This document shows positions 1 to 64,000 of a stretch of DNA of 64,000 nucleotides, in pieces. The DNA is taken from the NCBI GenBank assembly GCA_051362555.1, contig CM120640.1, positions 50,384,788 to 50,448,787 on the forward strand, read 5' to 3'. The notes under the pieces were generated by a model, which worked only from the letters and a program-made list of their open reading frames with translations, searched no databases and had not been told where the DNA came from. Made by a program: the position numbers and the translations under genes. Position 1 is the stretch's first letter, and the number at the start of each line of letters is the position of its first letter. Origin of the DNA: Lingula anatina (lineage: Eukaryota; Animalia; Brachiopoda).

Positions 1-200
1 AACAAATTCTCCTCTGAATTGTCTGTACTGTCTCTTCTAATATTTTGTCTTATTAGCCAAATACTAGCCAGAAGTCAAGACTTATTTCATTTTGCTATGT
101 TGCAATTGTTTCCCACCCACTTAAAAGCATTTAATCCTTTTAAAAACTTCTACTGCAGGATTGAATTCAATGTTTGCTGAAAGTATCCTTATTTACCTAC

Positions 201-3200
201 CTTTGACTCCACAATGACTACTTGAGGAACTATGACCAGGTTTATGTTTTAATGCTGATTGTTGATAAACAATATGAGGATGTCCCTGTGTTTCTATTGA
301 ATTAGTATGATTCCACAATGGCTCCACATAATAATGTTCATCTTGCGTAGAAAATAATCCATGCTGAAAAATAACAAACCTTTGATGTATAAGGCATAGA
401 AGTAAATTTTTAATGTAGATTTTATTGATAGCCATTATATCATTTAAATGTGCCATATGGTTACTGCATATCACTTTAGATAAATGGAGTTATATGTCAA
501 AATTTAGTGGGTTTGATTTTTTAAGAAATCAGATGAATGTGTTTGGTTACCATGGCAATGACAAGTCTGATGCACACGTGTCAGAAATACTCATAATATT
601 GCCAGTAACTTTTAAAGATTTTAAATGCCTCTTTAAAACATTTAACAAAATTTTCCAAAATAATTAATTGTCTGTATGATTGTTTGTAAATGTTTTACAT
701 TTGCTTCTCTGACATTACAACCCAATCGAACAAAGTACTGAAAAAATACTAAAAAGATTCAATAACTGCCCGAAATAAAACCATGCTTTTATGCAATCAC
801 TCTTTTCTGTTCTAGAAATATAGGCTTGAATCTGTATTATTGCTGATCAAGGCATAGTTCACCCTTTACTCTGCAACTTGTTTCAAAGTCATTTGTCATA
901 AAGTACATGAAGTTTGATACACTTCATTTCGTATCACTCACTGTTTTTATGTCTGCCCTTACTATTTGCCAAGTGAACCCCATATGGTAAAAAATGAAGT
1001 TTCAGCCAACTGGCAGAAAACAGGCTTCTGGTTTTAAGTGTTTGATTTGATATCATTACTATTACCAGATTAAGAACATTCAGCAGTTGTGCAATCAATT
1101 TTGAGTGCTAAACTGACAGATTTACTTGGCCCTTTTCCTCTTTTCTTTTCTTATTTTATTTTGTCTTTTTTTCACAATGAATTATGTTACTCCTTTATTT
1201 CTGCTTGTCTTCATGACTCTTTTTAAATTTATTCAAAGATATTTTATTTCAGGTTTTCCTGCTATTTCACCTTAGATATAGTATTTTCCTACATCTTCAA
1301 TATAATAGTACAATACATAACATTTGGAGCATGAAAGTTGTAACCATGACCATAAGCATGCATGCAAAATTATATGGATATGAACTCGATGACAATGACT
1401 ATGAAAAAGGGCAATTGCTGTCTAATTACATGCCTATTAGAAGATTGACTTGGCATGTCTAACTTGTGGTTCATTTTCAGAATGGATTTTTGATATAAGT
1501 CACATTCACATTTTGAGCACATTTAAGTGACTTTCACTCATTGATTCCCATGTCTCATATGTACCTAATATAACCATCTTGTGCCTGCATAAGTTGAACA
1601 ACCCATCAGCAGAGAGAACACTACTTTTCAAAAACAGTTATGCCTAAATGTTATATTTAAATAATACATCTGAAAAGTACTCTCAGTTTATTCAGCCTAG
1701 TGAAACAATAATCAAAGTCACCTGACAGGCTGAAACTGAGTCTAGATCCAAAGAAAAGTACAGTAATAGCAGACACAACAGCAAACTTAGTCTGGTTGCT
1801 CTGGCATTTATATCTTTAATTGTTGGAATTTTCCTGCATCCTTCTAAAGAAAATACAAAACAAACTGCATTTCCTGCCAAGAACATGAGCAAATAGGAAA
1901 CCAGCAGGGTAAATGGCCAAAGTAAGCTTGGATCAAGAGGAAAACCTTGTTACAAGGTATTACCAACAGGTATATGGGGAAATCACCAGCACCATCAAAT
2001 TATGTGGTTAACACTGGGTGCTTTCTCGTAAAATCCAACATTTTTTCACTTCAAGGAAATAACCATTTTCATCGATCAATATTAATGAACATTTCAGCAG
2101 GTGTCTGTTTCCTGCATTAACTCTATTAGATAGCATCCTTTCCTAGAATAAGCCAACAGCACATTTTCCAGGCACCCGCAAGAGCCAAGAATTCCCACTG
2201 ATAAGCCATGGGCAATAATATACACACGTTGGCACCAGCAAGTACAAAGATATCTCTGTCCTCAGATGGATAAGAGCTCATGTGAGAAACATTAAAAAAT
2301 AATACTTTTGCAACTTGCAAAGCCCTTATCTTCAATTTGTACTAATTTTTCTTTTTTAATTCAGCATAAAAAAAGAAATAAGCTGGGTTCATGAACAAGA
2401 CAAAATTAGTTGAAAAGTAACTATAATGTTGCCGTAATCATTTGACCAAGAATCATTTTTTACAGTTGCAATACATTTTCCAGGTTAGGTATATGTTCTA
2501 TTCTTTGAGATGCACATCAAAAACTTTGATTGGGAAAGTCTAAATAAAAATGTGACAGACAATATTCTTTTACACATTCATGAAATTTGGAAATAAACAT
2601 ATTTCAAGCAAGGATCTAAGGGGAGGGGGCAAGGGAGCAGCTTCACCCCTCCCCTTTACATTTTCTTAATAATGCAGAGGAAAAACAAAAGGAAAAATGA
2701 TCAATCTTCACCCTCCTCATTCTGTGCCCTTCCAACCTCTGAAGTAAATTCCTGGATTCGTCAGTGCCTTGGTTAACACAACCCTACACAATCCTAATTC
2801 AAACTGAATAGCAATATTGTAGGGAGGGGGAACTGACAAGAACCCTTAGTGTGCCTATTCTACTGCTGATGGGTAATCTTTGTCTATCACTATTGAAACT
2901 AACATTTTATTGTTTTTAATTCAAGTAAATAATTTGAAAATTATTCCATTTAGTTATAGATAAAGTCATTTTATGACTTTTTAGCATGCAATTCTTCCTT
3001 ATGAAAATGTAAGCAAAAAAATTTTTAGCAGTACTAAAGTGACCTCAAAACCCCAGTGACCACATTTGACAGAGCTTTAAAATGTGAACACCTGACAAAT
3101 CCCTCAGGAAATGCTTGTGATAGTTATCATTGTTATTGTATATTTCTAAAGGAAGGAATGGTGATACTACGCAGGTGATCATGGCAGTCAACAGGAAGGA

Positions 3201-4359
3201 TCATGGTTAATAATCAAAACCATTTTATTTACTCTGATATATTTGACTGATGGTTTATCCCTAAATATCTCAAAAACAATGGCAATTGAGTTTAAGACTT
3301 ACCAGGCCATTGCAGTTACTAAGCACAACTCTTGACTGTATGGAGTTCAGAACAGAGCCATGGAAGTGACAGTCTTCAGTGTGCCGGTCCCGCCTTTCCA
3401 CCCCCTGTCTATTCCAATATTCCACTGTATAGTCTCCTGACACTAACTTTCTGTTCAAAGTTAAGTTGAAATGAAACTCTGATCCATATGCAGTCAATTT
3501 GTAGTAAATACATTCATCAGAGTGAGTACTGGCACTGGAGAAAGCACTTTGATTGCTGGGAATAGTGTGTAAAGCACTTCGTTTTTTCCTAGTTCTAATT
3601 CCTTTGCTTGTCACATCAAAACTGATTAAGTTTCCTTTGTGGTCCACAAGTTTTGGGATAACCATTTCGTAATGATTTAAATGACGAAATAACTGTTCTG
3701 GAAAATAAATTAATTAAATCACAAATTTGATGAAAAATATAATTTAATTTTTATAAAACCCCTAGGTCTCAATATATCCCATACCTCCAATTAAACTACT
3801 GAAACCTCTTAGTATTAATTGTCACAGTAATGTAAAGCTTAAAAGCCATAATATGTACAAAGATTTAAGTGCAACAAAACACTAACTGTTCCCCTTTTCC
3901 TGTTGGTTTTGAGTGCACATGTGAAACATTATTGGGGTTTTTACTCTGACTGTGTGTGTCGGTATAATTCAGTGGGTGGAGACACATTAAGAAATGAAAT
4001 GTGCATAAAACCATTTTGGTAGAATAAAGTTACTTGGAACATATACGAGCAGACTGACCAAAACAGGCTTAACCAATAATTTCTTTTTATCTTTGAATAT
4101 GGCTGACCAATACCTGAAGATAAAAAGTGGTTCTTAGCCACACCCCACTATTACAATTAGAGCAATGTATTACCTTGTACACCCGTGATGATTTTGAGAA
4201 CTGTCATAAGATTAATATAATCCAGGTACAATATTTAGGTACGTTTATTATCATATCTATTGAAAACATACCTGTCTTCATAGAGATTTGAGAGTAATTG
4301 ACTGGTAGTGCCAGGGCTTGGCTTATAATCCACGTCAACAGTGCGTATACGATTTCCAT
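201..4359 (-). CDS. ADAMTS6: ADAMTS6/10-like metalloprotease, 5' exons (signal peptide and prodomain); continues past the window start
   Basis: Exons 4359-4272 (MEIVYALLTWIISQALA..., signal peptide), 3697-3303 (YEMVIPKLVD...RTRKKRS furin site...YKLTAYGSEFHFNLTLN...LSNCNGL) and 363-201 (HGLF...YYVEPL...HIVY...HCGVK cysteine-switch-like). GT-AG sites are phase-compatible. The sequence closely resembles the remembered N-terminus of vertebrate ADAMTS6; ADAMTS6 versus 10 cannot be resolved. Confidence 0.88.
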
Positions 4360-7300
4360 AGTACTTTGTCGTATCCACTGCTTGGACTTCTGCTTGCTGC
4401 AGAGAGAACCAAACCCGGTTCCTTTAAAGCAGAAACCAAGATCCGCCTTAATCACGTCATCACTGCTGATCCAAGGTAACTGTCAACTACAAAAGTTACT
4501 TATGCCATCATGATACCATAAGTAGATAGTGTTTTTAGTCATTCTGTGGGTTTCATGCCCATCCTAACGCCGCCCCTCCGCGGCTCCCGTCACAGCCGAT
4601 ACCATGTACCTTTGGGTACTGAAGTTTTCGGTTGCCTCGGAATGCCTTCTTTTTGCCACTAGTTGCCTTCTTCCTCTGCTACTGTGTCGGTTTTTCCACG
4701 TTGCCAGAATCACACACTGATCGCAGTTCAACCTCTGCGACCCGTCAGTCTCACCTCACAGCAAGCTTTTGTCTACGGCAATGAGAAAACAATATTAGAT
4801 GTAAGACGCTGAAAACAAGAGCGCGAAGAAGTCTGTGATCGTTACAAAAAAAAATCAAAAAGTGAATACAACCTAAGAGTTAGAAAACGCTATTTCACTC
4901 TTTAATCAAATATCATCGGATGTGCGGATATCGACAGTTAATGCAATGCGTGTGTTAAACGTACATGAACGCACGCCTAAGGTAAAACAGGAACAGAACT
5001 GTGTTAGAATCTGGTCATAATCGTGGCTAAAACTGCTGCTCGTGATTTATGGAACGACCGCCTGTCGATTGAAATAAACAGAAACAAACACAATGTCAAC
5101 GCCACCGTCGCGACGGAAAAGTGGTTCGCGCGGGAACTTTAAAGTGGCATAGGTGAACACTCAACGACACCATATTTTGTTGTCTATCCATAAACGTTCA
5201 ATTACAACAGAATAAAAATACTAGAAAAGGAGAATAAAAATACATTTTAGGGTCTAACAATTCCGTTAGTCTATGGATTGAATCCCAGATATGACCACAT
5301 ATTTTAGGATTACCTGTAAAGGTGATGTGATTAGCAATGGGGCCTCTCATTACTGGAGGTTCAACCTTGTCCATCACAACTTCTACCTGCACGCCAACGT
5401 CAAGTATTTGCACCGACAGCGTGATCCCCCGCTTTCTATCTTCTGAACGATCAAATGGATGTGCTAGGCAAAGAGATGCCCGGGTAGGCATCCACGCCGG
5501 AGCGGAAACACATAGCGGTCCCAGATACAAAGCCAAAAACAACCATGTGAAAGTGTGAGCTAATGACCTTTCATTCCAAACCTAGGAATTTTTTCTTCAT
5601 ACTTACTGACTTCACTGTGTCTACAGTAACTAATCTTCCATGAATCTCGACAACAAACCGATCAGAACCCGCGCAGGAATGTATCTGTTATCAAACTGCC
5701 GTTTTGTGCATTTCGTCTTACGAAAATTTCCATGACACAAGCCACTGTTTTGTTAAGAAATATGATTTAAATCAAGGTCAGTCATAATAATAATCATCCC
5801 ACCGAACCTCGTCTGCTCAAAATTTCAATTGATAGAAATAAATGCGAGACAGGCCTGCAGGAGTTCGACGGGTTCAACTGAAACGTTCAGGTTGTCTTTG
5901 CGAAACTTTCAAATCTACCTCTAAGATTTGGGGGATTACCCAGCATTAAATTAAGTGATAACGATACACTTATTGCAAATAGTAAAACAATTAAATAACA
6001 CCGTTGAATGACATATTAGCGTTTCTTAAAAGCTCGCGCTTATTGCAAAGCCCACTGTTGTCGCACCTTTCAGTAATTTGGTCTTAAAGCACCATCTTTA
6101 CGTAATACTTAGACTGCAAACTCACCAGTGATGGCCTTATGATGATCACCATAAGATGAACTTCGGTGAATCTTACTAATTCCATACACGATCCTAAATC
6201 AAGGGATATTGTCCAGAATCACATACACGCTCAGTTCGTGCTATGATGACCCAGGTGGTCACTCAGAGACACGATAATGTAATAATCAGGTAAACTGCGT
6301 CCAAATTGTTTTGGTATTAAATGCAAACTTGCTGATTTGCCGACTTAGTGCTGGACTTAGCCCTGGCATCACGTGCTGGTGGGACCGCCGATACAACAAT
6401 TAAAATAAGTTTCAGCACGTTGAAATAGGCGTGCGCTAATGAGAAACGCTTGCTTGCTGAAGATCTGCTACAGTACAGGCATGAAGGACATTCGCAAAAT
6501 GCATTTATCTGAGAAAGTGTCCGTGCTACTCCCACTTCTGAGTGAATCTTCTTTCACCTGACCTGTCCTTTTATTCCACGAAATCGTTTTGTTGCTGTTT
6601 TTTTTTTTAAGTAATAACCCCGAAAGCTTAGGTAAACCTTTTACAAAGAAAGGACAGTACAATACTGAACGTATACATATTGAATTAGACAGACTGGCCA
6701 CAAGCCAACTAGATAAAGTACCCCTGTTAGTCTGCCTGCACTTTCTTCATGTTGAAATGAACGGTCTCCGTTTCACGCACCTCGGGCCACACACATTTTT
6801 AGTAACAACGTGTAAGTTTACAGGTAACTGCATTGACGTCTCCGTAATGTGATACAAAAATAGGGCTTCAAAGTAAGCCATTGTTGTTTCGCAGACTGAC
6901 GCCTCTTGTAATCATAACAATCAGCACAAACCTACCTTTATCCGATAGATAACCTTCGGTAAATTTGAGCAACGATTTCGCTTCATAATGTCAATTAGTT
7001 AGCCAATGTAATAAGACCTGCTATTTCTTTAGACAATTAATCCTTAAAAGAGACTGACGTGAAACTGAAGTTGATTTTATCGTATTGTCAACCATCGCAC
7101 GTCCGACGTTCAAATACGATGAACAGACATTCATTGTGGTCTCTAATGATTTTGCGACATTTATTTTCTCTAAAGAAAACAGTGCGATTTCTGTCCGATT
7201 GTCCGGTTCTGGTCAACGCTGCAGTGTTTTTAATCATAGCAATTTCAAACGACAGTCTCGGTCTGCCGACAACGGTTGCAGATCACCGATTTCAGCGTTG

Positions 7301-10300
7301 GCTATGCATTGTGTTTTTTCGATTGACTGGTGTCAAACTAATAGTACCAAAACGTAAGTGGTAGCCTTAAAATTTGAATCTTTGGCGACTATAGTGAAAG
7401 AAGTAGTGCTGTAGAACAAAATTTTTTCCAAAATCATAAAAAATCAATTTTGCAATTATACTATAAATGTTTAAAATTAATTTTAAAAACGTATTTAATA
7501 AGTTGTTTTTCAAACAAATCTCAACCATGTGAACAAGACACCCCAGTCTACAATGGCTACCGAATGCGTTGGCTGTCTGCGTTGTATTTTTATAAGTCGT
7601 AGTGACTTCACGGTTCATGTCGCGATTAAATAACCAGAACTGATCTGCTGAACTCGTCATTGTGCATCAAATAGAGATGCTGAAGCTGTTCTACTATTGA
7701 TAGCGTTATATTGCACCTTGAGTTGAAGAAACATTGTGATTTAGAAGTCTTAATTTTAAAAAAATTACGGAGCAAGCGTAGTTGTAATCAAAACCTTAAC
7801 CATAGCAACCGCAGTCTTGGTTTTCAAACTACAACAGAATAGATATGAGACATAATATTTCCAACATTATATCATATAAAGTATAAGTTACCATGGTATG
7901 CTAGGTTAGGTTGATATTTAGGTTAATATTTTACACCGTGCATGTTCACAATTGTTGAATATCACGACAATTGCGCCCTAATAGAACATTGCTAAAAGTA
8001 AAATAAATGGTCAAAAGAGACGTTTTACATGCTAAAACACATGGTAATACTAAATCTCGAGATGACCCAAACTGTGGAAAAACGACAAGGCCAACCATGT
8101 TTTTTGAAATATGTCGGTAAATCTATTATTTCTTTCAGATCTCATGGTGTAGGGATAACATAAGCATGATTCGGTATTTCAAAATATTGTAAGTCACTCC
8201 ACTTGTTTATTATTTTGATCTTTAGAAAAACTATGTACATCCTATATAAAGAAAGACATAACGTGTATATGCATGTGTGTGTTTTGGAGAGAGAGAGAGA
8301 GAGAGAGAGAGAAGGGGGGCGGGCAAAACAAAAAAAAAGTCATATACTCACAAATATCGTATTTTTCCTGACGTATTTCTGAATTTGCAGACGTAAATCT
8401 ACTGTGCCAGGATTGGCGGGTGACAGGTGAACATAACCGGGTCAAAGCGTCCGCTAGCAGCAGCCGCCTTTAAGATTAGAATACATCTTGTCAAAATACG
8501 TTAGCATACCACAACATCTTTTATATACATGTATGAAAATAGTTATGAATGGGGGTAGGGTTTCCCACCTAACAATTAAAGCAAAATGTGCCATTTGTCC
8601 ATAAAGACAAGACATTAATGAGATAGGTTGGGTCGGGGCCTCATATTGTGTTAATTTTATGCCACCGAACTATGGTACATTTAATTAAGGCATAATATTA
8701 GATAAAAGCTGTATGAATGAGTTTAATCTATTCCAACCTTACATAAGTAGGCCTATTTGCATTAATTTGTTTAGTAATGTGATGTATCAATTAAATGCCG
8801 GAAATATTAATAAATTTGAGAAATTAAAAAAAAATCCAAATAGTGTAATTCAAATCCAGAAAAATGTGTGCAACTTGTATTTGTATTCAGTCCTCTTGTT
8901 ATGTTGCAACTGGGGTTGGATAAGCGTATAAAGGCGAGCATCAAATCGGAAAATCTTACGAGAAGCGGTGTCTTTGGTGCAGCTAAGGAAAGAACTAGAC
9001 CGTAAGAAATCAAATATTTTCAGTTATTTGTGTTTATTTGCTTTATTCATTTTAAAATGCTTATGTTCATTTTATCAGGTGAACACAGTTCCGAATAGAT
9101 GAATTCGAACGGTGGTACGCTATTTCACTATGATAACACTGTTGAACGGGAACCACTTTTAGTTTGTCTGGGGGGCGTTTTCAGCTGTATAGCGCGAATC
9201 TATTCAGAGTGTAAAATACTCTTTCAAACTGGGCGTCAATTAATTTGGAGTAACATCATCTTATTCGGTTGAATATCTCCAAAATATGCAACTGCGTTAT
9301 TACAAATTTTGTTGTAAACAATTATACGGTGAGAAATATTTTGCAGAGTACGAGCAATGTGTTATATGGATCTGAAGGCGCCACATGAGCAACAAATAGC
9401 TGGGCTTAACGCTATGGTTGAAAGAAATGTTTGTCAGTGCAGTAAAGAAAAACATTTTGAAAAGCAATCAATTTCATATGAAGTGCAACATATATATATA
9501 TATATATATATAACTTAAGTGCGAAATGACCTAAATCTTCGTAGCTTGTGTTGACAGAAATGTGAAGAAACTGACAAAAACGAAGAAACGTATTATTTTT
9601 GTTATTAATATTCCATACCCTCTCCCTTGGTGGTTAGCTCTTTTTACATGTCTTTATCAGTTTATCCTGCCAGTCAGATACACAATAACGCAGTGTTGAA
9701 AAGCATCATAAAAACTCACGGGGTCTTGGAGACTGATGAGGCCCTCATAATCAAGCAGCCTCCTTAAAAAACGCCTGTAGTGACAGTAACGACGATCGTT
9801 ATACTACACAACCTTTTTGAAGTCGGATTCAGGGTTGTCGTAAGGAGGGCACCTCGCAAATAATAAACCAACAGTCGAGGTTATGCTTTACCATAATATG
9901 CAGACCTTGATTTTGTCTCATTTTTTCCTTATAGCCTACTCTTTTAGGGGTGAAAAGGCAAGAGTTAGAAGGGGGTACCCCATGCCCGCTGTGCTCTCCC
10001 CTGGATCCGCTACTGCTTGTAAAATAAGGTTGGAAAAAAAATGACAGTAATAAAAGCAAATCCTCGCTGTATCGCCTCAAAATGGTATTTTTTTATTTTC
10101 GCTTTTCAGATAAATAAATAAATAAAAAATAAATAAATAAATAAAAGCAATGGTATGGTGGTCGAGATCTTTTGAAAAAGTTTGTTGTCTTTGACAAAAA
10201 TCATCCGGACTATTATCTGCATTATCGGATAAATCATTTTACTATAATTACATGAAGCATAAATCGATCGTTTCGATTTGGAAGTTATATTTTGTGATCA

Positions 10301-11124
10301 AGCGCAAAGATCACATCAGATTGGACCTAATGATTGGGTATATTATGCATATGTAATCAGAACCTGGGTCAGCAGATTGCTATGTGCGTCCTAGGTTATC
10401 GATGCCCCACGATGATTCAGCTTATAGCTGCTGGGCGGAGAGAAACCCGGCACTCACCTGATGCCGCGGTCATTCTGATAAGGCACATTTTACTTTCTAT
10501 CAAAAGTCAATCAAGATTCTTGTATACCATTATGTAGCTTCGAAGATAGGTAAGACATTGTTCATGCAAAGCTGATTACATTTAATTGTCCCCGTTAGAG
10601 GTTGCATACAACATTTCGAGCTTTATCATTTTAAAGTTCAGGTTTCATTCGGTTTCCATTATTTTTTTGTCCTCGATATTAAAGTTCCCCATTCATCGGG
10701 TTGATAATTAAGATTGAAACGTGATATAAAATTTAAGTGCCAATGGTTATCGGTCACAAGTTAGAAACGTACGGTAAACTCGAATGCAAGCATTGTAGGG
10801 GCCTATTGTGCTGACTACCGACCCTGCCTTTGACCCGTCTCAACTTTCGATGTTTCGTGCTGTGGATCAACAAGTCGGTGACAAGTTTCTAAATTTGTCA
10901 TCACCTACCTATTCAAAATATATCAGCAAAACTCTGAGATTAATGCAACCTCGTCGTTAATCCGATGCTCATTTTACGTTTGCAGGTCAATTTTGACAGC
11001 TCACCGAAGACGTGATACACTGTGACGTCGGGCACTTGATACCGGTGTCCTTGCAAACAAACTTAACACGTGCAGACGGCCGGATGTTAGTAATGCGCAG
11101 GTGCGACAAAACTAGGAAGTGAAA

Positions 11125-14100
11125 ATGGCGTCTATACTACAGCGACAAAAGTCAAGTATTTTGGATCGACCTCTCAGTAAAGGAAAGGCAGAGGTATATA
11201 GCTAAAAGATTAGACTGAATCATTAAGCACGTTTTATTCTTATAAGAGGACAGTTCAATTGTAATATTGCATATCATTTCAGGTCAATTTGAGCACGTTT
11301 GCCCTGCTGTTTTCTGAGATGGTTCAGTACTGCCAGAGCCGTGTTTATACAGTACCAGAATTACAAAATAAGTGAGTATGGGTGTGTGCGCTAAAATGGG
11401 TATCATAAGGTGACATATATGGGTGTGATCAACATTAATTTACTCTAAGTGGAAAGGAAATAAATCCGTTTCTTTCTAAATGTAAAATAAATACCATTAT
11501 ATTATTGGCTTATTCATATTATTGTTGGCTTTGTCTAGCGATTTAAAGGAAATTTTGTAAACTTGAAACTCGATGAAATAGTGTAGTCTTGGCAATTTGC
11601 ATGTCCTTAGATCAATAGAAGGTACCCTTCAGAAATAAAGCAAACCCACAGTGAAGCTTGTCACTGTAAATTTGTATATCAACGAGAGACACTTTAAAAA
11701 TGATGAATGTGACTGCTAGAATCAGGGCATTTCTACTAGAACTTACTGTATATGCCTTCAGTCATTCCTCTGTCAAAACTTGTTTACCACACCGTGGTCT
11801 TCATAACACAAGAATTTTGTAGCAACATGAGTAGAAATATGATTCCTGAATTATACATCTGTTGTAATATGATCCTTTGTATCAGACTTTATATTAAAAC
11901 ATTTTTCAGCAATACCCTGCCTTTGCCTTGGTATTAAGATTTGCTGTCTTCTACATAACTATGTATATACAAGATGTTTATCACTGTTTATTAGAATAAC
12001 AAGTTTGTTTTATTTATTTTTTCTTAAAATGTAGAGCAGCAAGAAATGTTGCCAAAGGGGAAAAATTCCATATTTTGTTGACATTGCCTTGCTGCATGTT
12101 TTATCACAGAATACTAAGATTTTAGCAATATTGGACATAAAGATTTCTTTCAGGCAGTGATGTATTTCCTGCTGTTTCAAATAATGAAATATTAACCACA
12201 GTCATAGTTAAACATACAAAATAGGAACCATACCATATAACATAAAACTGATGTTTACATCCCGTTTTTTGATAACTTTTGCCACAATGATTTACTCTCT
12301 ACAGGAATGTGCCACATCTGACTTCAGCAAGAGTAGGTAGGCTGGGAGTGGGGGTTAGAATAGGCAGTAACTAGGAAAGAAGTGATTTTTTTTTTTTTTT
12401 TTTTTTTTTTGTAACCTGTGAAGCATAGCTTTTTATACTGTTAAGACTAACTTTTATCAGTTTCCTATTTAGATGCATCAAGCAGGATTTTTTACAGACC
12501 TACTCGATGAAATTAAGGTGACCAGGTTTGAGTAATTACTTAAAATTTATGAAATGTGAAAATATTAGGTTTTCTTCAAAAAAAAAAAATGTTCTGCATA
12601 ATAGTTAAACACTTTCCAAGGATACATGAAGTTGGTAAAGTAGAACTTTGATGGCAAATATAGGTCTATTTCTTTGAGAAAAAAAAATATATCTGTTTTG
12701 TTTAAATATCAGAATATCCTGGCTAGATATTGATATATTAGGCATATAAGATAAAGGGCATACAGTTCAAATATTGAGTTTCACTGCTCTATGTCAGATG
12801 CTGTTTTCCTCTTTTATAATAAATAATAAAAGTATCTTCTGGTGAAAGAGCATCTTAAATTATGTTTTAACTTACCATCTCAATGGAAGCTTTTTACACT
12901 GGTCTTAGTCCCAGGACCTGTAATAGATATTTGAATGTGTGCACTGCAGTTATATCTCTTCTTAGATTGCAATGTGTCTGGGCCTAGTTTTATTTCAAAG
13001 TTAAACAGTGTTTTAATAATATCATGCAGTAGTCTGAATACTGTCTCCTGTTTGTTGATACACCAACACATGGGTGTTGGTAGGGAGTAAGTGGGGAGTG
13101 ATATTAGCTAGGATTAGTAATAAACCCTTTGATAAGTGATTATTGTTTATCTTTGGGTGGTAAGTTACACTGATTGGATAATTCTGTTACAGAATATCCC
13201 TAATTTCCTCGCTGGCACGTATGTAATTAGAACAAACTTCGTACAGTTGATTAATTTCCTAGGTGCAGTTAATGAAGAGGAGTAGGAGTCTTGCAGGTTC
13301 AATACAAGTTCCAATCTTGACAATATATGATTAAAATGTCACCTTGATAAGAAAACAAAATATAATTAAGATAAGAATAATACTAACTTGGTTCATCTGC
13401 TCAACACAGGGTCGCAGTATTACTTTGAGACTGACAAAAACAGTTAATTATCTGTCTAATGTACAGAATGAATGAGCTCTGAAATCCTTAGCAAATTTGC
13501 AAATTGATAAACTTTTGTTTCTAGACTCTAGGTTGAAGTAATTTACTTACAGTCTTATCTTCCTCAGTAGCAACTTGCTGATTTTGTTGTTGGAAAACTT
13601 TACTTTCAGCAGTACACTTTGTATAACAGTTGTCTTGTTTCTTCAACCTTTTTTATTTCAAAATGTTTTCATAAGTCCATAAAAAGTCCCAGAATTAACA
13701 GAGCATATCACCGTGAGATTGGACACAAAGGGACGCTAATATTTTTTGCTAACCAAAGTGTATGAAAACAGAAATAAGTACTTTTGAGGTAGACCTGCTT
13801 TCTCCATTTATTGTCTCTTGAACATAAAGAACTGCTTTAACTGTTCACCCATAAGAAAGGCCTGAATAAGAATAAAGATGTTTGAGTATCTACTTTTTAG
13901 ATCCATTCAATCTCTTTGAAAAGTCTCTTTTATAATCTGCCAAAACTGCAAAGCCATGATATTTAATCCAGTTCTGTATTGCATTTCACCGTTGCAAGAT
14001 TGATTGTGAAATGGAGAGCATACTACTTGAGGTGACTTCAAGTATCTAACCCCACACGGCAGTTGGGCAGCGAGTGCATAGATGTTATTACTGAATTTAG

Positions 14101-17100
14101 ACAGGGTTTAAGCAAACTGACACCAGGTTTCAGTTTGCATACACAATACCTGATTCAGCTGAGAACTTTAAATGACAAATAGTATAATTCCACCATACAG
14201 TTAAAGCAGATTAATGACATAAGATGCAATATCTGTGACTTTTTTTGCTGTTACAAACATCGGCTGTCAAAAACTCCTTAAAATCTCTTGTTGCTTTTGT
14301 ATTACATTGCCTTGGACAAATGCAATATTTTTTATGCATAATGAACATGTAAGGAGTTTAGGATGTGAGATGTAAAAAAAGGCAACCTTTTATACTTTGG
14401 TTTATTGTCATGTGTAAAGTTTTGCATATTGATAATAACATTGTTACTAGTTGTAATTGAAACTTACAGGTCCATCTAGTGCCTTAACCCTGTTTTTGAT
14501 CTTTTATATAGTCTCTTACTTTGTAATTTTTTTTTCAGGCTGACAGAGATGGGCCACCATGTAGGTGTGAGAATGCTGGATATTTTGTTTCTAAGAGAGC
14601 GTACTTTCAAGAGGGAAGTTAAGCTATTGAACATGTTGCTGTTTATCAAGACCAATCTATGGAAGGTAAGTTCACAAGAAAGATTATTCAGCATGCAGCA
14701 GAAAAATTGATACTGTGGTAATCATTTGTCCCAGCCTGCTCCCAGGGTTTCTGTAAATGAGTACGTGACCAAAGTGCTTAGAGAACATGTTAGTTGCATT
14801 ATACAAGTATTGGTTATTCATGTCATTGGGTTACACCACTTCTTTCCAACACTTGATATCATGTCAATACAAATGTTTTCGTGACTCTAGTAATTAATTC
14901 TAAACCGTTCCTCGGTTCTCTTTCCCATCATTACATTTGCACCTGCAACAAAACTAGATGTATTGCACTTTTGGATTTCTATACTGCGTTATAGGTCAAG
15001 CATTTTTCGAGGGATGCTGACCCCCAGACACCCCCAGACACTTATCTACAACTGTACTGCATAAGTATTTGTATGCAGATATTCGAGGCTGTCTGCATGA
15101 AAATAAGGAAAGCAAGCAACATGATAAAGATCACATATTCCCAAACAAATCAAAAATGACATCCTAGGTCAAAAACCTTGATAAAGACCTCTCCTCAAAC
15201 TTACCTGATATTGCAAAACTGTAGATGATCTTGGTGGTGTTTTTTAATCTTATTGGAGGGGAAAAATGAATGCCTTTTCTTTTCTAACCAAGCATTTATC
15301 CAGTCTCACTGGCACAGTTATTAAATTCTAGCTGACTGGAACAAGTCAAAAGGTTATCAGGTTGACAAACAACCAATGACTACCTGTGCAAGATCAAAGG
15401 AAACCCAGCAGGCAATTTACCACAAACTATATTCTAGGTGTCACTTTGGCAAAAATGTCTTCTTAATAATTTCTTAGGTTATGATGGTTGTGTGATATCA
15501 AAAGATAATTTTAGAGTGGCCTTGGTAATGGGAATGTGGAATATAACTTTTCTTAAGAAGATAATTAGATTGATTAACTTTTGAAGCATTAATTGCCAAG
15601 TGCAACTTTGCTATTAAGATTTACAAGGTGAAACAAAAGTATGAATTGAAGTGTCTCCCCCCCAAAGTCTGTAACCACTAATAAACTATCATTGAAATGC
15701 CTACTATACAAGATGTACTTGTTATCCTTTTCCAGTATTTGTTGTCATTTGAATGTCAAACACATAAAATATAACATTGATAGAGTTATGCATTTAAAAT
15801 TACTTATAATCTTATCTGTCCATTAAAAGTTTGTTTTTTTAAAAGAGTAATTTCCCTGCATTTTTCAGCAGATTACCAGTACTAAATGAACAATAATGTA
15901 TTGACCTGCAAACTTCAATATATTGTGCTAAGTATGTTTTTAAAGGGATAATAACTCTTCATATGAAATCTATATTTCACAATAAAAACCTTGTGAATAA
16001 CTCATAGAAATATAATATATTTTGTTTTACGACGAAAAAAGCAGTTATAGCTATTATTCTGTATTATTCTGATATCTGAGCTTGTCTTCAGATCACGTGA
16101 ACTCCATTGAGGGCTATACTCTGTTATAATCTTTTAAGAGATTTTAACAAAAAACCAAACTTTTTAGAAAAAAACCATGGACTAACTTTGAATGTAAAAA
16201 TGGATTCATTAACCATTGGTAAGTATGGGAAAATTGTTGTTTACTCCAGGAAAATTCATTTTTTGGCCAAAACGAGGAGTTATTATCCCTTTAAGTATTG
16301 TATAAATTAGGCATCTTAGACCACATTCAGATTCACACATTGTACAAGCTGGGTTGGTCCATCTCTGCGGGGTGTTATTGCTAAAGTGCAATAGGTGGAA
16401 TCAACTTCATTGTCTGACAAGCCACCCCAAGCAGCTAGAGGGTAATTAACAGAATTGTGAGCTAATTAAATGATTGATAATATTAAATTGCTGATTAAAT
16501 TGCATGTGGTATTCATGATTCTGAAAAGACACTGACGATTTAGAAATTAAAAAAATCAAAGTATTTTTGGTTCAAGGTTTTAAGCTGTCATTGAGTAAGT
16601 ACATGTAGATTAAAGAAAGAGAGAGAGAAGAAAAGAGAAGGGGAGAAATTACTTGTAGGCTACAAATATGTTAAAAGACATTTCTATGCCTCACATCAGA
16701 GATTAGTGAAGGTTGAAGTTGGGTGAGGTATCATGATCCAGTGTCCTGCTGTGTATACCTTTGGCTGCACCAGAAAACCTCTGCAACCTGTCAGCAAATT
16801 TTTTGCTATACAGGTGTTAAGTGAGATGTGAGAGGAAATAGGCATGATGGGGGGGCTTGTATAAAACTTTGACAAGTCTCCTTGCCCCAGTCGTTGCCTT
16901 TGGTGGTTAAATGTTGTGTCTCTTCACACCTTGTAAACTAATTCTTTGGAACATTGCAAAGTGAGATGTTAGTATGTGAAAAAGATGCCTTTTGGTTTAC
17001 TTTGATTTCATATGAGCTTTAGCAATTGCTAGATTATCAAGTTGATTAATAATTGAGATCTTCAATTAAGACATCTGAATATTAAGTGAGCACATTAAAA

Positions 17101-20100
17101 AAAATTATCAAAAGAGAAACCAATGCTTAAAACTTGCTTGATCTTTAGGATCACAGTATATGTATATATGGCACACAATACTGTGGTATCATAATGTTAC
17201 CAATCACAAAGATTGGCCTTTAATTTCTCTCCTAAAATATGGCAGAGTACTCCATTGGAAGGTATTTCAGGGTACTTAAATCTATTTGACCAATATATTT
17301 GATAAATGCTTTACCCATGGGATAAGGTCAAGAGAACAAAAAGCTACATTACTCTCATAACTTCATTGCTAGGAAAAACCTGCTTACCATTGGAACAAGA
17401 CTCAATCAAAATGGACTAGGTTAATATCAAGGCTTCTTGATAGAGATAAACTTATAATTTATAAAAGATTTTAATAGGGATATATCCTTACTTAACCCCG
17501 CCTTGTTATTCTCATTTTGTTTATATTACTATGATTTTTCATAAAAAATACTAAGTTCTAGTTCATCACCTTTTGCTGCTAATTATACCTGCCAGTAACA
17601 CATTTTTTCGTTTGTCTATCTAATTTTGTTCCTTTTTCAGACACTATTTGGAAAAGAAGCTGACAAGTTGGAACATGCCAATGATGATGAAAGAACATGT
17701 ATCCTACAAAATAAATTTCAAATCCATTTGCGTGTGAGTGTGTGTATTTTTAATGAGGAGATAAAAATAGCCATGAGCCAAATGTTCCTCTTGGGTTTAT
17801 CCCCACACATTCCACAGAATATAGATTGCTGTGTTAAGTAACTAATTATCTTAACATGTTAGATTTTTGTCATCTTCTTTACAAAACATATGGGGATCGA
17901 CCAAATTTATTTAGTGTGGCCCTTTAAATGCTAAACACCACCATGCACTTACCTTGAAACTTGTAGACAGACTCACTGATGCATTGTAGCTATGATATAT
18001 CTCTGCCTGTAGTATGCATTGTGTTTGCCTTAGATGTGTTGATGTCTTGCTACATATACCTCTGTGCCTAATGACATTTAGGTGACAGCTAGATTTCTTT
18101 ATAGCCCCAGATGTAATATCAGAGTCCAGATAGTATAGCATGTTTCAGTGACCACTTATTTATTATTTGTTTATTTGTAGCTCACATTTTTTTTCTGAAT
18201 GAAATACAACACTGTGGCAACTTTCCAAAAACCACAAGTCCGTCAGGTGCACAATTTGTGTACTAGGCTGACCTGTGGAGTGTTGTGTCCTAACATACCG
18301 AGGTCTGGGGTGGAATACGTTCAGACAAATTGATCTGGGTTTACACGTACACATTCCTATAAAGAAGTTGTGTATGTAATGTTACCAATGGTACTTGATA
18401 ATATTTACTTTATGCTAGAATGGATGGATGCTAATCCATACTAATTGTGTGGTTCCTGAATTGTATCGAGAAATTCTGAGCTACAGGTGAGACATATATT
18501 GGCCAGACAGTTTCTATGCTTCCTTTGGCCTGCAGAGTGCACATTAGTACCAATCTTTAGGAATTAAATATAAATAACCAAATATTTTGTATAAGTCATT
18601 GCTAAGGTTCATATATCTCCATGAAGTTATTTTCCTTAAGTGGTATTCAGATTATATAATAGAAAAGGAGCCATTGCTAAACAAATTTATTTCAGTTCCA
18701 AAAGATAAAAGTAAGTACAGTCGTTTTCTCTTTTGCACACACATTCACACAATATTACTAATGACCAAAACATCAGTATTTGTAATTTTTGTAACCAGTC
18801 TAAAAGAAAGGATATTTACTCTAGCACTGGCTGCTATAAATGAAAGATGTCATCATCTACCGAACACCCATTAAAATGACACATTACTAGGATTGGTTAA
18901 TTACCTGATGGTTTAACATTCCCGACTTCTATAGAATTGGAAGTTATGATTTTTTAATAGCTATGAATTTAGCACTTGCTTTTTTTACATACCTATTCAT
19001 GTGGATTTTGTCCTTTGTTTTAAGAAAATCAATAGTTATTTGTTCTTGATATTTGCCTAAGACTTACAAACAAGCTGCTGGTATGAAATGCCTTCCTCAA
19101 AAATCTTACTAAGAGCTCTAATTACATCTTGTTATAGAACTTTATCAAAGGTGATATTTTTAAGATGCTGCACACCCTCCTCTAGGCATTTTTTAGCAAA
19201 CATTTAGCACTTACCATCTAGTTTTGAAGGAACCCTTGCTTAAACACCAATGGCCAAGTGCCCATGGCCCAAACCACACTGGTCTGACCTTTATATTCCA
19301 ACTTTATTAATGACCCTTCTCCATCCGTGCATAATCATAGCATTAACACACCTCTGTAGTATGTGGAACTTGATAGGGAATTGAAAGAGCGTGGTTTAGC
19401 CAGTTGAAATTTGAATGTGTTCATAATTATAATATTTGTGAATTAAAAAGAGGTTTTGTGAAAAGAGAATGAAATATGGCAATAAATGGTGGTGTAACTG
19501 GTGAAGTAGGATTAGTAAAATTAGTTACAAGGACAGTGCTTCAACAATTGTCTCTTTCATATCGTGATTGGTTTACCCTTCACTCAACCAAAGATGAGTT
19601 TATAGCCAACATGCCTTATTTGATTTTCTTTTTAGCGTAATTGAAAACAAACTGTGATTTATTTCCCCTTGTTCAAGTTTTGAAGAGCTCTTCTTTCAAA
19701 GATGATGGTCTTCACAGTGTTTTCACATCCTTTATAGGATGGTGCATCTTGTTGGCATTTCGGGTTGTCCAATGTAAAATACCAGGGTTGCTGTAGTATC
19801 TGTGGTTGGACAAAGACAGAACTCAAATATTAATGTGTACAGCCACATAAACTTTAACCAGTGGCTTGCACGTTTTATGATTTTTAAAGTAAGAGATTAA
19901 AAAAGAAGTGGTGTGTTAGGATAGCAAATGTAATGCTTAGTTTCAAGCATATTATTAGGGTAGGGTAGATAATAACTTTTTTGGAAATCTCTCAGGGAAT
20001 AGGTGATTTTAGAGGCAAAATGGGTCAAAAAGTTCATTTCTGATGAGAAATTTGAGCTAGGAGCATTCTTTAGGTCGGTAATTGTACTATTTTTGAAAAT

Positions 20101-22243
20101 GCATACAAAGCATATGCACTGCATATACAGTAACTGTAGTAATTATGTATGCATATAATTGTATTGAAAAGTGTTGAGTGAAGCACAAATTTTTGATAAG
20201 TGAGTGTTTTTTATGGCACAAAATGATGCTAAACACACATGTGCAACTATTTTTTTCTCACAACAGCCATTTAGGTTGGTAAAATGACAATTTTCAAAAT
20301 GGCGGACAAAATGCCCTAACAAGAGTTTCAACATCGACAATTAAAGGAACCTATGTTTTTATTATGCCTTTTCTTATGTTTTTAAGGTTGTAAAATATTT
20401 ATTCTTATGCTAACACTGCCATTGTTACATTTTAGTTACCTTGTTGGTTGATAGTTTACTGTCAAGCTTGAAAGAAGAGCCAGATCTCAGTCAGTCAAAT
20501 CGAGGAGTGATAAGATATCTCAAGTTCTGCTGGGTGGGAATTATGAGGAAGGATCAGAGTTATCCTGACCTCAAGCAACCAATGGGGAAATGTCTTTAAA
20601 TTATTAAAAAGAAATGGATGGAATATTTTTGTTCTGCACATAAGAAGTCGGGGAAACAATCACTATCATGCACTGAGACCAGCAAAGAAGCTGCCTCAGA
20701 AATATCCAATGTCTGGATGTCCAACAATATCTTTCCTCTCTTTGAGAACATTTACAACAGAATAACTGCATTGTGCTTATATACGATGAACCTTAAACAC
20801 TATTTGTCACATTTTGATTGAAATCTTTCACTTTTGTGTATCATGACTTTTAACACTTGCACGTCACAGACAGTTAATGCTTCATAAGTTCCCCAAATAT
20901 ATCATAATCCAACATACTTCTGTTGGGATTGTACTTCTCAGAGATTGGCAAAATACTTTTTGGAGATTCAGGCATTGGAGATTTCCTTGGCAACTGCTTT
21001 GCTAGCCTCAGCTTATGATAGGGATGTTTTCCGGCTTCATACATGTATGTAAAATAAAAGTGTATATTCCACCCTTTTGTAATAATTTAGAAACAATTTT
21101 ACTTTATGGTAAGGTTAATTGATTCTTCTAATTTCCATCCAACAGATGTTGTGAAATCTTATCACTCTTCATTCTGATTGATTAAAATGACTGAAGTTGT
21201 TCATTTTCCCCATTATCAAAGATTCTGGCTCTTCACTCTAGCTTGACGGTTAACTGTCAGCTGACATGGTAACTGAACTCACTGTAAAATGTATCAATCT
21301 GAGTATTAACATCATAAATGGATTCTACAACCCCAAAAACATAAGAAAAGACATATGACACACTATAATACCTTTAATTGTTGTTAATGAAGCTTTTGGT
21401 AGGTTGTTTTGGCTGCCATTTTGAAAATAGTCATTTTACTGGCCTTAATAATTGTTTTAGAAAAAAATGATTGTCAGATTTGTGTTCAGCATCAAATTTC
21501 GCCTCAGAAAACATCTGTTATGGAATTTTTTTGAGATTTACCCTACCCTAATATTATTTGGTAAACATGAAAAAAAATTGTATTGCAGTGAAAAATCATC
21601 ATTTACCCAATTAAATAATTTCCTTCCTTCTCTTTCAGGTAGTTTAAACTGTGCATCTTTTATGGCTGGAATCATTGAAGCTGTCTTAAATGGGTGCAAC
21701 TTTGTAAGTGCTACTTGAACCAACTCATCTTTGTAAGATTCTGATCCCCTCCCCCCACCAACACAAAATATATATAGATAGAGAGAGAGAGAGAAATAAG
21801 GAAAAAACAGTAGATATGTCAGTCATGGCAATTCTTTTTATTCAGAAAGAACAAGCTGGTCCTTAATTGGTCATCAAATGACAACTAGTTATCTGTTGGT
21901 TATCAAGTACCCAACAGCAGGTCAAAGCTCAGCTTGTATTATTTTTAGTATAATTAGAATCAATTGAAACTTATCAGCATTATTACACCAAGTGTATGAC
22001 AAAAGCAGGAAAAGGACAGAAAAGTGAATTTTTGCTGAAACAAGAAAATGAATAAAAACCAAGCTTTTTATTTGTTGTTTAAATGGCAATCTTTAAGTTC
22101 ATTTCTTATTATTTTTTAAATTTGTGTATTCCATTTTCTTTCAGCCAGCTAAAGTGACCACCCACTGGCATAAGGGAACGACATTTATGATTAAGTTTGA
22201 TGAATCTGTTATAGCCAGGGACAAAACTGTAGATGGCCGATAA
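11125..22243 (+). CDS. TRAPPC5: Trafficking protein particle complex subunit 5 (TRS31)
   Basis: Seven exons: 11125-11193, 11283-11371, 14539-14665, 17641-17698, 18651-18710, 21639-21703, 22145-22243. Motifs FALLFSEMVQYCQ, LFGKEADKLEHANDD, YIIEKEPL, LNCASFMAGIIEAVL, PAKVTTHWHKGTTFMIKF; TAA at 22241-22243. Confidence 0.96.
15944..16290. mobile_element. Non-autonomous TIR element (MITE) with TTAA TSD, Kolobok-like ends; copy 1
   Basis: TTAA|AGGGATAATAACTC ... GAGTTATTATCCCT|TTAA; a homologous copy lies at 44490-44863. Confidence 0.85.
17699..18650 (+). other. U12-type (minor spliceosome) GT-AG intron, TRAPPC5 intron 4
   Basis: 5' splice site GTATCCTA; branch site TTTTCCTTAAG at ~18630-18640, about 10 nt before the CAG; no polypyrimidine tract between them; splicing restores RT-Y-YIIEKEP. 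Confidence 0.85.
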
Positions 22244-23554
22244 CACTGGTACCATATAAATAAAACTCTTATGGAAACCTGCCATGGGACTTGGTTGAAT
22301 ATGGTAAAGAATCCATTTTACCGATTTTGGTAAAACAGCATGCTCTCTTATGAAAAGCATTGGTCGGATATGGTAACTATATCAGTGAAAAATAGTAACA
22401 GATCATAACATTCAGACTTCTCACTGCCATACATTTGTACAAGTGTCAGCATTGAAATAAACTGTATGGAAGTCACATTATGTTGAGGACATGTATCCTG
22501 GCACCACTGACATAGCACATCAACGTTAAAATAACCAATGGCCCAAGGATGGTCAAATGCAGGACAATATTCAATATTTTCTGTGCAAAATATTGTTTCC
22601 ATCAATTTTTTAACAGATTGGCAGATGTAAACTATCTTGATCTAGATGATCATCAAGAAAGTGGGTGCATTTCTATTAAATTATATATAATATTAAAGGT
22701 ATTCCAGCAAACATTCTTGAGGAGTACACATGCAATATGACAATATAATTTATTTCAATGAAAATAAAAATGTTTTCAAAACAATATTCTTTCATAATTT
22801 ATTTTTACATAAGTAAAATGTTGACAAAAGTGTCAAAAAAAAAAAAAGTATCAAGATAATATTTAGAACTTGAAACCTAATATTACTGGTTCAAATCTGC
22901 ATGAACAGTAGTAGTCTGCTTGCATTTAAGTAGGCCAATTTAAAATGCACTTGCATTCAACAGAAAAGCTTCAACGAAATTAAAGGGGTCTCAATAATTT
23001 GTTCTAATATGTGCTCTCAAGTTGCACCCTTCCTGGGTGGTGCACAATGCATCGTCTTACATTCATTCATGGAAAAATACACATTCACTCAGCCTCCATT
23101 CAACAGACCTCACCTCATTGCATTTAAAATCATAAGAGGATTCCCATATCTGCTTTCACACCTACTTTTTTTACTAATGCACCCTTTTAGACATCACATT
23201 AATGGCTATTGAACAGCATCTGTTTTCACTCAAACATGGTAAAAGAATGTCTAATTGACAAACTACACAAATATTTGTTCATTCAAGTTATTGTTAAAAA
23301 TGAAAGGGCATGATAGCTTTAAAAATAATCTTAAAATGAGTAGCAATAGAGTAGTTAAAAAAGTAAACATGTCTAAGTATTTTGCTTAAAAAAATCTTCC
23401 TGCACTGTCAAGAAACCGATTTCTCAATCTATAAAAACAAACTGATTATGGATTTATTCAGCCTTGTCATAATTTGAAGTGTGCCATACAGCACCAAGTC
23501 AATTTTTTTTATCACAAACAACAGTATTCCTACTGCAACCATGGAAAGATATTC

Positions 23555-26500
23555 CTATCGAATACTTTGCCTCATTAGGGTATTTGTTCCCTTTTTAACA
23601 CTGCTTTTTTCAGCAGTCTTCTTTTTCTTTGCATCCACATCAAAGCACTTCCACAGGCGAAGAGTTTCGTCTGCTGCAGCTGATACAACTGTGCTTCCGT
23701 CAGGTGACATGGATAGATGAAGAACCCGTGCTGTGTGCCCTAAAACATGAAAGAGAAAAGGGGGGTTCATTCATTTAATTCAGTAAATTGCCTCCAGCTA
23801 TTGGTTTATTGTAAATTGAGACAATCTTGGTTTACCTCAATGAGCCTTGTATTTGAGAACCAGACGTACAAGATTTAATCCAAAGAGTAATGGTTGAAAG
23901 AAATCAAAGGCCGAGTGCTGTTTTTTTTTATTTCACTGTGAAGAATAGACAAAACTGAATAACACACTTACGTGTGACACAAAAACTAGAATTATTCTCA
24001 TCTTGTGTTAATACACCAAGACATAACATGGGTTTGTTATTTGATGTTATCAAGGTTACAAAATAATTGACAAAATAATGATCTAATGGCTTGAAACCAT
24101 CATGTACCAAACGTAGCCAAGGTCGGCAAAAACCTACCTGTTAGCTCAGATACTTTTGTCATACTTGGATATTTCCAAATAATAAGTTGATTTTGAGCAA
24201 ACCCATGTCCAGATACAAGCTCCTTGTATTCCTTGGACCAGAGGATAGAGCACACCTAGAGAACAAAAAATATTTTGTTACAAGTTCAATATATATGTCA
24301 AAGGTATACAATACATGATCACAATTCAGACCTCAAAAACAATAAAACCCCTTGAATAAGGGTACGTGGTCAACATTCCCTTCTTAAATACACAGAAAGA
24401 CATGACAGTCTTAGTGACTGGCCAGTCAATTAGATTTAAAAATTTTAATTAGAAATGTTGTAAAACATCGATTCTGAGCTCAGGGACAGGTTAAGCAACA
24501 ATTGGCGAGCAGGATAAATTTGTTTCCCCCAGATACCTTCAAATAACCTCTTTTCAAAGCAAGCTGATTGTGTTTTACTGACATGGTTGGTCTTCCATTA
24601 TAAATTGCTGCAGTTGAGATAACTGTTCATCTCTCATTCTACTGCAGTATTACCATTTAAAAAATTTCAACTGAAGAATTTTAGCAATCCTGGTTTAATT
24701 GTTTCATACCTGTGATTTTGTATCTACACTGCTTAGACAAGCCCCCGTGTTGACATTCCAGAAGCGTATGTGTCTGTCAGCAGTTCCACCTCCACTGGCC
24801 AGCACACTAGGTTGCCATGGGCACCATGCAACAGCCTAGCAGATTTTATAATAATTTCAGTTTTAAAATAATTGTAATACAGCCATGCATATTTTTTCAT
24901 CTTTTTAAAATAAAATGCTCATCTTGAACTTATTTAATTAAAACTATGAAAAATTTACTCATGGCGAAACTTGCAATAATAAAAAATAAATAAAATAAAT
25001 AAAAATAAAATAAAAAAATTAATTTTTTTTTAAAATCATGAACTAAAAATTATGTTCACTCACCTTTACTGCAGCTTGGTGCTGAGAGAATGTCAGGACC
25101 GGTGAAGGCTCAGACTGTCCCATATCTGCCTGCCATATGTTCAACAAGTTATCATTCCCTCCACTTGCCAGGAACCGCCCATCAGGAGACCACTTGAGCC
25201 CACACACCTCCTGGGTGTGTCCTAGGAGAGTGGCAATATGGTGATGGGGGACACGGACATCATGATGATGAATAGCACCACTGCGAGAACCACTTCAATG
25301 GATAAAAAGAATGAGAAACTGAATTAGGCTTTGGCTGAAACTGAAAACTGTATTACTGTAAAACATATTCAAACCTAAAGTGTTTTACATATAATAAAAT
25401 CTGGTTTTCATATTAAAATTTGTTTTTCACTTGCTAGATTTTAAATATATAAGACGTTCTTTTTCATTTACCAAGTTGGATGCAAATTTTATCATCAAAA
25501 GAAATTTGCCATGTATCCTAAATATCAATTTACTGCATACCTTGACAAAATGTATGAATTCCATGATAATGCTCCTACTCTGGCAGCATGACCTGTCATG
25601 TTTCTCACACGTTTCATGTTCTGTACATCCCAAAGCTTGAAGTAGTTAAAGTGTTATTTTTTTATTACTCAATACTTTAAACTTAATCACTCAAAGTGTT
25701 TTTATTATGCAAAACTTAAAAACTTTACTACTCAAATGATCAGTTCTCAACAACTTAAAAGCTCTTTCTTTAACTTCAAAGCCAATTTTAATAATGAATA
25801 ACAGAAGCACTCAACACCAAATAATTAACACAAATTTTTTTTTTTTTTACTTAGGATAAATATTTTTGAACTTTGAACACAGGTGTTGATCTAAAAATGA
25901 CAAGACCTTGGACATATCTCACCTGAACTTCGTTAGAACTATTACCAACTGCCAGGTAGTTCCCTTCCTTGATCCAGGACACAGAAGACACATAGTCCTC
26001 TGGGTTCTCCAGTTCCAGCAACTGCTCTATCTCCCCTGAGCCTGCATTCCATAAGTAGACGTGACCACCCAGGGCAACAGCCAGGTGATTGTTCACAGAC
26101 CAATCTAACAGATTTAGATCTGAAAAAATAAATAACAATAATTAATTAGTTTTTATGGGGTCTCCACATAATGGTAATCTACAAAATATCATGTTATGGG
26201 CACTTACATAGCTATATTTGAAAAACAACTGTTAAATGACTATGGTTCTGATATTACCAGATTTTCCTTTTTACAAAGAGAGGAGAAAAAATTTAACATG
26301 CTCTACTAACAATAGTCATCCAAAATCTCTGGGGCATCCAGTATTCTCTCTGGCACTTGTGGGATATGCCTTGTGGGCTTTTTGCAAGATCCTGGAGTTT
26401 TGTTCTGGCTACTGTACAAAACCTTTAGATTGTTCTGGTATCCTGCAATAAAACAGAGCAATTAGAATTTGAAAGACTCATTCTTCTATCTATGTCAAAA

Positions 26501-27820
26501 AAAAAAAAAAAAAATGACTGCATCAAACTACTTTGAGCCTTAATTCGTAAGAGAACAAAACTGCATTACTAGTATTCAGATGATTCTTTACACATCAGTT
26601 ACTCAAGTTGGGCTATTTTCATTGCACGAGCAATAGGCCTGTTTACTATGTCACACCCAATGTAAGAGGCTTTATGGAAGCTTAGCATCCAGACAATGTG
26701 CTTGTAACCCAAGAGACAAAGCCTGCAATATGATTGGGGATTAAAAATGAAAAATTAACATAGGGTATATAAAAAGCTAATTTACTGTTATATTTCTAAA
26801 AGAAAACTTCAAAAGAGCCATCTCATGAAATGTAAAAATTACTATCAAAATGCACAACCATAACCATCACTTTCAAAGGGGATGTTCATAATAAATGTAT
26901 TTAAAACTGGAAGGGACTTTATACTCACCCTCAGGGGCTTGAGGTGCTTTATTTTTGTAGGCAATTATTTTAGCATTTGCTGCATCACCATTTAGATTTT
27001 CATTCATGGCCCTCTGGTACTCTCTTTTGGATGGACTTAACATCTCATCCTCCACTGATTTTTCTGTCATTAGTTTGTAATGGCCTACATCAAACTGTGT
27101 AGCACCTCTATTTGGTATGAACCGATCACCTCCACTTGGTGTTTTGGGTGTTTTGCTGCCTCTGCTGGGTGTCTTATTTTTACCTTAGAGAAATAAAAAT
27201 GTGTAACAGTTTATTAGTCTTAAAACAACAAATTTATTTGATGATCCAAAGTTGGAGTTGCCAACATTTAGAATTTCAAATAAGTGACAAACTGTTTCAA
27301 AGTACAAAAGACTGAAAATGCTGAAGAGGGTTGAAATATGGGATCCATACATATCTTGGGTTTCACTGGAAATAAAAGACTCATAAACTTATGTCAGAAA
27401 ATAAGATCGAGTTTCCCTGCATTATCTTGGGCATTCAGCAACTGAACCTTGATAAAAGCCTGACAAAATTTAATTAAGACTGTAAATATTTTCTGTCATG
27501 GTAAACAATATGAAATTAACACTTCGTGGTGGCATGTATGTCCTGATCATACCTGGTGTTTTAGTAAGCCCTGGAGTCTTATTGGTCCCCGATGGGGTTT
27601 TGCTGCCCATGAGCAAACTGTTACTCAGAGATTTGTTCAGTGGCTTCATGGGCGTCTTGCAGATGCTCCCATTCATAGATACATTGCTGATTGAGCAGTT
27701 CATTGACGCACCCAGAGCTTCACTCTGTTTTCTCTGCCATCTCATTGGTGGTCCCTTTGTGATAGGAGCATCCATTTTCAGCAAGTTGTTCATATCACTT
27801 TCAAACTTGAAATGAGACAT
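23555..27820 (-). CDS. CDC20: Cell division cycle 20 (fizzy), APC/C co-activator
   Basis: Coding exons 27820-27553, 27183-26929, 26442-26311, 26119-25923, 25635-25541, 25292-25064, 24835-24710, 24255-24138, 23739-23555. C-box [29 protein letters not shown]40 repeats, C-terminal IR tail. A non-coding first exon ends at 27985. Confidence 0.97.
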
Positions 27821-28084
27821 CTGTAAGACAGCAAATACTGATACAGTGCGTTTCTTGTTATATGCCCAGGCAAGTGCAAGAACAACAGCCATTTTTAAAT
27901 ACCCTCAATAAGCAAATATAGGAGACACGGGCCATATCGTGTATACATAAACAAAAAGCTTTGTAACAGGTGAAAAAATCTTACCTTTCACATACAGTGT
28001 TCAATAATTTGTAATGCTTTTCTTTACTTGCAAGATTCTATCCAAGCTCAGGCAAGACAACGTTCGATATTATCTCGTTTTATC

Positions 28085-28219
28085 ATCGGCAAATTAATAT
28101 AGTTCTCTCTTGGTTTTCAAGTTTACCGCTTTTGATTGGATAGGCGGTGATCTACTCGAACGCTGATTGGATAATTTCGAAAAACAAACCTGTTCTCGTG
28201 CATTCTCGCGTTATCCAAT
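28085..28219. promoter_or_regulatory. Bidirectional CDC20/GPX7 promoter with CCAAT boxes and a CDE-CHR-like element
   Basis: ATTGG at 28135-28139 and 28166-28170 (31 bp apart), CCAAT at ~28215; minus strand AGCGG-TAAA-CTTGAA at 28130-28116. Confidence 0.65.
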
Positions 28220-31200
28220 ATGGAAACCTCCATGTCGCCAAAAATCTGTCCAAAAAATATTTTAAATGTTGTGTTGTTTTCATTCTTTTTTGTCAATATT
28301 TTTAATGAAATTTTATGTGGACCAGCAACAATAGACCCATTAAAAGTTAAAAAGAAACCAGGGTATAGACCGTCTACCGGAGGTTTACAGCCTGGAGAAA
28401 TAGTTTATGAAGATGTAACACCAACCACGGATGAACCAGAAAAAGACTTCTACATGTTTTCAGTAACTGACATAAAAGGAAAAACCGTTTCACTAGAAGA
28501 ATACAGAGGCATGGTACGTGATACAAAAAACTGTCAAAATCAGTTACAATCTGGGGGTGCAGCTAGAATTTTTTTCAAGACAAAAAACTGCAGCCCTTAT
28601 CAATTTGTAGACAAATTACAAATAAAAAATAAGTCAGAACTACTTTCGTGTTAAATACTCTTAATCACAATATTGATGCATACAACAAAATGACTGCCCC
28701 AATTTTAGTGCATTTAATTAGCCTTCTAGTAAATTTAGTACCTCAGCACCTGAACCACCTTATATGGACAAAAGCCAAGAATTTCGAAATGTGGGTACTT
28801 TTGTATTACGGGGGGGGGGGGGATTACTCCATGCACTTATTAGAGGCAAGATTAACGGTCCTCCTAAAATGGGCAATGCAACACTGAATTGAGTCATATT
28901 GTTAATGAAATTCTACTGGTATCCAGGGACTCTAAGTGAAAGGCAACCTACCTATTCAACATAATTTGAAGTTGAAGTGTTGTTACCTTATCTCCTTTTT
29001 TGTTATTGATATTAATATATTTTTAAAATTTCCGTTTCTTTTGCTTATATTAGGTTACCTTGGTAGTAAATGTGGCAAGTGAATGTGGATATACTGACAG
29101 TCATTACAAAGCACTTGTAAAGCTTCAAAATACACTAGCACCCAGTGGGAAGTTTACAGTATTAGCATTCCCTTGCAATCAGTTTGGGGCTCAGGAACCT
29201 AAGGTAGGTAGAGAATATATGCAGTCTCAATTAACAATAGCATCTATATTTGAATACATCATTGCTGAGAGTGAATATTGAACATGGCTATGTGAAGTTA
29301 TATATATATCTTGATTTATATTGTGTATGTCTTCAATATCATAATTGCACATTTCATTGAAGAAAATGATAGTGTTATTGTAGAAGATATAATGAATTAT
29401 GATGCATCTACAGTAATTATATCTCTGCATGTAACATCAAATATCCAGATCAGATGAATCCATTTTTGTATACAGACACTACTATTAATATTATTATTTT
29501 TTTAATTTTAGGATGAACCATCAATAGAAAAATTTGCAAAAGAAAAATATGGCGTGAATTTCCCTATGTTTTCAAAAATAAATGTTGTTGAAAAGGACAT
29601 TCCTGAGGCTTGGAAATTTTTAGAGGGTATGTGCCAGCAAAAAACAGAAGGCATTGATGCAAGCTGTTTTTCATTGTATTATTGTACCACCAGCGTTAGC
29701 GCTGGCGGTACACATGGTTTTAGTCCCGTCCGGATCGTTCCGCCGGACAGCTACCGTTACCGCTTCTCCTCCTAGACGGTAAGGGCCCCCGTACCCATCT
29801 CTTGGATTTAGGTCACCTATAATCTCAACTCGTTCCACGTAAAATTTGGGCTTTGTCGGTTTTGGGGTCTAGGTGTGGCACTCATTGCAATGCACCCTTG
29901 TCTAAAAATGGCAAAATTAAATGCTAATTATCTACCCTACGGAAGGAATTATGGGAAAAATTTCTACAGACGGCTTTCCAAAAGTCATATGTGTAGATTT
30001 CAAATATGCCCTTGGATTTGACCTTTGACCTTTATTTCAAGGTCAAACGAGCCAAAATTTTCAAAAAAATTAATTTTTTTACGAAAAAAAAATTATTTGC
30101 ATTGTTATTCAGACACCACACAGACTTAACCAATAATATTATTGGAAAGTGTTACCCTTCAGGTCATCTTTCATCTGCGTGAATTTGGGGTCAATCGGTG
30201 CATTTTCACGGGAGTAGCGGCCATAAGATACCGAAACTGAAAACTGTCTCTAATTCGGGAACCGTTAATGCTAGAGACCCATTCTTTTTTGCATTTTATA
30301 GAGCATGTAAAGCCCAACACTAGAAGTGGTCTCGGTTTTTTTGTATTCCATACGGTTTTCGAGTTACACTGTATCAAAAAGTACATATTGGTGGTGAAAG
30401 CAAAATGTGCAGTACGGTAATGGATAATAAATTTTGAACTCCGGAAAAATAAAACATAAGGCTTGGCAAAGCAGACAACTTGTGGTCAAAAATGACATTA
30501 TTTCATCAAATTTGAACATCTGGAACTTCAGACCACCTCCCATTTCAAGAATTTTGACCAAAATGACCTTTTCTTTATTTTAATTAATTTTTTCTGTTGG
30601 AAATTTATGGCACATTATGGTGACTCCAAAATTATAACATTTAGTCCCTTATATCTCCAAAACTGGCAGAGATAGGTCCATAGTTACTATTGAAGTTGAA
30701 TAGGAAGTCATATACTGGCAATCTTAATGTGACCTTAAAATTGACCTTTGACCTACTTTTCACCATGAACTGAACTTTGCAAATTTTGGTTCCCTTTTAT
30801 CTCCAAAACTGGCAGAGATAGGTCCATAGTTACTATTGAACTTGAATAGGAAGTCATATACTGGCAATCTAAATGTGACCTTAAAATTGACCTTTGACCT
30901 ACTTTTCACCATGAACTGAACTTTGCAAATTTTGCCTCCCTTTTATCTCCAAAACTGGCAGAGATAGGTCCATAGTTACTATTGAAGTTGAATAGGAAGT
31001 CATATACTGGCAATCTAAATGTGACCTTAAAATTGACCTTTGACCTACTTTTCACCATGAACTGAACTTTGCAAATTTTGGTTCCCTTTTATCTCCAAAG
31101 TTACGCTGTATCAAAAAGTACATATTGGTGGTGAAAGCAAAATGTGCAGTACGGTAATGTATAATAAATTTTGAACTCCGGAAAAATAAAACATAAGGCT

Positions 31201-32537
31201 TGGCAAAGCAGACAAGTTGTGGTCAAAAATGACATTATTTCATCAAATTTGAACATCTGGAACTTCAGAGCACCTCCCATTTCAAGAATTTTGCCCAAAA
31301 TGCCCTTTTCTTTATTTTAATTAATTTCTTCTGTAGGAAATTTATGGCACATTATGGTAACTCCAAAATTATAACATTTAGTCCCTTATATCTCCAAAAC
31401 TGGCAGAGATAGGTCCATAGTTACTATTGAAGTTGAATAGGAAGTCATATATTGGCAATCTTACTGTGACCTTGAAATTGACCTTTGACCTACTTTTCAC
31501 CATGAACTGAACTTTGCAAATTTTGGTTCCCTTTTATCTCCAAAACTGGCAGAGATAGGTCCATAGTTACTATTGAACTTGAATAGGAAGTCATATATTG
31601 GCAATCTAAATGTGACCTTGAAATTGACCTTTGACCTACTTTTCACCATGAACTGAACTTTGCAAATTTTGGTTCCCTTTTATCTCCAAAACTGGCAGAG
31701 ATAGGTCCATAGTTACTATTGAAGTTGAATATGAAGTCATATACTGGCAATCTAAATGTGACCTTGAAATTGACCTTTGACTTACTTTTCACCATGAACT
31801 GAACTTTGCAAATTTTGCTTCCCTTTTATCTCCAAAACTGGCAGAGATAGGTCCATAGTTACTATTGAAGTTGAATAGGAAGTCATATACTGGCAATTTA
31901 CTGTGACCTTGAAATTGACTTTTGACCTACCTTACGATGAACTTAACTTTGATTGTACCATTTTTAGGCATATATATTTTTTGCACATTTTGAAAATTCT
32001 TGTTGATTGCATTTTTACAGCTTGTCAAGCAGAAGACTGGTGGCTGTGACCCTTATTTTGTGTATGTGGGGGTCTATACGAATGCGCTTGCTCCAGCTGG
32101 TGGTACAATATTCGGAGGCGGTATCGCCTCTCTGATCCTCTAGTTTCTATAAATTTATATGACATATTTTCCCTCTTCTAATTATTAAATAGTGTTTTAT
32201 CTTTCAAATGAAAAAATAACTATCTGGCTGATTAAATGGGCAAAACACTTTTTATCAGTTATTTTCCCCCCACAAAGTGTATTTCATATGACTGATAAGA
32301 GAATAATTTTTATTATTATTCAATTAAGTTTAAATATTATGGCAATATTTTTCAGATTTTTCAAGACTGGTTCCAAATTGGAACTTCTGGAAGTATCTAA
32401 TAAATCCCAGTGGTCATGTTATAGCCACATGGGGTCCCTGGATACCAGTGGAGGATGTGATTGAACAGATAACAGAGGCTGTACATGCAGCAGCTGATGA
32501 CTTGGTTGTATCTGACACAATACACGAGGAACTGTGA
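28220..32537 (+). CDS. GPX7: Cys-type ER glutathione peroxidase (GPX7/8 family)
   Basis: Exons 28220-28513, 29054-29203, 29512-29626, 32356-32537. Hydrophobic N-terminus, VVNVASECGYT (TGT Cys at the active site), LAFPCNQFGAQEP, PNWNFWKYL, C-terminal HEEL ER-retrieval signal. Confidence 0.93.
29680..32144 (+). mobile_element. Helentron-associated non-autonomous element (HINE/DINE-like) carrying tandem repeats, in GPX7 intron 3
   Basis: Subterminal inverted repeat TATTGTACCACCAGC (29680-29694 / 32096-32110), 5' palindrome, 3' hairpin GAGGCG-GTAT-CGCCTC (32115-32130) followed by CTAGTT; internal 146-bp arrays. Confidence 0.8.
30363..31950. repeat. 146-bp tandem repeat arrays inside a 737-bp higher-order duplication
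   Basis: TCTCCAAAACTGGCAGAGATAGG recurs at 30654, 30800, 30946, then 31391, 31537, 31683, 31829; block 30363-31099 is repeated from 31100. Confidence 0.95.
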
Positions 32538-33120
32538 TGGAGAACTGCTTTAACCACACCTCTGATCCAAATGTTGTAATTTTTTATTCCTTGGGCCTTG
32601 TTATATCTACTTGCAGATCTCGCAGATGCTGTAGTATCAATGCATATGTTACATTTAATATTTCTGAAATTATGTGGGTGTACTAGATCAATTTTATTCA
32701 GTCAAGATATGTTGATAATCAGTGCCAGGGTGCAGTTCCTTTGAAGGTCAAATATACTACATACTGCATGTCTTCCTATGCAGTTTTTTTTTTTTTTAGA
32801 TCCATTGCTTTTTCAGATAACATTTTCTGAAAATATGGAATGTCGTTTGAATTGTGGAATCCAATATGTGATAAACAATACAATTGTTCTGTTAAACTTA
32901 ATTTTCATCAGTTTAAAAATGCCGGTAATTATTTCATGCTAAGAGTTCAAGTAGTACCGTTTAATAAATGTTTGCTCATCTCGAACAACAAGAACTAGCA
33001 TAAAAAAGCACAAGGACAGTTTTTATTTTTCTTTTTTATTGATACTTTTGTACTTTTGGTCATATAAAAACTGAATGCTTAAATCTCTGAGTCTTTTAGT
33101 TATTTCCAATTGTATTCATC

Positions 33121-33177
33121 AGTCGGTAATCCAAGGTCACCCACCATGATGGTTTAGGGCACCTCTTCATGGAGACT
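33121..33177 (-). promoter_or_regulatory. SECIS element 2 of selenoprotein P
   Basis: Minus strand AGTC-tcc-ATGA-A-GAGGTGCCC-T-AA-ACCA-TCA-TGGT-GGGTGACCTT-G-GA-ttacc-GACT: AUGA/GA quartet, helix II, apical AA and mini-stem, helix I AGTC/GACT. Confidence 0.85.
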
Positions 33178-33429
33178 TCGAAGAAAATAGATAACAGTAT
33201 GTCCCCAAAGATAAAGCAGCTTAAGGAAAGACAACATGCCACTTAGGCAATCTAACAGCATTTATCAGAGCATAAGTCAATGATTAACTAAAGATATTTA
33301 CCTTTGATAAAATTTGCTTCTGATCAACATGTAAATCAAATGTAGTTCAGTATATCTGACTAACATACAATCTTGAATATATATGTTCCCTAACATTTAA
33401 GGACCAGAAAACCTTGCTACAAACCACAG

Positions 33430-33492
33430 TTCAAGCATCTGGAGTACAGGGACCTCTCGGTTTTACCCATACTCCTTCATTAATAACTTGGT
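33430..33492 (-). promoter_or_regulatory. SECIS element 1 of selenoprotein P (type II)
   Basis: Minus strand CAAGT-tatta-ATGA-A-GGAGTATGGG-T-AAA-ACC-GAGA-GGT-C-CCTGTACTCC-A-GA-T-GCTTG: 10-bp helix II, apical AAA, GNRA-capped mini-stem, helix I CAAGT/GCTTG. Confidence 0.92.
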
Positions 33493-33673
33493 TCAATGCA
33501 GCAGTGGATTCCATGGTCACTTAGATGTTAGTCGATTTACTTGAAGGACCTGAAGTGTTTTAAGTGTTGAGTGATATTTGATCTCCATTTGTTTAATTTA
33601 GAATCCCATCCCAAAAAGATGCTCCAAGTAAATCATTTTGCTTTGTGTTCACGTTTGAGTCTTTTCTAATACA

Positions 33674-36600
33674 TTACTGTCACTGTCATGGACCAGGTTG
33701 TCATTGTCAGCTAGTCATTTTGTCAGAAAGAAAACTCAGTTGTCACTGCCAAGATTTAGTAGGGTTGGCAGCTGACAAGGCCTGTCATTTTCATGGTCCA
33801 GAGTGTCACTGTCAGTTGGAATTAACAGCTGAAGATTTCAGTTGTCACCGTCAAGTATTAGACTGGCACTCTCATTTTGGCACACCTTCAGGAAAAATCT
33901 GTGCCTCTCATTGTCAAGTGGGGCTAGAAGCAGCCAGCATGGTTTGTCATTGTCATGACCAACATTGTCAATGTCAACTGGGTTTTCTTTCAGAAGATGA
34001 ATCTTGCTGCCATTGTCAAGTGGAGCTGTTAGAAGCTAGCATGGTGTGTCACTGTCATGATCCAGATTGTCACAGTCAACCAGGTTTTCCTTCAGAAGAT
34101 GTGTCTTGCTGTCATTGTCAAGTGGGGGTGGTATTGGCCAGTGTTGTGTGTCATTGTCATGACCCAGATTGTCACTGTCAACTAGGTTTTCCCTCAGAAA
34201 ATGAACCTTTTTGTCACTGTCAATTGGAGCTGGTAGTGCTCTGCATATTGTGTCACTGTCATGGCTCTGTGTGTCATTGTCAGCTAGACTTTCCGTCTTC
34301 AGAAGAATGTTGCTGTCAATGTCAGATGGGATTAGAATCGACAGGAGAGGCCTGTCACAATCAAGAACCAGACTGTCAGTGTCAGCTAGACTTCTTGGTG
34401 GAAGATGTACTTAGTTGTCATTGTCATGAAGTGGGAATGGTGTTAGGAGGCACTGTTTGACACTGTCAAGTTGGATCTTTCTGCTGTCATGTTGCATATG
34501 TTGCTATAGAGTTTTGTCAGTGACAATCTACTGTCTTTTCTCTACAGTGTGAAATCAGGGCTTTACACTTTCATGGACTAACTTCTGAGGTGGGATCATG
34601 ATATCATTTACAAGATGTGGGGACGTTCAGTAGTTCGGAGTTACTCTGACATTGGCATGACATGTGTTTTTTATTAGTGTTGCCAAAATTTGGTAAATTT
34701 CTGCAGTGGCAGAGAGAACTTTCATCAATAGAAACACCTGCTTCTGATCACAAACATTTTTGAGACTTATACTTGTATCAGGTCATGTTTGTTTGTCATT
34801 GTCAGGTGGTGGTGGATCTGTTTATGTCATTTGGTCACTGTCAAGTAGTACAAAGACTGCAGGTATTTTGACTTGGTGAAGAGTCTTTGAGGTCATGAGT
34901 TGTTGTCTGTCATGTGAAGTTAGATGGTTCTTGTGTGTCAGACATGTGATGTGACATTTTCTTGGATACAGTTAATAACTGACATCAAATGGCATCAGTC
35001 CCATTGTTTTTTAATTGATCGCAATGGGATGTATTTACACCTGCTCACTTATTTTCTACTTGTTTATTGTCATCCTGGTTCTCCTGTTCCATCTGCTGCT
35101 CATCAGACATCACTTCGATTTGGTTTGAGTCCTCTTCTTCTAATGGACCCTTCCTGATAGTTTTGTTGTCCCTGTGCTTCTTTGATATGGGACCAGTTGT
35201 CGTCATGGAGGTAAACAGCAATTCTTCTTGTGCCAATTCGTTGGTTTCAAACTTGAAAAAAAAGTTTTGCAAACTTCACTTCAGAGCATCCTAGTAAACA
35301 GTACTTTTGTAATACAAGTACTTTATTCTGGATGAGTTACTGTTACATATCTGTTTTCCTTTAAACTTTCGACCAAATATGATTATTTTCGGCTTTGCTC
35401 AGCATATTTGTTTGAAATGTGTTGATAGAAGTTGAATACATGCCTACAGTTCGCTGCCTGGAAAGGTCTAACAAAAGACCACTTAAACTTTGGAACTTTA
35501 GTTCTTTATGGCCTCGTTCTGGGCGGTTGTAACAAATATAATAACTAAAAAAGCACTCAGAGCGCAGACCACCGCCATGGAAGTTTAGTTCCCATTCTTG
35601 ATTAATGAATCAATTCACGGATCACCAACAGAATCGAACTGATTTAAATTTCATTTCTGAGCTATCTTGGAAATTTTCTCAAAATCCGCTCATAACTTTT
35701 TTCAGTTGGGTTGTTAACAAAAAAAAAAAAAAAAAAAAAGAAAAAGAAAAAAAATTATTCCATAACAGAAGTAATAATAATTTCTTTGAGGAGGTCGACA
35801 CTGTTTGCAATTTTTATGAAATTCTAGAATTGAGCAGACAGTGCAATCATTAGCGGTTGAGGAAATATTTCATCAACGGGAAGTGCACCCAGGCGGCTGT
35901 CCTCTCAACTTAAAACAAAACAGGTTCTAATGAAGCCGATCTGAACTTGGCATTTGTTTGAAATTAAAACGGGTTTAATGAAATTAACAAAATGTACTTC
36001 AAACATTTTTGAAAATAAATTATCATTTGATATTTCGCAAAACATTTACTTTACCTCATCTCCTGACCCCAGATCATCGACATTATGCTTTTCCTCTTCT
36101 TGGGTGGGGCAAACGCCACAAGGCTCGTCATAGTAAGTGGATAGAATGGCTGCTTCCGTATACGGATATGCCAACCAGCTTTTAGGAAATGGTATGAAAA
36201 ATGCTAGGCGGCCGCATCTAAAAGAATAATATTGCACTTCTCGTTAGTATTTTTTATTCAGAAATTTATTACGACGAGAAGAAAATGTTTTTCACAGACC
36301 GCTGTTAACATAAGATTCGAATGTCTGTCTATCCTTCATTAGTGTTTTTGTATGTTCTTTTATTTCGTACAAATATCACTGTGTACCTGTCATAAACGAA
36401 AATATCATCTTTCCCTCCTTCTAGTGTATACCAGATGTCATTTTTGTGCGTCGATCTGTATACCGGAAAGCGAACTCTTCGTTGAAGTGTGCCGTGCATC
36501 AGTTGAGCGTGCCATTTTTTGGAGTTAATTGCCAAAAAAGAAATTTCGTCTAAGCCATGTCTAAGGAACTTTTGTCGCAGGTATTCCAAACTGAAATGTA

Positions 36601-37422
36601 ATGTTGCTAATGATAAAATGGTATCTGGCTGAGCAGAAAAAGTACATTAATCAATGTTTTCTTGGAAAAGGGTTTATGGAGAAATGTATGCCTTGTTTGA
36701 GGCAGCTGTCTCTGGAAGATTTATTACATGCTTGTGTCTGGAACGATATGTTTCGTCTGAAATTTGGTTATTATTTCAGATAAATGCCCTCAATACGGCC
36801 TCAATATTACGATGATTGTCGTTGTTGATTTGGCGCAAACATTCCTACTTACTACCGCCCCTGCCTGAGACAAAGTTTTCAACTGGCCTGAAGAAGTGAG
36901 ACGACGGTAACGTTTCCTCGGTGATTTTCCATCGGACTCTCCCCGTCCACGAACCACGATGGTGGTGGTGCACATTTCACAGCGGCTCCGGCATTTCCCG
37001 CTAGGCACAGGATGGTCGCTATTAGCAGACCTGTCCCAGCCGCCGCGGCCCTGTAAATGTTTCTGATATTTTGTTTTGTTGCGCTTGTTTTATCAGATGT
37101 TTTATGACGCACAGCATTTAAACATTTGTTAGAATTTACATTTATTAAAACTAAGATCTAATAAACGGATATTAGATCTTAGATTAAAACCAATGCTATA
37201 AACTGAAAAAGTCAATGTTATTCTCAATCAAACTATATATTTGAAGATGTTATTTTAACCCCGAAAAGCACACGGACTGCCACATCGTAATATTTTTTAA
37301 AGCTAGATGGGCGATTTGATTTCAAAGCCGTGCTCGAAAAGTCTTTACAGAGAACATATCACAAGTTTTATAAATTATATCTGGCTTTGGACTCACCTGC
37401 CGATTTTTACTTGAACACCCAG
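33674..37422 (-). CDS. SELENOP: Selenoprotein P with about 58-59 selenocysteine (UGA) codons, ~720-735 aa
   Basis: Exons 37422(?)-37397, 37050-36853, 36590-36387, 36217-36055 and 35290 (or 35251)-33674. N-domain VTVVSLLQAS-U-KLC (TGA at 36881-36879), GGKDDIFVYDRCGRL, YPYTEAAI, CGVC. The last exon is open apart from TGA until TAA at 33676-33674. Two SECIS elements lie downstream. The start codon and the last acceptor are uncertain. Confidence 0.95.
33677..34430 (-). repeat. Coding tandem repeat of ~102 nt (~34 aa, three U-x-U motifs per unit) in SELENOP
   Basis: TCAGAA(G/A)A recurs on the plus strand at ~33990, 34092, 34194, 34299; example unit UQUQQDTSSEGKPG-ULUQSGS-UQUHTMLASNSST. Confidence 0.88.
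35543..35795 (-). mobile_element. Degenerate short HINE/Helentron-like element in SELENOP intron 4
   Basis: Minus strand begins ACCTCCTCAAAG...TTATT, contains a simple-repeat tract, and ends GGCGGTGGTCT-GCGCTCTGAGTGC (hairpin)-TTTTTTAGTT. Confidence 0.5.
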
Positions 37423-37499
37423 AATATGTAGATGTTTTTGTGATGCTCAATAAAGACCTTGCTTCACTGTTCCTTGTATATGTGTAATATCAAACTGCG

Positions 37500-37600
37500 T
37501 ATGAAGCTCGACCCTTGATCTACTCAGCTTATATATGCTTGTGTGACCTGGTTTGTTTACTCCGATAATTGCCTGACTTTGATACTGAGTAAATCAGCAG
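37500..37600 (-). promoter_or_regulatory. SELENOP core promoter: TATA box with upstream Forkhead-type and nuclear-receptor half sites
   Basis: TATATAAG at 37535-37528, GTAAACAA at 37560-37553, AGGTCA at 37549-37544; exon 1 donor CAG|GTGAGT at 37397/37396. Confidence 0.55.
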
Positions 37601-38299
37601 TTCGAGGGCACACCACTGAGTTCTTACGTGCATGACCCTGAAGTACTGAAGTAACTTTGAGGAAAATTATATAAAACGACCAAAGATCATTTACTCCACT
37701 GACTATGGGAAAAGCCTTTTAACTTGTACATTTCTAAAAAAAAGTGTAAAGAGCAGTCATCGGAGTCATTCACAGAAAAGATTTTCACGTGTGAAAAGTC
37801 TATGTACAATGTACGGTATGCACATTGACATCCCACACAGATAAATATGATTCCAAGATACCGAAACTAGGAGCATCTTTGGACAATACGTTTACTGATG
37901 AAATTATGATTTACGCATACCTAAACTTATTTTGTGCTTAATTATACTACACGTAGGGCCTAATCAAAATTCAAAGCGAAAATATTTTGTAAAATGGGCT
38001 AAATGGCTAGCTTACTCTGGAGGGGTGGAACCTGGAGCGAAAGTCAAAGTAGTTTGTAGCATAGGTTTGACCAAGGAGTTGTTGGTTAAACTTAACGCTG
38101 GCGTTTTAAAAAATATTATTCATTTATTTTCCGCAAACGCTTTTCCAAATTGAATAATAATGTTTTCATTACATTTTTCATTTCTTTTTATTCTCATATG
38201 TCCGAAATGTAATCTACTAGTAGTAGCTGTCTATAAAAAAAAGCACAATGCCGCCCTGCACTCAGATTTAAAAAAACTCCAATTTCATCGTGCCCTCTA

Positions 38300-38875
38300 C
38301 CAGAGTTTTGTCTTCTCAAATCGGCCGATTGTGCTTCGAAAGGCTCAACAAATCGGTGCATCAACAAGTTTAGCACGTACTTTGTAATTTTTCATAGGCA
38401 CATTTAAGAAAAGAAAGCCAAGACATATATGTACTCGATTCAAATATTACTTTAATTGTACTGTGTGTAAAGGAGACAAAATGCCCCGTTGTTAACGTTT
38501 GGATGTTGCCCAATTGAAAATGTAATCGTAATCTGAATATAGAGGTTACCGGGTACGTGTAGTTACTGTAATGGGAAGAAAACCATCTTAGGGTTATTTC
38601 AAAGTGCCGAATTGCGAAGTTGAGTTGGATATTAATTTTTTGTTTTGAATACCAAGTGTCCATTTCACAGTTCACAAAAACTAATGGCAGAACTTTTCAG
38701 ACTTAAATTTGTAAGAGGCAGTGGTGCATACCAGGTAACTCTGAAAACAATTTAATTTGAAGTTCAGTGTGTTTATACATGTTTTTAATTTTTTATCGTG
38801 TTTTTGTATTACAACTTTCCAAATTATAACATTAATAAAGGTCTTACTATATTAATAGAGAAGACAAAACTCTGG
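38300..38875. mobile_element. MITE with TA TSD (Tc1/mariner-type) between the SELENOP and YIPF3 5' ends
   Basis: TA|CCAGAGTTTTGTCTTCTC ... GAGAAGACAAAACTCTGG|TA; perfect 18-bp TIRs. Confidence 0.75.
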
Positions 38876-39160
38876 TAGAGGAATATAGGCCTACGTTATG
38901 ACAAACGAGCCCTCACATACACTGTAGTCATAGGGGTGAAGGAGAAAGAAAGTAGATATTCCCTTCTTCTGAATTAATGAATGATGGAGGCTGATTGAAA
39001 TACCGAAAGAAAGACTAGAATTTGTGAGGAAACGCAAATAATATCAAGTGCCATAGAGTGCTATAACTATGTGATGTAGACTAGTATGTGATGCCTGCTT
39101 ATGCTTTCGGATTGGGCTCCTCTTGGACTCCCATGACACCTGTCATTGAAAGAAATCATC

Positions 39161-43248
<4,088 letters not shown>

Positions 43249-44489
43249 ATGTATGTGCCTTTTGTAACAATTGTTATAAAATATGTTCATTTATCTTACT
43301 TTGGTATACAGTGCAGATCTATGGTGATGGGGCTTTTTCATAGCTCAGCATTCTTGGGATTTCCTTTGTAGTATAATTTCTTTCAATCTTTTGATGAGCA
43401 GACTCACCTTGTCTGTACATATAGCCATCACCTGTGTCTGTCATCAATGTCATCATAGTCGCCATGCTTTTTCAAAACAGATAACACTAAAAATGGAAAA
43501 CCATTTTATCTTTTCTGTTCAAATTTACAGAACAAATAAATATTCATAAAATACAGCTTTATTTAAAAAGCAGCTTGATCAGGCCATGTTTTCAAAGTTA
43601 TGCTTATTTCTGCACATATGCAATACAGGTAACACACTTAGGAAAACCGTTCCACCTATTGTTTTCAAACTTGCAGTACTGATGTATAAGACTGAAATAC
43701 AGGACAAGTTCAAAAATTGGCATTTTCAAGATGTGACTTTGAACTTCTACATGCCTGAAGACCTATGCTAGGCACATTTTCTGAATATCCATGATACTTA
43801 TATGTATATTATGAAATATCGGTGGTGATAATGCTGTTAAGAATTATGTAAAGTTGCAAAAAAACCTCTTGGGCATTGTTGCCATAATGACAATTAAAGG
43901 AAAACCATGTTACTTGTGATTTTCAAACTAAAAGAAAAGATTCTTAGGGCTGAAATAGAGCTTGAATTGGAAAACCAACTGGATTAGTTTTTTTTTTTTT
44001 TTTTTGTGAAATTTTCAATTTTCACATATTGGCATGTATAAGGTGGGACTTACAACTCCCACAGGCTTGAAGCCACAAGGTAGTCACATTTGCTGAATTT
44101 CCATGTTACGTATTGAAGATTATCAAAAATTGGTGGTGATTATGCTACTGTTCATTGTGTAGCATTGCAACAAAATTGACAAAAAAAAACAAACTATTCC
44201 TTGGATTGCCATCTTACACTTTGAAAGGAAAAACTGCATTACCTTTACTTTTACTTCCATGATTCTTAGGATTGACATACAGCTCATATTGGAAAACTAG
44301 CTTAATTAGATGATTTTTCTTGAACTTCTGCTTTTTTTTTTCAATTTTTGATATTTCCATTTTTTTATCCTGGCATTTTCGATGTGTGAATTTGAACTTT
44401 CATGGGCCTGAAGCCATATGCTAGTTACATATTCATAATAACAGTGTTACCTGTTGTGCATTAAAATTTGGTGTTAATTTTGCTATTAA

Positions 44490-44863
44490 AGGGATAATAA
44501 CTCTTCGTATGAGATCTATATTTCACAATAAAAACATTGTAAACAACTAATAGAAATAAAATATATTCTGTTTTACCAAAAAAAAAAAACAGCAGTTATA
44601 GCTATTATTCTGATATCTGAGCTTGTCATTGGACCACGTGACCTCCATAGATGGCTATACTCTGTTAAAATCTTTTAAGAGATTATAAAAAAAAACAAAC
44701 TTTTAAGGAAAAAAAAAAAAACAGAGACAAAAAAACTTTTAAGAAAAAAAAAATGGACTAACTTTGAATGTATAAATGGTTTCATTAACCATTGGTAAGT
44801 ATGGGAAAATTGTTTACTCCATGAAAATTCATTTTTTGGCCAAAACGAATAGTTATTATCCCT
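44490..44863. mobile_element. Non-autonomous TIR element with TTAA TSD; copy 2
   Basis: Same TIRs and internal sequence as 15944-16290, with expanded A-tracts. Confidence 0.85.
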
Positions 44864-46689
44864 TTAAGCATCATGTAATATTGTATCAAAATTGACCCAA
44901 TAAATATTTTGTGCATCATTATTTCCTGCTTTTTGGTTGCAGATTTACAGCTCATCTCTATAATTTCTCTTTGCACAATCATATCATTTTGCTACAATTT
45001 CAAACTGTTTTTGATTTCATTCTTCTTTTCTGCACTTGTGTTTTCTTCAGTAGCTGGCATTTGACAGTTGATAGCCTTTCGCTAAGTTATGATGTATTTT
45101 ACTTGTGTGTTTTCTTTAAGGTTAGCTTAACTGTATTCATGTCTTTTTTTTTTTTTTCTTTAATGGTGTAAAGTTGTGGCAAGCAATTTGTCTAAATTTT
45201 AATTATTTGTGATATTTTGTTAGTATAATTGTATTTTCAAATCTTAAATTGTAAACATAGTTCATTGCAGTATGATTAGGAAACCAGTCATTGTTGACTA
45301 ATTGTACTCAAAACTCCTCTACTTTTTTTGCATAAAAGCTACTGTAACTTTTTATAAACTGACCATTTTTCTATCAATTCCTTCAGGCCACTAGAAAGTG
45401 AACTGGTATCAACTGAGGCATCTACCAGTACTATAACCAGACATAACCTTCGTTGCAAAATCATGGAATTCAGATATTTTTAATTCAACCGTGATGCCTG
45501 CCTCTGGAGCCCTGTTGGAATGAGCATTTGGTGCCACGATAAATGCAATGTTAAGACATGATATAAAAAAAACATTGATGGATGTGACTGTAATATATCA
45601 TGAAAACAGTACCTTCACAATTTTCTATCACATTTTATCACAATTAAAATGCCTTTTTGTACATGTGTCATGTAGATGTACCATTTCTCTTCTGTAAATA
45701 GAGATGTGTAGAATGGAACATTAGGGAGGAAAATGATTTTAAATTCTTGTATTTAGTTTTGTTCAAAGGTGTATATTTTGACATTAATTTGAGGAAACAT
45801 TTCCTTGACTGTAAATAAAGGGAATCCAGGGATTTTTGTAAAACACAAAGGTTGCAGTTTTGTAATTAAGGGGAAATGATAGAATCTACTTCAGTATTTC
45901 TCTGAAAGAAACATGCCTGAAAACTTAACCTAACAACATACATGCATACCCAAACTTCTTTACACATGTAATAAAGCTCTTTTGCATTTTTATACATATG
46001 TAAGGATTTCAAGGTATTATCAGTTGTATAGCACTGTAAAACTTTGCTATTGATGACATTTTTCATAATTTTACTGACATCCAGCCAATTAAAGGTGTTA
46101 AAAGGGTCAACTTAGTTGCATATTTTTAAGAAGTAAAATGTGTCATTGTGCACACTTAAATTATTGTGGTAATTTTATTTAATTTTGTTGAGAAAAGAAT
46201 GGGTATTAGGAACATGTATTGCTTTTTTTGGTTGTACGTACCATAGAATAAAGCTTAAACTAAATAGTATTTTTTTTTTTTTTGTCTTGTTTTGTTTTGT
46301 TTTTATTACTGATCCACAGAAACCTCACTGAATCTGTAGTATGGGTCTGACCGTCTTCACAAAGAAATATATTTCTCATTCCTACAACCACGCAGGTCGG
46401 AGGTTTTGGATTGTGTTAGTTGTTCCAAATTGGGTGGAAGATAGTGGAAGATCCGTTTATATTGGGCTGGAGAAAGTAAACAGTCTTTGTAACGCCCTCT
46501 ATGATTGGACACTGATATTTTGCCTTTACTTTCCTAAAGTTTAATAGTGATATGAAAGCAAATTATTCATCAACAAGTATTCGTGCATCGCTTTTGCAAC
46601 TCATATCAAACTTCTTTAGTAGACACTTTTTTTTCAGGAAGGAAGTTGAGTAATTTAAAGAATTGTTCTTTTCAAGAGAGCGGTTGTGG

Positions 46690-46798
46690 TTCCCAACCAA
46701 TCACAACACGTGAAATAAAGAGGGGAAACCCACCCATCCGGCCATTTTGAATCGATCCTCCAAAAGAAAACAGAGGCGACAAGTGGCTGCGCTGACAG
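46690..46798 (+). promoter_or_regulatory. Probable PACSIN promoter and non-coding first exon
   Basis: Local CpG rise, CCAAT at ~46697, GCCATTTTG (YY1-like) at 46741, donor CAG|GTAAGT at 46798/46799. The link to PACSIN is inferred. Confidence 0.5.
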
Positions 46799-49700
46799 GT
46801 AAGTCTTTTACAAAGTTGATTTTTTACTCTGATTGTCTTTCGTACCACATGGCGGTATTTTTTGATACATTATAGATTTAACTGAAATGAAAGAACGTTA
46901 TATGTAATTGAAAAATGCAGGGTATTTTTTAATAGGGTGACAGGTGAGTTTTCTGGACCTGCCTCATCTTGTGACCCCTCCCCAAGGTAGATGACCGGTA
47001 AGCCTTGGCGACGTGATTCACGGGCGTTAACTGTTCATCTTTGAATTAGCAGTTCAAAGTATAATCCAGAGTTATGGTTGCGCATGTTCTCATAAGTCTC
47101 ACACAGTCTGTTATGTTCCAATGCATAACCATTTTTCAAAAAGTCAGTGTGATAACATTTTAAAGACGCGATTGTAACAGATGGAACAATGGTTGAGACT
47201 GTCATCCTTTTTAAATACTAAGAAATAGAGCAATCGTGTTAAATAGCAGTCTTAGAATAAAAGAAAACTAATGTTAAGAATAGAATTGTGTAATGCGAAT
47301 AAAGAAAAAAATTAGTATGGTTGTAAGACGGTGAGACACATGGGTCGTGTGAAATTTCCTAAAAGTAATGCTGTCCGAAGGCAGAGATGGTTTGGCTTGA
47401 TATTTGCAAACATCTGGCTAAGTGCTTGGCTAGAAAGTGTGGCTCTATAGAAAATGTACCCGATATCTTACTAGTGAGTTACAGAGCATTTTTTGTTACT
47501 CTGGTTTTGTAAGATATTTAATGCAATGTCATTACATTTCCTGGTTATCCAAATTTGTTGTGGTACTGAATGATGTGGAGTTCTTACAAATTTATAAATA
47601 TACTATTTCAGTACCACAGTTATGTCCAGTGGCCTAAGCTGAGTAAATGGTAACATACTTTCCTTGCAGTTGCATTTCACATAAAGTGTACATTTCAAGT
47701 AGAAGTGTACATTTTGAGCAGGGAATATCAGTTTCTATTTTCATTACATAGGAAGGTGCCTAAGAGCATAAGCTGTTATAAATAAGGCACAGGCTGTCCT
47801 GTATAAATATGAAGATTTAATACAAAGAAAGACCAGGATACTGTCCTTTTAAGTAACATGTTAACAGGTGGCTTATATCGAAAGAATAAAGGCAAAACCA
47901 ATAAAAGATTGAAGTATTTTCATAACGGTTTCTTTTATCTTGACATGTACACTGTAGCACCGTTTGTGGAATTTCAGTGTACCCATCGTCTCTTGGTCAG
48001 TTTTGTAAAATTGCTATTGATCTCCCAAGAGAATGGGTTCCTTGCCAGTGATTAAATACAAGCCATCGATCACCTGTGGGTAATGTTACCAATGTGCTTA
48101 TAGCTTGGTCAATACTTACCCAGGGTACATATTGATTTTCAAAGGAAGAACTGCCAAGGTACTTGATTTCATCAATTTAGTTTGTTTGCTGTTTCCCCAG
48201 AGAAAATTTGTTGTTACTGGGATAACACATTTTGAATTTGTACAGATTTAGATTTAGAAATTTCATTTTTGAAAATTGTCTTAAAATAGTGAATAATTCC
48301 TCATTTACACAAAGGTTTAAATAGGAAAAATTTTGTTATTTGGATTCAGTAAACCATTTAGTCAGAAACTTTGCTTACCATATATCTATCCATTTAATGG
48401 TGTCTGGCATTATGCAAATCAAGTTAAAATAGGAAGTTAAGTGAAAATTATTAAGAAATTAAGATAGACCTTAAGCTTGAATGCAGTCATGCTTCACTAA
48501 GGTATGAACTTCAAGTGATGTGAAAGTAAATGGGAATAAGGAATTAAGATGTGCTTAGTTAAGTTTGAGAATGGCAGGAAAATTTGATAATTAACCAGGC
48601 ACCAGTGGTCCGCTAGTAGATTTTGATCCATATGAAAATGTAACATCCATGTCCTGATTTCCATGTAGCAATACTTCACTTGCCTATTTATTGCCTTAAT
48701 TAAAGGATTTTATTACATTGAATTACAAAAATTATCGATAGATTTTCCCCAGAAGATTCACTAAATGAATGAAGTTGATGTATCTTCTCTTTGGCAATGA
48801 GCAGAGTCATTAAATTTATTGAACCAATTGATCCAGCTAAGAAAGGAGAGAGGAAGGCATGCACAGAGTTGATTTCTTTAAGATGGTGCGGTTCTTAACT
48901 AAAAACAATATCATATTGTTTGTTGCCATGGTCAGTAGAATTCATAGTCCCTCTTTGACAAGTTTGTGCTGACTTATTAGACCTATGAAATGCTTATTAC
49001 ATTATCCTTTTAAAGAATAACTTTGAAGTATTATAGTAGTTATTCAAGTATGCATTGGCATTCTGCAAAAAGCGGTATATTTTTGTAAAGATTTTTAAAT
49101 GTATTTTCACACACACACAAACACACACAAACACACACACACACACACACACACTGTTTATATGACATGTATAGCTTCCATTTCACCTATTGTTAATTAT
49201 CACTCTTTAAAATCTCTTGAAAAATTATCTGCTGGTTGTTTTTGGGTGAAGGCTATATATCTTAATAAACTTCTCATGACTTGTATCTTAATTATCTGCC
49301 TCTCTGGGACGACTGTTGAATGACCCAAGGTGTCGGTTGCAATGATGTATGTACATGATAATGACAGAAGTAGAATTGTTGTGGCATTCCTGCCTAGCAT
49401 GATGCACTACATTAGGCTAGCTTTTTGGCAGTGTAATGGGCGATTCATGCAAGTTGTAAAAGGACCATTTGTGAAATAAATGTCACACCAATTACCAAAC
49501 TTACTATTTAGATTACTTGAAATTTGACTTTTTGGTGGAAAAAAATTGACCTAGGCAACTGATGGTTTTGGGTAGTGTTAAATTTTAGCTGTTTACTAGT
49601 CCTCTCAGATGTTCAAGTTGGGAAGCTGACAATATCAAAACCCCTAGCTTCCTTATTAAAGTCTTATATTTTCACACACATTTCTTGTGAAGGCAAGCTC

Positions 49701-50464
49701 AAATTAAAGGGAGCTTTCCTACTTAGTAATCAGTGCTAGCTTTTCAAAGTGAGTACCATCGCTAGCATGTACTTGACTTGCCATAAGTATAGGCTTAACA
49801 CTAAAGTGGCCACTAGGCTTATCTTTGATTTTGTCAGTCGAGTTCCAGTCACAAGTTTAATCATTTATTACCTTGTCTAATTCAAACCTAGGATCCAAAA
49901 TAAAGAGGATAAGACAGTGGCTCAAACTTCAAAGGGAGTCTCCCGCGGCGCGCGTCTCATGATGCCTTCGGGTTGGTACGGCGAGCCTCGTTTTCAAATG
50001 ACCAGGTAGCTTGTCTACGGCAGAGTGAAACGAAGGTCCCGCTTTAGTCGCGTTTTTTTCATTGTATCCGGAGAATTTCGTCAAAAGACAAGAGGAGCTG
50101 ATTAAGGAATATGCAGTGAAGCACCGTGAGTATTTATATTGCAGTTTGTAGCTTCAATAGACAGTAATATCAATTTCAATATCCCCGTCCGTTAGATTTG
50201 CAAAGATGGCGGGCAAATTTACACTGCCGTGCATGTTTACGCTCTCGTTGTTATTTGGCGGATGCACTTTCCGAATATTTGTCAATGCAGAGTTATTCGG
50301 AGTACAGTTTTGATATGGCAACACCTTGTAATGTGGGAAACGAAATAAGTTGGATTGTAAAAAGAGCGTAGAAATAGTGCCCCCAACGCCAATAATGGCG
50401 GAGCGATAGTTCTGGGAGGTAGTTTACCTATACAAAAAAACTTTACATGGGACTGGCTTGCTAA

Positions 50465-50985
50465 TTTTAAACCCACATCTATATTGTACGTTTTATAACA
50501 AAAGACGTTACGATGGATATTAGTGGATTAGAGTTTTTATTCCAGAGATATCAAGGACTTAAATTGCCTAATCACTCTAAATTCAACATGGCCGAACGAT
50601 GTAATGCCGCGGGCCCCTTCTTTTAGATACAAATGCACACAATTATAACTGATATGTCTCATTTTAAACCTGCATCTATATTGTATGTTTTGGGACAAAA
50701 GACGTTACGATGGATATTAGTGGATTAGAGTTTTTATTCCAGAGATATCAAGGACTTAAATTGCCTAATCACTCTAAATTCAACATGGCCGAACGATGTA
50801 ACGCCGCGGACCCCTTCTTTTAGATACAAATGCACACAAATATAACTGATATGTCTCATTTTAAACCTGCATCTATATTGTATGTTTTGGGACAAAAGAC
50901 GTTACAATGGATATTAGTGGATTAGAGTTTTTATTCCAGAGATATCAAGGACTTAAATTGCCTAATCACTCTAATGTCAACCTGG
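50465..50985. repeat. 197-bp tandem repeat, about 2.6 copies, inside the TIR element
   Basis: GACGTTAC(G/A)ATGGATATTAGTGG at 50504, 50701, 50898. Confidence 0.93.
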
Positions 50986-51112
50986 CTGAATGGTAAAAAA
51001 CATGACCTTTTTCTTCATAAAAACATATGTTATTTATTTTTTAACAATGTGGTCCAGAGTTAGTATAACACTGACTGGTCGGGTACATAGTAATACATAT
51101 TTCTTTCCTCAG

Positions 51113-52078
51113 ATGCCAATTAAAAAGAGAAAGAAGATAGGCAAGAAGGTTAAGAATGCCCAGGCCAAGAAATATGGTAAATCAGCAAAGATTTCCAAAG
51201 ACACAACTACGTATCCAAGGACAAATGACAACAGTGGTAAAGGTTTTTGCATTGTGTATTATACAAATAACCAGGTGAATTTTATAAATGAAACAAAATG
51301 TTGCTGTTATATTCTTATTTAATCTGCCAGCTTGCAACCAGAGTCTTTAATTTTGGAATGCTGTGAATGTGGTGTATATTATTATTATCATCTTAGATGC
51401 CTGTAACATTAAGTTATTTATGATTATTATTAAAACTGGAGTTCTAAATGTTTCTTTCTTATGCAGAATGTGTCGTGTCACGTCAACAGTTCATTGACTC
51501 TGAGGATGACATGCCTTTGAGCAGTCTGAAAGATGTTTCTTCTGACAACTCAGAGACTCAACAGTCAAATGGTAAGTGATTGATACAATGGATTGGTTTA
51601 TTTTAATTAATAAAGTGGTTAACATTAATTTATTTGGTATTTTTAAAACTGGAGTTCTAAATGTTCCTTTCTTATGCAGAATGTGCAGTGTCAAGTCAAC
51701 AATCTAGTGAACCTGAGGATGACATGTCTTTAAGCAGCCTGAAGGATGTTTCTTCTGACAACTCAGAGACTCAACAGTCACATGGTGAGAATCTTATACA
51801 ATGAATTGCTTCGTTTTCATCTACTTTGTTCCCTACAACAATGAAATTCATGAAGTGTTAGTCAGTTACATTAGTTCACTTATGAATAATCTTAAGGTGC
51901 CATTTAAATAGTTTTATATTTAAGGATATTCTATAGAATTTTCCAGTGACACCTTTATAAATTTTATTGTTTCCAATAACACATATTTTCATTTTTCATT
52001 TAGGGTCCAGTATACCAACATTTTTTGACAGTCTGCAAACCTGTGCCACTGGGGATTGGCACTTCATGAAGGGTCCAT
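51113..52078 (+). CDS. Putative spliced transposon-borne ORF remnant (basic NLS-like exon and duplicated acidic exons)
   Basis: Phase-compatible exons 51113-51236 (MPIKKRKKIGKKVK...), 51467-51571 and 51680-51784 (105-nt duplicates, SEDDMPLSSLK / PEDDMSLSSLK) and from 52004 (SSIPTFFDSL...); canonical AG/GT sites. Confidence 0.5.
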
Positions 52079-55000
52079 GTAAAGTGCATCTTTACAAGAT
52101 GGTGTTCTTTTTTTTTAACTCTATAAGCCATGATTAATAGATAAATGGTGTTGTGGTGACAATTTTGTTGATCATAAATGAAATGTTTTGAAGTTTTTTG
52201 GGGTTTCAATTTGTTGATAAACTTAGATAAGTAAATGTGTACAGGTTACATTTAACAGGCTGCATCTTATTGGGAAATTACAGTGATGAATTGCATGAAC
52301 AAGTGAATTCGTTTAATAAACTTATTTGAACTGTACATCTGGATTTTTTTCACTTGGTGTTTAGGGGGAGAGAGAACTTTCAAGGGATATTAACTGTTCA
52401 TTTTGGCCAAAAAATGGCTTTTCCTGGGGTAAAGGACAATTAACCCGTGCTAACCAATGGTTTGTGAATTCATTCTGACATTCAAAGTTAGTCCCTGATT
52501 TTTTTTCTAAAAGTTTTCTTTTTGTAGTATTTTCTTAAGAGATTATTACAGAGTGCAGACATCTATGGAGAACACACAAAGTGATGGCAAGCATAGATTT
52601 CAGAATAATTTGATTAACCGCTGTTGTTGTGGTATAATAGCATTTATTTTATTTCTATGATCAATGCATTCATTGTGAAATTTGGATCTCTTAGACAGTT
52701 AAATGACAGTACAACGCAACAGAAAAATGCAACAAACCCAATGTCTATTCAATCTATCAAATTACACAAGAAATCTGAGTTGAGTGTAAAAAGAGTGCTA
52801 AAGAATTTCCTTTACAAGATGCAGTAACTATTTACTAACAAATCATCTACTTAACACGCCCTAAATAATTTCCAATTTTTAAGTCACCAGCATTGTTGAA
52901 CATCATTGGTGAAATAGCTTATCTGTATGTTGTGATCTATTAAGTACGTTCTGTTAATTATCTAAAGTTTGTTTGTCACAGCGACACTCCGAGCTTGGCC
53001 TTCGCCGACAATTTGCTGTTATTGTCCTTCTTGGAATCTAACAAAAACATATTTTACGTACAATAATGTAACATGATACGAAGTGAACACTTCATGTCGC
53101 ATAGATAATTCAAAAATCGCCGGAACGACTGGCAAAACCAATGCACATTGTTATCTATTTCATGTCTGCGTGTTACAATTACCTGTTATAGCCCTTTTTT
53201 CTTCTTGTCTGAAAGCATGCTGTTCTTCATAATATTCCAGTGACAACTTTATTTTTTGTTAAACACAATATCAAAAAAGAACGTTATGGTATACAGACCC
53301 ATTTTTTAATACTTCCTGCAATATTTAACGTTAAAACATTTCACGAAATCAACCGCGTTTTGAAACTTACAACCAACATGGCGGACGGGAACGTAGCAAC
53401 CGCGAGAATATACGGTAATGTGCGATAACTGCCTGTGCACGCTTCGTTACGCTAGCCTGACCACACGCTGTCTAAGCTATCAAAACAGCTTAACTAGACA
53501 ATAGGGGAATGTTTACCCGAAGGTATCATGGTTCAAAGGCGATTTGCCGCTTTCTTATCCTCTTTATTTTGGATCCTAGTTCAAACTTCCTATTCCTATC
53601 AAGCCTATGTGTTACTACATCATATGACACTTGTTGAGTTCACTATAAACTGCACAATTATGGCATGTTGTATAATGAAAGGACAAGCTTGAAATTTTGA
53701 CATACAAATTATGCATTAAAAATTATGCCTATTAAGATGAATATCAAAAGAATCACCCTGATAATACCAAATGGAAATATGCTTTGCTGAGGAAATAGTA
53801 CCTTTATAGAGAAATAAAATCTAAAAAAATTACAAATGTGTTAAAATCTTAGCACTGATCAGAATATGACCTCAATCCTGTCCTTTACCAGTGCATAGGA
53901 AAACTGTCATTAAAGTGGAACTTCTCTCGGAGTCTGCCACACTGCGCCAATAGGTCTATAGAGAACAGAGCGCTGTCTACAAGAGGGCCATATTTTTCTT
54001 ACCCAGTACTTGGAGACTGGGACAGCAGGCACTGATAAGTGGGAGTGCATGATAGAACTCCATCAGCTTTCTAAAGGGGTCATCATGAGATTCTTCATCT
54101 TGCACTTACCTTTGTTCAAAATGTAAGAAAGTGCATTTTTTAGTTATGTTGCTTGTAAAATGGACCAAACCCATCTGGACAGTGATTTTTCATATGTGAA
54201 ACATTTGTTGTCTAGATTATCATAAAAGAACAAAGTAGGTGATACAGTTTTGTTGTTCTCTATGCATTGAGATGAAATTTATTCTGTACATTAAGTGTTG
54301 GAAATGTATTATCATTATTCATTGTAATTTTTTTTCTAACTCGAGATAACTTCAGCTACTGTCTATCAGATCTTAGTTTTATTTTAGTGTCACTAGGCTT
54401 GAGAGAATTGTTTTAGATACTTTAAAAAAAATCCAAGATGGTTATCACCTATCTGATATGTAACATTATGTTATCTGGCCTGATCAGTATGGCCTGCTGT
54501 TACTATTTGTGTTTACAGATGTGGGCTATGCTGAATATGAAATGAGTAAAACTTGTAGTGAGGAGTTTTTATTCATTTCAAGATAGCTTGGTGTCTTCAC
54601 CAGTTTCCTCTGTCAGAGTGCATGTCAAGTCCTCATCACCTATAATTATGGCTTTCAGTTTGATGACTCTTCTTCACACTGGGAGTTGTCAGGTCATTTA
54701 TTGAGATGGTCATTTATCCTAATTATATATACCGTGGTCAGAGTTTACGTCATGGAAACAAAATTGTACTTGTATTTACAAAGTTTTACATTACTGGGTT
54801 AATTTGAAGTTACATTTTATTTAATAATGTGACGGTCACCTCCATTTGTTTGCAGATAAAGCATCTGGTAAAAACTAAATTGAATGTCATTAATCATGAA
54901 AATGATAATTTCTGTCTACATGAAATTTTGATAACCAGCTTGTTTGTTTTCATAAAACTGCTAAGTATATATCTGACATTGCTTTATTTAAATCCATAGT

Positions 55001-56336
55001 TTCATTGCCTGTACAAGTGAAGGTATTGGTCTGGACTACAAAGGATACCATTTAGGTGTGTGAGAAGTGTGATTCACCCAGGAGTCACACCCTACTATTT
55101 AGGGGATTATGGACTGTAGGTAAACCCTTCATATGCATGTTGTGTTTATCAATATTACTCCTACCTGCAGTATTTCCTTACCAGCAATGTCAGCAAAGAA
55201 TAGAGGCATTCAGGCAGAAAGAATGTTATTGTTCTGTGGAATTTGATTGGGTTGAAAGCGGACGAGCTTATTAAGGTTACAGAGAAGTGAAAAGTTGCTT
55301 TTCTTATTGTACCAGTTGATAAATTAGTGTGGATTTCGTAGTACTGGATTCATCAGGTAGCTTTGTCAACCATTTGTATGCACAGGGTAAGTTGTGTTCG
55401 GCCAAACATTATGTGATTATTTGTTTTAATGTCAAACATTTAACCATACTTCTGTTGGTTTTTAAGTTGAGCCATTTTGTACAAAAATCAATATTATTAT
55501 TTGCATTCAGTTCCTTTGTTTGCAAATATTGTTGTCTGCATAACAGTTGTTAAGTACACAATTTATTAAAAAATATAAAGTACATAATTGTATACTTTTT
55601 CTGTGTTATGGTCATTGCTGTGTACATTCCTTAACGGAATTTATAATAATATTTCTTACTTGAAACTTTCAGTGAAAATTGATAATGATTATTTTTAAAA
55701 CATCTTGGAAAGTGATTAAAGATTTTGGTCGAAAAGAATGTTTTGATTTTCACTAAGAGCTAATTCTTTAAAAAAGAAAAAAATTGGAATATTAAGTATT
55801 TTGAAATTTGTGGTTTATTACTGTAGTCAGATACATGTATGTAGGTTTTTTTTTTTTTTTTTTTTTTTTTGCATATAATGGGCTAATTATTTCACCTTGT
55901 GTTACAAAAGACCCTACTGTTTTAGGATAGGCAAAAAAAAAAGGTAGGAATCCTGCATATAATGGATAATTGTGAGAAGACCTTTATGTGTGACACAGTG
56001 TCTGGATATTTATGTTGTACTGGAATAAGGACACTCATGATCTGTCATTCATTTGAGCATCTGTTGTATGCAGTTGATGGTCCAATTATGAAAATAATTT
56101 ATGCACATTGGGTAGACGAGAATATGGGCTGGTAAGAGTGCACATGCACATTTGTGTGCAATTTTCAAGTAAGGTGTGAGTAAAGGTATTTTTCTATCAT
56201 TGCCCATTAGTCTAAGGCTAATTTTTACATTGACCTTTGGTACATTTTACCTTATTTTTATGCATGCCTCAGTAAATGTCACATTAAGCAGGATTTGTAT
56301 GCATGTTATCATGTCTATCTAACTGCAAAAATGTGG

Positions 56337-56340
<4 letters not shown>

Positions 56341-56414
<74 letters not shown>
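56341..56414. repeat. (TA)n microsatellite followed by poly-T
   Basis: Read directly. Other microsatellites: (GA)n ~8288-8312, (TA)n ~9490-9511, (CA)n ~49109-49153. Confidence 0.95.
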
Positions 56415-57606
56415 GTCCTTGGTACTGGACTTTAATTTTCATTTATTTTGTCTTTAATGAAGTGTATATTGTTGTCTAGTGTTATTTGTCTTTGTTTCTG
56501 TGTTGGTGGATGCATGAAGCAGTTGTTTACAGACACCTCCCCTCATTCCTGTCCTCAGCTATCTTCACCTTTTGATTCCTGGATGATAAAAATACCTTCT
56601 ACTGGATTGCAGAATGTACACTGAACTCACCCAAGCTTGAATTTTGTTTTATCCAAGTAGCTGCAAAAAAGTAGCCAAATCAAAGCTTTAAACCAAAACA
56701 ATGAAAGATTGGGAATTTAGAATGCTTTTCTTTTTCTATAACCAATATATCTGTTCCCAAGTTATGTTTTTAAGTTTGAGTTTATGAATACCTGTAGGTA
56801 ATGTTGAAAGGTGGGGTCAGGTTGTTGTTCTCCGGGTACTGTGCATTCCTTTGCAATGACGGATGACAGTCACAGATAGTGCCTGGGGGGTCAGAGAGAA
56901 GTTTGCCAAGTATACATGGTCTCATCTATTTCACATGTTTGGGATTTTTTGGGCCTAGTTTGTTGGTTTTTGACAGCATATATCTTATTCAATAGATTTT
57001 CATTGGTGACAGTCTTAGGTCTGTGCTCTAAGTGAAAATATTTGATGCTTGGGATAGAAAACTTGAAAATAAAGTACTCACAGTGTCCTTTGCTTAAGTT
57101 GTTCGGCTCGTGGATCAATTGAGATATTGAAGGTGTTTTATTTCTTTGTGAACATTAACAGTGGGAACATTGTAAAATACTTTAAGAATGTATAGCCTTT
57201 ATACTATGAAATGGTACAGGGGGATTTAAATTCCAAAGATGCAGGTATAAATATTTTGGGAATTAAATAAAAATGCTGTTCCTAATTGTGAAAAATGATT
57301 TAAAATTTTTTTGTTTGATTTTTTTCTTTTTTTTTTTTTTTTTCTATAAAGCAGATCAGGAGGGATGGGGATATTTAGTGAAGCACGTAGTTCCAGGTCA
57401 CTGATTCTATTGTGTATGCTTCATTTTTGTAAAACGATCTGGATATGTATACTCAGGAATTCATGATTTACATGATCACCTGCTTAGATGTTGAATATAT
57501 AGCTCCACAATAAGTGCAGATCAAGATGCACTGTAATAATCATTTTTTTTATTATTTCAGATTTCATTATAAGTACTGGTAGTATTCTATACCACTAACT
57601 TTGACC

Positions 57607-60600
57607 ATGTCGGTCAATGAAGAAATCCAAGCCAGCACAGACAGCTTCTGGGAGATAGGGCAGTATAAGAGGACAGTAAAGAGAATTGAGGATGGTCACA
57701 AATTGTGCTCAGACTTAATGGCCTTGATCAAAGAAAGGAGTGAAATTGAGGATGAATACTCCAAAAAACTGAGGCACTGGACCAAAAAGTGGAATAAATT
57801 GTTGGACAGTGGTAAGTGTGCTTTTGGCAGCAGTTTGGTGTAAGTAGCTGAGTTTGTTTGCAAATTGAACTAATGGCCAGGATCAGGTGCTCATTGCCTT
57901 AACTGCAGTAAGTAGACTTGTTTGCCTTGACCACGCATTTAACTCACCTGTGCTGCTGCACGTTTAACATGTAAAAGGCTACAGGCAATGCATCACTAGC
58001 CATCTTGTCTGTATGTTCATATGACAGTGACCAGATTTATAAGTAAAATCTTGTTTGGAGATATGAATAGTACTTGGGGATATACTTTCACCTTTAGCAT
58101 TTTATGTCAGACATAGTGGATGCCTTCTGGACAGGTCACTGTCAGCAACCTACTAGTAGGTCTATTGTTATCTGAAGTTTACAAAATTGCCAGCTATACA
58201 AAGTTCCATTATTTATTGCATAATGAAGGGGGAATAGTATACTTGTCTGTGTGCAAATTAATAGCACAGAGGGAGTAGCATGATATGTCCCTCCTTTTTA
58301 TGGCTTGCTGAATTTGGCAGGTGTTATTACCATTATGGTTGACAGTTGAGATCCTATTTCATACTCCAGCATTTTGTAACAGTATTGATGGACCTGGATA
58401 GTTTTTAACCCAATACCCGAAAACAGCAATATTTTTTTAACTGGACATGTGGAGAAGAAGATATACTTACTAGTGGTGTGTGTCTGCATGGGTTGTTATG
58501 CATGCTCACTTGTTAAAGAGAAAAGGAGAAGTTCCACAGATATGCTTACATACATTTAACATGACAAATAGGCTGTGTTCTTAAATGAGCCTACATAAGG
58601 GTACAGGCATGCAACAAGATAAAGGGCATGCTCTTTGGCCACTAGTGATATATTGTTTCCTATTGTACAAGGAACCTCGATCACTTAATTTTCAATAGTC
58701 ATGTTCAATTGTTGCACAGAAGGAACTTTCTGCCACGATGAAGAAAATATTTTTCTTTTTAAACTCATCGTAGCTATAAACAAATGCATGATCATCTGCA
58801 TTTACACCTTCTTCAAGTCTAGCCTGTACAACATTAATTACAATACAATCATTATCATTCATTTATCTTTTTGAGGAACAATGCGTAAATCTTAATGTAG
58901 TTGGAAGTTAAGAGTGCTGCAATTACATCATGTCCTGAAAGTAGTGTATAACTATTTAGTAAGTTATACATTTTATTGGACAAACATGTATAGGGGCATA
59001 AGTTTATTAAGGGAATGCTGTCCTACAGTGGTAAGTGGACTTGTATTATTAATTAGTTAATGACACTACCTGAAATCAAGCATCATTTTTGCCCACATGG
59101 TAAAATAACAAGCGAAAAAATTATCTGTATTTGGAAGTCACTGAACTTATATTCTGTTTGAGGACATGCATAATTTATAGTATGGTTTATAATCTTTGCT
59201 GCATATTTCAGGTCCAGAGTATGGCACTACACAAGCAGCCTGGCGGAGTGCTCTCACAGAGGCCGACAGAGTGGCAGATTTACACACAAACGTCAGAGAC
59301 AAACTGGTCAATGATGTTAACCCAAAAATCAAAAATTGGCAGAAAGAACATTTCCATAAAACTTTGACAGGGATGAAGGAAGTTAAAGAAATGGAGGAAC
59401 ATTTCAGAAAAGTAAGCATGAGGATTTTAGATAAGAAAGTAAACATGATATCAAAATATTTGCATTTAGGGTTAGGTTGCAAAAGGAAGCAGGCTAAGTG
59501 ACTACCAGTTTCCTGATATTGATTTGTGAGTGTGGTGATGAGGGTACTACAGATTGCAGACTATGAATACAAATGTCCTTTTGTAAAATGTACTGTGAGT
59601 GTTACTGATAAAATTGCTCTCCTTTCATAGATAGATTTTCTTGTTGAAATCAATGGATGTTTATGGTTACAAAATCAGATAAAGTTCAGTTTCTTGTGAG
59701 ACTACTAAAGATAAAATTTTCAGCTTGATATTGATCAGTTACTTGATTGTTGAAACATTTTTGTTTTAGGCTCAAAAACCATGGGCTAAGAGGCTAGATA
59801 AAGTTGTGAAGGCCAAGAAAGATTTCCATACAGCCTGCAGGAATGAAAAGTCCACCAGTATACAGGCTAACAATGCTTTAGCAGACTCTTCCATGTCTGA
59901 AGATCAGGTAATCTTTGGCAGCTCTTATCTCCAAACAAGTGAGCCAAAAACAAAAATAGGATTCATTGTTGAGATGACTTTTGCTTTGTAAAAACATAAA
60001 TGTTAAAAAGACAGATCATATAAAATGTAAAGCTTTTACAACATTTCAAAATGTATATACAGTGTTACGTAAATAAGCATTTAGGGTTTTATGTTTTGAT
60101 TGTAGTGTATACTATTATACTACATCTGTTTTATTTTGTGGGTTTGTTGTTTATAGATTATAACTATATCATGCCAACTTAAATAGAATGGTGGCTTTAG
60201 TGCAGTAGGATGCATCACGGTCTTTTTCATATCAAGAGGGATAAATAATTCCCCCTCCTAAAACTAAGTGTATATGTACTGGTTATGCCTTAAGCCCATG
60301 TTCTGCTATGATCCTTTCAAAGAATAACAGTTATTATAAGACACTCTCATCTTAAAGCACATTGTATTTGTTGCCTTTATATGTCCTTATCATGCTTTGT
60401 CACTTTAGAAGTGTGGAGAACATTAAATATAAGTATTTGATAGGGTATTAGCAGAATACCACTTATAAGTATTTAACATCATTTGCATTTAATCCAATAT
60501 CTTATTTTTGTAAGTAGGGTTTTACTACATGTAGATTGCTCAGACCAAAATTAATTTTTTTTCGAGATTGTCTTTTTTTTTCTTTTGGCCTAAGGAATAG

Positions 60601-63478
60601 CCAACCAAAACAGACCATGTGTTTTTCCCAAATCTCAAAGGTGGTCATGTGAAGATGACACAACAAACACAACAACATGTTCATAGCTGCTGAACAGAAT
60701 CCAGCCATGCTGCAAAGTTTGCCCTAGCTGTAAGGCAGGGCAACAGAAAAATTATCCATCTTTGTCCTCATAGAGATTAACAGTACAATATATTTGGTAC
60801 CATTCCTTTATTATTGTAGCCTGTCAGGTAAAAAGTCCATTCTATTTAGGCCAAGGTCTGTAACTGCCTTCCTTAGGGAGTGTTAACATTCTGGTTAACC
60901 TGGATTAAAGTAATACAATATATTTAGTCTTACTCATGGGGGTTTAACCACATAAGCCAAAACAAAATTAAAAACTGACAACTAGTTATATGTGTCATGC
61001 AATACCTGCATTTGTAGGCTATGATATTGCCATTACTGGCTTAAGCCAGTAGTAAGATGATAATACCAAATATATATTTTGGTAAATTTTAATGCTAATA
61101 TTTGAGGTGAAACAATCTATCCACCATTGTTTGCTCTCCCTCCCTTCAGATGTAGTTAAAGTGTTGTTCACCCTTTCTGGTGATAACTTTTTTATCTGCC
61201 CATACAGCAAAATCAGCATTTGAATAACAGCATTTTAAATATATATTGTTTCTGCAATGTTGATTTTATGTATATAACCAGCTTGATTGCATGATTCTGA
61301 CAAAAGTTCACTTTCTCTTTCTCTTCTTCCCAGAGCAAAGCTAACCAGACGGTATGCACTGTTGTGTGTGGGTCTCTTTTTTAGATTGATGTGTTGTAGT
61401 TTTATTTCATTTTGCTCAGTTACAAAACAAAGTTGCAGCTATTATTTTCATGCATTTTGTATGATGTGCTGAGCTATTACTAGTAATCAATATTTGATTC
61501 TTTAAAGCACTTCACAAACAAAAACTATACGAATGTGTCACACTGTTTATTTTATGTAGACCCCAGCCTTTGTTAGCTTTGTTATGGTGTGTTATTTATT
61601 GCATTTTATAGTGTCAATATATTTGCTAGTTTCAATAATTTATGTGGAAAAGCACTCTGTTCAACAAAAAAGGTTTTTTAAATAGATATCTTGGGGTAAA
61701 GTGATAAATCAAAAAATCACAAACATGTCACGAAATAAACCAAATATTATCTTTAAAAATGATCAAAGGCCATAGGAGAAAGATTTTAAGATAACAATTT
61801 TTTTTCATGTAGAAAAAGAAGATACAGGTGAAAGCAGAACAGTACAGGGAGCAAGTGGAAACAACAACACAAAAATATGAAGCAGCTCTCAATGATATCA
61901 ATTCCTACAATGCAAAATACATAGAAGACATGACAGAGGTATAGATGAATACTTTGATATTGTATGACTTTGAATCAGAAAATTATATTCTAAGTGGGGG
62001 CATGAAATGTTTCGACAAGAAATTAAGCACAAAAAAAGGAGTGGAAGTAATTGAATTTTAATTTTTTTCTTTCAAGTAAAAGTCAAGTTTGAGATTCATT
62101 TGATTTGAAAAAAAAATCATGCAACTTCCTCTTCGGTAATGGTTAATGTATCAAAGGTTCAATATATTTGCCTGCCAGCATTGGAGCGAGGTGAGCTGTA
62201 AGTTAATGATGTCCCAGCTAAAATTGATTACAGTGTCCCTAAAGTGACTGGGCTCCAGGCAAACTTGCAGTTCCATTAATTTTTATGTTCCCTTGGCAAT
62301 GCTGACGAACTTTGATGATTCTTTGTATAATGATTTTAATATTCAGCACCAGAGTGGGAGGAAATTGCCCTTTGGTTGCCATTTTCACATGTAAAAAGTT
62401 TCTTGAAAGTATGTACTATTATATTTCAATCTTTTGTTTAATATTTGTGAGAATATTTTTAAATTGAAACTTTATTAATTTAGTGAATTACAGACTTATG
62501 AATATTTTTTACAGGTGTTTGATAAATGCCAGGAGATGGAGGCAGAAAGGTTAAAGTTCTTCAAGGAAGCCCTTCTTGATACTCACAAATGTCTAGATAT
62601 CTCTGTAGACCCAGAGTGAGTATTTATGAAGTACAGTAGACCCTTTTTATCTGGTAATGTGTGAATTTTGCTTAAAGAATCCTGAAGTATTCAAAGGAGA
62701 GTGTCAGAAAATAGCATTTAGGGATTAATTGGTTTGAAAAAACTAAGTGTTTTTTTGTGGAACAAGTGGGTAATTTGCCGTTTCTCATTTTAAAGTACAG
62801 TACTTTATTAAGAAAAGAATGAAAAGTGCAAATTATATAAACTTATGTATGCTCTTTTGCCAGCAGTTTGTCCTTTTTTTTTACCTTTATTCATTTTTTA
62901 AATTTTGATTTGTTTGTCAGGTTTTCCCAGCTCTATGTGGATTTCAAAAATACGATTGACAGTGCTGATTACAACAAAGATTTAAAATTCTGGTCCAACA
63001 ACCATGGAGTGGATATGGCAATGAACTGGCCAAGCTTTGAAGTAAGCTGTTCTGCTTTGTAGATTTAATAATAGGGTTTAAGTATATTGAATAATCACAG
63101 TGTTAACCTTGGATTTGAAAAGGAACAATTATTTTAGACAGAAGTCATTTTGTGTAATATTAATTAGATGAATTCGAGCTGTGATTGGTACAACAAGTGT
63201 ATCCATGAGTTTCCTAGCAAGTCTTAATTCATTGGTTAGTTACCAAATTATTCTTGTGAGGCTGAAAAAGCACTTGCGTGACTGTGGTATTGTAATCCTG
63301 CACCCACTGCACCCTTTCATAGGAGTACAATCCTGAAATCCACACCATTACCACCAAACAAAAGAAGGGGAGTAACAGCCTGGAAGTTGGAGATGGAGGA
63401 ATTTATCTGCGTAGCATCAGTTTGGATAAATACAATGAGGAGTTCAAGACTGGAGATGACATTGCAGTTGGAAATGAT
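57607..63478 (+). CDS. PACSIN: PACSIN/syndapin, F-BAR exons; SH3 exon not in the window
   Basis: Exons 57607-57811, 59212-59411, 59770-59907, 61813-61938, 62515-62615, 62921-63041, 63323-~63478. Motifs DSFWEIGQYKRTVKRIEDGHKLC, GPEYGT, FRKAQKPWAK, HGVDMAMNWPSFEEY. Confidence 0.94.
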
Positions 63479-64000
63479 GTACATTAAACAAAATATTAAT
63501 CCAACTCATTCAAATCTTTGGTTTTTTAGTAGCATGACAAGGGCAGTTTGACTGGAGACGGGTTAAAACTTGGAAATGGGTGCAGCGATAACAGCGTAGA
63601 GCGTATATAATGATTAACTGATATTTCTGAGTTGGTCAGGGCAACATTACTCAAGAGTGCATATTTATGAAATGTACTTATCTTCCAGAGAGAAGGCATG
63701 CATAATATTGGTGTTTGTTTTTGTCTTTTTTGTTTTATTTCTTTGTTTAACCAGGCTGGACAAAAAAACCCTGTTGATATTAATGCTTTTTTGCATTTAA
63801 GCAGTATAACATACAGACTGCCGAAGTCCGCACTCTTTTTTAATGGAATTGTTGTGTTGCATCTGAAGTTAAGGTTGCATGGGGTTTGCATGTATATGCC
63901 AAATATATTTTCCACATCTTGTTGAGGGAAAAGGTTTCCAATAGAAACATTTTAAATAACAGTTTTACTTACTAAAGAAGTTCTCAAATATCCTTGCACA

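Follow-up and report, generated by a model that had tools for sequence, protein, structure and literature searches.

A multi-Sec SELENOP gene, likely from Lingula, with 58 in-frame UGA codons and a likely non-AUG start

Introduction

The closest described systems to the gene reported here are the multi-Sec forms of selenoprotein P (SELENOP). In vertebrates, SELENOP1 (SelPa) is encoded by five exons, with the N-domain, which has a thioredoxin fold, on exons 2-4 and a big exon 5 that carries the Sec-rich region and the 3' UTR, and a single Sec lies in a UxxC motif (PMC2397514). Its first UGA (UGA1), found at codon 59 in mouse, is described as the bottleneck of Sec insertion, and the message has two SECIS elements and a stem-loop right after the start that approximately doubles initiation in vitro (PMC5727441). 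Uptake of the protein by LDL-receptor-family proteins occurs via its C-terminal domain (PMC8193087). Sec-expanded forms are known from several aquatic animals, with 28 Sec in sea urchin (PMC2397514), 132 UGA codons in bivalves (Baclaocos et al. 2019, as cited in PMC13134290), and 162 and 139 in two lamprey genes' counts given by PMC13134290 itself. Bivalve SELENOP, lamprey SELENOP2 and sea urchin SELENOP have in common a modular C-terminal expansion, frames in which UGA is the only stop codon, and two SECIS downstream (PMC13134290; PMC2397514).

A non-AUG start has been described in the selenium pathway for Caenorhabditis SBP2, which begins at an AUU, an Ile codon that follows AAA, and whose homology reaches further upstream than its first AUG (PMC4114682). 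No such start is mentioned for the Sec-expanded SELENOPs of aquatic animals in the literature covered here, and our literature searches, whose scope was journals readable without subscription, had no report of a non-AUG SELENOP or of a brachiopod SELENOP among the papers listed. The Lingula gene, its UGA count and its start may already be included in Baclaocos et al. 2019. For Lingula, Table 3 of PMC5330540 gives 34 predicted selenoproteins and 2 tRNA-Sec candidates, and the present SELENOP gene is probably among those 34.

Results

We analyzed a 64,000-nucleotide stretch of DNA (hereafter the window), in which the original prediction had placed a multi-Sec SELENOP at 33674..36881; the features below are on the minus strand unless stated otherwise. 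RNA reads from four of nine listed runs (X1, X4, X7, and X8, of which X4 is stranded) were mapped to 32200-40200. The gene has five exons, and all four introns, each GT-AG (37396-37051, 36852-36591, 36386-36218, and 36054-35252), are supported by RNA in three of the four runs, each junction being spanned by 36-102 reads in each of X4, X7, and X8; X1 has hardly any reads on the gene. Exon 1 (37397..37484) is joined to 37050 by 38, 47, and 56 reads in X4, X7, and X8, respectively, and exon 4 is joined to 35251 by 102, 58, and 36. The last exon is thus spliced to exon 4, as an RNA-seq check proposed with the original prediction had called for. Read 5' ends cluster at 37473-37484, ~50 nt below a putative TATA-like box found by pattern match (37529..37535). 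At the other end, the frame closes at a TAA stop (33674..33676), and an AATAAA (33035..33040) lies close to the end of minus-strand read depth. The predicted span holds, but the gene is larger, with exon 1 extending to ~37484 and SECIS-shaped hairpins reaching 33115. An alternative exon 2 donor two codons earlier was rejected, as the reads use 36853. Elsewhere in the window, a CDC20 exon (86 residues) is 100% identical to a Lingula anatina protein, with the next match at 69%. The DNA is thus likely from this brachiopod and not from a mollusc.

The identity of the gene as SELENOP is supported by its exon layout, by a UGA in UxxC and by matches to PF04592 (SelP_N; cut-off 23.2 bits) on exon 2 (36853..37050; 45.5 bits, E 7.9e-12), exon 3 (36387..36590; 50.4 bits, E 2.4e-13), and exon 4 (36055..36217; 34.4 bits, E 1.9e-8), the last containing the end of the domain. 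Exon 2 holds a predicted signal peptide (to ~36984), the beginning of SelP_N and the lone N-terminal Sec codon (36879..36881), which is followed by K-L-C. The signal peptide is predicted by hydropathy, from a hydrophobic N-terminal stretch with a 9-residue mean of up to 3.1, and would need a non-AUG start. HMMER gave 105 matches, with no close orthologue among them and the best at 58-64% over parts of the domain. Word-index searches, weak for such short queries, gave 544 candidates for exon 2, none at E<=0.1, and 7 for exon 3, none at E<=0.001; a PDB sequence search returned chance matches only, and no solved relative of exon 3 at E<0.1. The first part of exon 5 (35048..35251 of the spliced frame) encodes an acidic, Gln/Asn-rich linker in place of a His-rich tract, with 24 D/E in 88 residues and a maximum of 3 His per 20-residue window, in line with what had been foreseen for the middle region. 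The His-rich heparin-binding tract is typical of vertebrate forms, and we do not take it as defining the metazoan family.

From 35290 to 33674, the strand reads through 538 codons with no TAA or TAG and with 58 TGA, close to the ~540 codons first estimated; this count includes the TGA at 35276..35278. The original prediction had left open 58 or 59 in-frame UGAs, the 59th depending on an upstream acceptor at 35290. The reads join 36055 to 35251, which sets the exon 5 acceptor at 35251, places the TGA at 35278-35276 in the intron and brings the count to 58 rather than 59. In the spliced frame, these are UGA1 at 36881, in the expected catalytic QAS-U-KLC context, and 57 more from 35047 to 33682, both as foreseen. 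The protein would be ~716 residues long with a Sec share of 8.1% (58/716), matching the ~8% originally given. When exon 5 was shuffled with its composition kept, 1000 times for each k from 2 to 4, its open length of 525 codons was never reached, the best being 469. By frame, exon 5 has 57 TGA in frame versus 8 and 17 elsewhere, and no TAA or TAG in frame versus 10 and 22 elsewhere.

Two features that had gone unmentioned before are a pair of SECIS-shaped hairpins and the missing AUG ahead of the signal peptide. Both hairpins lie 3' of the TAA. SECIS 1 (33427..33489) has its AUGA at 33480, AAA at 33464 and an apical mini-stem; its match to Rfam RF00031 (E 0.0082) scores 30 bits, short of the 35-bit gathering score, and its fold z is -3.0. 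The second, weaker candidate (33115..33178; AUGA at 33170, AAA at 33155) was found by eye and has the same anatomy, the GA included; it is absent from Rfam matches at E<=1, and its fold alone is not significant (z -1.0).

Our scan found no ATG in exon 1 and no in-frame ATG in intron 1, and none arises in frame across the exon 1-2 junction, which is fixed by reads; both of these origins for a start codon were rejected. No in-frame AUG precedes the predicted signal peptide in the spliced mRNA. The first in-frame AUG (36930..36932) lies past the signal peptide and within the Pfam match, which begins 17 residues upstream of it, and before it come two out-of-frame AUGs (within 36973..36994), one at 36994 that runs 5 codons to a UGA and one at 36975 that runs 50 codons. 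On the upstream side, the start is bounded by a TGA in frame at 37449 and, in X7 and X8, by the loss of 1 nt at 37440. The in-frame near-cognate codons below this bound include a CUG with A at -3 and G at +4 (37420..37422), an AUC in a strong context, with AAA on its 5' side and G on its 3' side (37402..37404), and a CUG at 37028. The genomic and transcript sequence make it likely that translation begins at a non-AUG codon.

Given such a start, we lean towards the AUC, from which UGA1 would be codon 60. Among the 12 of 105 homologue matches that have a Met start and the motif, the spacing from Met to the conserved Trp is 26-38 in 10; it is 35 from the AUC and 41 from CUG 37422. The AUC is not an assembly slip, because X4 lists no G>C change (the change that an AUG allele would require; X7 and X8 list 6 and 5 such places, of which 2 were covered) and because the AUC is kept in the diverged X8 run, in a loose-end consensus of 13 reads. 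A GC-rich stem-loop (36985..37047) is predicted over the signal-peptide codons, ~9 nt past the AUC, with a folding energy of -39 kcal/mol and a GC content of 63% versus 35% in the UTR; its stability is not significant alone (z -1.5; 22 of 300 shuffles equally stable). Downstream hairpins help non-AUG initiation. CUG is normally a stronger start than AUC, and CUG 37422 is a possible second candidate, if a somewhat doubtful one; there is a smaller chance that CUG 37028 or another codon is used.

The same multi-Sec SELENOP could instead be made from an ordinary AUG, either from 36932, yielding a protein that lacks the signal peptide and would be an intracellular selenium store, or from an AUG-bearing first exon in unsampled tissues. 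We consider this unlikely, although it is the alternative that fares best. The AUG at 36932 lies 17 codons before UGA1 and has A, C, and G at -6, -3, and +4, respectively, but starting there would lose a conserved C-x-PPP-x-W segment matched by Pfam and leave the intact hydrophobic leader unexplained, and the two out-of-frame AUGs would come first. As for another first exon, the RNA comes from four runs, one of them nearly free of signal, and the loose ends covered are 24 out of 78, so a minor AUG-bearing exon could lie among the remaining ones; against this, the sole exon 2 junction listed in three runs is that with exon 1, and 37540-38340 is without reads.

The non-AUG start would serve a frame that runs into a Sec-rich tail (33677..35047) with 57 in-frame TGA and 22 UxU pairs, 15 of which are UQU. 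The tail contains six full 102-bp (34-codon) repeats with six UGA positions each (33815..34426), followed by shorter copies. TGA is present at 34 of the 36 UGA positions in these repeats, with TGG and TGC as the exceptions; identity among repeats is 96% at UGA columns versus 56% elsewhere, a partly circular and inflated figure in that the columns were picked by their UGA majority. X7 and X8 are a few percent diverged from the window, with 175 and 166 listed differences, respectively. Among 12 of 21 indels, lengths were multiples of three (3 or 9 nt) in 4 of 4 coding cases versus 1 of the 8 others (p 0.01, Fisher), and among 40 of 213 substitutions, the five coding ones were three silent and two conservative changes, none of which hit a TGA. 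A UGA loss or a frameshift could lie among the remaining variants. Taken together, the repeats and variants point to selection on a frame in which UGA is read as sense. Similar tails with 47-50 W are seen in homologues that had been translated with UGA as Trp (P0020, for instance, has 50 W and 14 WxW).

These observations bear on the possibility that the locus encodes a single-Sec protein like SELENOP2/SelPb that ends at UGA2 (35047), in which case the tail would be repetitive, TGACA-rich 3' UTR sequence. Single-Sec forms exist (PMC2397514), the tail is repetitive and exon 5 has no Pfam match. We nevertheless find this reading very improbable: UGA2 is followed by 456 codons free of TAA and TAG, against the 10 and 22 such stops of the other frames, the indels keep the frame, TGA is kept across repeats, both SECIS-shaped hairpins lie beyond the TAA, and the homologues have comparable tails. 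A decaying or null gene that has lost its AUG has still less in its favor: the AUG is missing from the expected place and X1 has almost no reads, but depth reaches ~150 in X4, the AUC, introns and frame are unchanged in reads a few percent diverged, and the changes among the substitutions covered are silent or conservative only. Finally, a metallothionein-like gene on the plus strand (a Cys/His-rich ORF at 33597-34460 of 287 codons, 173 from its ATG, within a frame that lacks TAA and TAG for 565 codons), with the minus-strand frame as its shadow, is the least likely reading, as X4 shows minus-strand RNA at a depth of ~97-150 versus 0.7-5 in the opposite orientation, the ORF has no Pfam match, and its openness is explained by the scarcity of Tyr codons in the tail (four only, none after T or C), which makes the ORF itself the shadow.

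Discussion

Our analysis indicates that the gene is almost certainly a SELENOP with a translated Sec tail. For the fuller description, we consider it probable that the locus is a spliced, expressed multi-Sec SELENOP, likely of Lingula, in which the 58 UGAs are likely read as Sec and translation likely begins at a non-AUG codon, probably AUC 37404. The gene resembles vertebrate multi-Sec SELENOP in its five exons, in the N-domain on exons 2-4, in the big exon 5 with Sec-rich region and 3' UTR, in the single UxxC Sec and in the place of UGA1 (codon 60 from the AUC versus 59 in mouse), and it also has two SECIS-shaped hairpins. A predicted hairpin, not significantly stable by itself, lies where vertebrates have the initiation stem-loop. 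It differs in having 58 Sec rather than the 10 of human SELENOP, in lacking a His-rich tract, in having no AUG before the signal peptide, with a likely start at the end of exon 1, and in a tail built of 34-codon repeats that has no Pfam match.

Compared with the Sec-expanded SELENOPs, the gene has the same modular C-terminal expansion, UGA-only frame and downstream pair of SECIS-like hairpins, but it has fewer UGAs than the record holders and likely belongs to a brachiopod lineage; it also has UxxC where lamprey SELENOP has CxxU. Against published UGA counts of 132 (bivalves) and of 162 and 139 (lampreys), 58 is not extreme, and the original description of the count as such was overstated. The count is ordinary for the class, and what is new is the likely non-AUG start; the family is known and the variant modest. 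The nearest parallel for the start, Caenorhabditis SBP2, is likewise a selenium-pathway gene with an Ile start codon after AAA and homology upstream of the first AUG; in contrast, it encodes a decoding factor and not a selenoprotein, and its start is backed by cross-species conservation and experiment (PMC4114682), whereas that of Lingula is read from sequence.

We infer Sec insertion, secretion, and receptor uptake from vertebrate SELENOP, and on this analogy propose the following mechanism. The GC-rich stem that spans the signal-peptide codons would slow scanning ribosomes, which would initiate on the AUC; ribosomes that leak past would come upon the two out-of-frame AUGs ahead of any in-frame one, which would throttle output. 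The two SECIS in the 3' UTR would recruit SBP2 and eEFSec with Sec-tRNA; UGA1 would be the bottleneck, with processive decoding of the 57 UGAs in the tail, as in vertebrate SELENOP. The protein would then be secreted to the body fluid, where its thioredoxin-like UxxC domain would have a redox enzyme's role and the tail made of repeats would hold and transport selenium until uptake by an LDL-receptor-family protein and breakdown. The tail itself probably grew by tandem duplication of the 102-bp unit with its six UGAs. Its many UQU motifs resemble the CQC motif that contacts ApoER2 in rodent SELENOP.

As a tentative hypothesis, and one we hold with less than even confidence, the 58-Sec SELENOP of Lingula might be made only from the AUC, aided by the stem-loop and guarded by the two out-of-frame AUGs, with weak initiation spacing ribosomes over the 58 UGAs without queueing and rationing what would be the largest sink for selenium in the animal; the first of the AUG traps, which ends in UGA, could sense selenium. 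That low initiation restricts ribosome traffic and selenium use is speculative. If true, start-codon and stop-codon recoding would be stacked on one SELENOP mRNA.

The misannotation of such selenoprotein genes is well documented (PMC12822975), and the corrected model describes a gene of which both ends would be missed by standard annotation. Taken by itself, the UGA count extends a known pattern to one more aquatic animal. Of greater weight is the missing AUG, as it would offer a natural case for testing the role of the SELENOP initiation stem-loop and for addressing a question in selenoprotein decoding, whether a low initiation rate aids the processive insertion of Sec.

Genes surrounding SELENOP

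Besides the selenoprotein P gene (SELENOP), the window carries a reprolysin-propeptide (ADAM/ADAMTS-like) exon (3270-3713, minus strand), a TRAPP component (21461-21718, plus strand), CDC20 (23555-27900, minus strand), and an F-BAR (PACSIN-like) protein (57583-63062, plus strand). A glutathione peroxidase gene (PF00255; 28175-32530, plus strand), GPx7/8-like and with Cys as its active-site residue, is divergent from CDC20 and convergent with SELENOP, the two 3' UTRs touching near 33000-33300. Vertebrates have a CDC20B-GPX8 neighbourhood. Within the peroxidase gene region, we also observed near-identical local duplicates (30364-30579 and 31101-31316, minus strand) lying ~740 bp apart. RNA reads delineate a spliced transcript (39194-40200, plus strand) whose start lies ~1.7 kb upstream of SELENOP and which is divergent from it. 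Antisense to the Sec-rich C-terminal tail of SELENOP, a Cys/His-rich ORF of 287 codons (33597-34460, plus strand) was rejected as a gene, being a shadow of the tail that risks being miscalled as a metal-binding protein.

Expression and 3' end of SELENOP

Of the four RNA read runs aligned to the region, X1 and X4 were mostly 99% or more alike to the window, whereas X7 and X8 carried many fixed differences despite the same species label (most reads 90-99% alike), suggesting that they derive from a diverged population or cryptic species. Expression across SELENOP (33000-37484) is strongly sample-dependent, with a depth of ~150 in X4 versus at most ~2 in X1 for similar amounts read. A short dispersed repeat in intron 1 (37151-37182) draws in reads originating elsewhere.

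Between the two 3' UTR SECIS elements, 18 X4 molecules share one begin point, 33204 (minus strand), past which X4 depth drops from ~85 to 30; no such pile is listed for X7 or X8. This pile may mark a 3' end that yields SELENOP mRNA without SECIS 2. Alternatively, it may be a library effect. If it is a 3' end, the resulting mRNA would be comparable to the portion of human SELENOP mRNA that is reported to lack SECIS 2 (PMC5133445).

A homologue and the first AUG

One SELENOP-like match, P0103 (597 aa), has 47 W in a long repeat tail of helical appearance, and no UxxC segment is visible in it. Provided that W stands for UGA, this protein would be an unusual multi-Sec form. In SELENOP itself, a frame of five codons (36979-36994, minus strand) starts at the mRNA's first AUG and is closed by a UGA that the SECIS elements could recode; selenium-sensitive control through this frame is possible.

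Follow-up and report, generated by a model that had tools for sequence, protein, structure and literature searches.

The locus considered here raises the question of how, and from which codon, ribosomes begin translation of a SELENOP mRNA that has no AUG ahead of its signal peptide. The gene lies on the minus strand of a stretch of 64,000 nucleotides from Lingula anatina (GenBank assembly GCA_051362555.1, contig CM120640.1, positions 50,384,788 to 50,448,787), which is referred to below as the window, and all coordinates are counted from its first letter. A preliminary description made from the letters of the window had noticed the missing AUG and proposed a CUG as the start. The gene has five exons on the minus strand, defined by RNA reads together with Pfam matches, and its main features are as follows:

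37397..37499, minus strand: exon 1, comprising an AUG-free leader and the first 9 codons (RNA reads; upper end inferred).
37051..37396, minus strand: intron 1, GT..AG, phase 2, with 197 junction reads in 5 runs.
36853..37050, minus strand: exon 2, encoding the predicted signal peptide, the start of SelP_N and the first Sec codon (Pfam PF04592, E 7.9e-12).
36879..36881, minus strand: first Sec UGA, in the UxxC motif (codon 66).
36387..36590, minus strand: exon 3, SelP_N (RNA reads, Pfam).
36055..36217, minus strand: exon 4, SelP_N (RNA reads, Pfam).
35251 to about 33080, minus strand: exon 5 (RNA reads).
33674..35251, minus strand: coding part of exon 5, with 57 UGA codons and a TAA stop (33676).
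33427..33489, minus strand: SECIS element (Rfam SECIS_1, 30 bits, which is below the gathering score of 35, E 0.0064; fold z -3.58).
33110..33175, minus strand: putative second SECIS, recognised by eye from an AUGA..AAA..GA layout in the fold (z -0.85), with no Rfam match.

All four introns are seen in RNA reads, and exons 2, 3 and 4 each score above the Pfam SelP_N cut-off of 23.2 bits (45.5, 50.4 and 34.5 bits, respectively). Read from the CTG at 37422, the frame runs for 722 codons without a TAA or TAG before the TAA at 33676, and the TGA codons in it number exactly 58, where about 58 had been estimated previously; it holds both an N-terminal UxxC with an in-frame UGA and a UGA-rich tail without UAA or UAG. 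In combining SelP_N and its UxxC with a long UGA-rich tail, a predicted SECIS in the 3' UTR and a hydrophobic N-terminus, the gene resembles the multi-Sec SELENOPs of metazoans, and its 58 UGAs fall inside the range known for SELENOP, for which passages of PMC13134290 give 132 UGAs in bivalves and 162 in lamprey. Part of the Sec-rich tail (33908-34324) consists of 4.1 copies of a 102-nt (34-codon) unit, so that the UGA count has grown by tandem duplication.

SELENOP lies tail to tail with a plus-strand glutathione peroxidase gene (28175-33080; Pfam GSHPx, with Cys at the active-site motif), presumably GPx7/8-like, the 3' ends of the two meeting near 33080 in RNA reads; a 146-nt tandem repeat of 8.9 copies (30645-31951) lies inside the peroxidase gene span. 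Further away are a minus-strand CDC20/fizzy gene (24900-27900; Pfam WD40_CDC20-Fz) and, on the plus strand, exons that by eye are PACSIN/F-BAR-like (57583-59500), one of them without a Pfam match. A low-level spliced transcript on the plus strand (38850-47000) diverges from the SELENOP promoter, with GT..AG joints at 40130-40427, 41897-42047 and 42169-42324 in all four of four runs; inspection of its ORFs by eye suggested no known family, and it may be an lncRNA or belong, as far-off 5' exons, to the gene near 57.6 kb.

Whether an AUG is truly missing depends on where the transcript begins, for which six RNA runs from three studies were available, each read at 6-26%. Tissues are incompletely sampled, in that one of the three studies (run X12) barely expresses SELENOP, and expression is low in X17; the transcript is abundant, with a depth of 50-170 in 6% of a run. 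The exon 1-2 joint 37397|37050 occurs in five of the six runs, from two studies (38 reads in X15, 54 in X16, 2 in X17, 47 in X18 and 56 in X19), and with these 197 reads it is the sole junction between exons 1 and 2 among the joints listed, the close-up of this region having only one other, that between exons 2 and 3. Loose ends of reads at the exon-2 acceptor consist of exon-1 letters (agreement 1.0 in X16 and 0.89 in X19), the depth of intron 1 beside that acceptor is 0, and neither a foreign loose end nor another joint appears there among the rows listed. The missed exon that had been mooted is left unsupported, since none of 65 X16 reads at the acceptor carries another first exon (upper bound 4.5%). 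At its upper end the transcript is preceded by a promoter element:

37528..37535, minus strand: TATA box, TATATAAG at 37535, with read depth 0 above 37559.

RNA 5' ends accumulate below this box, at 37484 and 37473, while from 37560 to 38059 the depth is 0 in X16, X17 and X19. The earlier reading of exon 1 (a TATA at 37535, a donor after 37397 and no ATG on the minus strand) is borne out in the sequence.

Several ways in which a conventional start might have been overlooked were also considered. A stronger acceptor near 37203, which had been suggested together with a GTG start at 37112, has no joint, and RNA depth at 37060-37109 is 0 in three of three runs (the reads at 37145-37186 belong to a piece of repeat flanked on either side by loose ends). 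A 1-nt assembly indel hiding an ATG had likewise been suggested, and none is found in RNA reads from 37439 to 36853; at 37426-37397 in particular, X16 (depth 53) and X19 (depth 53) show no letter change or indel. An independent DNA contig has 0 differences from 36560-37177, exon 1 being outside its span. In these samples, the single exon 1-2 joint and the indel-free reads refute both the other acceptor and an indel in the assembly. A trans-spliced leader was rejected, since the rows listed include no loose end at the transcript's 5' terminus.

Downstream of exon 1, the first AUGs that a scanning ribosome would meet are the following:

36992..36994, minus strand: out-of-frame AUG 1, with G at -3, opening a 5-codon ORF that ends at TGA 36979.
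36973..36975, minus strand: out-of-frame AUG 2, with G at -3, opening a 50-codon ORF that ends at TAG 36563.
36930..36932, minus strand: first in-frame AUG, codon 49 from the CTG, with C at -3, a conserved Met internal to SelP_N.

That the first two ATGs of exon 2 (36994 and 36975) are out of frame, and that the first in-frame one (36932) follows the hydrophobic segment, agrees with the preliminary description. None of the ten substitutions listed in exons 1-2, whether arising from RNA editing or from an allele, creates an ATG. It is thus confirmed that the SELENOP mRNA has no AUG ahead of its signal peptide: in the real transcript, as in an exclusively non-AUG mRNA, no in-frame AUG lies upstream of essential coding sequence.

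The stretch ahead of the first in-frame AUG has the character of coding sequence, to judge from the start of the SelP_N match, from synonymous variants in exon 2 and from a hydrophobic core like those of homologues. The SelP_N match begins 17 residues before the first in-frame Met (residue 23 of P0001 as against residue 40), and the part of it that precedes this Met holds a Cys, a Pro and a Trp that vary little or not at all among 12 aligned sequences. Identity to L001, the SELENOP mRNA of a relative, is 7/14 over codons 35-48 and 73/137 over the rest of the domain. The core of the signal peptide is located as follows:

36996..37028, minus strand: hydrophobic core of the predicted signal peptide, codons 17-27 (Kyte-Doolittle 11-mer mean 2.65).

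In 19 of 20 homologues the corresponding value is 2.27-3.08, the remaining one having 1.77.

The variants in question come from X19, which represents a diverged haplotype whose leader has six substitutions and one 1-nt deletion and whose exon 2 has four substitutions; X16 has 0 differences from the assembly in the exon 1-2 region. Over 32600-37480, X18 and X19 carry numerous fixed differences from the assembly, which suggests a distinct population or a cryptic lineage under the same species label. All four X19 variants in exon 2, two of which fall in signal-peptide codons, are synonymous in the SELENOP frame (p about 0.005-0.008), and in each other frame none of the four is. Among the indels listed, the three in coding sequence all keep the frame, whereas none of the five in non-coding sequence is a multiple of 3 (p 0.018).

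The leader of the same haplotype also limits where translation could start. The stop codon concerned is:

37447..37449, minus strand: in-frame leader TGA, TGT in X19.

The in-frame TGA upstream noted in the preliminary description is therefore present in the assembly (at 37449) but not fixed. The X19 deletion, at 37440, falls within the ATG-free stretch, and this deletion and the TGA together confine the start to below 37440. Leader variation in X19 ends at -5 of the CUG, the 47 nt above -4 holding 7 variants and the 30 nt below it none (p 0.039, for a boundary picked after the data had been seen and in one run only). For the 19-nt leader extension that a start at the downstream AUC would imply, the chance of 0 X19 variants is about 0.05.

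Homologues indicate what has happened to the start codon. Twenty-five homologous proteins were collected, of which five without the CxxPxx[WL] motif were dropped, leaving 20 to be scored (several of these rows come from one cluster and are not independent). All 20 have a Met upstream of the motif, whereas the Lingula mRNA has none. When the closest Met situated 15 or more residues upstream is taken, its distance from the conserved Cys is 23-27 residues in 17 of the 20 (35, 35 and 47 residues in the others). L001 (80-1917) is a partial spliced SELENOP mRNA with at least 44 UGAs and an AUG start, the AUG being 22 codons before the conserved Cys. The corresponding place in Lingula would be:

37044..37046, minus strand: GCG, the inferred site of the lost AUG, in a gcc-xxx-g context, 24 codons before the conserved Cys.

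An ancestral AUG was thus likely lost in this lineage, and since the related multi-Sec mRNA L001 keeps its AUG, the loss looks lineage-specific. The GCG at 37046 was itself rejected as a start, being two mismatches from AUG and so remote. The internal Met at 36932, for its part, has the same offset in 12 of 17 scorable homologues and in L001, and would seem to be an old structural residue of the family rather than a new start.

Taken with the absence of an AUG, these observations make non-AUG initiation ahead of the signal peptide highly probable. Two codons are near-cognate, in strong context, in frame and open:

37420..37422, minus strand: CUG, the predicted start codon, with A at -3 and G at +4, invariant in X16 and X19.
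37402..37404, minus strand: AUC, a rival near-cognate start in frame, with A at -3 and G at +4.

The CTG at 37422-37420 and its context are as previously described, and the proposal of a non-AUG start ahead of the signal peptide finds good support; the AUC at 37404 had been overlooked, and the CUG is the best rather than the sole candidate. That it is the main start site is a reasonably likely prediction. A strong, open, in-frame CUG arises by chance in 1.1% of 20,000 dinucleotide shuffles of exon 1, or in 2.2% of the 1,556 that are ATG-free, whereas any strong near-cognate codon arises in 19% (27% of the ATG-free). Passages of PMC9082881 and PMC5666671 describe CUG as the most efficient near-cognate start, with a G at +4 being critical, although the y1 allele of the fly illustrates that CUG can fail as a start (PMC4528330, in part). 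Conservation of the CUG, which the preliminary description had named as a check, is seen only between two haplotypes of one species label; the distant relative L001 has AUG in its stead, and word-index protein searches and a metagenome scan with P0001 gave no close relative.

It is less likely, indeed unlikely, that initiation takes place mainly at the AUC or is divided between the two codons, with a signal peptide that would function despite a shorter N-region. The distance to the conserved Cys would be 28 residues from the AUC and 34 from the CUG, the former being nearer to the 23-27 of the family; a GC-rich stem begins at +12 from the AUC; and for the extended form of PTEN, according to a passage of PMC9082881, the start was assigned first to a CUG and later mainly to an AUU. 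As against this, the AUC lies downstream of a CUG in strong context, CUG is the generally more efficient of the near-cognate codons in the reviews just cited, and X19 has no variants between the two (the p of about 0.05 given above). It is quite improbable that an alternative first exon or promoter, used in a tissue or stage outside those sampled, brings in a normal AUG, the transcript seen here being minor or poorly translated. Such a reading can appeal to the small number of runs and the fraction of each that was read, to the strong differences in SELENOP expression between runs, to a few X16 bases that extend to 37510-37559, and to a donor-like site at 37627 just after the ATG at 37633. This is the nearest upstream ATG, however, and it is out of frame and stopped at 37531; an exon beginning there was rejected, there being no RNA reads, and if spliced from 37627 it would be out of frame with exon 2. 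The zero depth above 37559, the absence of any other joint or foreign loose end among those listed, and the abundance of the exon-1 transcript all tell the same way.

Initiation at the internal AUG at 36932, by leaky scanning or by reinitiation after the 5-codon ORF, is very improbable as the main route; it would give a cytosolic form that keeps the UxxC and the Sec tail. This AUG is the first in frame, has G at +4 and lies 47 nt past the stop of the short ORF, but the signal-peptide codons and the CxxPxxW motif upstream of it are kept like coding sequence, and its Met is an internal residue family-wide (12/17). Leaky scanning to such a form, as the preliminary description had envisaged, is weakly supported: since two out-of-frame AUGs with a purine (G) at -3 stand ahead of an in-frame AUG with C at -3, the cytosolic form would need reinitiation and is likely to be minor. 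It is hardly credible that the gene, having parted with its AUG in recent times, is in decay or scarcely translated and that a second SELENOP copy serves instead: frame-keeping indels and synonymous variants between diverged haplotypes argue against decay, as do 58 UGAs without a UAA or UAG over 722 codons, a SECIS and high expression.

If the CUG is indeed the main start, 43S complexes would scan a short AU-rich leader (34% GC), some of them initiating at the CUG and fewer at the AUC. Initiation at the CUG would use Met-tRNAi, by the general rule set out in a part of PMC5666671. The signal peptide, of roughly 30 residues and slightly long, would presumably be cleaved, giving a secreted full-length SELENOP whose mature protein would be that of AUG-starting relatives after cleavage. 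Most ribosomes that passed over both codons would be captured at the out-of-frame AUGs at 36994 and 36975, and the chief consequence would be a reduced protein yield from each mRNA rather than an additional isoform. The 2019 metazoan SELENOP survey reportedly found low efficiency at the first UGA in oyster, and also a leader ORF and structure over the start codon. It is possible, if somewhat doubtful, that the lower output was selected as throttling; the loss could equally be tolerated, given an abundant mRNA with its bottleneck at the first UGA. It is more doubtful still that the lineage swapped its AUG for a CUG and two decoy AUGs as a selected valve, spacing ribosomes on the 58-UGA message and tying output of the selenium carrier to start-codon stringency; if so, nature would here have adjusted the rate of initiation to processive selenocysteine insertion.

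One RNA structure is predicted near the start:

36978..37047, minus strand: predicted GC-rich structure spanning signal-peptide codons, its first base 30 nt downstream of the C of the CUG.

Within the SELENOP coding sequence, the stability of 60-nt windows is indeed highest at +21 and +31, yet this structure is not more stable than shuffles (z -0.98, -1.29) and is explained by GC content, so that shortly after the start no stable structure beyond base composition was found. Downstream structure is reported to be helpful at a spacing of 14-18 nt (PMC5666671), and the predicted stem, beginning at +30 from the CUG, lies beyond this. Hairpins pairing the CUG region with the leader were rejected as weak (z -1.51), with alternative pairings competing.

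How ribosomes pass dozens of UGAs on one SELENOP mRNA is an open question, and part of PMC5727441 proposes that initiation matters for this passage. A near-cognate SELENOP start would offer a natural one-base test system, in which CUG could be compared with AUG and full-length with truncated product. If the present reading is true, the gene would add a secreted and presumably invertebrate case to the few genes that start solely at a non-AUG codon, and AUG-based annotation of SELENOP is predicted to drop the signal peptide. A full-text literature search, which the 2019 metazoan SELENOP survey fell outside, found no non-AUG or CUG start for SELENOP; a CUG-started SELENOP is provisionally new, and that survey may cover this species.

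Among known systems, TXNRD3 is an intracellular enzyme with a single Sec. In mouse testis this selenoprotein (TXNRD3/TGR) has a CUG start that gives a long isoform, according to a passage of PMC10523455; the likeness lies in a selenoprotein mRNA with a CUG start, and the difference is that in Lingula the non-AUG start would be the sole route to a signal peptide and a secreted 58-Sec protein. In vertebrate SELENOP, initiation in vitro is enhanced by an initiation stem loop (ISL) formed by the signal-peptide codons (PMC5727441). The Lingula structure also lies over signal-peptide codons, but the ISL follows an AUG, and GC content accounts for the Lingula structure (z about -1); L001, by contrast, has a clear, ISL-like hairpin over the end of its signal peptide (z -4.36). 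Closest in their dependence on a near-cognate start for a functional protein are EIF4G2, which starts at GUG (a passage of PMC9082881), and CATSPERtheta, for which CUG is the sole start (a passage of PMC10523455); these are not selenoproteins and were shown by experiment, while the Lingula case is built on sequence and its loss of the AUG looks specific to one lineage.
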